A DNA stretch of 64,000 nucleotides from NCBI GenBank assembly GCA_036172245.1, contig JAYWIR010000003.1:1426001-1490000 (forward strand), given 5' to 3'. Origin of the DNA: Raillietiella orientalis (Eukaryota). Made by a program: the position numbers and the translations under genes. A model generated the notes under the pieces. That model searched no databases, was not told the DNA's origin, and worked only from the letters and a program-made list of their open reading frames with translations. Every line of letters begins with the position of its first letter. Positions within the stretch are counted from its first letter, which is position 1. Shown here piece by piece: positions 1 to 64,000 of this stretch.

Positions 1-451
1 GTTCACTGTCCGTGTAGACTGTGAACCCCGTCGTGCTCGGTATGATCGCTTGTACGTGGTCAAAGTCTACATTCTCTTTATAGAGGGCCAAATACACATC
101 TTTGATATTGTTTATCCTGATGAGTCCTGTTTTGAATGTGATCGGCTTCACATTTGGACCGATCCTCACGATCGGCTCATCCACATTCTCGATTTTGCCG
201 ACTTTCGGCTTTCCAAATGTTCGTGGTGGAGCGTTGGAATTTCCGGTTGCCACCGCCGCGTAAGAAAATGGCCGCGCCGTTGCAGCCGAACAACATGGCG
301 TCGCGGCCTTCGAGCTCCCCGCTACTTGGAAGGTCGTAGGCTGCGATGCCAGCGCCGTCGCGTAGGCGACACGTGGCGACGCTGCACATTCTCCGGACGC
401 TACCTCCATCGGCTGGGGTGACGTCGGCGTGTCCTCCAACTCCCCTTGCAT
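1..451 (-). mobile_element. Open ORF running off the window; probable ORF1 (gag-like) of an L1/Tx1-type non-LTR retrotransposon
   Basis: Manual translation from ATG at 451 has no stop to base 1: MQGELEDTP...ARPFSYAAVATG...IKDVYLALYKENVDFDHVQAIIPSTTGFTVYTDSE. A SYAAVA motif after a low-complexity N-terminus is typical of ORF1 proteins. Confidence 0.5.
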
Positions 452-619
452 CCTTGCGGAGGACTGTCGCCGTGGCGGAATGCAAGTCCTCCACTGTGGT
501 GTCGCTGCTGCTGGTCATTGTCCTCAGCTGTACTGCACTCTCACTTCCCAGTGGGTAGGATTTATTAAAGAAATAAATGGATTATAAAATACAAATAGGC
601 ACAAAGCACGCGAGCGCCG

Positions 620-1100
620 TGTCTAGTATGCACTGTTTGCGCTCGCCAAGCCGCTGCAGGGGAGTGCAGCTTCCGCCAGCATTGGAGCAGATGTCGGCAC
701 TCCTTCCTGCAGCACCTCCCACCCCACCCCCTTTATTCCTAGTTCTCCCGGAATACGCAGGAACCGCTGCTTCGCCTCACCGGGGGGCATCAGAGTAGCT
801 CGACAACGACAAAGCTCACAAACGAGATTTCCCACCTCAAGGCACCAGCAGTCCAGCTGAAGCGGGGAAGGGAAGCGAACGTCTCGAATCTCCGGCCGCC
901 GACGCGAGCGCCTCCTAACAATGCGCACTCGAAGCCTCGGCCACCCCAGCGTCATCTCGCAGATGGACTCGAAACCCCACGACGCGTCCAACTCGTCGGC
1001 GCCGATGCTCACGGGATCGCCGGCAACCCCACACCTTTGAGACCTGGACTCGCGGTCTCCTTTCTCCTCCCCCGCCTCTGCGCCCCTGGAATCCGCCCCT
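620..1100 (-). mobile_element. Decayed RLE-type non-LTR retrotransposon fragment (RT C-terminal/thumb)
   Basis: RVGRVVGF resembles YLGxxVGF, and NKGGGVGG resembles the thumb GGxG motif. The DNA motif actcgaaacc(c)cacgacgc is shared with ~4387, with related copies at ~11878 and ~41935 (inverted). Confidence 0.5.
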
Positions 1101-1453
1101 GATCTCCTGTAGGAACAGCAAACATTCAGGGTGACGACCCTGAAACTCTTCCGAAGTGCCGGATCCGGTCCCCAAGCTTCGAGTAAGCTCCCGGGCAACG
1201 CCCGTCACGAAACGAGAACGTAGCCTGCCGGCCCGATTGCGGGAGGATCCAACCCCTTTTTCGTCGGGTCCGTCCTCCTCTAAGGCTGACGCCCCCCACA
1301 CCATCCTGGATGCCCTCGCGAAAAGGAGAGTCGTCACTGCCGGTTCTGAGACTCCCCGATGGGCTCCCACAGACATCTCCAGGACCCGACGGACTTGAGG
1401 GTCTCTGGAGGAAGGAAGGGAAGGGAGAGGATCCTTCGAATTATTCCCCCCTT

Positions 1454-1583
1454 CCCCGCGGCTGCTCTTCAGGCAGGTCCGGTGTTGTGCGGCCGTTAGT
1501 GGGGCCTCGTACCACGTATTTGTAGAATTTATCAATAAACGCCCCGGGCGTACTCGGGTGGCAACCCCGCGGCTGCTCTTCAG
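1454..1583. mobile_element. 92-bp insert flanked by 19-bp direct repeats (target-site duplication)
   Basis: ccccgcggctgctcttcag at 1454-1472 and 1565-1583. The insert ends in a hairpin motif shared with the insert at 48.5 kb. Confidence 0.65.
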
Positions 1584-2299
1584 AGACCGAGTCACGGAAA
1601 TGTGCGCGGGATCCCCGTCTTCCGATCACTGTGGACCCTGAAGCCATTCTGCTTTCCCAGCGCCTCTGTGAAGTGCTCCTCGCCCTCCGGGTGATGTCAT
1701 GACCCCTGGAAAGTCCCCTCCCTTCCCCCGGGGAGCAGACATGGGGAAGCAAGGTGGAAGCCTCTCGCTCGCTTCCGATTTCTGGGAGTCCCTGCTCTTC
1801 GTGCGGCGAGGAAGGGGGCGACTGGAGCAGGAGCGGAGCTCCCCATCTACTATCCGCTTCCTCCTTTCCCCCCTTCCCCCTCCCCTCCTTCCCCGAACTA
1901 CGCTCTCAACCTAAAAGGTAGAGCTCGGGGGATGCTTCCGGTCTGAGACGCTCCCCACTGGATCCGGGGCAGAGAAGGGACCGCTCACCCTCCCCCCTTT
2001 CCTTTCCCTTTCCCGCTTTCTGCATCCTTTGTAGCCGGACGCAGTCGGGTACAGATCAGATTAACGTCTCAACGGTTACCGGGGCGACCGTGGAAGAGTC
2101 CTCGTCCCCCTCCCTCGGCTGGGAAGCTCTCGCACCCCCTCCAGGAGCACCGAGTAAGTCTGCAAGCCTAGGAACACCGGGTCACAGAGGGTTGCGGACT
2201 CCGGAACCACGCCCTTTGGCGACGAGCGCGCAGGCGAGACCTCCTTCGCTCCGCTGCTACCGGGTCTCCCCCCCGTCCCGGCGCGGACAGCAGGGAACT

Positions 2300-3990
2300 C
2301 CTTCCTCCTCTTCCTTCCCCTCCCTCGTATGTCCTTTCCTGAACGCTTCCATGGCAGACGAGGTGGCTTGTCCCCCAGGGACGTGACCGAGTTTCGTGCT
2401 GGGAATCCTCCCTCGGCGACCTTCCTGCAAGAATCCCCACTCCCCGCCGGGAGGGGAAAACTCCCGCTCCACTTCGCCAGTTCCCTGTCTTCCCACTTCC
2501 GGATTCGAGTGAGCGCCTCCCGGTCCGCAAGGGGGGTCCTGTCGGAGCGGCGCGGATGGCAGACGGGAAGGAGACGGCCAGGAGGGCAGCAGGAGCGGCC
2601 GAGAACGAAGAGGAGGAGGCAGTCGGGGTCTGCGCGCTTAAAGCACGAAGCGCTCACGGCGCTCCCAGGAGCGACGCGCGCTAACAGTTGGCGCCCACAC
2701 TCGGACGCATCCCACTTATCCCCTCGGTGGATCCTGGCGAGCGATGAATGTGATCAGGCCCCCACAGACCAGGGATTGAACTACCTCTCTCAGCAATCCC
2801 TCGGGTCAAACCAGGGCCGGACTTTTCGCCGTGGTCCGGGAAAAAGTCGGGAGGAACGGATTCCCGGAAGGAATCGGTGAAGGGAAGAAGGTCATAGGAG
2901 GCAGGGGAAGCGCTCGCGCTTCCCCCACCTCCCCCTTCTTTCCCCCGAGGAGCTCGGTAGCGTGCCGGAAGGGAATGCCATCTTCCAGGAGATGCCGCCG
3001 CGTCCACCTCATCTGAGCCTATAGCCTGCCTCTCCTGGATGAATCCCGGGGAAAAGCTCGCCCGCCTTCGAACCTCCTAGCGCTCTCCCAACCGCACCTG
3101 CCGAATGGGGAAAGTGCCTCATGGTTTATATCTCCTGCCGGGAATCCCATCGTCTGAAAAACATCTGCGAGCCAGAAATGCGGTTGTGGTCCGAGGCGCC
3201 GCATCCCTGACCCCGCGAGTTTTGCTCGGGGTTCCCAAGGGCAGGTCGGTCCCTCCCTGCCATGGAGCCGTGGGATCGCGGCTGCCTCGCTGCCGCAACG
3301 GCTCCCTTTCTGATCCGCTGCATTCTCGAGCTTTCCCGCGCTCCCTACTCTTCCTCGGCTGCCATGGAGATGTTGAACCACGCGCAGAGGCCGACCACTT
3401 GCCAGAGCCCAACGGCGCAAACGTGGTGCTGTGGCCAACGTTGGCAGGGCGTTTCGAGACACGGAAGGGTCGCTTCCGACGCAGCTGCCCCCATTCCCCT
3501 CCGCTGAACCCCTTCCTCCTTTAGCCAGGTGTCAAACGGAGTCTCGATGCAGCTCCGACCCATCGGCGGTGAGGCTCGAGGATACTCCAACGGGTCAAAC
3601 CACGGGCGAAAGTGGAGTGGAAAAACACAGGGTTCGGAGACGTGTGGCAGTTCACCCCCAGGTTTTCCCAAATGCCAGTCGCGATGGTCGTCTCGAGCCT
3701 TCAGGCATTTCCATTTCTCCTGCAGCGACCGACGGATCCTCCCACGCGACAGCAAGTTGATGAGCGCAGGCAAAACAACCTCTTGCGTTGTTCCAGTTGC
3801 CCCGCAACCCAAAAGGATGATTGAGACCATTTGGGGTTCTCCTGTTTCCGCTGCTTTTCTTCCAGTTTTGGTTTCCAAGGAGTGCTGAAGAAGCATTCGC
3901 ATCTTCCGAAAGAGGGGGGAAGGGAGCGCTTACAAACCTCTTCTTTAATGCGGCTAAGGCCATTCGAGAGTGAGGACAACTCTTCAATAT
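2300..3990 (-). mobile_element. Decayed RLE-type (R2/NeSL group) non-LTR retrotransposon RT and thumb
   Basis: Frameshifted motifs in the expected order: NHPFGLRGNWNNAR..HQLAVAWED (GCxEHNF..LAVAWLD), KEEGVQRRG (GVxQG), LPLGTP (YLGxP), LPARYRAPRGKEGGGG (thumb). Confidence 0.65.
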
Positions 3991-3999
3991 ATAGGGGGC

Positions 4000-4270
4000 T
4001 CCTTACGAATTCAGGAAGGCTTCAGAGGAGAAATCTGTTCCTCTTACGCTTGGGAGGCGAGCCTCAAAGGGAACTCTCGCCCTGGTTGTCTCCGAAAGGA
4101 ACCTCGAAGGAAACCGCCTCTTCCTTATACTTTCCGGAGGAAACCGGGATGGGATCCTCCCCTGGAATTTCCTCTCCGAAGGAAAATTCTCCTGGTTTCC
4201 TCCTCTGAAGAAAACCTCCCGAAGGGGCGCTTCCCAAAGGGAGCAGGGTGTTTCTTGACTCTGGAGAATC
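4000..4270 (+). repeat. Dispersed repeat family, copy 1; related copies at ~8630-8760 (-), ~11450-11710 (+), ~16930-17200 (-)
   Basis: Blocks such as cctcttacgc, ggttgtctccgaa, ggaaacc.cctcttcct, ctctgaag.aaac and actctggagaat recur across these sites. Confidence 0.7.
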
Positions 4271-4329
4271 ATCGACCAGCTCCAACTTTCAATTCTAGCC
4301 AGTCAGCGGTCGCATCCGGATCGTGCCAG

Positions 4330-5810
4330 TGCCGCTTCCGAACAGGCTGGTCAGCATTATCCTACGGGAGGAGAGGAAGAGGGGGACTCGAAACCCACGA
4401 CGCACCCCCATTTCTCAGCATAGATTCTCCTCCAAGCGGGGATTCGAACTCTCAATTCGCTAGTACCAAGCGCAGGCACCACAGCCACGCGGCCGCCAAC
4501 GCGGACTTGCGCAGTCCCAGCTGCATCCCCTTCCTTAATGCACTGAGGGGAGCTCCGGAAATGAGAGTCCTCGTCATGCAGGGGAGCGGCGCGGCACGGC
4601 TGGGTAGCGACGTCGGGGCTTTTGCGGTTACGGCCCAGCGTTTGGAGCTCCTGAAAGTCTCCGAGCTCGGGCAACGAAGGCATTTCGTGTTCCCGGGACT
4701 CGAGGTCATGAGGAAAAAAATCCCTCGGCTTGGCGATCTTCGCAGCCTCGAGTCCTCTCTCCTCCGGAGCTCTTCCTTCGTGCGTCTCGCAGGCCTGGAT
4801 GTGAGCGGTACCACGAAGTCGCGTTCCTTGTCCTGGCGCACCTCGCATCCTGCGCGCCCAGCTGACCCGGCGCCTAGCGGCTCGACAGTCATCCCGCTCT
4901 CGAGGAAGGTGATGCATCTCACGCGCGCATCGCCAGCACTCCTGACGTCATCGTCGCCGCCGCACCGCTCTGGCAGCACTGGTCCCCCGAGAGCGCTCGA
5001 TTCTTTCCTCTCGGAGGGCGTCCGCCCCTCGCAAGAACTTCCCGCAGCCGGAATGCCTCCAGCGTGCTTCCTCCTCCGCTCACGTGCGACGGCAACAGCA
5101 GCGGCGGAGCTCCGGGATGCAGCTCGCTCCTGCCTCCGCCTAGTGCGCGCACCCACACAGCGGGGGACGCCGGAGGAGGAGAGCTACGCTGGACTACGTT
5201 CGAATCAAAGATGGACTACTCGGCGCATCGCAAAGCACCCTGGCGAGCTTAGAGGTTTCGGTGGCCGAGCCATCAAAACTACTCGGCCACCGTGCCACCC
5301 ATGTGTGTGGCGTCCTCCTCCCGGTCAGTTCACGTACAGCGGCCCCTCCTGCTTTCGGGACCAGGGGAAGGAGGCGCCGTTACTGAGGAAACCAAGAGGG
5401 GAACTTCAACTGTTCCGGGGATGTCCCGTAACTGCCGAAAAAGGGAAAAGCGCCCGTGCGGACGTCTTCTCGATGAAGAAGCGCGTGCCATGAACCTTGG
5501 CGATTCTGCTTTTGCTTTCACGATAAAGGACCAGCACCCTCCTCTGAATGAAAGACAGATAAGGAAAGAATACGAGGTTTGCGGGACGCCTTTTGTTTGA
5601 AGCTTCTACCCTTTCCATTCGAATCCTTGCTGCAGTCCGACGGGGAGATTTACCCTTTCCATCCTTCAGTCGATCTGAAGGCAGCTGCTCTCCCTGCCAG
5701 ATCTCACGGGGATACAAGCGAACGCCGGAGCTCCCACATCTCGGACGGGAGACTCCTTCTGCGTCGAAATCTCTGCTGATGATTTGGATGGCGCCTTTTT
5801 TTCGCATAGA
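4330..5810 (-). mobile_element. Decayed RLE-type non-LTR retrotransposon RT (domains ~0-7)
   Basis: KGKSPRRT (KSPGPDG), RVLVLYRES (TxLxYK), LHDEDSHFRSSPQ (YADDL region) and IPAWRRIYAEKWGCVVGF (IPxL..YLGxxVGF) occur in collinear order. Confidence 0.6.
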
Positions 5811-6420
5811 CGATCCGTGGACCGTCGAGCGTTCTAGTGGTCCCTGCGATGGGGGGCTACAGAGTTTACGGGTTGACGAGAACTGAGCTTCAGAGAGTGC
5901 TCTTCAGCCAAGTGCGTTCAGCGTGCAAAATCCCTCACCCCTTTTTGACGATGGGTGTCAGAACTCCCGTGAAGAGAAAACAAAAACGAAAAAGCACACA
6001 CCAAGAAAACAAGATGCAAAGTCATCATGGAAGTAATGCATGTGAGATAACGAATTCGTGATTTCTGCCGCTCTCTGAATTTCTGAGATAAAAACAAACA
6101 AACAAAAAATGCAGGTAGCAGGAGAGGAAGGTCGCTGTCACAGAGAGGGGTTCCCACGAATGACACGAGGCGCATCTCAAAAGAAAGAGAGGATCGGATG
6201 TAAAGAAAGAACGAATGAGAGGAACAAAAATGCATTGGTGGTTTGAAACACACGCATCCCCATCTCCCTTTTCTACGTGTTCACCATTTTTTTTTCCAAA
6301 CATTTTTGATACCGTGAAAGGGGAACTCCGGGCAACCCTCTGCATGAAATTCCGTCGCCTGGGGGTTCAGCCAGTTTAGCAGCACTGCAGTTTTCAACTC
6401 CTCCCCTTCCCTCTCGCATC

Positions 6421-6752
6421 CTCGAGCCACTTCTTGAGGTGCAGAAAGACTTGGTAGCCACTGGACGCGAGGTCAGGACTGTAAGATCTAAAAGTTCCCA
6501 TTCGAATATTCGAATTGTCTGGAATGTGAGGACGGCATGTGTGTGGGACCGAAAGGGTGTGTGTGCTTTTGGTGGACTTTACGGAGCCTGGAACAGCCAT
6601 CTACTGTGCGCAAGTCTACTGTGCAGAAACACTTTCAACACTGCGGCGTGCCGTTCAGAATGCTGAGACCAGGAATCGTTCTTCTCCTTCACGACGGCGC
6701 GCGCCCACACACTGCTGTCCAGACGACTCAGAAATTCGAATGGGAACTTTTT
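6421..6752. mobile_element. Mariner (DD34D) transposase remnant in two oppositely oriented pieces
   Basis: Plus strand ~6535-6752: VWDRKGV / LLVDFTEPGT / YCAETLSTLRRAVQN / LLHDGARPHTA / KFEWELF. Minus strand ~6421-6522: YSPDLASSGYQVFLHLKKWL, the mariner YSPDLAPxD signature. Confidence 0.9.
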
Positions 6753-8788
6753 TGTTCCTCTCATTCGTTCTTTCTTTATATCCAATCGGCTCTTTTGAAA
6801 TGCTCCTCGTACTTTCGACATTGGACAGTTTCGATCTTCCGACGAGGGAGGATACTTTCAGAGAGGCGCCACACAGAACTTCTCGGTCCGTAGGTTTACA
6901 TCCCATGCATATGATCTCGTGATGTCGGAATGACAGTTCTGCCCCTTCTCCTCCGTTGCAGCTCGCGACTGGATCGCAGAGCTGAACTTCAGTTCGGTCT
7001 CCTCTCCCGAGGCGCCTGTCTGCCAACGCAACTCCACCATCTCTCCCAGGCATTCGCATCTCCGCGCATCCCTCCAGACCACGTGCCCGGTCCTGATGCG
7101 CGGAATTCTCTGACGGCATGGCAGGACTTTCCGCTTCCGGTTCAGCTGGATCTTCCGCGAGGGAAACGGAAGGCCGCGCGTACGCGACCTTCTCCTCTTG
7201 GGAGTTCGCAAGGCCGGCTCAGCGAAAGCACCAATCCCACACCAAAAGCCGCGTTTCCCAGATCCCGAGAGCACCTTCGGGTTCCGTCCACCCGTTCCTG
7301 GCTACTCGCGTCCGAAGCGTCTCCGCGGGCTGGCTGTTCGCTTTCGCCGCACGGATCCGCAGATTCCGATGGAGATTTGCTTCGGATTGTTCTTTCCGGA
7401 AGCGGACGGACTGTTTCCAGCACGACGCTTCCGTTTTCATCAAAAAAAAAAAAAAGGTAAGAAAGAAAAAAAGAAAAAGAGGTTTCCCTGTGCAATTAAA
7501 CAGCTGCTCCCAACAGCAAACAGTGCCCTGGACATGCATCCAAGATACTGCTCTTTTGCATTTCTCCAGTGCAACTGACGCCTAGCTCATGGGTACCTCT
7601 TATTCATCAGCATCTCGTGACTCGACGCAGTCGCCGCAGTTCTCATGTCCTCTCGTTTCGAGGAAGATTCCTCCATTAAGAGAGTCAGCAGCTAGTAAGC
7701 TCCTCCGTAGAAAATGCCTTGCAAGGATTCTCTCATGGGCTCCGTCCAAGTTTGCGTTCGACTCCTGGAATCGGGGAGAATAGTATACGGTATGTGGAAC
7801 GTAAAGTATACGGAACCATCAGTAGTCAGTGGAAGGTCATCCAGACCCCTATGGACCTCAAACTCCTGAACAAGGAACGAGGAATGAGGCAAAATGGTCC
7901 TTTGAAGAATGCCAAGGCCAAGGGGGATGTCGCCTGCACGCATCGCACGCAGAAGAACGCAGCAGGTATGACCTGTGATCCACCTTTATTTATTCATCCA
8001 TCGCCCCTTTCCCCTATACCCTTCTTGTCCTTCTGTGTAGCCGGCCTACGAGTTCGTGTTTTTTTTTTTTTCTTTCTTTCTTTTTTCCCTCCCCGAATTT
8101 TTCAAATAATCGTGGATTTTATAATCCACGCGACCTGCTGGTTTTCTTTTTTTTTTCTCTTTCTGGAAAGGAAACGCCCGGAGCAAACGGGTGAAAATGG
8201 TCAATGGAAGGTTGTTCCATCTCTTTTTCCAGGCTCGAGCTCCTTCCTGTTCACCGTTGGTGTTGCCTTTACGTTGGGAGGACGAATCCTGCCATTCCAT
8301 CTGACGAAGGGAAGCAGGCAAGAGCGCCATGATGGCCGAGGGCTTCGGGTTCCGCTGCGAACTCGAGGCAATCGAGGCAGTCTGTCACGGGCGACGACGC
8401 CACAGGAACGGAGTCCCGTGCCGTTCAGGGCAGAGAGACAGGAAGCACAGGAAGCAGGTGCGCGCGTTGCACGCGTCCAGAGCACTTGGTGAGAAAAAGC
8501 ACATCTTCCTTCCGAGAACTGTGTCGTGGAGGAAGGACACCGCAGGACTTCCTCCTTCACGAGTGCTCACTCCGAAACACTTTTGCCTCCCGGAGAAATG
8601 GCGCGTGAGCGTTTCGCTTTCCAAGAGCTCATCGGCCCCTTCGGAGACAACCAGGGCGAAAATTCCCTACGGGGCTCGCCCCCCAAGCGTAAGAGGAACC
8701 GACTCCTTCCTGAGGAGCCTTCCTGGATTCATAGGGCGATGCCCCCTATAACTTGAAGGGTCACACTCACGCTCGGGTGTGGAGGGGG

Positions 8789-9077
8789 CAGCGTTAAAGA
8801 GCTTCGCGAGCTCATCCTAAGGAGGCGAACTGTTCTTCAGCACTTCTTGAGAATCCCCCAAAAAAACGCTGGAGGGAAAGCAGCGAAAACAAGAAATCAA
8901 AAGGGTTTTCAGCATCCCCGCTCAGCTGCAAGTGCAAACTTGGAATCTCCTCGCAAAAACGGAAGCCAATGATGATATACAGTCGCAAGATGTTTCGGGA
9001 GTTTTGCCGGAAACGTTTCCTCCTCATCCACGTGGTCAAAAGTCTTCTGGCTGCTGCTCGATTGCCAGGAGCCTGCC
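8789..9077 (+). repeat. Left arm of ~289-bp near-perfect inverted repeat
   Basis: Reverse complement of 11142-11430 with only a few mismatches. The same peptide (MQTWNLLAKTEANDD...) appears on opposite strands in the ORF track. Confidence 0.95.
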
Positions 9078-9249
9078 TGATCGTCAACCGTCGGATGTCG
9101 CTACGCGAGTTCCGTTAGACGGAGAGAGCGTGTCTTCTCCGGAATTGCTTCGTTGGATCCAACGACAGCACGAGCAGCCTCTGCTCATTACCCTACCCAT
9201 CGCTGATTCTTATAGGAACAGAGAGGAAACTGTCGGTTCTTCTCTTATT

Positions 9250-9900
9250 AGCTTCCCCACTTGTTTGTGTATCTGTTGCAAAATCCCAGAAAGTTCGAGG
9301 TAAACCATACTGTAGTTTGTATCTTCGAGGACAGCAATTCTTCCTCATGTGCACTGATGGACAGCTTCTTCCGAGAGTTTCTCATCACAAGAAATTCTCT
9401 TTTGCAAGGGCCGATACCAATAAAAGGATTCATGAAACTTCCAGATATTCAAAAGCAGATGTTTTTTTTTTTTGTTTGCTTCCATAGCTGGGAATGCAAT
9501 CTCGAAGATTCCAATCGGACAACCTGAAAATCAACGACCCCAACATGCAGTTGATCTTGATTAGTTCCTTGATATTGATGCACTGTCATATTTCTGTCAC
9601 CAGGAAAGAAAAGGCCATTCATTCCATAAAAATGATCTTTTTTCCTTCATCTCTATCTTTCGACTCTCTTCACGATTCGTTGATGTGAGCGGTCCGCGAC
9701 TTGCAGAGGTCTTTCCCGGCTGCTGATGTTCTCTCGCACCCTCAGCTAATCATCTGCCAAGCCCAAATTGTATCAACGGACTTGTTCGGACACTCCCCTG
9801 TAACACGTTTCCAGGGAAGACCGTTCCCCTTTTTCATGAGCGCTCTGCTGGAAGAGCACGATAGTGTTTGTGTGCTAAGATGGAAAAGGTAGGACCAACA
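9250..9900 (-). mobile_element. Decayed Ty3/gypsy-like RT fragment
   Basis: SSSRALMKKGNG (SP..VKKKDG), DEGKKIIF (DExKTAF) and NFLGFCNRY (FLGFxNYY) occur in the expected order, with stops and frameshifts. Confidence 0.5.
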
Positions 9901-11141
9901 GGATGAAAAGATGCTCAGTGACGGAAAGAAGAAACCCTGGAATCTTCAGAACTCACTGGAGCTTACTGGAAGCTTTTGTACGTCCTGAGAATTCCTCAGA
10001 AGCCCTCGAGGCGGGGATTTCTTGCAGCAGGAGGCTGCATGTCTTCGCCAGCATGAGCGTTGCAGTTTGCTTGAAGATTTCGGGCATCGGAAGTCGCTTC
10101 CAATTTTCCTTCACATATTGGATTATCCTTCCGAAAATTCGCCAGAGCAATCCAGTGGGGGGGGGGGGAATATTGCAACGAAAAGTAATGTACCGAAAGG
10201 TGTCAAAATGATGTATTTAAAGTTTTGCAAAGAAATTCGAAGGCTTGATTGGACAGTCGAGCAAATGATTCAGCATTCAGAAAGATAATGATTATTTCGG
10301 AACACAGAGAGTGCAGTTCTCCAGAAACACCTCTTAGACTGTTTCAAGTTCCTGTTTCCAGGACCAGACGGCGTGAGTGCAACTCCGGACTCATTAACGG
10401 CGTTCTAATCGATTCCGTTGCCCAAATATCCCTCACCCTGGCTTCAACCTCAGTTTGTCTGGAACTGATCCTTCCTCGCGGAGTTGAACCCCAAGACAAA
10501 GAACCATTCGCTTTATCGTTGCAGTAACTGGTCCTGGAAATGGTGATGACGACCTTCCGCATGATGTAGAGTTGCAAGTCCTGCTTTATGCCGGCATTTG
10601 GACGAAAGGGTTATTATTAATTCATTTGATCGAATCTCCGGTAGCTCACCGTTGCGAGAAGCCGATGTACCGCCCGAGCCTTTGCCTCCCCTCCCCCCCT
10701 CCTTATCGCAGGGAAGCGCAGCACGTTGCGAGATCGAATTTGCTTTCCACGCGTTGGCGTTTCCGACCGCTTCCCCCTCTCCCCTCCTCCCGGATTCCGA
10801 TTCGTCGTTTCTTGCGCTTCGAGACCGCGGAACGCCTGGGATGATCGAGCAAGGAAGACTCACAGATAGTCCACAGGGATGAACCCCCTTTATTCCGAGG
10901 ATTTGGCGATAGGATGATGGTGATCAGCATGGGAAGAGGTTTCTTGAAACAGGACACCCCATTTGAAGGCAACAGGCGATCCTCTGATTCTTCTTCTCTT
11001 CTACCACTACTGCTGTTTCTGCTTCTGCTGCTTCCATTTCTTCTACTATTTATTTCCTCTTTCTTTTTGGTTCGCTAAGTACTCAAGAACAGCCTGCCTA
11101 GAGTCTCACAAAGCTCTTTAATGCTGTCCACTCCACCCGAG

Positions 11142-11430
11142 GGCAGGTTCCTGGCAATCGAGCAACAGCCAGAAGACTTTTGACCACGTGGATGAGGAGG
11201 AAACGTTTCCGGCAAAACTCCCGAAACATCTTGCGACTGTATATCATCATTGGCTTCCGTTTTTGCGAGGAGATTCCAAGTTTGCACTTGCAGCTGAGCG
11301 GGGATGCTGAAAACCCTTTTGATTTCTTGTTTTCGCTGCTTTCCCTCCAGCGTTTTTTTGGGGGATTCTCAAGAAGTGCTGAAGAACAGTTCGCCTTCTT
11401 AGGAGGAGCTCGCGAAGCTCTTTAACGCTG
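11142..11430 (-). repeat. Right arm of ~289-bp inverted repeat
   Basis: Reverse complement of 8789-9077. Confidence 0.95.
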
Positions 11431-11759
11431 TCCACCCGAGCGCGCATGTGGAGGGAAAGCAGTTATAGGGGGTACCGCCCTATGAATCCAGGAAGGCTCT
11501 GCAGGAAGGAGTCCGTCCCTCTTACGCAGGGGAGGGGACCCCGAAGGAAACCACCTCTTCCTCGTTCTCTCCAGAGGCCTCATGGAAAGGATCCGCTCCT
11601 GGAATTTCTTCTCCGGAGGGAACCCGAAAGAGGTTCCCTCCTCTGAAGAGAGCTCTGGATGGACGCCCCCGGAGAGAGCAGCGCACTTCTTCACACTCTG
11701 GAGAATGAACCAGCTCCACGGTACGCAATGCAGGGTTTCTCCACGAAGGAAAGGAACCG

Positions 11760-12020
11760 CCTCCCCGGAAGGTCAGCTATCGATCTCGGACGGTCAGCGG
11801 CGGCATCCGGGGGTTCCCGGTTTCCACTGGTGGCGCGTCCGAAGCCTGAGGACCAGCCGACACCATCCTGCAGGGGGACTCGGAACTCACAACGCACCTC
11901 CTATTTCTGTACCTTCAACCCTCCTCCTCGCAGGGATTGGAATCCACAACGATTGGTGCCGCACGCGGAGACCGCCGCAGCCGCAAGGCCACCAACGCGG
12001 ACCTCGCTTCTCGTGTGGCG
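11760..12020 (-). mobile_element. Short RLE-type non-LTR RT remnant
   Basis: DNA similar to 4370-4510 (ggggactcggaactcacaacgcacc; gcc.ccaacgcggac). Confidence 0.5.
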
Positions 12021-12159
12021 ACTAGCCTCGTTGCAAAAAGAACAGCATCAGATGCAAAGCCGGGGTGGATGGAAAGGGGTGCTGTAAGCTGCTGAAGAGA
12101 AACGAGCTCACGGAATTGAAGTGGTCAAGTCCGCCGCGCTCGTGGTATCTACGGTGATG

Positions 12160-12531
12160 AGCCATGCACTTGGTGACCTCCTCGATCCCATCGGCAATTG
12201 TGTGCCTGACCAGCTGTCCGGGCGGTAGTAGCTTCGCCGCCGTCTGCACTTCCTGGCTAGCGACGGTCACCCTGCCGCGGTACCGCCCAATGTTCGGCTC
12301 TCACAGGCGAGGCGATCGGACATGTTGACGAAGCCGTCCATGGTGTCCATGGCCTTCCTGGAGACGCCGGTGTCCGCGTGCACGTTCTTCAGCACCCTTT
12401 ATGTGTACACTGAGCAATTTCGCTCCTGCTCCGCTTTCTTCCTTGTCACTCTTTCCTGCTCCGTGCGTTCCGGAAGCTGCGGAGCACGACGGGACGCTGG
12501 CGCGGAAGAGCAGGGCAGCTCGCGGAGGCAT
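12160..12531 (-). pseudogene. H2B: Divergent histone H2B pseudogene
   Basis: MPPRAA start; CSVYT*RVLKNVHADTGVSRKAMDTMDGFVNMSDRLACES, then after a frameshift TVASQEVQTAAKLLPPGQLVRHTIADGIEEVTKC. This matches the H2B fold. In-frame TAA at 12399-12401. Confidence 0.9.
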
Positions 12532-15500
12532 CGGATCGCAGCCAGGAGCTGGGGTGACCTGAGCAGCGTGGTCGAAAATGGAGGATCGAAATGGCGGACG
12601 GAAAGCGCACGACCTCCTTAATCGAGACGTTCCCGTCTGAAGTTCAGAAACCACCAGGACAAAGATGACCCGTGGCTCCTTCGAGAGAGGAGAGAGGAAA
12701 GTTCATCTCGTGAAATCATCCTTCAAAGTTTCGCTAACAAAGAGGAAGGACGGCGGCTCCTGCTGGTCTGGAACCCGCATGCAGGAGACGGAAAGACTCG
12801 GAGAATTTTGCAGCGCTCTGCTGCGAGAACGAGAATGGAAACACAGGGCGGCTGAATCTTTGTGATGGATCTCGCATAAGATACGCACTGTCGATAGCCT
12901 AACGAGTCCAGTGGACTGGTAGTGCTGCTGCTGTCGTGGTCAGCACAGGGAAAGACTTCTTGCACACCTGCTAGTCCCGTTGTTCCAACGGCCTCTTCCC
13001 ATCGTTTCTTGCTGGTCTTCCCTGCATCCAGAATGTGCGCGTGGTCGTGGTTTAGCCACGGCACGCGAGTGATCTTGCGGGAATCGCAAAGAGGAGTATC
13101 TACGGCATTGCTGCTCATCCTGAGACGTTCTTCCTGCTCACAAAGAAGAAGCGGGAATGAAGGGCCTGGTGGCCAGCATTCAGAAATTAGGGATTCCAGC
13201 AGTTGGGAATCATCGGCATTGGAAGAACCCAATGTGCCGCTGGTCTTCGCCTGACAGCTGCCCAGGAAGCAAATCGTGGCAGTTCAGTTCATTCTTGAGC
13301 CTCAGATGGACTCAGACTGCTGCCAATTTTTGGACTTGTTTGGAAAAAAAATCAACCTTTGAAAGTGACTCTCTATGCGGACTGTCTTAGATGACGACCC
13401 GTGAAAGCATCCATTTGGGGGAGAAGCGGCGAGTATCTATCGTGCAGATACGTGACCTTCAGTTAGTACACATCGAAGGGAATCCGACTTCCTTTGCGAT
13501 CTCAGGGCGGTTCAGCCAGCCTGTGGGACTCGGGAGACTCCACGTGCTAAACGATGGGCCTGAATCGGGAAGCTGCACTTAAATGGCACTACGAGACAGC
13601 GCTGTGCCAAGCTGTTTCCAGATTCGTAAAAGGAAAAAAAAGCCGGAATCGGGGAGAGTTCATTCATCGTGTATAGTCTCTCTCCTTCTTTCTCCTGCTA
13701 GCTCTTCCTCTTTCCACTGTTTGTATATGTGTGTGTGTGTGTAGGGTTTTTTTTCCACTTTTTGCGTCGCTTTCGGATTCCTATCCGATGTTCCACCGCA
13801 GAGAGAGCACGACGGAAGCCTGGCAAGCAGCTGCTCCGATGGAACCGTGAACCTATCCGCTCTCGATATGCCCCACTTTCTAGATACCTCAGAAACCCCT
13901 CATTGGAGGTTTACGCGGCAAGGAGCCAAGATTAGCCAGCTCTTCCATGCAAACGCCCGAGACCGTAATCTCGCCTGCAATCTCGATACGAAGCTGTCTC
14001 GTTTTCCTGGAAGAGACTCGTGACTTCACTTTGAGACCAACTTGAGTTTTCTCTTGCCTCATCCATTTTAAGTGCTCCTTGATCTTCACAACCATGAAGC
14101 TGCGGATCCTCATGGGAAATACACAATGCAGGAAATGAGAGTACGAATGCATAGGAACAGAGACCAACGATGCAAGACAAAGACAAAGCAAAGATCGAAG
14201 CGGGCAGTCGAGGATTTGGAAAGCAAAAGGGCTTCGACGAGGGAGGAATTCATCCCATCCAGCAGGATCGGAAGAAAACGAAACAAAAGACAAAGTTCGT
14301 TCTGAGAAGTCCTGATGTCAGCGGCAAATCAACCACCAGATCAAAAATCTACTAGCAGTCACTCGAGGCCGCCTTCCTCAAAATGTAGGGAAACATTCTT
14401 GAGATGACGGCTGGAGAGCATTCGATCGAACCTTTTCGGATGATTACAGGAATGAGAAGAGCCACAAATACAATGGCTGAGCAGCTGAGATGCCAAACGC
14501 AGCGAAGTGATTCTTTGGATTGAATCACTCGTGAGCGATTCCCATGCCAACGACTCTTCTAGGAGGAGGCCCTTTTCTAATGGCAAACTTTAAATGGCCT
14601 TTTGGCCTTTGAAATTTTGTTTTTTTCTAAAATTGGTTCGAAACTGGAACAACTACTGGAGACTACAAATAGCTCCATAACCAGATGTGCTTTGCAGAAA
14701 CCTGTTACAGAGAATGATTTATGAGTCGAAAACAAACATCAAGTGGGATCATGCATTTTCAAGTTTCCCTTGCTTGCACCCCTCATTAACGGATTTTTAA
14801 CATCGAATGGGTGCTTTTTTTTCCGTTCTTCAAATGATCAGTGCTGCCAATTTCCGAACTGTTGCATGGAATGATTCCCAGGTAACCAGTCGTACAAAGA
14901 TTCCCAGCAGGAAATGAAATATTGGAAGGAAAAAAAAGGTGGACGCAAACGGACCTGGTACTACGAATTGCATGATACAAAGTGCTAGATGGTCAGGCAG
15001 AAATCGAAAATCAAATGTGATTCCTGATGGCGATGAAAGAGAAAACGGAAGAAACCGATGAAGATCTACCATGCTGCAAGTGCAGGCGATTGCCATGGGA
15101 GGATCCGATGAGCGATTTGAAGTCTCCCTCACAGAAGAAACGTGATGAGATGACAGACAAACTGTTAAAAAATAAGAGAGAAAAACAACTTCGAAATTAG
15201 AACGTCTCTTGGATGGTCGCGTTTACGATGAAAGGAACGCGAATCGAAAATGGCGGGGGGAGAACAAAGAAGAAGAAGAGAAAAAATCACATGTCATTGA
15301 AAACAAAATGAGGAAAATATATACAGGTTAGACTGTAAAACCATGAGCTGCAGCCGAGACGGCAGTCAAGAAAAAAGACAGAAAGATGGAACCTCAGCGA
15401 TAAGCACAGAAATGGCAAATCTTGAAAACCATGCATGTTGTCCGATGATGCCCGTGAATGAGGGCGATCTGTTAACCTGCATGTGATTTCCAAAAAGAAC

Positions 15501-16142
15501 GGTAAAAACAAATCACATCGACGCAGGAAATGAAATAATGCAGCAGACGGCCAGTTTTTGTGAAGCTGTGATGATACTTTGAGGAAGATCTGCTCATTTC
15601 GCGACTGACAAAATGGTCCCTGTGATCTCCTCGTGTTTACAAATATTGTTCTGGAAGATATTGCATGTTGATACTCACAAGCAAACGGCAATTGCGCTTC
15701 ATCCGATTCATAAATTCAGCGAAGAATACCTGCAAGAGTCCACGTAGCAGGTTGAAAAAAAACCACCGGACATCACACTGCAAAAAAATGAAATTTGCAA
15801 ATTTGCTATTCTGTCATCAGGAGATAAAAAAGACTGGGCCCCGGATGCTGGATGGCGCCACGAGCAGAATGTTCTTCCTAAGCATCTAAAAAAAAAAAAC
15901 TCAACCTCGCAAAGCAAACAAACTCCCATGCAACAAACTCAATGTGGCACTCGTCGTGTAGCAGTCGTAGGAACGCACTGAATCTTTTCTTGTCCGCATT
16001 ACAGTTACCAGTTAGTTTGTGCTTCCTGACACAGTTCAAGTATTTTCCCTCTTAAATCGAGGAGTGTTCAGACTGAAGCTCGTTGCAAGAGTGCACAGCA
16101 CCTGATCCAAGCCCGCGTCGGAGGCCGTGTGTGCTTACGGTG

Positions 16143-16260
16143 GTCTCGGATCGTGGCACCAAGGGTCGCGTGGATTCGAGTTCATCCCGCAAGATGACGC
16201 TGGTTGGCCTGCATTCATCCGGGTGCGGCACTGGTAGCGGTTGAAACCGGATGCCCCCCA
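16143..16260 (+). other. Possible highly degenerate 5S rRNA-derived sequence
   Basis: atcccgcaagatgacgctggttggcctg and aaccggatgc resemble 5S ATCTCGGAAGCTAAGCAGGGTCGGGCCTG and TACCGGGTGC at roughly the right spacing over ~118 nt. Confidence 0.3.
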
Positions 16261-17584
16261 TGAGGGCCGAGACAATGGGAGTCGAACTTCGGGTCCTTCC
16301 AGGAATCACGGAGTGGGAACTCCCCCCCGGTTGTGAAGGAGCGGACCCTCCATTCTAGGGGGACCCTTCGAGTCGTACTGATGGAGTAGGAGTGTCGCCA
16401 CCACCTCTCCAGATTGAGGAGCACGTGGGGTCTTTCCTACCTCTGTGCCTGAGGGATTCCAGCGACCCGCTCCACCAGGGGCTAGCAGTGGAGAAAGGAC
16501 ACTCTTCTCACGCGCTGAAAAAGATGGTGAAAGAGTCCAACGGGAAGGAGAGTTGATGAACCAGAAGAAGCGGAGTCCAGATCCAAGGACCCTTCCTATC
16601 CCATGCTTCGTATCTGCTCTTCATTGACTGCCTGGTTCCACCCTCTCGGTGCTTAGGGAGTCGCTCCCCGAGTCGGCGGACCGTCCCCCTTTCAGAACTT
16701 TAAGACCCGATTCCATGTGGGCAAACGTAGACTGCGATCAGAGAGAGTCCCGGAATGATCTCGTGACCATCCGGGAAACTGTGGACGCACCGCCGAGGCA
16801 GCATTTTCTTGGTCAAGAGACCCACATGTGGTTTCTCTTTCGTGTCTTTCTGCTTTCTTCTCTCGTCGAAGACAAACCTTGCACCTCTCCAGAGAGTGCA
16901 GGGAAGCTCGCGGATCCCTTCGGGGAAAGCAGCGCCCTTCTGAATTTCGGAGGCGTCCTTTCTGGGTTCTCGTCCGAGGAGTAAGCAGGAGCGGATTTCG
17001 GGTTTCCTTCAGAGAAGAAAAAATGGATCGCACCCCCCCCCCCGGGGGGGTCCTTCGGAGAGAATAACGAAGGAGATTCGTTTCGGGATTCCCCTTCGGA
17101 GACAACCATGGTGGAGGTGATCTCCATTTCCGGTGACCCCTCCCCAGGTGTACGAGGAACGGACTCCGAGCCTTTCCTGGACTCATAGGGCGGACTTCTC
17201 CCGTGGTACCCCCATCTCGAAGAATTACCCACCCTCTGGTCGAAGAGCTGCGAAGACAGAAAAGAAAGGATTTCCCTCACGACTTCGACGCGGGCTTGAC
17301 CTCCCGCTGCTGCTTGGGTCCGGCAATCTCGATCAGTTTTACTCGGTCCGAGTTTTTCCTTTGAGATCTCCCACTCGACTTCTTCAGTCCGAACACGCGA
17401 AATGCAACCACCGGAGAGGAGCGATTGAGCTGAGTGCTGAGTCGATTCGATTCGATGTAACATTCGGCGCATTCACATTCTTAGCGACAGTATAGGGCAG
17501 GATAGAATGAAATGCGTAAATCCAAGCGATCCATAATTACAAATTAGGTACTAACATTCTTGAACATTTTCATAACCATATGTT

Positions 17585-17655
17585 TTCCAAAAAGTAGTTT
17601 AATATACTGATCACCAGATAGGCGGAGTATCAGATATTAAGCTGATAAGAACAGA
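17585..17655 (-). ncRNA. U2: U2 snRNA fragment (about nt 40-110), 3' flank of a retrotransposon insertion
   Basis: Minus strand reads TCTGTTCTTATCAGCTTAATATCTGATAC...ACTTTTTGGAA, i.e. stem IIa through an Sm-site-like tract. Confidence 0.9.
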
Positions 17656-18300
17656 TTTTATTACATGAAAGTTACAATTTGTATTACAAATTAGCCAATG
17701 TGGCTCTTCCCAATCTGCCCCTTTTCCCTTCCTGGGGAATCATCCTACGTTACCATTTGCTGGGCTTCGAATTCCTTCGGCTCGCAGGCGTGGTCAGGCG
17801 GATGACCCAATCGGTGCGTCCAATAGACGTCCCTGCTACATCGGATAACCGAAGATATTATGGGCTTCCTCATCTTGTCGGCACTCTTCGGGGGATGCCA
17901 AACTGCCTTACAACTCCATCATTTCTAGGATCCGATGAACCCAGTGCTCCAATAACGAGAGCATGTTTTCGAAAGTCATATGTTTTCGAAATTGTAGCAG
18001 ATACCTTCCATTGAGCAAGGAGGAAGAGGGAATCAGGAGAAGGAATCGTATGAGGTGAATCTTTGCGATTATTGATGGACAGCTCCGAAAAGAAGGACTG
18101 CATTTTAGATGTAATGAGAGGGATTCCTACAACACTTTCGAAGTTGCGACGGACATCGTGAAGATGCAGTTCAGTTGCTTCTTTTTAATCTGAAGCCTTA
18201 TGGTTTATCTTTCGTTTCGTGGTGGGTAATTGCAGCTACTAGTAATAAACTACTCATCGCAAAACTCCACTAAGGAATGACGTGCGGATGCCGTTATGAA
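17656..18300 (-). mobile_element. 3' end of a Utopia-type (U2-targeting, RLE) non-LTR retrotransposon, decayed
   Basis: ALVIGALGSSDPRNDGVVRQFGIPRR / DKMRKPIISSVIRCSRDVYWTHRLGH matches the RLE C-terminus (GALGAWDPxN...SRDIYxxH). The 3' UTR ends AATAAAA directly at U2 TCTGTTCTT. Confidence 0.85.
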
Positions 18301-20699
18301 TCTTCAGTTAGCAAAGGTTGAAAGGTCACCGTGTTTTCAGGGCACTCCTGTCCTGGAGACTCCTGCCGTGTCCGGTGCCACATTTTCCGCTACTTCGCTT
18401 TTGAATCCGACTCGTATGGAATCCTGGCTTTCCTGACTTTTCGACGCAAGCTTCGCACGGCTTTGTCTCCACATGATTCTGCATCTCGGCTGATTTTCTC
18501 CTTCCTCCGACTCGAAATGCCAACTCCCACGTGTTTCTTTTGATTCGGGAGTTTATTTTGCCCTACCCTCGAAGCGGAAAGTTTTGCTTTGACAGAAGGA
18601 CTGGCGACGGAGGTCCTTCCATCCATTAGGGTATTTGGTTTTGGAAATGAGCATATTCCATAGAAGCGTTGTGTTTTGCCCGAATGACGAGGCAGCAGTT
18701 TGCTTTGGTTGTTTTAGGAGAGGGGGGGTACGTTTCGCCCACGGGAGCCCATGTGCTTGCGGCCCCCTACTTGTCCCAACATTCTTTCAGCTGCAGATGG
18801 AGAAAACGATCGCGAAAATCAAGTCATTAAGCAAAGAAGGGGATATGAGGAATTCAGGTAAACGCATGTGCAATTCACTAAGATGCATGTTTGATTTGAA
18901 TTTGTATTTCAAGGATCAAACGTTGAAGCCAGTATATGCGAAGAGTACATGAAATGCTTTACGTTTCCAAAAATTGTACATCCTGGCTGTGCTTTTGTAT
19001 GAAATTTGAAGGTTAGTTCCGCCATTGATACTTGAAAAGTTTTACATTTTGTTGCTAGAATTTTAGGATCTTTAGGAAGGGATTTTCGGATTAGGATTCC
19101 TAAGATATGCAAGTAATCAGTACAGTAATCTCTTTACGTGTATGCAAAAGACACTGCGGATTCGAGAACTGCATGCCTGTGAAAATTCTTTTTTTTTTTT
19201 TTTTTTTCTGCTGGAAGTGATTTGTGTGCAAAAGGTTGAATTATGGAATGAGTGACCGAATGTAATGAAAGTGGGGTGCAGCTTCAAAGGCAGTTCACAA
19301 AATTGCTCTGCTTTTTTTCGGTTGCTTACAGAAGCTGTCTTTAGAATGATGGTCAATGAGGATTTCAAGTATCTAACAAGCTGACAAAATTCCAAGTAGT
19401 AAAATCTTAAAGTCCATTCGGTTCCGAAATGCACACGTGCAAAGCAACAAAGTACGAAATCATTCATTTGTCCCATTTTATTCGATGGGAAGAAAGCTGC
19501 TAGAAACGTGCAGCTTTCCCTCGGCACATTGGGCATGGGTTGCTGTTTAAGGTGGTGAAACTGTTGTGCTAACATTAACATTTTAAGGGATCAGGCGTTT
19601 ACATAGAGGAGCCCACTTCTGGGAATGAAGTCCCCCACTCGCGGAGGATGCCCATACCCTTTCAATGTTATTTTAACTAACGGCATCATGGATTTTCAAG
19701 AAGAATGCAGCGCCTAGAATAAAACGACATTCGTATGTCAGCATTGTATGAAAAGTTTTGCTTGAAACCGAAGCCAAATACACGAAACTTCAGGTGTGCT
19801 TGTCCTCAGTGCAGCAGCATCTAACCATTCCTCAAACTTCACCACATGGCAAGCAGGAAACTTCGTGTTTCTCCCGTGTCATTGAATCTTGGCATGAAAT
19901 GCTGCAAGTATTCGTGACGCTTAACAAGTCCGTCCAATGCTAAAAGACGGGGAACTTGGCTCAGCCCCTCACCCAGAATTTTGTTTCGCGTCGCTCCCTC
20001 GTGGCATTTGCTCAAGAAGGACTTTGTACACCGTACGTCTGCCGTACATTGCGGTCAGGACTCCCAGTAGTTTCGGTTGTTTCCATCATCTGGATTTCTT
20101 CCGAGGTTCTCGTGTGTGTCCCCCCGCCCCTCTCTCCTTCCTGTCTTTTGGCCTTCAAGGATGACAGGATTCATCCTCTTCGGATTCGTCAAGGGCACTG
20201 CACAAATCACGCTTGCTATGATGGGAATCTCTCGCAAGGCAATGCATAAAATTTCCGTCAGATGAAATGCGTCCTCGTGAGCTATGAATTCGGGCTCGCC
20301 TTTCCTCCAGTAATTGACTAGAAAATTCCGTTTGTGATAAAAATAATAATAATAATAATAATGCTGACCTACTTCTTCGCGAGCATCCAAGAGCTATCTG
20401 ATAGGCAACTCCTGCCTACATCCGTCGAGGGAACGACTCGTCATATCAGTGCATCTTTCCCGCGATAAGTTTATCTCCATCCACGGTGCAATCCGGACCG
20501 GAGCCCCCATGTCAGGACTGGATTGAAGAACCACTGAAAGGGTATCAATTCGAAGGGAACACAGGGAATGGAGAACACCCGAAATGTGGTGCGATGTAAC
20601 AGTTTAAGATTCGTTCCTCCGTCAAAGGGTATGGAAAACACTTGTGATGGTCCCTGTAGAAAACCACGAAATGTTCCGAGGCCTCCATCTGCGAATCTT

Positions 20700-22000
20700 A
20701 CTGCTGCATAATCTTGTGCTCTTCAGAGCCGAGTGCTTAACCATCCATCCCTATTCTTGCGATTCTCTCTGCCTTTTCATCATGGCATTCGCGATCTGAT
20801 AGCGTTAAGCATTAAAAAAAAAAAAAAAAAAATGATGATGATTAAACGCCCCTTGTAGATGTCGGAGACTGCAAGGTGCAGACACCAAGGTGATCATACA
20901 CGACTCCCACTCAGTTTCCGTGCTGCGGATGTGATTTTCTGTGGTGTCCATGCAACCACAAAAGAGCTTTTGGAAAGAGAACGTGGCATTAAACACTGAG
21001 CTTACACTCTCGTGTGCATTGCCTCTGGAAGGATGACTGCTCAAAATGGCAATAAACCTAAAGAGAGGCTTCTGAACAAACTGCTACCGAAATTTTTCAC
21101 CGATTCTTGATGATTCACTGCAAATGGGGATTAGAAACAGCCTCTAGCAGGATCGGGTTGCAAGTAGGTATGGTGAATTGGCCAGACTTCGCTTTCCACA
21201 CACTTTCAAGAAGAGGCGAATACCTGGACCAAAACGGAGCTCTAGACTTCCGAGATTGGTGTCTGATGTAGCTGTGGACGCAAAAATCAACAAATTATCC
21301 CCAAAACTCAACTGTGGCTAATTTCCGATGTGTACATATCAGTACCAGTCTTCCTGGCCCACTCCTGCCTGCTTGGCTGTCCCAATAAATCGGCAAGAAA
21401 ATAACGTGTACAAGTTGCGTCCCTATCACGAGCATTTGAAAACCGTGACTTCAGACTACGAAGTAGATGTTAAACTCGTTTCATAAACTGCATGATCTAT
21501 CTGGATGCCGAAGAAAACGAAATCAGATGTGGATGGCAATAGCCCCTCACAAGGGTTGTCTTCTGATAGTAAAGCACGAACCGCATCCTCTCATCGCTCT
21601 CATCTTCGTTGCATCCATGGTTTAGTACTGCCGCCTGAACTTCCTGAGGTTCTAAACTGTGCAGATGCAAATCACAAATCGGTGCTCAAAAGCCCTGATG
21701 GTCCAGAGGTGCCAGCGCGTAAACTGAGGTCATTTTTATACGCTGAAAATAGGCGGTCAGCCACCTCTTGCTTATTCAAGTTCAGCAGAACGATCCCCTT
21801 GCAAAAGAACTTCCGAGCGCCTCGTGCAGAAAATGGATTGCTTGAGAGAAAACACATGGATTCTTTTGCGTGATTCTTTTCGAATCGGCAAAAAATGGTC
21901 CTGATAGGTAGGCAACATCCATGTTGGGCCAGGGATTTTATTCTTAACATAGTGGATGGGCTGGACAGCTACCACTTGAAATACCTGCCTGAACGGTTTC
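20700..22000 (-). mobile_element. Decayed RLE-type non-LTR RT, possibly the body of the element ending at 17656
   Basis: KNKIPGPTW (KSPGPDG), SAYKND..SGPSGLLST, PCEGLLPSTSDF, AGVGQED (GVxQGD) and GDNLLIFAST (ADDL) occur in order. Confidence 0.65.
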
Positions 22001-22758
22001 AAACATCACTCCTCGTGCAGAAGCAGACAAACAAGATCTTCATTTATAATAGAACTTCCACGGTTAGTGGAATGCATCAAATGTGTGCAATCAAGCACGT
22101 GCAAAACTGCTTGTGTACTGACTATATTTTTGCTCAGTTAAGTTGTGATACTGGTCGATCGTTGACGATTTGTAAACATAAAGCTGACCTTGAGAAATGA
22201 TGACTTGCTGTAAAACACAACGGTTATCTTGTGGAGAAGCAACTGTTCGCATAATTTCCTTTATGCAATCTTTTTATAAGGAATAATTGTGAAATTAGGT
22301 TCCAAAATGCAAAAGTTCACATCTGCAGACGCTGGATTCGCTTGTCTACGGCAATAATGTCGACTAATACGTCGTGAGTACATAGGAGAAGTCAGGGAGA
22401 AGAGAGGCAAAGTGCAAAAAAACGAAAGATCCACTGGCCATGCCAAATTGTCAGCCCTGAACCTATTCTTGCTGTAGATTCTTGTAGACGCATGCATACA
22501 AACGAAATATCTTTTAACGAGAAGTGTACATTGATTTGCAAGCCCCTAACCATTGTACTCTTTTGAGTGTGGGGTGACAAAATTGTTATGTTGTCACAAT
22601 AAACTAAACCTTTCCTAAAACACATGCACAGTAGTTCTATCCATAAAACTCGCTATTTGCTTTCATATCCAAATTGAAACTAGAATTGCATGATTTATTT
22701 CCAACATGGTATAAGGGAAAACTATGACAATAAATACTATATCATTTCGAAAACTATT

Positions 22759-23923
22759 TCACAGACATAATTTTTTACATTGCCTTTTCTTATGTACTGT
22801 AGACATACTCTTGACAACTTTATTTTCTGAAATGTTGATAGAATCATTTTTGACATCATTTGTAAAAGATACGTGTGAAGTAATGTGATGCTGTGGTGAC
22901 GAAGTCACAGTTACTGGTACATCAACGTTAGTTCTTGCAGCCATATATTTTTCAGATTGTTTCCCAAGAAATTCACATAATGAAGGAGTGAATGCGCTGC
23001 ATGGTGTTTCAGCCCACTGGTGTATGGGATGATTTAATTCAACAGATTCAGAGAATTTATCACAGTCAAATAGATTTGTTTCTACACTTCCTAGATTGTA
23101 AAAGCATTTAGCTGATTCAAAAAACGATCACTCACTCTTAGTTGCTCGGGCACCTGATGCTCTTAATTCTTCAATTTCAGCATCTTTTAGCTTTAATTGG
23201 TTGAACATGTATTTTTCACGATCAAATAATTCGTGGCAAGCACACAGTAAAGATACCAAGATTTCTGAAGAAATCTAAATGAAGAACTGTTCTTGAATCA
23301 GAAATAAACACACTGATGCATGCTTGCTTCCACATTCATATACGTGAAATTCTTGAACTTGAAATGAATAATGCTTACCAAACTGGAATCTTTATGCAAG
23401 TTGAAATACCAGAAAAATGGAAAACGAGAAATTTGTCCATTCATGTGAAGTACGGAGGCATCTTGTCTGTGCTCCACACGTAAAGCAGCATCTTGGCTTA
23501 TGGTACTCTTAATAATAGATAAAATGCGCTGTTCTGGAACTTCTAGATGTGCATTTAAACTCTGCAAAAAGGAAAACAATGAAATCCGCATCTTAGTGAA
23601 GTGATTGGTAGTTAAATCATGAAAACTCAAAAGTTATTCAAAATAGATATTTTGATGATAACTGATCTTATTCCATTTGAAAAACAATGGACATATAATT
23701 ATCTGATATTCAACTTTTAAAACTAGCATGTGGATGGAGCAAGCTAAACAAAAACGATTTTTCTCATTATTACCTTCCAGCGACTCAAGATGTCTTCCAT
23801 GGACAGCACTTCTTTCCAAGCAGTTCTCAAGTCACTTATTAGTATGCAGTAACTATCATGGTTGAAATTCATTTTCAACACATGTTTTTGCTCATTAATT
23901 GAGTGAAGTTTCCACAATGCCAT
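22759..23923 (-). CDS. NHEJ1: Non-homologous end-joining factor 1 (XLF/Cernunnos), 4 exons: 23923-23774, 23561-23379, 23274-23136, 23090-22759
   Basis: Spliced by hand with GT-AG introns: MALWKL..YCILISDLRTAWKE..SLNAHLEVP..GQISRFPFFWYFNL..LKLKDAEIEELRASGA..VETNLFD..KKRQCKKLCL. Matches the XLF head, coiled coil and basic C-terminus. Confidence 0.88.
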
Positions 23924-24111
23924 GTTCTTTATTCATTTACTCAGTTAATTAATCAGTGCTTTGCTTGAAATAACATATTAAATTCAGTGCCATATCATGT
24001 AGTTTTAAATTAACTTGAAGAATATATGATATATCTGACTGAAAATAAAGTTAAACTACTATTTAATTCCTGTTACCCTATTTATTTGAAATGCATGCAC
24101 TAGACAGTAAT

Positions 24112-25229
24112 TCACTGCACAAAAGCTGTGTTTTTATTTGAAAATAACTTTCCTCGAAGAGCACTAAGTGTTATGAAAATAGCTTCCTCTGTTCTAATCA
24201 CTCTTGATCCTTGATTTGGACATGTATTCAGATAAAAATCAAAAACACTTAAAAGATCCCCTTTTATTTTCTTGTCATAATGAGCAGCTGCTTCTAGTCC
24301 ATTGAGACCACCAAAAACAATAAGCAAATGTTTAAATAAAGGAAAGTCTTCAACACAATCAATGTTTGCACCTTTATCTGATGTTCCTATTATGAGATCA
24401 TATTGAGGTGAAAATGGGCTCTCATTTAACACAGCACTCAAATTTTTAGCTATTCTGACTGAATAACCCCAGTACATGTTGAAATACATATATGGATACG
24501 ATGGAGGTACAATTTTTCCTCGCAGATATCTTGGATGCTCCACTTGGTCAGCATTAAGTTCAACAGTAACCCTGATACCAGGAATTAGTTCCTTTTTCAC
24601 TTTGACAACTTTATCTAATCCTATGTCAACAATCGATCCCTTTTTGGATATATTTCCTTTAGGCAGCGTAATTCCTTCCCTGGAAAAACTTTTCTTAAGA
24701 ATGCACTATTAGTTTTCATTTTATTTTTTACAATATCAAACATAATGGAATTCAACAAATAATTAAAAATATGCTAAACTCACCTAAACTGCTTACTTTC
24801 TGATTTTCTTAAATGATGGGGGAGATCCAAAGGATTAAGCACACCAGCACTGGATAGATATGGATGCTTAGGATATAGTTTTTTTCTGAGATACTGAGGG
24901 CATTCCAAATACTGTAAAATGTAGGCCATGTGGCTGATGGCATCATATTTTCCAAAACTTTCTTCAGTCAAATCTGGATGGTGCTCATTTAATTCTGGCA
25001 AGGAATCATGAAATACCACGATCTCATTGATGCAAAAGATGGATGCTGCTCTTGCAATCTGACCAACAAGGTAAGATTTCAAAATTTGGGATTGAGCATT
25101 ATTCATTATTGATCCAGGTAATGCAATTGACACCGTATAACTATTCTTTCTACTTCTTTCTGGGTCCTGGGTCTCTTGGAGACTTTCGATGAATTTTTTG
25201 GGTTTCCTTTTTTTTGTGACGGGCTCCAT
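24112..25229 (-). CDS. SPOUT1: SPOUT-domain methyltransferase (C9orf114/CENP-32), 2 exons: 25229-24784, 24679-24112
   Basis: TVSIALPGSI, GQIARAASIF, LQYLECPQYLRK, GVLNPLDLPHH, FREG across the splice, YWGYSVR, IIGTSDKG, FGGLNGLE, NTCPNQGSRVIRTEEA. Confidence 0.96.
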
Positions 25230-28200
25230 GCTCTGAAGACACATCATTAAGATCATAACCAAGTTTTACAAGAATGGTAAGTAATTAGAAAAAGCTTAGT
25301 TATATGTACACAATCATATCAATGGGACGGAAATATCAAGTGGCAACACACGTAAACAACCATTGCACTTTACACGCGAAATAATTCAAATAAATGGCAC
25401 AAGATTTGCGAAGTACCAAAATTTTACGAATTAGCAAGGTTGATAAAAATCACAAACGCATCCAACAAGAGTTTCATCGAAACAACGTTTCCCAGACTGA
25501 CTTTTCTGGAACTAACTTATGAGCAAAATTTCGTTTTCGTTTCGACCGTATTGGTGTAAAGCATCCATTAATGACACCTTGCCCCAGCGTAATTTTCCGA
25601 AGGGGAAATCAAACGTAAAGTTACATTCCTAAAAGTACTAGTTTTTGTTCTCCAAACTGTCCATGCATACGGCTCGATTTTGGGGGAAATAAAGTATACA
25701 TATATTTTTTGCAATAACTTTTTAGTATGTTCGTAGAGACAAACCTAGCAGGTACCACTCGTTCACATAAGTGATACAATGACTACCTTTTGTGTGCAGG
25801 CTTCCCACGCATTACTGTAATACTTTAAGAGACTCGGCACATTCGGACGTGTTTTGAGCCAAAAGAAATGTTAAATAAAACCACTGGTGTTTTTTTTAAA
25901 TGCGTGCTGGATTTAAAAAGAAGCAAATTTTTTAAGGTAAAGAGGAGAATTATTTGTCATTCGTTGTCAACATTCAAATACACTACGTTTTAAACCGTCA
26001 TAGTGTAGTATACAAAATATGCCACACTATCATAACTTAAAATGTGAATCTCTCTGTAAGTAAGAGCTTCATTATTCCATATACCAGAGCATCATTAGCC
26101 GATAAGTCTATTAATTTTGTCGAAGACTCAAATTATTTGCCAATATCGAGTTGAATCATAACAACGACGAATAATGAATTCGTTTTGCTAAGAAATGATT
26201 CCAGATTTAATGAAAAGGCCATTAATTAAATGAAGGAAACATTGCTCCCAGGTCATCAGTCAGTTTTTTATATAAGCAATTTCGGCAATGCTCTACCATT
26301 AATTTCTTAGTGGACATTATATGGGCGTTACAGTTTAGTGAAGTCTTGATGAATGCTACCTTCAGCAGGAATTTTTCGATTCAAAATCTCAAATGTGATG
26401 TATGTGACATAAAATAACGAATGTTTTCGACATAAATAATAAACGTTCAATATACATAGATTTCCTGTTACCTAGGAAAAATACAACTGTTAGATTTCAG
26501 TAAACATCTCGATCTGCCACTTTGATGAATTCGCAAGAGTGAATTCTCAGCCTTACTGATTAGGACGACATAGTACCAGTCAAATATCACAAGCTTCTCT
26601 TGCAAACTTCATGCAACTGTGACACTTACTTACCTATTCAATTCAATTCTTGTGTAGTCAGTTTCCTTATTTTCGAACTTTGATGGTCCGTTTTTTTCTC
26701 AAATGATTCATTTTTCAAAGTTAATATTCACTAAAGTGAAGCTGTCCTTGAGTGCCCTTCCTTTTTTAAAAGTTTTTCAAATACTTTTCCAGCTTTTGTT
26801 TTCTTTTAATAAAGTATTCGTGCCTCAACTAGGAAAAAAAAAACATCACCATTATTCTGAAGACTCTTTTTCTTTCTTTAAATTAGCACACTTATCTAGT
26901 TAGGTGGTACTTCTCTATGCACCAATGACAACATAATAGTCTTCAAAGTATATACCACTTTACCTACCAAGTAAACAAAGGATCATTCAATCTCATTCTC
27001 ATTAGAGAATTTAGATCTTGTAGAGAATGGAAATCGTAGAGAGTAGGTTGAGTACAATAATGAATCATATAATCATCTGATGCAGAAATATGTCGAAAAT
27101 TTATGTCCAAAGACTCAGCGCTTATTTATGTTAATATTAATGACATATTGAAAAACGTAATTTTAATTTTTGTAAATTAGATTTGTTTTTGCTTAGTGCA
27201 CTGCTCGTATACAAATAAAAGTTCATAAATTTAGTCATCTAAAATTTGCTGTTGGTATTTTGCTTTAACATTGATGAAATCTTAGAAGGATTTTTTTTCA
27301 AATAATAACTTTCAAATTGTTTTTAAAAAATAATGATTCACAAGAAGAGTCACAGTAGCATTTATAAGTTTCTTACATTATTCTTCACTGTTTAGTGTAC
27401 AGACCTATGCATTTCCTGCTAAACTGTAAGAAAAAAAGAATCTGAACCATTACAAAAGAAACATAAAAGGGAATAGTTAGAACAAAAAATAGAACCTAGA
27501 ATTATGCATTAGTAAGAAAACTAGTATAAGTAAACTAGTATTACTGATCTCAAGTACTGGAGTAAATCAATTGCTTTCCCTACCTGAAAGTTATTAATTA
27601 ATTTTTGGGAAAAATGGATGCACATTTTTTGAAACTGTAGAAGCGAACGTAAATGCATATTATCCCAAATATAATTTGCATCAGATTAGAAACCATAACC
27701 TTGAAATGATACCTATTGAGGAGGAAACCAATTTTATTAAAAAAAAGAAAAGAAAAGAAAAGAAATTTGTATCAGTGTTCTCATATAAATTATCACTTAT
27801 ATTATTGATGTTCAGTACAGATCATTACACTTCAAATGATAATGTTTGCAGACATTAAGTCGACATGCATCACATATGTGATGCAAGAGATTACTTGAAA
27901 AACATTTGAGTTCCATCTGGAATTTCGAACAGAATTGTTAAAAATTGTGACCTATATTCAGTTTGGAACTATGCATGCTTTTTTATAGCATTTGTTTATG
28001 TATCCTAACAACTCAATATTCATAAAACGGTATGTTGGTTTCATTCACTTATATTGTGAAACTAATGCTTTTTTTTAAGCTTTCCTTTTTACTGGAAGAG
28101 AAACAAAATACACTTATGCTATTATACTAATCAAAAGTATCTGCCTATTTAGGTTCGAGGTTTACCTTTATTTTAAGGATGAAAAGTTTTTTCTTAATAC

Positions 28201-28948
28201 ATGCATCGAATCAGCTAGGTGATCGACCGTCATTAATGGGCATTTATTTATTGTATTCATTTGATTAGTAACTATTTCTAAGTACTTTTTATTGATATAA
28301 GAATGATTCTTTATTTAATGCGTTTCAATACTCTAAGGAAATCAATTAAGACATTAAAAATGGTTAATTATTAACAATAGCACACATTAACAATAATCTA
28401 TTTGTTTAATATAATTTGAAAACAATCGATAAACTCACTTTTAGATTCAACAGGATCACCAATTAATCAATTCTGGGCATCATTCACACGCAGCATTAAA
28501 ATTAAAGTAACACTCATTGTTTCACAGAAATTCTTTGGAAATATTATGTTGTATATGTTAAAATCATGCGGCCATAAATTGAAGATTATAAATCAAAATC
28601 ATCCTGTCTTTGATGCATGATTATTTGGGTGATAACATTCTAGTAATGATGTGATCAAAAACCACAAATTTTTAGAGCGGCTTTGAATTTTTGCAAATTT
28701 CAGTCCTGTTCAGCTATTCAAATATGTGTTTCGGATATGAAAAACAAAACGCCATGGCATCAAAGATCCCTAATGAAAAAAAAAAGGCGCACTGTTTACA
28801 TAAAGGCATTTACAAAGTGACACGTGGTATTTCAGGATGCTTTTGATACGGGACTGGTACGCCTACCAACCTAGCCACATAGTGCCAAGAAACTGATGAT
28901 GAAATCTTTTTTTGCTACATGTAGCATTATTTGTAGCTTCACCTTCGA

Positions 28949-29032
28949 GTCAGGTTGGCCGAGTGGTCTAAGGCGCCAGGCTTAAGTCCTGGTCCTCGTA
29001 TGAGGGCGTGGGTTCGAACCCCACACCTGACA
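28949..29032 (+). tRNA. trnL-UAA: tRNA-Leu (anticodon TAA)
   Basis: GTCAGGT/ACCTGAC acceptor stem, D-loop GAGTGGTCTAAGG, anticodon arm CCAGG-CTTAAGT-CCTGG, long variable arm, GGTTCGAACCC T-loop, downstream T-run. Confidence 0.97.
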
Positions 29033-29599
29033 GATGCGCTTTTTTTTCTTACATCCGCACACAGCAGACAAAGCCGGCGCAGAGCTTTCTGCTTGAAAGT
29101 GCACGCTGCACTTTGAAAGAAAACGCTTCAAACATGGGAAGCGCTTTTTTACCCGACATTCCTGTGACAAATGTGTACTTTCGTGCCAATAGCGCTTACT
29201 TTACTGCGTAGACTTCTTTATTCAAAGAGATCATCAGTACATCTGATTTAAATACTCGGAAAATACTGTTATAACTGAAGGCGAATGACATTCGGTTTAG
29301 GAAGGTCAGCCATGATGACTGCGGAATGCTCGAAACTTGGCAAACCTAAAGAGAATACATCGGAAAACGTCGGAAGTTCGCTTTCTTCTTCGGCGGCTGC
29401 CTTCTCTGTGGTCTTCATGCCCTAATTGGAAACGTGAGGAAGCTGAACGCATCTCTGGCCGTAAGTAAACCATATGTTTGGACCAGCACGGTTAGATTCG
29501 AATGGAAATTTCGAGATGGTCTAAAATCTTTGGCTATTCAGCCAAACACTCTCGAGCAGGATTACCTGGGAGAAGGCATTTGGATTCTGGGAACACGGC

Positions 29600-30820
29600 A
29601 GCGGGAGCAAACATAAAGGTGTTGTTGCCTATGTTGACGAGTGGTTTGACTTGTTGGTAAATGTTCCTTCGCGCCGTTGCAGCGAGAAACGGTACACAGA
29701 TCTGGGGGGAAACGAAAACTGGCAAGACTTTCAGCAGTATGGGGGGGGGGGGCATCTCCGCCGCTGGCGAAGCGTGTGTTCCTCCGACCAGCGCTAAGGG
29801 AGGCGTCACGCACGTCTCCGGGGGTGACGCCACTCCATCCTCCGCGGGGAGGCGCGCTCGCTGCGGAGTCTGCGGGCGCCGTACGGCGAAGGACGGGAGA
29901 GCGAGCGCACGCGCCAGAAAGCAGGTCTCTGACGCCGTTCCCAGCAGCACTGGGCGCAGCGGAAGACGTGTGCGTGGCCGCTGCTGACCTGCCTCGAGCC
30001 GTGAGGGTCTCGTCGTGAGCTGCGTTGCCTCCAGCGCTCCGAAAGACCTCGACAAAGGACCGGTTAAATGAACGGGCTCCCTGCATGGAGAAAGAAACGT
30101 GCCGACGCTGCAGGCTCACCATAGGAACACGAGAGGTGTGAGGGGTGGTTTTCCTGTAGCTTCAAAAACGATGGAATCATAAGAAAGTGAGCGTATACAC
30201 CTCGGTGCCCTTGGGCTGTGCGTAATGGTGCCTGAAATGCTTTTGCAAGGTTGGATTGCGACAGTTCTGCACAGGGTGTGCTTCTGCACAGCTTCGCAGA
30301 ACTGAAAAATTCTTCGAATGCTGGCCATTGGATGCAGGATGAATGCGGTCGCCTTTCAAAGCTGCTGCAGTTCACAGACGCAAGCATCTTCTATTGCAGG
30401 CATTCAGATTTTGACGTCTGAAAGAAGGTGATGATGCCCCCTGGCACCATATAGCGAGGACTTTGGCACTCCTAACGGACCTTTCCGCATTATTCTGTGT
30501 TTCCACTTCTCTTGACTTAGTTCGAAAGATTGTCTCCCTGGACAGTCGAGAGGAAAACTTCCAGAGCTGCACGAAAAGCGAGCGGTTTCCACTTGATTTC
30601 GTATCTCCTCGGGTCAAAACTCCTATTCAGCCACACCTTTGCAGGTATAAGTGAAAGATGGCCGAAAATTGAGTGAGATGAGCACGCCGAAACCATGGGT
30701 TCCACGGCCCTTATGAGTGCGAACTATATGCACCAACACAAAATCACAAATAGTGTTTGTTTCGAAGAACTGCATTAACAGTTGGAAAAAACACCTACAT
30801 CCACGTGCTTCATCCCGATC
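29600..30820 (-). pseudogene. BTB-BACK(-Kelch) protein pseudogene
   Basis: Frameshifted pieces in order: QFFETNTICDFVLV, VSACSSHSIF, LAFRAALEVF, SFRRQNLNACNRRCL, AFEEFF, LALVGG. Confidence 0.55.
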
Positions 30821-31949
30821 AAACCCAAACTTCGGTGTCTGCCAGTGCTTCAGGAAGCCACTGACGTGTGATTGGCTGTTAGGTGAACACAGTGATGAAT
30901 TACCGAGACCTGACACACAGTCACGTGTGAGCGAGCCCATGTGATGCGCTGTAGGTCACCTTCAATTGCCGATTCGGGGCTGTCGTTTCAGCGCATTAGT
31001 TTACCTTTTCTTTCTGCCCTTCTTGCCCTACTTGCATGCTTTTTCTGCTTTCCCTGAGGTCTGTGTCGAGAAGGTAAAAAAAAAAAAAGGGTAACTAATC
31101 ATAGCAACGTCAACACTTCCGGGACGTATGGACGCGGGAGCAAACAGCTGATTGCTCCCTCAGTGCTGACCCATGCAAGCCGATGTCCACGTGACCTACG
31201 CAGACCGATGAGGATTGAACAGTCTCAACACGCAACGCCCGTCCATTAACAGCTGTTTCTTCAAGCGAACTGAAGAGCACTTTGTTTTTGTTTTTGTTTT
31301 TTATTCACCGCGTGCATGAATACCCCAGCGAATATCGCCCACGAAAAAGAGGCGGCAACTTGAAACGAAGGTGATAGAGGTGGAAGGGAAGGGTCACTTT
31401 GCAGTCGGTGAAGATCAAAATCCCCAAAGATCATATAAAATAAATACACCTATTTGTTATGTCTGTTAATATTCATACTTGTATCAGTATACAAAACGAG
31501 CGTATTTATTTTTAATAATCTTTAATATATATTAATAGCATATCAACACACATGAATGATTATATTATATATGCTAATAAATATGTAGGTTAGCATAATG
31601 CTACTATTTATAATATATATGTTAGTGCATGTTCAAATAAATTTGCAAACTGATCCATATATTAATACAAATACACAATAAGCATATATATATATACATA
31701 TTGATACGCATAAAAATAAACATATTTACTTTTCATAGTCTTTATAACAGATATTTATCTATATATGAATATGTATAATGAATACATTTATTTATTTTTA
31801 AGATCTTTCAGGATTTCGATCGTTCGGAATTTCGAACCAAACCCCTTTACAGTAGACTGCCCTAAGAAATACCATAGTCATGTGTCCCCTACCTTCAGGC
31901 TGAAGTGGCACTTTCAAACAACCCACGCGAATCCCTCAGTTGAAAAAAT

Positions 31950-33150
31950 GAAGGATTCCAGATCATCAAGACTCATGAACCTGCTGATTCGAATCCAGTG
32001 TGCCAGCACTGGATAGCCAGCAGCAATCCTCCAAAAAGGAGTTCACACGAAAACCCATTCTTTCCATCCACTTCTCACTGTCACTTGTGTTCTCTTTGAA
32101 GTTTCACTTACTAGGAGTCACAACACTGGGGTTCTACATTAGGGTGGGCAGGGAGTTGACTGACCTTGGACATTATCTTCGATCTTTTTCAGGATGTACC
32201 GATAAGTCCAAGCCGGCACTCTGCCACGGTTCCTTATGCCGATCTCTTTCCGAATAACCCCTTTCAGGATTTCCGGGGGAGATGCGGCCGTTCTGGCGTT
32301 CCTCTTCTTCCACCATCTTATGAGGATTATGCGGTGATGAATAGGGCAACGGTCATCCTGACCGTTGGGTTGTAACAGGGAACGTTTCCACTTCCCAGGA
32401 ACATATTGGCCAGGACTTCCGTTGGCGAGTAATTCTGCATCCCTATGACCCTTTACAACTCGAATCCATTCGAAGACTCTCCAGTCAAAACGGGTAGCCT
32501 CTTGAACTAGAGGTACCCTGAGTGTACGCTGAAATCTCCACCAAAGACAGGATAAGATGCTTTGACAAAGGGATATTCAACTCATCACGGATCTGCATTA
32601 CAATTCTCCGCTCCAAGGCAACGAAAGTACAGATGTGGCATCTCAGGTGCTCCTGGTGCCAGATTTCATCTCGAAACACGAGAGGAGAAAATTTTCGATT
32701 GAGGAGATCATCCGGGAAAGCAACCAGAGGGAACAGGAAGGCCTCAACGTAAGACTTCTCTGTTATTTGAGAAATTGCAGAGAGAGTTGGGAAGTGGGTT
32801 CGGGTTTATCTAGTTTCCTCGGAGCGATTCTTCGTATTTCGCAGAGTTCTCCAAGGGGAGTCCAGAGTCTCCTGAAACTGTGGTTTCCAGTAAACCGCGA
32901 TAAATTCGGAATAGCTGAACTGCTGCAAAACCCTTTTAATTCAGAAAATTCAGCGATATTTGAAAATCATCACTTTTCATTGGCTGGAGTTTTCTGCCCC
33001 ATTCACTTCTCATCCCGATGGTCTGAATAGGAAATTTCCTGGCTCCGTCGTAACAACGGCAACATGGATGTATTGGAACTTTTGAAGGCGTTAGCATCAG
33101 ACGCCAGATAAGTCTTCCAGGCGCTTTAGTCCAGAACCACATTGAAATCC
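31950..33150 (-). mobile_element. Decayed Ty3/gypsy RNase H-integrase, possibly with chromodomain
   Basis: LTPSKVPI..RKLQP (DAS..SRKL), FRDEIWHQEH..IRDELNIPLS (integrase core), terminal YPVLAHW (YLVxW). Confidence 0.55.
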
Positions 33151-34849
33151 TCGGAAGCATATATACTACCTGATTTCAGGATCTATTAATATGTTACTCG
33201 TGGGTGAACATTCGTAGTTTAGAAACAAAAGTTAATACCGGACGTGCTGAATATGTTTGTTGAGACCACGTACAAGAACGCGTTCCTTTCCACGATTTCT
33301 ACACATATATTTTGCCAGAAATCACAAGAAGCGAACTTCTAAAAGAAAGGTATTACCACCTGCCGGCGGCAAATTCAGGGTTTCTGAAAGACGCGTGAGA
33401 AAGACGTGTTACTGGACTCCCGCTATATCGTCTTGTGACTTGTTCCAGAAATGGCTGCAGTGGTTTCCTGAAGGTAAAGAACAAGGTTCCGCAGACCTAG
33501 ATCAGGATAAGCATTTAAATAAAACCTTGTTGTTAGCACAAACCAAACTTGCAGGATAAATTATTCACCTCCCGAATTGCAGCGGTTGGTTAACCCCATT
33601 CGCATCCCAACTGATTGAGAAAATTTTTCGAGTCATGCAAGTGTACCAAATTCACGCAGTGGGCATGGATTTGGTTTGGGAATTGGGCTCAAAGCACGCA
33701 ATATACCAAAGTTTGCATGAGCACGTGGAAAATTCGGCACACCACATACTCTAAGGAAAGCCTGCTGGAAGTTAATAGTGGTCGCCATAGTAACCCGTTG
33801 CTGCATCACTCTCACAGGCTGCCATTGTAGTGATGTTTTCTCTGGAAAGTGCGAATATGAAAGCAACCGTGTGTTTACTGATTTTGTGTTTATTAAATTC
33901 AGGATATTCTGTAGCATCCTCAGTAGCTAACTCTTCTGATGTGGACCCTCTAAAGTGGCTATCCGTGCTGTTCATAACCTCGGAAAAAATAACCACTTTT
34001 TGTTATGCAACCCTTTTAAAAGTAAGTGATTTAAAAAAACAAACACTATGCAGCAGTTGTAAACGTTCATAGCTTATTATTTTTTTACATCTCTATGCTC
34101 TGAATGGTTACCAGGTGGTTTCTAAAAACAAAAGCCACTAGAACTATGCTTTCAAAAAATTTTCGAATGTAGAGGTACAAAGGCTGACGAGAGAACAATA
34201 TTTTATCTTCATAGCTCATCCGCCTGCCCCCGTTTGAAAATATTAATCTCTTAGGATGGGGAGTTTCTTGTTGTATGTTTTTCATCAAGTTATATGTGGC
34301 TGTCATCATACCAAATATCCTCCGCATTATGAAATTAAAATAAGTAGCAAGTCGCTGCTTTTGATCAGTGCAAAAAAGAGTAATCTTGAAAACAAGGAAA
34401 TGTTTAGCGAATCAGGACCTCATAGCAGCTTTCAATGACCTTAGCTGATGATCAATATTCTTAAAAACTTTGGAGATCAGAATTTTATTTTCGCAATTTT
34501 AGGCAAGAATTGTTAGGCATCTCTCTCTATTTCTACAGTAATGAAGAGGAAATAGTTTTCTTGTGATGTCTAATTTATAAGAAATTACTAGAGATGATGA
34601 TCCATAAGAGTGTGTACTTTCTAATGAATTCTACATAAATAGGTATCAGTCGTCCAGTGATATCAATACAATTTATTTGAATGTAAATTTTTCTCCTGCT
34701 GCCAAATGCATCGTCTAGCAAGCGAAGGAACAGAGGACTGGTTCCATGTCAGTGCTGCCAGATGCGTTTTCCTCAATTTTTTTTTTTGTTTCTCTTTTCT
34801 GAAGGAAAGCTCTTACAAGTGCTAACGAGAGATTTCCCTCACAACTTTA

Positions 34850-35260
34850 CTTTTTGTTCGTTCCGTTACACATTTACAAGGAAACTGGAAGCCACTTCGC
34901 GCAGTCAATGGCAATTATTGCACTGGGCCAACGGGACTTTGAAGTAGTATTTTGCTCCTTATGTTTTTCGGACATCCGGGGCTTGCTTAATACGGAGAAA
35001 ATTAGTGCAAGCTTTCACTCCTCCGGTTCTCACTCACATCCGGTTGCACTCCCAATCCTATTCGACGCATCTGCCATCGGAAACGGACACTGGTCTCAAC
35101 GAACTGCGGTGGACGCTTTGCTAACAAAGACTCATAAATCAGCTCAATTTGACAAATTTTCGTTTTTCCACCGTTTCCATGAAGACGAACGATCATTCGT
35201 CTGTATGACGGCACGTACTTAATCTGCGAAATCCGCCAAAGTCACATCAAGTAAACTGAA
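34850..35260 (-). mobile_element. Possible mariner N-terminal remnant
   Basis: CAKWLPVSL resembles the mariner WVPxxL motif; little other support. Confidence 0.25.
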
Positions 35261-35669
35261 AAATTGAGAATGCTTTCATCAGTTGTGATCGACACAATAG
35301 AGAAACTCTTTGTAGACGCCGACAGTGGAGCGAGAGGGAGAGAGAAAGAGAGAGAGAAATGCTAGCCACATATCAATGCACATAACCTGATGCACATTAT
35401 TTTTTTCTTCACGGAACTCGCTTATCGAAAATTTATTATTATCAGAATCCTTAAATCTTTTGACTGAAAACTCATCTTCACTTGAGGCAACACAATTTAA
35501 GTTTGCATCCCATCCGCGACCTTCTACGTACGTCCAAATTCCAGAAAAATGTTAAAATTACTACTAATAGCGAATTACATACAATGAAGTTCACTTACTG
35601 ATTATCCGATTGCCCTTCAAGAATGGATAAAAACGCAAGATGTTCCAAAAGTTTAAACGTGACCCTCTA

Positions 35670-35787
35670 TGTGAGGATCATTTAGTGGCTGATGAAACCA
35701 TGGGTTCTCCTCTCGATTCAGACAGAACCAGGATGACATCTCCATCTTGTGAGGACACAGTCTTGGATAGCCTACAGTTGCGGTGCC
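35670..35787 (+). repeat. Left arm of ~118-bp inverted repeat (partner 37984-38101)
   Basis: Both arms encode MGSPLDSDRTRMTSPSCEDTVLDSLQLRC on opposite strands. Confidence 0.95.
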
Positions 35788-36109
35788 GAAAGCTTGGCAA
35801 CATCAATCACGCACGTTCGACATTCCTGCTGGCGCTTTAGGAAATCTGATGACCATCGGACGAAACTTTTTGTACGTCCCCACGAACTCTCCTCCGAGAC
35901 CGCAAAGACCACGAGCCTGTTAGCAGAAGCCACCGAGACTCACACCGAGCACCTTGAGCAAGCGAAAGATCTCGAAATGAATGGTAAAAAGTCGGCATAC
36001 GTCGGTTGCGATGAGGGAAGAGGACTCCATGAGCAAACAGATGAGACCTGGAAGAAACATCCCGGGGAGCAGTCTCCGTCGACTTCAGGAAACGGCGGCT
36101 CTATCCTGA

Positions 36110-36300
36110 GTATTCAAACGTTTCGACTGTGATCCACTCGTGCACGCAAATGGATGAGACTCCAAAGAAGGGAAAAGAAAGGGACCCACCAAATAAAGCC
36201 GCGACTTGCTGCAGAAAGCCAGGACCTCCTGGGACGCGATTCCCGGCTCTCCAGACCGCCCCATCCCGGGTCGTCGCGATGGGATTCATCACAAGGAATT
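36110..36300 (-). pseudogene. Possible DEG/ENaC channel TM2-like segment
   Basis: QQVAALFGGSLSFPFFGVSSICVHEWI resembles the GGxLGLFxGxSxxTxxE motif. Isolated, with no other exons identified. Confidence 0.25.
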
Positions 36301-37339
36301 CGGGGAACTCGATTGCGTAGCGCCTGTCTTCTTCGGATGCAGAGGCCCACTGCAACTTGCAAGAAACGGTGTGTAGAGAGTGCATTCCCCGTCTTGACTA
36401 CACAAAATGTGATCGAGCAAGGTTGAGTGCATCGAAGATCAGAAGAGATTATAAAAAAAATACACTTGGAAAATGTCATCTCACTCTATGGCGCAGCTAT
36501 AATGGATCACTTGCGAAAACTTTCACGGTTTCTCTCCTGCATTCAAAGCCGCAGTAGCCTCCTATAACCGTAATGAAAACACAGTCTCCGACGTAAATTC
36601 TGGGAATGGTTGTACGTCACCATACATAAACCTTCTAATTCGGAGTTTTTGTTGGACTGCTTCGGGAGCATGTTGATACATATTAGACACCTACCACTGA
36701 TATGACCGAATGATTTTGTCGATTTGAGTTGTCTCGTGGGGGGAGAGGGGGCGTGGGACCATACACGTACTGAGAGAACTTTCCTCGGTCCAGAACATGA
36801 TTCTGAAAATATTGTTGAGTCTCAGAACGCAATACAATTATTAACCTAGAAGTAAATAAGCACCAATAATAAAATATACAAAGAGAAAGCCGCAAATTGG
36901 GGCGTTTCTTTTTTTTTTTTTAATCACTCGCTAATTTCTATAAGGTGGTGGCGTCGCATTTCATGCTTCCAAAACAAACGCTTAAATTTTAAAATTATGA
37001 GCAAAAAGCTAAAAACTTCTGTGTTCACAGCAATAAGCTCATTATTATGCTTTGTGGCAGATATAGATTTGCCATGATTATAATTAAGAACCGATTCTGC
37101 TTCTTCATCCTTATAACTTCTTTCTTTACAGTTTTTCTTTAGGAAAATTTTTTTTGACCGTAACACTTCGGAACTTCACAAAAGGGTTACGTAAATGGAA
37201 AACTGGGATATCTACAGCAAGACATAATAGAGATAATAAAAGGCGATTGCTGAATTTCTTATTGTGAGCATCCAGTTTTTAGTTTCAGCTTTCATAGTAG
37301 GGGAAATTACTGTAACATATAGCATATATAACAGCTGCG

Positions 37340-37800
37340 TTTAGAGGGATGCATCCAGACCTTCTGGAGCTCACAGAGGGAGGAGTTCTTCCCCTGATCC
37401 ATGCCGACCAGTCCGAGGAAGAAGGGAATAACAAAATGAACTAGAGAATTGAATGAGTAGGAAGGAGGAGGAGGGAACCTGAGGTTAGATGGCAACAAGC
37501 AAGATGGCCGTGCCTATAAGAGAAGAACCCCTTTCTCTGTTCACAGAGAGATGAGAAGCAGTTGATAGACTAAGGACAGTCCTTAAACAACTTGAAAACG
37601 GATTCCTCTGAGAATTCGGTAGAGCGAGGTCACTTGGAACGAGTTCGAGGGCAGCCTGGAACCCAAGAACCGCTGCCCCTGGGGACCGAAAGTCTGTGTT
37701 GGAGCATAAGTCGCCGGACTGGGAATCCAGACTGATCAGCAACGGATGCTGTCCGACACACGTTGCACCTGGTCAGCAGCACAACAGCTGCAGCTGACTG
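37340..37800 (+). mobile_element. Decayed RLE endonuclease domain (Utopia-like)
   Basis: LRLDG..RRTPF, SLGTSSRAAWNPR and MLSDTRCTWS (MVSDTIRWS) occur in order. Confidence 0.55.
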
Positions 37801-37983
37801 AATGCGGATTTACAAGGGCATCGGGCTCAACACAACGGATTTCCTGGAAGGCTCCGATGAAAGATTTCAATCTAACCTGGCTGTTCTATGGAAATGAAAA
37901 GGGCTGCAGAAGCAGCTCATGGAAACCTGCTTTTAAGGAACTCCACAGAAGATGACAGTTTCTTCCCTCGCGGGCTGATATTT

Positions 37984-38101
37984 GGCACCGCAACTGTAGG
38001 CTATCCAAGACTGTGTCTTCACAGGATGGAGATGTCATCCTGGTTCTGTCTGAATCGAGAGGAGAACCCATGGTTTCATCAGCAACTAAATAATCCTCAC
38101 A
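37984..38101 (-). repeat. Right arm of ~118-bp inverted repeat
   Basis: Reverse complement of 35670-35787. Confidence 0.95.
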
Positions 38102-40222
38102 GATCTATGTGCATATTGTTTTTCCTGATTCCGCACCGGGGGAAAAACGTGGCTGGATGCTCACTTCTATAAGGGACAACATCGTCCAGCGTGGGCGTAC
38201 GTAAGTGCATGCTGGGTGTCTCGAAGGAGAAAGTCTGGCGAAATCGAATCTTGGCCCATAGGCTGAACGAAGGCAAGTTGCAGTTAATCGAAAGAGATTG
38301 TGGTACCTCCGAAATTAGGGGGGTCGCGGGTACGTGTTGAAGCGGGCATTTCGTTACGATGGTGCGCATTTTGACGAGAGCTTTCGAGGGGTCGAATCTG
38401 CCAGTTAGCCGATGGAGCCCTCGGGCGCAGCGCTTCTCTTCGCCAAGTTTGCACATGACCCAAGTGCGCATTTAACCTGTGGAATGGATACAGAGAGTGT
38501 GCCAAAAGCCGCGTAACCTGAGAACACTCGGTGATATCTATCGTTCGCTAGTGGAAGGATAACAACCAGTAAGTACGTAGGTGATCTCAGTGTTCGGGCT
38601 GACAAGAGACTCTGGAAGTATTGAAGAGCAAGGATTGCTCCCAGGACCCGAATGTGATACAGCAGACCCTCGTATAACACGGATTTGCTCAACGCGGCAG
38701 CTCTCGTGCAACGCGGTCAATCAGTACTGCAGCAGCGACGCCTCGAAGTTTAATTTTGTGGTACTTGTAATTTGCGTTCGTTCAGCCGCCTTCGGAAAGG
38801 ATACGGATTGAGTAGCTTGAATGCTATTCCATTCGAATGTTCTTAAATAAAAGGGCTCAAGAAGATGACGATGCATTTTTCAGCCACGGGTGCGACAGGG
38901 CTGAAACTGGAGAGTCGTTTCCATCAATCGATAAAACTCCATGACCTTCGTCTCTCTCTCTTCAAGTCCAATGAAAAACCAACACTGCAAATTCCTTTCT
39001 TTTTGTCGTAAAGTGAAATGGTAAGCACAGTATATTTTCCATCTTTGGATGAATCCGTAGGACTCTTTTGACGAGGGAAATAGTCCTGTAAGACTTATTT
39101 CGAAAATTTATCAGCAATTGCTAATTTGTTCAAACCATAGGACCTCACATGGTATCAAGGATGAAAAATTGTGCGCCAGCATTGTAAAGTGGGATCTTTT
39201 ATGTGATGTGCAAGTGGGAGTGAGGAAGTTTCATTGCACTTGGCTCATCCTTGTCAACTGTGTTCCGGTAGGATTCTCTGTGCATGTTTCTTGAAGCTAT
39301 AGAGGGACTTGCTCGAAAATTTCAGCGTCCATTCGAAAGAAACATTTCTGAAGCCTCGTGACGTTGGTGCATCACGCAGGAAACTGGAGGGGAAAAGTTT
39401 CAAATTGAGTAGGTTTTTTCACTCGTTATATCCGTTGAAAACAAAAGTAAAATGAAAACACAGCGAGCAAAAAGTTTACAAATTTCGCTCTCCTTTCTGC
39501 TCTGACTTTCGAGCTGCTCAAAGGTACGAAACAAACTACTAATGCCTATGATCAGGTCGCAGCTTCCAGTATTTCATAACCCTGTCGTCAAAGTGCACGG
39601 CAAACTTACGTAACTACTTGTGAGAAACTCATATGCTGCTCAGAACACTTTTTGAGGAATTGTGAAGATGGCAATTGGAAATCCCCATGATATTTTGAAA
39701 CGTGGCTGTGGGGACAAATGAATTTCTCGTCTCTCCTTTTAACCCATTCGGAAAATTTCCACGTGCTGCAGGATCTTGTTTCGAATGAGCCCTGCTCGGA
39801 GACTCCTCGAACTTCCCACTCACAGTGGCACCAAGACTCCCGCAAAATAGCTTTGTCATATGCATATCCTTTCGTTTCCTTTCATTTCCAGGAAACTTAC
39901 TTTCCTCCATGCTTAATAAGATGCCCACTAGCTGTTATAGAGAACTATCGGATCTGTCAAGGTTTCGCCCTATATACACAAATCATCACCTCGAAAGTTA
40001 AGGGAAATTCTCAACAAGCGCATGCACACGGGATGAGTACAAAGAAAAACACCAACACGGTCCTCTCACAAATTCCAAAGTTTTGTCCAGAATGAGACCG
40101 ATTTCCTCTGTTCGAATTTTCATAAATGCGCAGTGGCGTGCTGAGATGGAATGCTTGGTGTGTGTTGTGTGCACCATGATCTTTTAGGATGAGAGAATAC
40201 TTAAAATTGCTGCCTTATTTAG

Positions 40223-41020
40223 AATGGATGGTTGCTAAGCTCCTATGACTGCTTATCGGCAACAGGACAACAAGACGATGATTGGATAGAAACCACCTAT
40301 TCCTTTTGGGTGAAACTCGAATCAGAAAGTGATCCATACCCTGTGTCTATGATGTGTCCCTTTTTGAAGAAAAATAACATATCCGTGGACTATGTTCTCC
40401 TAAAAATAGAAGCGGAAACTCGTTCCGCGGAAATCTCAATCCGAGGAGATCTGGTGGAAAAAAGGATCGAGAAAGGTATCACTGAACTCACTGTTTATGA
40501 GTTTTCCGAAATTGACCTGATGCGGTTCGCTCATAAGCAGCAGAGGAATGTGAGCCTCCGTATGGAAAAGTTTCTTCCTTATTACGCCCTCGTGAGGCAG
40601 AACGAGGCGATGAATTCGAGAGGAAACGCAGCTATGTGGTACCACACGAACGAGAGCACAGGCGCCTGGATGCTTTTCGGCATCATCCTTGACGACACAG
40701 AACGGATAGCGCCCATAACAAACTCTGTAGAACAATGGATCGACGGCGTCATGAGCACGGGAGCCTCGCATCCGTCCTGCTACATAATCTGTGACTACAA
40801 CGGGTCGTTTTGCCACAGCACCCGCAAGGAAAGCGAGCTAATCGCTCTGGAAGACCGATACTATCTGATAGAGGAGAGAATGCAAGCGCTCTCCCTCGTT
40901 GCCTCTGGGGGACTTACCTTTCTGTTACTCTTTGCTTCCTTCGAACTGAGGTCTGTGTTCAGAAGAAGGATCGAGCGGGAATGGATGGCTTGGAAGGAAA
41001 CTTTCAACGGTTCCGTCTAA
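40223..41020 (+). CDS. Divergent trypsin-like (S1A) serine protease homologue with C-terminal hydrophobic segment; probably a last exon
   Basis: After a tttag acceptor: GWLLSSYDCL (WVLTAAHC), DYVLLKI (DIALLKL), NSRGNAAM (GDSGGPL), WMLFGII, VEQWIDGVM, then LSLVASGGLTFLLLFASF. The frame is open for ~265 codons. Confidence 0.55.
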   Translation, partial: NGWLLSSYDCLSATGQQDDDWIETTYSFWVKLESESDPYPVSMMCPFLKKNNISVDYVLLKIEAETRSAEISIRGDLVEKRIEKGITELTVYEFSEIDLMRFAHKQQRNVSLRMEKFLPYYALVRQNEAMNSRGNAAMWYHTNESTGAWMLFGIILDDTERIAPITNSVEQWIDGVMSTGASHPSCYIICDYNGSFCHSTRKESELIALEDRYYLIEERMQALSLVASGGLTFLLLFASFELRSVFRRRIEREWMAWKETFNGSV

Positions 41021-41329
41021 CCCGGAAGCGACGATGTAGACGCCCTCAGGGGATCACTCACGCCGACGGGAAGAAGCCTCCTTGCGGAGCTGAGACCCCA
41101 TGCTAAAAGAGAGACCTATCGACTGGTAACGCGGAGTTTTCTCCCCCTCCGATGCAGCCAAGAGAGAAGGCTGGTGTGAACTTTCATCCGTTGTACAGGC
41201 GGTCGACGCTGCACGGAACACTCCGAGGGGAAGAAGAACCAGGCGATTCGGAGCCGAACTCAGCCAATACAACCGTTCGCATCTGCAGATTGTTCCATTG
41301 TTGCGGATGGTCAACATCAGATACAGTTT

Positions 41330-44082
41330 CAGTGATTTCCGACCCCCTCGCGGCACCCACATGTCCTGGTGAACCTAGCGCGCACGCAGGGACCGAATGT
41401 CTTTACCGAAGGTCTTCGATCGGGCAGTTGGGTCCGCAACACGACGCGCATTCGCCGTTCCGACTGGTCAGGCTCAGTGCACTCAAGAAGGTCGACTGTG
41501 GTCGTTCGGGATCCAAAAGCACACCATCTGATCCCGATGTGTTCCGCCCGCTGGTGTCTTGGGAATTTCCTTAGCATTTCACCGTCGAGATCCCTCAGAG
41601 GCTCTTCCCACTTGTCCATCGCGATGAGACAGGCGCTCCTTCGGAGGAGAGGTGGTCTCGGGGCCAGCTCGCGATGCCCACCTCTTCCAGCGCTGTCGGT
41701 GAGGGTTCGGGCTGAGCAAGCAATTCACAGAACAAACCCTCTCCCAGGATCATCGTGGCTGGCCTCAGCTTTCAGCTTGTTTCCGGAACGATTTGGTGGG
41801 TGGCTACTAACTCCCAGCGACTCGGTGCAGAGCACCATCTGCCCGCGTTGGCGGCCAGAGAGAACTCGCGCAGCATCGCGAGTCTCGGGTTCGAACCCCC
41901 ACTTGACGGAAGATCAGTGCCGAGAATGTGTGGGGTGCATCGTGAGTTCCGAGTCCGCTCCACTCCTCCCCCTCACCCCCTGCAGGACGGCACCAATTGG
42001 CTCATGGACTTTTGGGTGTTGCACTGGAATGACGCTTCTTGCGTCAGGAACTGGGTGCCTCCGCTGATTAGCCGGAATGGGGAGTTAACCCTTCGGGGTC
42101 CTTTCAGGAATCACAGAGCTTCGGTTCTTCCCTCCAGTTTGTGTCGTGAAGTGCCCTTTCCCCTCACTCGTCCCCCTCCCCCTTCCATTTGTCTCGCCCA
42201 CGCCCATCCGCGCTTCGCAAGGCTCAGTGCCGGTGCCTTCCGATGCAGCGGACGCGACGGCGTCTCCTATCGGCAAAGGTGGGCGAACGAGACGGGCCCA
42301 TGGGCGTCCCTCCGACGAGCTCTCCGCGAGGAATCGGTCGCCACTTCCAGTGCATGGACCCCTGGACGAGAGTGTCGAGTCGCGCCAGGCTTTGCCCGCT
42401 CCCCTTCTCTGCTGACCGGGGAGAGATGCTTGTTTCTACGACAGGCCTGCTGCGGAGCATGATTTCCCAGCCATCTGGGACGATGCAGCAGTGCTCTTTG
42501 GGCCCCACTGTGTCCGCTTCCCCCGGGGCAGGTTGGGGAAGTGGTGCTCTCGTACCGTCATTGGGGAGCGAACGATTCCGTGGAACTTCAGGCTGGAATC
42601 ATTGCCTCGAAATTCCTCCTGAGTTTCACGGACGACAGTCACTTTGCATCCCAAACCCCTCTTCCTCTTCGCCCCTTCCCCAACAAGTCTAGGGTGTGAC
42701 GGGCAAGAGAACGTGCCTTCACATCTTCATCATTTTCGATGGCAACCATTCCGGCTACGTCATCAACGATTCGGGGGAATTCACCGGCCGCTCTTGCCCT
42801 TTGGCCTCGAGGTAGCCGGGCCGGACCACTCAAATGACTAAATGCCGAACTCGTGTCCTAACCGCGACGATGCCTCCCTCTGGAACAGGTTGGAACTGAC
42901 TTGTGCCAGGTCACCATCATACCTTGAGCAAGTGTATCACCAGCTCTCCCATCTTGCTTTCCTGATCTGCCAGAAAGGGTCATTCTTGCCCTTAGAAGAC
43001 GCAAGTGTGCTGCAGCAGCTATACTGTCGATGAAGACTGCAGCGGTCCTTGGAGAGCTCAAAGGAAAGCTCTTTGAGAGTACCAGATCCATGCTCAGACT
43101 GTCTTCAGCTACGTGATTGATCAGATTATAATGCAGGGTCTGGACTGCCAGTAAGTCAATCTGCATCGCTTGTCTCGTTCCAATGCGAGTTCTGATGGAA
43201 TCTTGGACCGTTCCCAGTTTAGAAGTACTTCTTCAAAGTCAGAATGAGTATTGCTTCTTCAAGAGCCTTCACTAAACTGGTTCTGCCAGTTTCGTGAGAA
43301 CCAGAAGTCACGATTTTTGTGCATCCTGCTCGCATTTCTGCCAATCATTTTCTTTTTTCACTTGGTGATCTAATCCCAGCGACCAGCCAGTAGTGGTCAG
43401 CGATCTCGCCCAACTTTCCTCCTTGGAATCATTCCACCCATCCTGGTACGTCAGCTGCTATGAAAGAATTGCCTCTCCTCCGCAAAAACCGTAGCTGGGA
43501 ATTAGGAAAGGAGTGAAGGAATGAAGAGAGAAGTGGAACGTTGGTGTCGCCTCAGTGGTGGTCCATGGGATGACACAAGGCCTTGCAAAACAAATCGCTG
43601 CATGATCCCTGTACACAGAACTCAGCAACGATGTCTCCAACAATCAGAATGCTCTCTACCCTGTACACAGCTAAGCATGATGCGATCATTAGAATATTGA
43701 GAAAAGCTGCCTTTGGGGCTGGAGTTAGGATGGATCCTGATATCTGCAGATCGAAAACTCCCAGGTCTGGATTCTCCTCTTCGGCCTGATTCAGTGCTGA
43801 AAAAGGGCAATGGGATGGTGATGCTAAATGACGCCTTCTCCCATGAGAATGGAGATGAAGCCTTCAACACTGCGAAAAAGGAGGAAGAAACCAGGTGTCG
43901 AGATGTTGCCGTTAAGCTCTCCCCAGAAGGCGTGGAGTCAAAGACTGGAAACATGGGACCCGCTAGGTGATGCAGTTGCTCGGGCCCCGAAAGTCCCGCG
44001 CAAGTATGCGGATAAGATCAGGCTGCTGATGGTTTCAGCTTGTATCTGTTTTACACGCGATGTTTATTGGGTACACTGGTGA
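41330..44082 (+). mobile_element. Decayed Utopia-like RLE non-LTR retrotransposon(s): RT pieces, CCHC region, RLE
   Basis: GRDGVSY (PGPDG), LYTAKHDAII (RHD), LRPDSVLKKG..HENGDEAF, WDPLGDAV..YADKIRLLMVSACICFTRDVYWVH. Confidence 0.85.
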
Positions 44083-44481
44083 AGCTCTTTCCTCAGCAGA
44101 GCTAAGACTGGACCCTCACAGAACAAAGGGGAAGACAGACGAAAAACAGGAACCGGAGGAGGGTTCCTGTTTTTCGTTCTGACAAGTTCTGAAGGACAGC
44201 ATCCGAGAAATCAAGAGCTACCATCTTGTTTGCGTTCGATGTGACTGAGTGTGAAAATAGAAAAACTCACTGGTAGCCTTCTACCTACGATATTCCTATA
44301 AGGACCAAACAGTGATCGGTATTCAGCGTATTGTAAATTATGGAACCTCAAAACCAGAACGCTGCTGAGTATATTTACTCCATTCTTGGTGCAACCGAAA
44401 GATTTTGTCACATGCAATGATTCAAAAAAGAAAAATCAATAAGCTTGTGACACCATCCATTACACTTGGAACTTGGTGATC

Positions 44482-44515
44482 ATCGCTTCTCGGCCTTTTG
44501 GCTAAGATCAAAGTG
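44482..44515 (+). ncRNA. U2: U2 snRNA 5' fragment (nt 1-34)
   Basis: ATCGCTTCTCGGCCTTTTGGCTAAGATCAAAGTG. Confidence 0.95.
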
Positions 44516-44522
44516 GAACTTG

Positions 44523-44558
44523 GTACCTGCTTCGGCGGTACATATACTAAAATTGGAA
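44523..44558 (+). ncRNA. U6: U6 snRNA 5' fragment (about nt 1-36)
   Basis: GTACCTGCTTCGGCGGTACATATACTAAAATTGGAA: the 5' UUCG stem-loop plus the conserved ATATACTAAAATTGGAA. Confidence 0.93.
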
Positions 44559-44569
44559 ATTGGTAAAGT

Positions 44570-47100
44570 TCGGAGGTAGCCGTCATAAGGAACTACCTTC
44601 CGGGCTGATGCAGCTCAACCTCGCCCAGGCATCCACGAATTTTTACATCCAAGCATTAAGGTTCAAAGGGCAGCAGAAGTCGAGCAGAAAGGCCACCTGC
44701 TTTAGGGGAAACCCCAAGAGCTTCATTTATTCCGGGTTTCGGGCAGAAATGACGCGAGTCCCCTGCAGCCAACCGCTTGCCGTAGAAGGTGGCGAGTGGA
44801 GAAGCACCACTGCTGGTTTAATGCCCTCTTCTCCTTTTTTTCTTTGACCTCTTCTTTAGGACGAGTCTTCGAAAGTAGAGCTACAGCTCTATCCTCTTCA
44901 GCATGAGGATGCCGAGTTCGGCATCCTTCTGTGGAGCTGCAATGTCCTTGAGGCAGGCGCGAGGGCACAAAGCGCCCCAGAGGGACTTCTTCAAAAGTCC
45001 GTCGGCCCGTTGCCTTGCCTCAGCGGGAGGGGAGCAAACAAAAAGAAGCGGTTGGAGGAGGTGAGCAACAAAAGAGCTCCAGATCAAGACTCACCCCGGC
45101 AGGTTGAACCTGCCCTTAAGGAATGCACCAAGAGCCTTCTCTGTCTTTTGGAGGCAGCCGGACCACGCCTCGGAGGCGCCGAAGTCGCCCACTGATACGC
45201 CAAGGTACTCTAACCACCTGCTCGTGGGGACGCCAAGCGGATCAAGTCCAGGGCCTCTGCAGCGACGCTCCCACTGGGACGCTCCGCCTTGCTTATTTGC
45301 GTAAATGCCCGTTTCCCGGCAGATCAGCTCGAAGAATTCCTTGAGCTCAGCTTTCGGGGTGGGAAGAGGGGCAGCAGGAGACTCAAGTCATTTGCGTAGG
45401 GCACCACGGCCGGCGTGTACGGGCAGAACATTGACTGGTTGACCAGAGTTGTCTCGTAACCGTTCAGCACCCAAAATAGGGCTCAGCTGCGACCTTGCCT
45501 TATTCCTCGACACACCGACACGCCGTAAACGTGGAGACTGTCGCTACTGATGGAGATTCGTGTGTAGCGCTAAAGCAAGGTCAAGTAACACAGCAAGCAT
45601 CAGGGCAATCCTAGGAGCTGCAGGAGTTCCAGGCTCACGTACTTGGAAGCCTTGTGGAGATAGATTGCAATCGCCAGAGCATCTAGCTCCTCTACCTCCC
45701 AGTTCTTTTCCCTACGGACCTCCTCTGCAACCTTCTGTTGCAATCGTAGCCAGCTCTTCCCAAGGAACAAGTTAGACTTCACATTTCTGCGCTGCACAGC
45801 ATAGGTCAGCTCTGATGAAGTCGGCCATCCATCCCAGGCACGCAGTCCAGAGTCCGAAGAGCAGCTGCATGTCCTCATCCGCTGGATCGGTCGCATGCTA
45901 GTTGCTCAGATTGCAAAGGTCTCCTCTTCTCGGAAGAAGACACACTCTGGATGACCGGAAGGAGGCGATGGTATCTCGCCTCTCACCCGAATCAGCACGG
46001 TCAACCTCTGTACCATGTCAGCAGCATCCTCCTCAAAGCTCTGGCGCACCTTCCTCTGCCATACCCGCCACCCCCAGTAGCTTCCGTCCGCAACGGAAGG
46101 CCGCCCATTCCCATGGCGAACGCGAACGCCAAGTTGGTGGTGGCCACGCTGCGGAATGATTGACCACGACAGGTGGAGGAATGCATCGTCCTTCCGGAGA
46201 ACGCCTACCCGGGGGCACGAAGGCACGGAGTACAGCCCGCTTCTCGCCAGGACGCAGCGATACAAAGGGAGAGCGTCCAGAGATAAGCGAAACCCCAGTA
46301 ATCCCCGATGTTTCCAACCGTGGGGATGCTGACGGGATATTGACGCGCCGGACGCCCTGCGATCGCAGTCGACTTGCAAAAGGCACTCGACTGGGTCGAT
46401 CAGGACCTCATCGAGGACCTCTCGGAGCGCGTCGGCTTCTTCCCCGTCTTGCAGGGCTCACCTGCGTTCCAGATGGCACGGTGCGCGTCTTTTTCCGGTG
46501 GTCGGCACGTTGACTGCGCGCGACGGCGTGTTGGGGCTTGAGGATCCAGTGCCTACTCCGACTTGGTGCTGGGGGCATTCCAGGGACACTTCAGAGACCT
46601 TGCCGAGCTCATGACCGGTAGGGAGCCCAGCCCTTCATCCGTGTGTCCATTCGTCGATGACAAGTCCGAGCGACGATGTCACTCTTGCTGTTAAGCAGGT
46701 GACGGAAACGGGTGAAGAAGGAAGAAATTGGGCTCCCTGAGTCCTGGAGCTGGTCCAGAGGTCAGGGAGAACTCCAGTTTCATTGGGATAAGTCCCGGGA
46801 GCAGTCATAGGTTTGGGATTTTCCATGTCTCGCCCCACGGGGTCGGTGGCTTCCGGCGCCCCTTCTCGACCTGCATGTCGGCTTGATCGAATGGTTTCGT
46901 GCTCAGGAAAGTTCGATGGCGATCCGTGTCGCCTAGCAACCGTCCTCTGCGCTCGTGGAGACGGTGCAAGCGGGTCGATAGTTTCTGGGATGGTGACCTG
47001 ACCTGGCTGGCGGGAAATGGTCGCTCCGCTTCGTGCTCTGCGCCGGCGGCATCGGTGGGACAAGAGAATGTCACGAGGCGGAATCCCGGATTCCCTCAAA
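44570..47100 (-). mobile_element. Decayed R2-group non-LTR retrotransposon (N-terminal Zn-finger-like region and RT)
   Basis: FSCPTD..LHRLH, CVPGMDG, LAVLLDLALA, QLSPIL, VPYANDL (YADDL), LEYLGVSVG, APQKDAELGI. Confidence 0.8.
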
Positions 47101-48515
47101 GTTTCGGGGTTGCTGGGGAGTGGGGAGGGAGAGGCGAGGTTGATACTTTCTGCTTGGCATGATTTCGGACAGCCATTTCTAGAATCGCGTGGAGGATGCC
47201 TTCCGGGAATGTTGGAATTCAGGATGAAGGGAAAGTGGTAGCAGCAGCAGTAGCAGGAACAGTAGTAGCAGGATGAGGGGGAGGAGGAGGAGGAGAGGAG
47301 GAGGAGGAGGGTAAAGGGATATCCTGAGCCATGTGGCGGCTCTTCCATGACAAAAAATGCAGCGGAGAAACCCAGAGACGACGGCGTTGCATCTTCGGAA
47401 ATTGTTGCCTGGAAGGGTGCCGTACGTACTCCCAGTTGCAATGGATACTCCTTTCCCTTCCTGGTGCTGCGCGAGCGATGGAGACTGGAACTTTCTCGAG
47501 GTCCATCTCCCATCTGGTGTTCTCCGTGACGCGGACCGAGGAAGACACGAATATGCAAGGATTCCGGAGGCAAATGTGGTCAAAATTCTCCAACAAGGAG
47601 TGGACGGGATGTTTCGCGCGCGCGCGCACACTTCCGTAGGAAACAGTGAGGAAAAACTGACCCGAAAAGAGAAGAAAGTTGATGCCGCTGCTTGAAGATT
47701 TTTTTTTTCCGAAAGAGGACGGTGATGCGACACCACGGTTTCCAACAGAGAGGAGAAAAAAGAAAGAGAAAAAAAGGAACGAACGCCCCTACTCCGCGGA
47801 CTGGGAGAGGAAGGAGAAGCGGGAAGGAAAAGCCAGTTGCAGTCTTCTCACGCAGCGACCCACGCTCCGACTCCACGAGCGCCTCTAGCACCGCCCCCCA
47901 CCTTGTCGGTCGCTCGCTACTCCTCCGCGTCGAGCGACCACGACTCTCGGCTCCTGGAGGTTGCGCTCGACCGGATGGCGGCTCTCTTCTTTCCCTTGTC
48001 CACGTCCATCAGCAGGACCGCGGCGAATTCCCATGCCGCGTCTCACGCAGTGCTCGCGGATGCTGCCCGGGCGCTCGGACCGGCAATGTATCCTTCTACT
48101 CTCCATCCCAACCAAGCTGGAGTGGATACCTCGTTCCCCGAGAGAGTCTCTATGGAAATGCGAACCACACATGCCGTTTCCGCGGATGCCTCGCCCAACG
48201 GCGCGTGCTTCCCCGATGGGTTCCGTGGCGAACGTGACGCGCAGCTTCACAGCTAGAAGGGCTCGAGGCGATGCTTCGTTTCTTCGCCGATGGTCCCAAA
48301 GTCCTGCTTTCACACCCGTGGGAACGTTTGCACGTCTGCCCATTTCGATAGGTCCGCTTCATCCCACGGTCGCTCACAAGGCAGATCTCACTAAGATGCA
48401 TTTCCAATCAGCCACAACAGCAAACAGTCAGCTGATAAAGATTAATATATTTCATACCACTTTAATTGAGCATTTTACTGTAGTATACATTGCACGGAGG
48501 AATGACAAAAGCCAC

Positions 48516-48776
48516 AAACACATATAACCAACACAACACCGCCGGTTCTGAACGAAAGGAACGGCCCTGTCCCCTACCCTCCCCATATCTTTATTTATAT
48601 TATTTACGTGTATATTTGTGGTCCCCGCCCTCCCGTTCCGGACTTTCGGATTTACCGACCTGCGTGTCGGGGAGCGCTCCCTTCGTTTTTCTGTGTCCTT
48701 TGTCCGGGAACAGAGTTTCCGGATAGCTTAGAAAGAAACGCCCCGGCGCACCCGGGTGGGAAACACATATAACCAA
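48516..48776. mobile_element. 229-bp insert flanked by 16-bp direct repeats
   Basis: aaacacatataaccaa at 48516-48531 and 48761-48776. Confidence 0.7.
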
Positions 48777-50099
48777 TATAGATAGATGGATTGCTGTATC
48801 TTCGGATACTCTTGCGACTATTAAAGAACGTGGTCTTTTTATACCAAGATGTATTCAACCAACTGCGAATAAGAAATGTTAACATCAGTGATTACAAAGG
48901 TCTTCTTGTTCCCCCTCTACAACTGTATCGTTTCTTCCCTTATGAAGGCAATAGCCTAACAAAAGAAGCGTACTTTTTTATCTCTTCAGAAAAGAACGGA
49001 AGAAAAAACGGTTGTAGTAAATCCAAGGAAAGACTGAAATTTTTTTAAAAAAACTCGAACGCGCTGTGTGTAAAATTGTGGCATCAGCAGGCAAGGAGGC
49101 TCCCTACGGTTGTTTCAGAAGAATCAGCTTCATCTGGACCTGATCTTCAGAAGTTACACCAAACTTGCCCTTCCAAGAGCGAGGCTTTTTTTTTTGGGAT
49201 GCACGCGCAACCAGTGCTTTCCAAATTCGCATTCATTCTCTGCAGGGTTGGGTAAGAGTGTCTCGACACTCGGACAAAGCAAAGAGCCTAGACGGATGTC
49301 CGAACACGAAGAAGCTTCGTCAGCAACACTTTCTCGGAATTGCTGATCGGATGCTTCAAAGTTATTCGGTTTGGTGCATCGGAGCTTCCCTCCCAGAACG
49401 AATTCCGAAGGGAAAACCCCGGCTCGAGACCCGGAGTGATTATTCACCGATGAGGACGGTTCGAATGCCAAATTCATTAATCAACCGACATTGACCGGGC
49501 GACAAGATACAGGTACAATCGAGAGAGCGAATGCAACACTTACAGCATCCCGGAGTCCAAGATCTCTGCTCAGAACGTACATTCGGTTTTCCTATTGTTT
49601 ATTGTTTCACTATGGCAACATATCGGCAGAGGACGTATGGTAAAATCCCTATCAGGATTCCCACGCACGCATCAGGAAGAAAGAGGGAAATAAAAAAAAA
49701 AAAAAAAAAAATAGCAATTATGATGGGAACGAACATTTGAATCCGAATAGGAGCTAATCGCAGAGTTATGAGGAGCTATTTTCCTTTCGTGTGAGCTCCC
49801 GCTGAACGCTGTACATCACAGCATCAAACCACATCCTAGCTCACCAGGGGAAAAAAAACATATGGAAATGCAATTTCCGGCGGTTTTCCCTATCTTGCCG
49901 CCGTACTTTTTGCCGGGGTGTCTGTCTGTGCTTACGATAATCGAATTCTGTTTGTGCTCGGCGCCATTTCGTATCCGTTTCCTCTCCTCTGCCCAGTTTC
50001 TGTATTTTCGATTGGCAACTGTTGAGGCGTTATGGATTTTTAACTCGACATCCAACGCGAATTTGCTTTTTGCAGTTCTGATCGCATCAATTGCAAAGC

Positions 50100-53000
50100 G
50101 AAAAGCTCATACAACTTGATGAAACGGATAGAGAGCATCAGTGCTTTGAGAGTTCTCTATTTTTCTCCACTGTTGTTCCCAAGAGACCAATGAGGAAGCA
50201 AAGCAGCAGTTGATCTGTTTGTGGCGTTCCATGTATAACAGATATATATGCCTATATGGGTAAATACGCAGTGTCCCATGGATACTTGCTTTTAAATACA
50301 AAGAACCTAAGGATCAGCGAGATCTCGTAGTACCTAGAAGTTAAAAGCGGAGAACAAAATTTAAAGGCTCACATTAAGGAAAAAAACCACAAATTGGTAC
50401 GAAGTTACAAGCAGTCTTTCATTTTTATTGGTAGGAGGATGCGTATTTGCGTCAGTACTAAGAATCGATCAGCAATAGAAGCGTTTGGATTAAGGAGCCG
50501 AATGAAACAGAACAAAAACAAAAACAAATACAGGATTCAAAAATACAGACACAGAAAAGTAGCAAAAAAAACAAAATTCCCAAGAGTCCGTGCATTAAGT
50601 ATCTAAATGAGAGGAAAGAGTTTGATGGTTGGGGATGAAGCTTCCGCTCCTGCAAATGTCTAAATGAAAAGATTCAAAAAGGAACGCGAGTACTTGATTA
50701 AAGGAATATTAGTTATTGAAGCATCTTGAAGGAATGCCTTCACATCCCAGAATACATTGCCCTTCGATCCAAGAAAAACTACTCTCGATGGGAAGAATTC
50801 TAATGGAAGAAAACTCACAGAACCAGTTTCGACTTACAGTGAACCTGGTTCTGCTGGCAGTGCGAACTTGACACTTATCTATCAAGACCCACGATGATTT
50901 CAATACATCAACAGGCTTTGAATGCTTATAAGATAACCAAGGGTATATACGAAGGCCGAAATGAACATTCTAAATTCAAGAGGCGATCAGAACTGTCAAA
51001 TATTCTCCGTCCACAGCCTGGTATTTGATGATCACAATGGTGTCCCTTTAGAGCAGAGCTCTGCTGTTTGATGTAGAAGCAGTTCATGCTTTCAGTGGAA
51101 GGCCATGGAAGATCCCCTGTCATAAAGTCTGACAAATAACTACAGAGATCATAAAGTTGTACGCGATGTATGCAGCGGTAGAGTAAGGAGGAGATGATCG
51201 TAGGAGATGATCTGGAAACAGAAATTAGCTTAAAAGAACAGAAAAGCTGGCTGCATGCTGAGTGGGAAAGGGCTACAAACTGTAGCAGCATTCTTAGTTT
51301 CCTGTGGTAACAGTCAAATATTGAGATGCTGAAGATTCAATGGAATGATGAAACTAAACTTTGGGAGGATGCGAAAGTCATTATACCGGACCATGAGAAA
51401 GCATTGAAAGCAACTGCCACTCGGAAGCAGTCCTTTTCATAAGTGACCAGTCGTGAAAAGCTTTTTAAATTGGAGCAGAAAACAGAATCGAAAAGTAGGC
51501 AAAAGAAGGTATGCCAAGCAAAACACTTGGGTTTCGGAGGAACTCTCACAGAATCGATGTCTTTACAGTACAGACTGTGATGTGAAGTTATTTATTTGGC
51601 GAAAGAATAGATTTTGAATTCTCATTCTCACTGTCATCAGTTAAACACTGACATCAAGAGTCTTCATGCGCTTTAGGTCTTTGGGTTCAGGAAAGTTGAC
51701 TGGAATACCATAAGACGATCAACACAGATGATTACTGAGCAATTAAAGGTCATCCGATTCTCAGTGCTTTTTTCTTCAACCTCTAAAAGATTTTTAAAGA
51801 ATCCATCATATGTTCACTCGACTAGTTTTTGGAATACAGTTTCTCGTAATGGAAATTTTCAGAAAAAATTGAGTTTCCTTCCAGAAGTATTCTAGTATGA
51901 ACTTCAAGAATGCTTTCATGGCGACCATGTGTACAGTGAATGAAGTACTAAAAGTGAAATTAGAATATAAAGTCACAACGTATGGTGGCATTTTCGTAAC
52001 GATGTTCAGCAACTTATAGAACTTCTTGAGAGCTAAATATGAATTTATTAAGATAAGAAATGGTTTCCTCTTCAGTGGAACGTAGTGAACATTAAGACAT
52101 GGTTTTTCACGTTTCTATAGACTTATCCAGGAGGTCTAGCTCAACTTTTGAAGTGCAATTAAAGTTTCATTTAAAATGGAATTTAATTCGAACAATCACT
52201 CTACATGTGTGATTTATTCTGCAGGATAAGATATGAAGTATGTCAACGATCAAAGAATTCCAATATGGGTTCTTTATTTTCTCATCATTATTTGTTAGCA
52301 TTTAGGAAGGAAAGGAAGAAGTGGAAAGAAAATTGAAGTAGGCAAATGATTGAAAACGAGTTGAATTCAGTGAAAACTCACTTTCCTCCTCAACTGACTT
52401 ACTCTGGTCCTGCTTTCGGTAAATGCCGGTATTCCATTCTTGGACTATCTGTGATTCGTTAGTCTTCTTCCTTGGTGGACTTTGAAAGACCAGGAATCTT
52501 CTCTTTTCGGTTTTGATATTCCTCTTGTGAACCTTGATGGCTTCTTTGTATCCTTGAAAGGTAGCACATCTAGATAGATTTCTCCATGAAGCGAAACAAA
52601 TTACATGTCTTGAAATTGGTTCCTGCAGATAACACGCACATTTTGTCATTGGTATGGAATCTACACCACCTAGAAGAAAAGGGTAACATTTCGAAACCAT
52701 TTATCAAGAGTGTAGATCACATCAATCGATGAAAATGATGAATAGTCTATTTTTTAATTTACTTGAATCCTCTGTAGTGTCATCCAATGAAGGAAAAGTT
52801 TTCTCAGTAACTGGATTTTGATGAGCTCTGGGTGAGTTTCCCAAAGCAGTTTTCCGTGAAGTGTGTTACTCCTGAATACACCATAAGTTCAATTCTATCT
52901 ATATTTGTCTCATTCCGTCTGCTGAAAAATTCACCTCCTCTCGATATCAAAAGTGTGTATCCTGATTAAGAAGGACTTCTGGAAAGCAAAAATTCTGATC

Positions 53001-53600
53001 TTCATTTTCTGGCCTTCTAGTATCCCTCTGATGATCTTTTCCTTCATCCCAATTATTTCAAAAACAGTTCGGATTCCAATTAATTACTATCCCACAGTAT
53101 TTCGAACAATCTATCTATATGCAATAAGGTTTGTCTTCATTGCCTTTTTGTATTCAGTTTTGGTGCTTTTGAAACAAGTTACTCCCAAGAACTTCGGAAT
53201 CGGCAACTAGTGAGAAACATTCCTTTGATACCAAGAAACTCATCTTAAAGAATCCCTTAAGTGACATAAAAAAATGTACCAACCAAACGGAGAGAAAAAC
53301 GCTGAATTTCTCTCCATTTCATGAAAATCAATTTAAAATACAGTGCCAATTTGCTACCAACACGTTGACGGTAATGTTCAGTAGTGGTATTGCTGGAAAA
53401 GGCCCATAGTGTGAGGAAATGCGTAAACATCTGATCTGTTAGTCTTTGAGTGTTGAGCTCTTGGGTGTCCAGCACGTAGGATCACTGTTTTAAATTTGAT
53501 AGCAGTAACGCATATGTGGTTTCTGTACAGGCCGTTTTCCTTGAAACACTTTGTAGCAGTAGCCCCTGTACTTTCTGTAGTATTTCCAGGAAGTTAGGTA
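50100..53600 (-). pseudogene. Probable fragmented or multi-exon gene; weak resemblance to SLF1/ANKRD32-like BRCT proteins
   Basis: Coding-like stretches such as MFTHFLT, GIVINWNP..IIRGILEG, SGVTHF and KFYKLLNIVTKMPPY. No clean splice model could be built. Confidence 0.2.
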
Positions 53601-53920
53601 TTTAAGGGTAAGCGGCAAAAGAACAGCAGTTGAGTTTTTTTTTTTTCTTTCACAATGTTTGGAGTATATACGGATCGAACAAATTAGGTGTAATTATTGA
53701 GGTAACTAGGTATTGGGAAAAACTAGTTGTAGGCTTGTGTGGTGATTTTTTTTTTTTTCCAAAGTCTTTTCGTTCTCATGCAGTTACATAAGTTGATTTT
53801 GCATTACTTGATTTTGTTGTAGCCAAAAAATATGCGTAAGCTTTTCTAGCGGATGGCGCATTGATTATGGCAAACATCCAGAAAATGAAACTATAATTTA
53901 GAGCATTATTAATTAAAAAC

Positions 53921-55678
53921 ATGGAGTCTTGGAAAAAGCCAAATGATGTAATGCAGAAATTTAAAAGAAAAAGAAAAGCCTTGCAATTCCGGATGAGAAA
54001 CAAACAAGTCAGCCCTATGAAGCAGGCAGAATGCAAATTATCTAGTCCAGATTATCCTAGAAGGAAAAACAAAAATCCTTTCCGGTATTGCACCCTTTTT
54101 TTTTTCTCTCTCCCTCAAAACATGGATACCTTATTTTCTGCAGGCAGCCATCTAATCAGGGCGTATTATGTGGTGACGAAACATCACAGGATGATACAAT
54201 TTTTACTTTACTGTCAAAAGGTCTTGTAAAATCAGAATCTTCATACAGTCAGTACCTGTGTGATGAAAACATGGATAAAATTGGGGTATGTTTATCTGAT
54301 ATGTTGATGCTTATTTTTGTTTGAACAGTCACATCATGCTGTTGGTAAAAGTGCAACTCAGCTCCCGATTGACTGGTCTCTCAAATCAAAACTTTCAGTG
54401 CTTACTTCTCTCCCTGTGCTTGATGGTAAAGGAATCAAAGTAAGTAAAATTCGAAACAATGTACATTTCTTTGTTAGGGTTCTGAAGAAGCTACTGCTAC
54501 AACAGCTTTTGTACGTTGTTTAGGAAATTTTGAAGAGAATAGTTTGAGATCCCATTTACATCAGCAGTGCTTCTATTGGCAGTTTCCCCATCTACCATGG
54601 CTGCCTCTTTTCCCACGGTATCATGCACCTAGCATAAAAGAACATGCTTCCCTGGATTTGGAAATTCAAGTTGAGCTTCAGAAGAAATGGTAACCTGTTT
54701 TCAATTAATTCTAGAGGATTGACAAAACTCTCATAGGTCTGCAGGCTTGAGTTCCTTGTATCATTTACTCCGCACAAGACATTGCCTTTATTTTTACATA
54801 TGTTCCCACTGGTTCACATGTTTATTTCGAGCAGCTGGTGTGGGTGGCATTCTTGAAACACATGCTCTCATTGCTCCTACTAGTCAGGGATTCCGTCATA
54901 CTCTTCAAGAAGAAGGCAACATGAGTTGATCACAGTGTAAGAAATGACCCTTGAGTTCCAGGAGTGGAATTTTGTATGCCTTTGGCTGAGCAGCTAGAAA
55001 AAGAAATTCCAGAGCAACACTCAGATGATGATGATGATAAGAGTCTTAGTGAGTGGTTGGATAGCATTGGTGCTGAATCTTCACAGATTTTCAAAAGTCA
55101 ATCAGCTAATATGTATCCTTTGTGGAAAATAGATTTTGGAAAAGCCCTTAACAATACAAAGTTCAGAGCAATGGAAAAATATAGATCTCCAACCACAGTC
55201 ACTCTTATGCATACAAGGAGCCAATGTCCATGCTCTTTATAATTTTCTTTTGAACAGTCCATTGTGCTGGACAACTGTTGGATCTTTTGCTGGTATTCCA
55301 CCAACCCTTTTGGCACCTGTTGCATTCCTAGGTGGAACATTATCTTCCTTAAGTCTGCATCATAGCCACATACAACATGCCTCCCATTTCCCATATCTTG
55401 TTGAACTGAAAGGTCCCATCCTTCCTGATTGTGTTTCTCGGATTGCTTCTTTAATAGCCAAACACTGTGATTCATTCAAAATGAATTTGAGCACGAGTGA
55501 CTGCAGCAATGCTTTTAATCAACTGGTTATTGTAGATGGAGCTTCTAGTTCAGTGTTTTCTGAGGAAAGTCTCAGTGAATGTGGTTCCACTGCAGATTTT
55601 ATAAAGCAGGCATGCTGCCATCAGTCACATACTATTTCCCAGTGTAATTATGCTTCTGGTAAATATACGTGCAGTTGA
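53921..55678 (+). CDS. DONSON: DONSON (downstream neighbor of SON / humpty dumpty), multi-exon
   Basis: WKKPNDVM..KRKALQFRM, KNPFR, LPIDWSLKSK, YWQFPHLPWLPLFPR, SLYHLLR..YFYIC..FTCLFRAAG, PTSQGFR, VHALYNFLLN, GIPPTLLAPVAF. Confidence 0.95.
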
Positions 55679-57066
55679 TCAAGTATATGCTTGAGCTAGC
55701 TGTAATATGTTCTGTGCCTGTAACACCAATGGCCTGTCTATCATTCTACCATGGAAAACAAAAGCTCCCTAAAATACAATACAGTTGCAACCTCAGGAAC
55801 AGTTTTAGGACACACTTTTCCATGTGACTGATGTTCTTCAAATGCTTTTAAAAGTTCCTCAGCCCATACTATTTGCTGTTTGCTTGGTGTATAAATTTCT
55901 TGGACTGGTTCCACTTGTGAGGGATGAATGACTTGTTTTCCAGTAAATCCAAAACTCTTCCCCTCCTCAGCTTGTTGTCTCAGCCCTTCTAGATCTATTG
56001 GAGTTGCCTACCATTCTACTTATTTTATGATTACCTTTAAAATCAATGTAAACCATATCAATGGCTTGAAGGCCCATTGCTTTTGCTGAGATGACAAACA
56101 ACTGGCGTGCAACGATCAGTTCTTTAGAAGCTGTTGTACGCTCAGCTCCAATATCAGCACAGAAGTCATCTGAACCAAGTACTAATCCTTCAAGGATAAA
56201 AGGAGCATTATTTGACAAAGAAATTGCAGTATGACACAGTTCACGGATGTCTAGCAGGGCATTGGCTGATTCTATGTACATTAGCAATTTCAGCTTTTCC
56301 TGAAGCTTGCGTGAGCCTAAAATCTGCTTTAGTTGATCAGAAAACTATGAAAAAAAAATCAAGATCTGATTGTATTTGTCAGCTTTCAGTACCCAGTGCA
56401 ACTCTTCTTTACTTTCTACTTTTGGTAAAAATAATGTGGATGGAAGTATCTCTCCTGAGAGAATCACTTCAAGATCTTGCTGGCAAAGATTATCAGCACT
56501 TATGGAATTTACACGAACTGCACACTCAGAAGTTCCAAAATTAACATTGTTTTTGTTGATGCAGTTTGCAATAGTGTGTCTTGCTGCATTCTAAGGAAAC
56601 AAAACTAAATGATTGAAAATTGATTTCTCAAATGAACCATAGTAAACATGAAATTTCCATTGCAAGCACTCAATAAGGCTTGTCCATGCAAAACACTACA
56701 CAATATCATTGAATATCAACATTTTTAATGCATGAAATGTTGCAGTGGTGTATGAAGTAGTTTATAAGAGGATTCATACCCATCCTACAATAACGATGCA
56801 TCCGTGTTCAAAAGTTTGGATGAAATGCTCATTTCAAGCAAAAGTCTCACCTTTTTGGAAAACGCCACTCCATCTTCACAATCCAAAATGGCACAATCAA
56901 CACGTATACCTTCAACTTTTTTTATTTTCTTTTCATCGTCGCCAGGCACATACAACACGGCCCTTCGTGGAGTGAACCTACTGTTTTTACCTGACTGTGG
57001 ATTTAAATAAGATTTGAAGTTACTACACTGTGACAACTTTCTGCCCAACGTGCTAATGAAACGCAT
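55679..57066 (-). CDS. CLYBL: Citramalyl-CoA lyase / citrate lyase beta-like, multi-exon
   Basis: PRRAVLYVPGDDEKKIKK, LDCEDGVA, LGSDDFCADIGA, LQAIDMVYIDFK, GFTGKQVIHP, GAFVFHGRMIDRPL. The start codon is tentative. Confidence 0.95.
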
Positions 57067-57735
57067 TTCACTCGAAGAAACCTGTCGTCAGTATTCCTGG
57101 AACATTGCAGGAACAAATAGGAATACAGGATACTGTTCGGGGAATCAACATTCAAAAACATGCGTGCATTTGGCCGGATCTACCGGTAGGCATTCCGTTT
57201 AAATTTCGATTGTATTATGTCCCAAAGGGAGTTGTACCTGATCAGCTTTTGCGTTAAGAACTACGGCTAGTTAATTCGGAGTTCCTCCAAGTTCTCAGAT
57301 GATTGAAATTCATTCGGTTCTTCTGCTCAGCATACGTTTCTGTACCGGTTTCCTCTACAGAGAGAATCACCAAGGTCGCAGCCCAAGCAGAATGGGAAAA
57401 CTCGGTACCAATACGGGTTGCCATGCAAAATGCTGAATGAAAATGACTTCAGCTTTATTTTTTGTCTGTGTGGTTATGAGATTTGTTTTTGACTTTTTTG
57501 ATCTCACAGAAACTGGAAACCAGGATTAAAAAGGAAATCACCCCTTTTATCTTATCGCTCATTTATCTCGTAATGCTGAGAACGTTAAGAAGCAATGTTG
57601 AGAAGAAAATGTTTACTTAGGTAGTCCCAGCGCAGGTTTACTTTTTCGATGCCAAACTTAATAGGCTGAAAACTATCCTTTTCCGCGTACACAGTTATGT
57701 AAAAAGAGGAGAAAATATGCTTCTATTTAAATATT

Positions 57736-58026
57736 GAACTGGCGCTATGGGATGAACCTAACTTGGGCTACGGCGCCCGATGCGACGCTCATCAGATTCT
57801 ATGAAAGGTGTTGGTCGCTATGGACAGCAGGACGGTGGCCATGGAAGTCGGAATCCGCTAAGGAGTGTGTAACGACTCACTGCCGAAGCAGCCGGCCCTG
57901 AAAATGGATGGCGTTCAAGCGTGGAGCCTATACCAACCGCCGGGAAAGAGCCGTTCCTGCCTTCCGGGAGCGTTCCGGAGGACGGCAGGTTCCTCAGGTT
58001 CCGGCGAGTAGGAGGGTAGCGGCAGT
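57736..58026 (+). rRNA. 28S: Isolated 28S (LSU) rRNA fragment/pseudogene
   Basis: GAACTGGCGCT..GGATGAACC, ACAGCAGGACGGTGGCCATGGAAGTCGGAATCCGCTAAGGAGTGTGTAAC, GCCCTGAAAATGGATGGCG, GAGTAGGAGGG. Confidence 0.95.
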
Positions 58027-59433
58027 TACTACTTGCATTCGACACATAGTGTTAAAAGTAATATTAACGCATGCTTACTAAAGTATGAACTTTTTGATAA
58101 TCATATCAAGGATATTAATCCTTGATATTTCATGCAACTAAGTTTATTGATACGTATTCGTGTCTACGAAGGGTTTGGACGCGAGCTCGCCTGGAGTCTT
58201 ATAATTCTTGATCGATCCTTAGGAGGATTGCAATGCTCTCTTGAGAATTTCTTATCATTTGAGCCTTTATACCTATCAGTTTGTCAGTTCAAATCATCTT
58301 TAAATTCAGTCGTAATTTTAGATTAGTTTTAATAAGATAAGAGAAATATTTCCAAATAGACAAAGATTGCTTCTGACACGAACACTCTTATTCGGTTTTA
58401 ACGACAAAGGAACAACATAATAATAATTGTTTTGCAGTCGAAAGGCAATAGAAGAAAAATTATCATCATCACGAAATATAACGTCCTTTATGATGCCATA
58501 TATTTTGGCGATTTGATGATATTGTGACTGACTGTGATCCTTTGTGGTCGTGACAAGTGTCTGAAGGAACCTACGGTCTTCTGGTTATGCTTCCATAAGA
58601 ACAACCTACGGTTTGGTACGGAGAATGCGAGATTTTGATTCTTCCGCACCTCTATAATAGCTTTTTAAACAGACATCACAAATTTGTGGATGATTTACAC
58701 ATCCTTTGGGGAGAAGAAATTATGCGCTACATGAGGAATATTTGCATCAGATTTTTGAAAATGATCTACGCAATTTACACACGAATTATTCCAACAGTGG
58801 AATTACTGGAATACGCACTCATGGCTCTACAGTGACTAGCACACTTATTTTACTTGCTTTATCTGAACGAGTTGCAAAATTCGCAGTTGGTGGCAAATGT
58901 GGTAAACCACTGTGGAAGGACCGCTAGGGTATGAATTAAGAAACGACTGCCCAAACTAATGAGTCAATACGGTGTAGCAAATGAGCATGGGTATTTGTAA
59001 AGGGAAAAAAAAATGCCCTCAACTCACAACACCAGAAAACGAAAAAGAAAAAACAGGGAGGCAAGCTTGCCGTAGGTGCTGTCCTTCTAGGCTTTATTTA
59101 TTTATTTTTTTTCAGCACATCAGCTTTTTACATTCATGAAGGAACGAGTGCAAGATCAATCCTCAGCAAGATGGGGAAATGTGGGTCTAAAATTGGAATC
59201 GCAACTGTCGTACCCGAAGTTCAATTCCAATTTGTGACTTCCAGCCGAGTTCATCAGCTGAAATTCTTAGTGGACAACATAGATAAACTATCATTGCTAC
59301 TTGCATTCGACACACGGTGTTAAAAGTAGTAATTAACGCATGCTTACTAGAGTATGAACTTTTTGATAATCATATTAATATCCTTGATATTTCATGCAAG
59401 TAAATTTATTGACACGTATTCGTGTCTACGAAG
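58026..59433 (+). repeat. ~145-bp direct repeats (58026-58171 and 59294-59433) flanking ~1.1 kb
   Basis: Both copies run ctacttgcattcgacac...cgtattcgtgtctacgaag. Confidence 0.92.
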
Positions 59434-61616
59434 AGGAAAGGCCGAAAGCGCAGACTCTATCCTGGAGCGTTCGCATTGAATGGACAATTTGAAGGTGCCA
59501 AACACCGTTCGGATCGGGGTCTGAGCACACATGATCTGAAACTCCTCTCAACCCGTTGCATCCTTTTTGAGTGACCTTCCTGCTGAGTCCGTTTCAGCAA
59601 ACACGGGTGTGCGTATGAGAGCCACACGTTCAAGAACCTCTGAGAATTTCGAGGCGAGATTTCCATTTTTTTTCTTTTTCTTTTCTTACACGAGACAGGT
59701 TGTCAGTCGAAGCCAAACGAGATGATCAAGATGTTGTTCTGGATCAAACGGCTCCAAATTCGCGAACGATTTTTTTGGTTGAAAGCAGGAACCTCATCGG
59801 GCTAAGCGGGGACATTCTGCCCTTCTCGAAAGTTGCGTGGCGTGATCGGCGATATACGCTCTTGCCATCGGAAAACACTGTGTACTCTTTTGGAGTAATT
59901 TTTTTTTTTTTTTTTCTTTAGAGTTCAGGAACCTCTTCTGCATGCTTTCTTTCTCTCTTTCTTTCTTTTTGCTTCTTTGTAAAAAGACGAAAATTTTCGA
60001 TATTCAGTGAGACAACATTGAATGGATAGTTGTACGTCTTCCCGATATGCCTTTGCAAATTAGGATCTCGAGAATGCCACCTCAGAGCTGAGATGCCTCT
60101 GATTTATCAAGTTAAGATTTCCTCACGGAGCCGATTCCCTATGTATCAGCTACCGAGTACAGAGGAATGCCATGCACACAATCGAAGCCCGGAAAGGGCG
60201 CAAGGAAACTCAGTGGCATCCGTGTTTACGATGCTTTAGCCATCAACGAAACAGTAAGCGACGGTGGTCGATGGTATTCGGAAAGCTGCAGGAAGTACGA
60301 AACAGGGCCGAGCTCGCTGTCCCATACTATACCTTCCAGCAAGTCCCCTGCGGCATTGCATACTACTACTTCCCGATTCGATCCGCGCCTGTCTCCGTAA
60401 TCAAAGTGGTAACGAAATCTCTCGGTGCCGCGGAATTCTTTTGGGGGGCTTCCTTCTGGATGCTTTGACACTCTCTTGCCGCTGCTATGCCTTCCGGCTG
60501 AAAGTCCCCTCCGCACTGCGCAGACATCTGGCTGCGCGGAGTCCTCTTTCCTTCGCCATATCCGACTTTTCTTCTGCTCCACAAATCTCAACTCACCCCC
60601 CTTCGCCTTTTGGGACTTCATCCGGCATCCCCAGTTAAATTACTATGGAGGAGGAGGAGGCGAGCACTCGGCAGCTGCCACTGGCCGGCGAAGCGGACCG
60701 GCGCGACATGACAGTGGAAATTCTTTCACATTCTTGATTCACTTGAGGAACATGCGGAAGCCGTAAACTTCCGGGCTCCGTCCAGACCTCGAGACTCTCC
60801 TCTGGCTGCTTTTGTTTCCAGAGAAAGCCGAAGAGCAGTGTTCGATAGCAGCTAGCGTGGCGCTCTGCGACCTCAGCAGCCATGGTGGGAGGGTGGCAGC
60901 CACACCACGAGAAGGAAGAGATAGATCAACAAAGCGGCACCGCTCCGTCGCTGCGGCAGTTCGGAGATGGAACCGCGCGCGGGACGCCGCAGGGACCTCT
61001 CGGCCACGATGCCCGCTCGCGTCTCGCTTCGCCGAGCGAGCAGGTCGGGGATTGGGCGGTCGCGGGAGTCGCTTTGGGCGACGACGTCACGTTGTGCCGG
61101 CGGAGACGCTGGGGGAAGTGCTCCGTCGTCGCCGACGGAAATTTTGCTGCTGTCCGCGCAGCTGGCGAGCGGGGAGGCACCGTCAGGAAGGGGGACACGG
61201 GAGGGGGGGAGGTGGAGAGGGAGGCACGACAGGCTGATGGACGCACCGGGGTGGGTGGAGGCAGCCGCCAACCCCGCCACCGCTGACGCTCGTACCGGGA
61301 TCGGTGCGCCCTGGCGGGAAAGTCCGAGTTTCCAGCGCCGCGATGACCCTGCGGATCGTCTGCGGATGACCCTTTCGAAGGCGGGGAGGATGAGGACGAT
61401 GGGGTGATGTGTTCTCCGATCTCAGGGCAGCCGACCGGAAGTTGTCCGTCCCTTCCCCGGGGCGGACACGAACCGCCGGTTATGAGCCTCCCCCCACCCC
61501 AGGCAACGGCAGAGGAAATGCACGGAAAGACAACGGTCGGCTGACTCGCTTTAATCTGGTGCTCTGCAGCCCACGACCCCCGGGGGAGGGAAGCGGGGCA
61601 GCCGCGCCTTCCGCGG

Positions 61617-64000
61617 TCAGAAGTGGTCGATAAGGACGGAGACGCTGTTGGAGCCGATGACGGTCGCTCCTCCCCCTCCTCCTTCCGAGGACTTGGCCAG
61701 GGTCACGTTGCGCCACTGCATCGGCTTCCCCGTGGGCGCATCGCTCGACTTGAGGGCGAAGGTCCAGCCGTCGGGATTGATGCTGGCGCAGTGCGGCAGT
61801 CGCAGCTCCACGGGAATCTGGAAACGCAGGCCGTGGGGCCCGCACATCACCAAGGGGCTGAGAAGCGTTTCACCTACGGAGACCCACGCGCACGCACGCA
61901 CGGAGAGGGTGGGAAAAAGAAAAAAAAGAAAAAGAAAAAAAAAGAAAAAAAAAAAGGGGCACGCGTGGAGACGTGGGCAGGGAAGCAGCGGGCCTTCACC
62001 TCGGTCAGCGTCGAGAGGCGGCAGCACGTTGACGTCCTGGTCACACACTTTGAAGAAGACTTCCTGGGAGCAGCCCGGCTTCAGGGCTCCTGGGGGAATG
62101 ACGATGGCCACCCCCGTCTCCGGGGACTCCAGGATGCCTCCCGTGTGATCGAACACACCTCGGGCGGCTGCAATGATGCGGTGGTTCTCGTACTGGTTGG
62201 GGTTGTCGCCGCCGGAGCGGTCCGGGCTGCCGGAGGGAAGGGCGCCGCCCCGTGAGAAGCGCGGTAGGTGAGGGCTCTCACCTGTCGGGTTTCCTGTACA
62301 GCTCGAAGGCGCTGCCCCGGTGCGGGATCGACAGGGGCCACGGGGCCACGTTCAGATAGTGCTGTGGGGCATCCCGCCTGCGGGGGCAGTCCTCGTGGTT
62401 GCGGTCCAGGCTGCTTCCATGCCCCGAGTCGAATCCATTCGCGTCCTCATCCACCGACGCTCCGGGGGTGGGGATGCACGTCCACGCGGCGGCGGCGGCA
62501 GCCGGGAAGTTCGCCGCCCTGCCGCCATACCCCCTGGGCTTGGGAGGGGGGAGCGGCTTGCCGCCGCCCGGTCGTCCGTCCGCATCCCTGCCGGATGCAG
62601 CGCGTGACGCGGGCCGGCAGGCAGGACCGCCCGGTACGCACCGTTCGCCCGGGCCCGGCGGGGATGTGAAGCGGGTAAACCTGTAGGGGTCGTGTGGGCT
62701 CGCCGAGGTGACCTCGTCGCCGCTGCCGTCCCGCGAGGGCTGGGGGAGCGGCGGGGGCGCCTCCGCCGCCTTCCCATGCGCAAGGATGCCCTCTCCGAAG
62801 AGGCGTTCCGTCGCGGAGCGGCTCCTGCCGGGCTTCATGCTGCGGTCGACTTTGGGGGGCAGCGAGGGAGCCGCGCAGCCGGCGGGCTGGAGGGCACGCA
62901 CGGCGGCGGCGGCGTGCTGCGCGGGCAGCTCCTGAGGACATGGAGTCGCCGTCGTCGGATGAGGGAAGAAGGCGGGGCACTCGCTCCCCTGCTGGACGCG
63001 CTCCTTCGGGTACGAACGCTGCTGCCACCTTCCGGCGAGCGCAGGATTCAGAGTCGCGCCGCCGCCGCGGGGAGGCGAAGTCCTCGCGGATCTCGCCTGA
63101 CTAGAGATGGCGGCTTCGCGGTAAGGCGGAGGGCCACTGTTCAGAGGGGGAGGCCGCGCCGCCTCGTCGTCGCAGGACAGGTTCGGGTCGGACGAGGACC
63201 GGAGGAAGCGGTGGTGCTCCCCCGACGGGGACTGGTGGGGCGGCAGGCCATCCGCGGCCACCTCCTGGTCAGACTCCGGAGAAGATGCGTACGACTGGCG
63301 CATCGCCATCGGGAAAAAGAAGTCGTCGGAGGCGGGCTTATCGTGCTGGAGGGGGGGCCGCACGGAAGGAGGCGTTGCCAGGGGCGACCCCGCCCGGCTT
63401 CCCCTACTTACCTGGTTCTCCGACATCCATATGGGCTGCGATCGCTGGCGGTCGATGGCTTCGACCACCTTCGGATACCACGACTCGCCCGGGACCAGAG
63501 GCACGGTAGAGGTGAACAGGTACACCCAGTGATGCTCCAGGCGCACGATCTCCTCGTAGAGGCGCCTGCTGCTGCAGTGCATCGACCTGGAAGCCCAGAT
63601 CCGTGCGGTCGCTGGGAGGGCCCTCCTCACTTTGGCAGCCCTGCTCGCAGCAGCTTGATGTCCTGGCGGGAGTCGGAGCGCAGGAAGACCGTGATGGGGT
63701 ACAGGTGGATGCTGTTAAGCCGGTTCACGCAGTTGGGCGTGACGTCCAGCAGCGCGTGCTTGCCGCGCGCCATGATCTCCCGGATGGCGCTTATGCTGAC
63801 GATCTTCTGCTTGTTCTCCTCCTCGTTGTCCATCTCTGCTCGAACCGAGAGGGCGCGCAAAGGGGAGGGACGGGTAGTTACACGCGGGCGTTGGGAGGTT
63901 TCCTTACGAGGGGAGGCGAACTCGTCGGGGTGGTCACGCAGCAGCCTCTCACGAGTGATGTCAGCCACCGGGCCGAAGAGCACCACCGGCCTCACGAAAT
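61617..64000 (-). CDS. TJP1: Tight-junction protein ZO-1-like MAGUK, 3' part (GUK domain, Pro-rich linker, ZU5), multi-exon; 5' end outside the window
   Basis: RPVVLFGPVADITRERL, GKHALLDVTPN, FDHTGGILESPETGVAIVIPPGA, GETLLSPLVMCGPHGLRF..VELRLPH, and the C-terminal VSVLIDHF*. Confidence 0.95.

Follow-up and report, generated by a model that had tools for sequence, protein, structure and literature searches.

A 97-bp array at 44468-44564 on the + strand of a 64-kb window (the whole stretch of DNA that was analysed) holds the 5′ ends of two spliceosomal small nuclear RNAs (snRNAs), U2 and U6, among three copies of a 10-bp direct repeat. We lean, with modest confidence, towards reading the array as young, tailless retrocopies of the U2 and U6 5′ ends, which target-primed reverse transcription would have produced at a single chromosomal break staggered by 10 bp. 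They would have arisen either in a single event, in which the enzyme jumped serially from template to template by way of the target overhang, or in two events at a regenerated site, and the two routes are inseparable here. While the class of retrocopy is otherwise known, the presence of two different snRNAs at one site with three 10-bp copies of the target is unusual.

Anatomy of the array and chance controls

On the + strand, the parts of the array follow one another in this order:

44468-44477 (+), direct repeat copy 1 (rep1), GGAACTTGGT; from sequence, pattern search and repeat search
44478-44481 (+), gatc, four extra bases between rep1 and U2 nt 1; from sequence
44482-44515 (+), U2 snRNA 5′ fragment, ATCGCTTCTCGGCCTTTTGGCTAAGATCAAAGTG, nt 1-33 plus one extra A; from sequence and Rfam
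44515-44524 (+), direct repeat copy 2 (rep2), GGAACTTGGT; from sequence, pattern search and repeat search
44523-44558 (+), U6 snRNA 5′ fragment, GTACCTGCTTCGGCGGTACATATACTAAAATTGGAA, nt 1-36; from sequence, Rfam and fold
44555-44564 (+), direct repeat copy 3 (rep3), GGAAATTGGT, with one mismatch (C to A); from sequence, pattern search and repeat search

An earlier, sequence-only reading had reported two snRNA 5′ ends and a shared 10-mer at a single site, with repeats that partly overlap the snRNA ends, and both observations were confirmed by direct reading of the sequence and by Rfam. Neighbouring parts share bases: rep2 opens with the G that closes the U2 piece and ends with the GT that opens the U6 piece, whose terminal GGAA in turn opens rep3. 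The joints thus overlap by 1, 2 and 4 nt, and the U2 5′ joint instead has four extra bases, gatc, which would be extra nucleotides of a 5′ junction. The same reading had described gatc plus U2 nt 1-34. A U2 5′ piece does follow gatc, but the Rfam alignment sets its extent at nt 1-33 with an inserted A that falls in CAAAGTG, for a length of 34 nt.

The first base of each insert is nt 1 of the mature RNA (Rfam model position 1 for U2 and for U6), which points to run-off on an RNA template as opposed to a piece of a gene. Both are also 3′-truncated and lack an A tail, as the repeat follows directly after nt 33 of U2 and after nt 36 of U6. The 5′ stem-loop of the U6 piece is intact and is predicted to be fully paired. 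Immediately before rep1 lies a TT, so that the top strand there reads TTGGAAC, which we take to match the U6 sequence around nt 31-37.

Rfam was run on 44300-44750 with an E-value threshold. The U2 match (RF00004) scored 36.9 bits with an E-value of 5.9e-6 and is identical base for base over model positions 1-33, apart from the one inserted A; the U6 match (RF00026) scored 17.7 bits with an E-value of 0.063 over model positions 1-34. Because only the 5′ ends are present, as pieces of 33-36 nt, these scores fall below the gathering scores of 46 and 44 that would mark full-length U2 and U6 genes, and the array's U2 and U6 were absent from a scan of the window at the gathering threshold. One whole-model alignment extended to 44638, as if the 3′ half of U2 lay beyond the array. 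That extension was rejected as filler, since in a separate Rfam search of 44559-44720 neither U2 nor U6 matched at E≤10, and hence no 3′ halves were found.

The pattern GGAAMTTGGT had three matches in the window, all inside the array, as compared to 0.42 expected in 64 kb, and only one of 100 shuffles reached three. With up to one mismatch allowed, the 10-mer had five window matches (three of them in the array) versus 4.37 expected, and the remaining two, at 19951 and 42047, were set aside as background. The opening 30 nt of the U2 fragment were unique in the window, and none of 100 shuffles matched them. A repeat search placed the three junctions in one repeat family, in the same register and with spacings of 47 and 40 nt. 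Tandem Repeats Finder reported nothing in 44300-44750, which fits three short repeats around unrelated inserts. No additional exact copy of the 10-mer, and no copy of the presumed empty site, was found window-wide. Metagenome scans returned no locus for the 36-nt U6 piece and none for a generic composite pattern of U2 and U6 5′ ends, and a search of literature full text found no mention of the U6 stem sequence. Two further candidates were discarded: a third, old U6 piece upstream of rep1, proposed by the repeat-search family, was equalled in score by 776 of 2000 shuffles, and a weak U6-like 19-mer at 13712-13730 (-) lies in low-complexity ACACAC/ATATAC sequence.

An assembly or library artefact is extremely unlikely, as the array is set in unique sequence on either side and DNA libraries involve no reverse transcription step. 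We give almost no credence to a working small-RNA gene, in which the locus would encode a chimeric or spliced-leader-like RNA, with GGT/AAAG after rep3 as a donor followed by stems and a AAUUUUUA tract. The inserts are intact in decayed flanks, as such a gene would predict, and five consecutive Ts at 44639-44643 could act as a polymerase III terminator. The structure predicted for 44523-44650 somewhat exceeds those of shuffled sequences in stability, but the statistic is weak (z -2.24; 8 of 200 shuffles fold as well). Rfam matches nothing beyond the two 5′ pieces, and a promoter cannot be placed, with the U2 piece filling the region upstream of U6.

Flanking sequence and a second U2 fragment

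Three features outside the array bear on its setting:

43578-44082 (+), left flank, a decayed and frame-shifted ORF tail that resembles a restriction-like endonuclease (RLE); from motifs seen by eye, without database support
46008-46886 (+), right flank, an RT-like frame; from motifs seen by eye, without database support
17578-17675 (-), second U2 fragment, nt 38/39 to about nt 107, outside the array; from an Rfam E-value scan of the window

By eye, the left-flank ORF tail shows a zinc knuckle, HD..I, RPD...D...AF..A and a C-terminal tail. A regular expression for RPD...D...AF..A matched once in the window and in 0 of 30 shuffles, although it was written after seeing the sequence and so is not independent. 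The right-flank frame carries VDLQKALDWV at 46368 and, 92 codons downstream in the same frame, CPFVDDK (YxDD-like) at 46644. A regular expression for RT motif A, with one substitution allowed, matched the six frames of the whole window only at 46368 (+), against a shuffle mean of 0.13. This RT-like motif falls 1.8 kb past the array on the + strand, in a frame with seven internal stops in 293 codons.

The sequence-only reading had set the array between two convergent RLE elements, and this setting did not hold up. Neither a reverse transcriptase nor an endonuclease was recovered from 38-51 kb by Pfam, HMMER or PDB, and the motifs seen by eye on both flanks read on the + strand, so the flanks, if they are elements, would be tandem, not convergent. 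Pfam assigned no family to 29 ORFs, gave merely three unrelated weak matches (E 0.16-0.34) for 12 read-through frames of 38001-51002, and found no RT, endonuclease or transposase above noise in 105 and 69 further, shorter ORFs. Its best match, DDE_Tnp_1_2 on the ORF at 44706-44903 (E 0.0098), was rejected as being at chance level for the roughly 300 ORFs tested. A HMMER search of the RT-like 293-codon read-through against 1.84 billion representative proteins had no matches. The PDB includes R2 structures, and a PDB sequence search returned no RT match at E≤10 for the RT-like frame and no match of any kind for the RLE-like ORF. A word-indexed search of longer proteins likewise found none for either flank query. 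ESM Atlas gave PIN-like bacterial clusters alone, at 0.90 or lower, which is a lead at most.

The two flanks showed no protein similarity to each other below E 0.05 in either orientation and no DNA similarity, and at the sequence level they are not recognisable as copies of one family. Target-site duplications for the large flanks were not apparent either, as no left-junction match longer than 11 nt occurs within ±12 kb. The inserts look younger than the flanks because the 97 bp of the array contain at most two changes (the base that differs in rep3 and perhaps the A inserted in U2), as compared to the seven stops in 293 codons of an RT-like frame that is invisible to Pfam and HMMER. Of the earlier claim of unmutated inserts within decayed retroelements, the contrast in decay stands, and the identity of the flanks as retroelements has no database support.

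The second U2 fragment, at 17.6 kb, scored 45.2 bits, opens at U2 nt 38/39 with an exact match to ATCTGTTCTTATCAG and extends to the Sm site. It sits directly downstream of an ORF tail that is related to the left-flank ORF tail (27 aa, 52% identical; tblastn E 1.9e-4, blastp E 7e-4). Kojima and Jurka describe U2 downstream of Utopia insertions as beginning at nt 39, with the APE-type Keno at the same site (PMC4640811), and the 17.6-kb locus, with U2 from nt 39, shows this Utopia/Keno 3′ junction. Because of the nt-39 junction and the related ORF tail, a U2-associated non-LTR family was probably once active in this genome, with the left flank a probable relative of that family, and U2-targeting retroelements probably exist here.

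The window shares with Utopia/Keno the association of decayed non-LTR-like ORF tails with U2 fragments. An element of that kind encodes an RT plus a C-terminal zinc finger and RLE, for which this window offers motifs seen by eye and negative Pfam, HMMER and PDB searches. The snRNA pieces of the array could in principle be what is left of genuine genes after insertion of target-specific transposons, with Utopia/Keno breaking U2 and Dada breaking U6. The 17.6-kb locus gives evidence of insertion into U2, and Utopia is documented with variable 5′ boundaries and tandem insertions (PMC4640811). The array differs from such an insertion in that its U2 is a 5′ part that ends at nt 33 rather than nt 38, no U2 nt 39 or beyond follows any nearby element, and U6 is also involved. 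Dada-U6 interrupts U6 at nt 65-70 and leaves a GCGAAA/GCGCAA duplication of 6 bp (PMC3706591), whereas the U6 of the array ends at nt 36. Genes for two different snRNAs at a spacing of 8 nt, with one 10-mer on both sides of each, match no gene arrangement. Since U2 ends at nt 33 with no nt 39 or beyond, and U6 ends at nt 36 and not at the Dada site, this explanation is largely refuted and we regard it as very improbable.

A proposed RNA-templated origin and its alternatives

The sequence-only reading proposed that one target was re-used, by serial insertion or by template jumping, and this is still the best family of explanations because the inserts are RNA-derived (starting at nt 1, 3′-truncated and tailless) and the repeats behave like target-site duplications with microhomology at the joints; what has fallen away is the setting among RLE elements. 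The spliceosomal pairing of U2 with U6, which that reading also brought in, adds nothing, as the U6 stretches engaged in that pairing lie downstream of the captured nt 1-36.

In a single event, the bottom strand would first be nicked just left of GGAAC, and its ...GTTCC-3′ end would anneal to GGAA(C) of U6 (nt 33-37), where nt 37 is presumably a C and would complete the pairing. The annealed end would then be extended to U6 nt 1. The cDNA would next jump through the common GT to the 10-nt top-strand overhang, GGAACTTGGT, which would give rise to the middle repeat. Were this product left unsealed, the ...GTTCC-3′ end could be re-used on U2 RNA, with entry near nt 33 and synthesis to nt 1 plus four extra bases, before a second jump to the overhang and sealing. 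The same product would arise if the regenerated site were cut and used in two separate events, a route that would need a site-specific nick. We infer the order in which the parts were synthesised, where the nicks fell, the route through a single event and the enzyme itself, which is probably a non-LTR retrotransposon reverse transcriptase and possibly belongs to the U2-associated family of the 17.6-kb locus.

The class to which the inserts would belong is known, as the sequence-only reading had stated. Retrocopies of tRNA, rRNA and snRNA that are 3′-truncated, tailless and flanked by target-site duplications are described in PMC2912911, citing Schmitz et al. 2004, and snRNA copies that are 3′-truncated and carry target-site duplications are described in PMC4476161 and PMC4494074. 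The array shares with these tailless retropseudogenes the start at the 5′ end, the 3′ truncation, the lack of an A-rich tail, the duplications and an abundant small nuclear RNA as template. It differs in having two snRNAs in tandem with the middle duplication held in common, for three copies of the 10-mer. The bottom-strand cut that the model would imply, TTCC/AAGT, is not the L1-type TT/AAAA motif quoted in PMC2912911. The chemistry also has precedents. Junctions of LINEs, both 5′ and 3′, carry short overlaps and extra bases like those at the joints of the array (PMC2912911), and the current model of RLE-LINE integration includes a jump onto the upstream target (PMC6895275). The same source gives target-site duplication lengths of 9 and 13 bp in RLE LINEs and of 10-20 bp in APE LINEs.

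In vitro jumping by R2-type enzymes offers a comparison for the proposed mechanism, as a non-LTR reverse transcriptase can make a single cDNA from several templates by serial jumping (PMC8594491), with each template copied to its 5′ end. Those jumps involve few or no paired bases and some non-templated bases, resembling the joints of the array. They enter the next template at its 3′ end, however, whereas entry in the array is internal (U6 nt 36 and U2 nt 33), and in the array the target DNA would be a template twice.

Several points count against RNA-templated retrocopies. A source of reverse transcriptase or endonuclease went undetected by every database tool applied. Microhomology priming explains U6 well and U2 poorly, since the entry into U2 overlaps the repeat by 1 nt. 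The model expects identical repeats, and rep3 is one base off rep1 and rep2, so that a later mutation is needed. The published tailless class is that of mammals and L1, whereas this window looks non-mammalian and intron-poor. Described outcomes do not include a target copy lodged between two inserts, and the array is a single locus with no second example.

A different use of RNA templates would make the array the chimeric 5′ end of a non-LTR element that reads on the + strand from near 44565, whose reverse transcriptase finished the element and then switched to U6 and on to U2. We regard this as unlikely. The snRNA pieces are in sense and directly 5′ of the + frame with RT-like motifs at 46.0-46.7 kb, and the distance of about 1.5 kb from the array to the motifs is the usual N-terminal length in such non-LTR elements; yet the reading of that frame as RT is the one without database support. 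An element made in the same event would also be equal in age to the inserts, but the presumed LINE body has decayed past recognition by Pfam and HMMER, much older-looking than inserts that are intact. Among known snRNA/LINE and tripartite chimeras (U6/L1; WEIRD/Mg-SINE/MGL of Magnaporthe), 5′ pieces of snRNA lie in sense upstream of a LINE body, as they would in the array if the right flank is one, and more than one captured RNA is present at one site, as in the array, with double template switches documented in vivo (PMC2104539). U1 and U2 pieces are recurrently added 5′, including a 32-bp U2 head, and the U2 head of SINEU-3, about 32-33 nt, is close to the U2 piece of the array (PMC4494074). 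A SINEU-type element joins an snRNA-derived head to a common body and a poly(A) tail and occurs in many copies. At the array such a head-like U2 piece is present, and neither a downstream poly(A) nor a closing duplication was found. In contrast to the array, in which the target-derived 10-bp repeat separates all parts, the known chimeras are direct fusions inside one duplication pair that surrounds the whole. The outer partner repeat would be expected at 47-52 kb, and a search of that interval for the 10-mer, with one mismatch tolerated, came back empty.

The joints could alternatively have formed by repair of a staggered double-strand break without a retroelement nuclease, a microhomology-driven enzyme of the polymerase theta type having copied short parts of nearby RNAs and the overhang of the break itself over several rounds. 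Alternative end joining leaves templated insertions with repeated flank copies between the filler pieces, a hallmark that the repeats in the array resemble, and the joints have short overlaps with no retroelement enzyme demonstrable nearby. The explanation would depend on RNA-templated synthesis by polymerase theta. Both fillers nevertheless reach RNA nt 1 exactly and are 33-36 nt long, which fits run-off reverse transcription, and 10-nt 3′ overhangs are the product of LINE nicking (PMC6895275). These points make repair of this kind distinctly improbable.

What the array would record

As RNA-templated retrocopies, the inserts would have different meanings by the two routes, and by either of them tailless snRNA retrocopies would be extended beyond their mammalian L1 setting. 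A single event would make the array a fossilised in vivo case of serial template jumping, in which a reverse transcriptase copied the target's own overhang between two cellular RNAs. Use of overhangs and of serial templates has so far been known mainly from the R2 enzyme in the test tube, where Bibillo and Eickbush reportedly observed serial template jumping by an R2-type reverse transcriptase. Serial events would instead mark a site-specific nick that regenerates its own target. A more far-reaching version, which we consider a long shot, is that a sequence-specific nuclease of a retroelement re-cuts the target regenerated by each insertion and, when its own RNA is not loaded, an annealing abundant nuclear RNA is copied, so that an ordered repeat-insert-repeat record of RNA 5′ ends builds up and many such arrays would lie genome-wide at copies of that target. 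If true, this would amount to a eukaryotic, reverse-transcriptase-driven analogue of spacer acquisition. As one locus for which database searches recovered no enzyme, the array is a curiosity and not yet a new system.

The window itself looks like that of an intron-poor eukaryote with animal-type genes, including ZU5 and guanylate-kinase domains and a SPOUT-type methyltransferase, and its base composition forms a strong mosaic, with GC content ranging from 28 to 71%.

A second U2 fragment and its ORF tail

Besides the array of U2 and U6 snRNA 5′ fragments, the window contains a second U2 snRNA fragment, located on the opposite strand and directly preceded by the remains of a coding sequence.

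17748-17918 (-), decayed ORF tail, immediately upstream of the U2 fragment
17578-17675 (-), U2 snRNA fragment spanning nt 38/39 to the Sm site

The fragment is truncated after about nt 107. At its other end, the join between the ORF tail and U2 nt 38/39 at 17.6 kb matches the published 3′ junction of Utopia/Keno, non-LTR retrotransposons that target U2 genes, with the U2 sequence downstream of Utopia insertions starting at nt 39 (PMC4640811).

Other RNA-related sequences and repeats

An internal large-subunit rRNA fragment was found at 57562-58010 (+), matching Rfam model positions 967-1383 with 179.5 bits. It is well conserved only over its last ~280 nt and is surrounded by AT-rich, non-rDNA sequence; it may be a further copy made from RNA, or else what is left of a target. 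Just 3′ of this fragment, two adjoining direct-repeat pairs of 47 and 54 nt (58063-58171 and 59332-59433; 94-96% identity), separated by ~1.26 kb, suggest a duplicated unit. A run of 21 A at 49692-49712 (+) could be where a polyadenylated plus-strand retrocopy has its 3′ terminus, and tRNA-Leu with anticodon TAA is present as one intact copy at 28949-29032 (+). Two long inverted repeats were also detected, each with 2.1-2.2 kb between its arms; they resemble either the terminal inverted repeats that bound DNA transposons or foldback elements.

Long inverted repeats in the window
8786-9077 / 11142-11433, 292 nt, 98% complementary
35670-35790 / 37981-38101, 121 nt, 96% complementary

Protein-coding stretches and base composition

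The 64 kb form a strong GC mosaic, with a minimum of 28% at 27-28 kb and a maximum of 71% at 62-63 kb. A coding stretch with guanylate-kinase and ZU5 domains (61620-63998 (-); GC 66-71%), apparently without introns, continues past the window end and is reminiscent of ZO-type scaffold proteins. At about 33% GC, a SPOUT-type RNA methyltransferase (Pfam Methyltrn_RNA_3; 24115-25265 (-)) is spread over two ORFs, and the 77 nt between them are probably a short intron. An isolated ORF at 55970-56344 (-) gives a match with E 1.1e-15 to the C-terminal region of HpcH/HpaI aldolase/citrate lyase. Adjoining the GC-rich left flank, an open frame of 265 codons (40223-41020 (+)), for which no Pfam family was found, closes with a hydrophobic segment and then basic residues, an arrangement like that of an ectodomain terminus plus membrane anchor.
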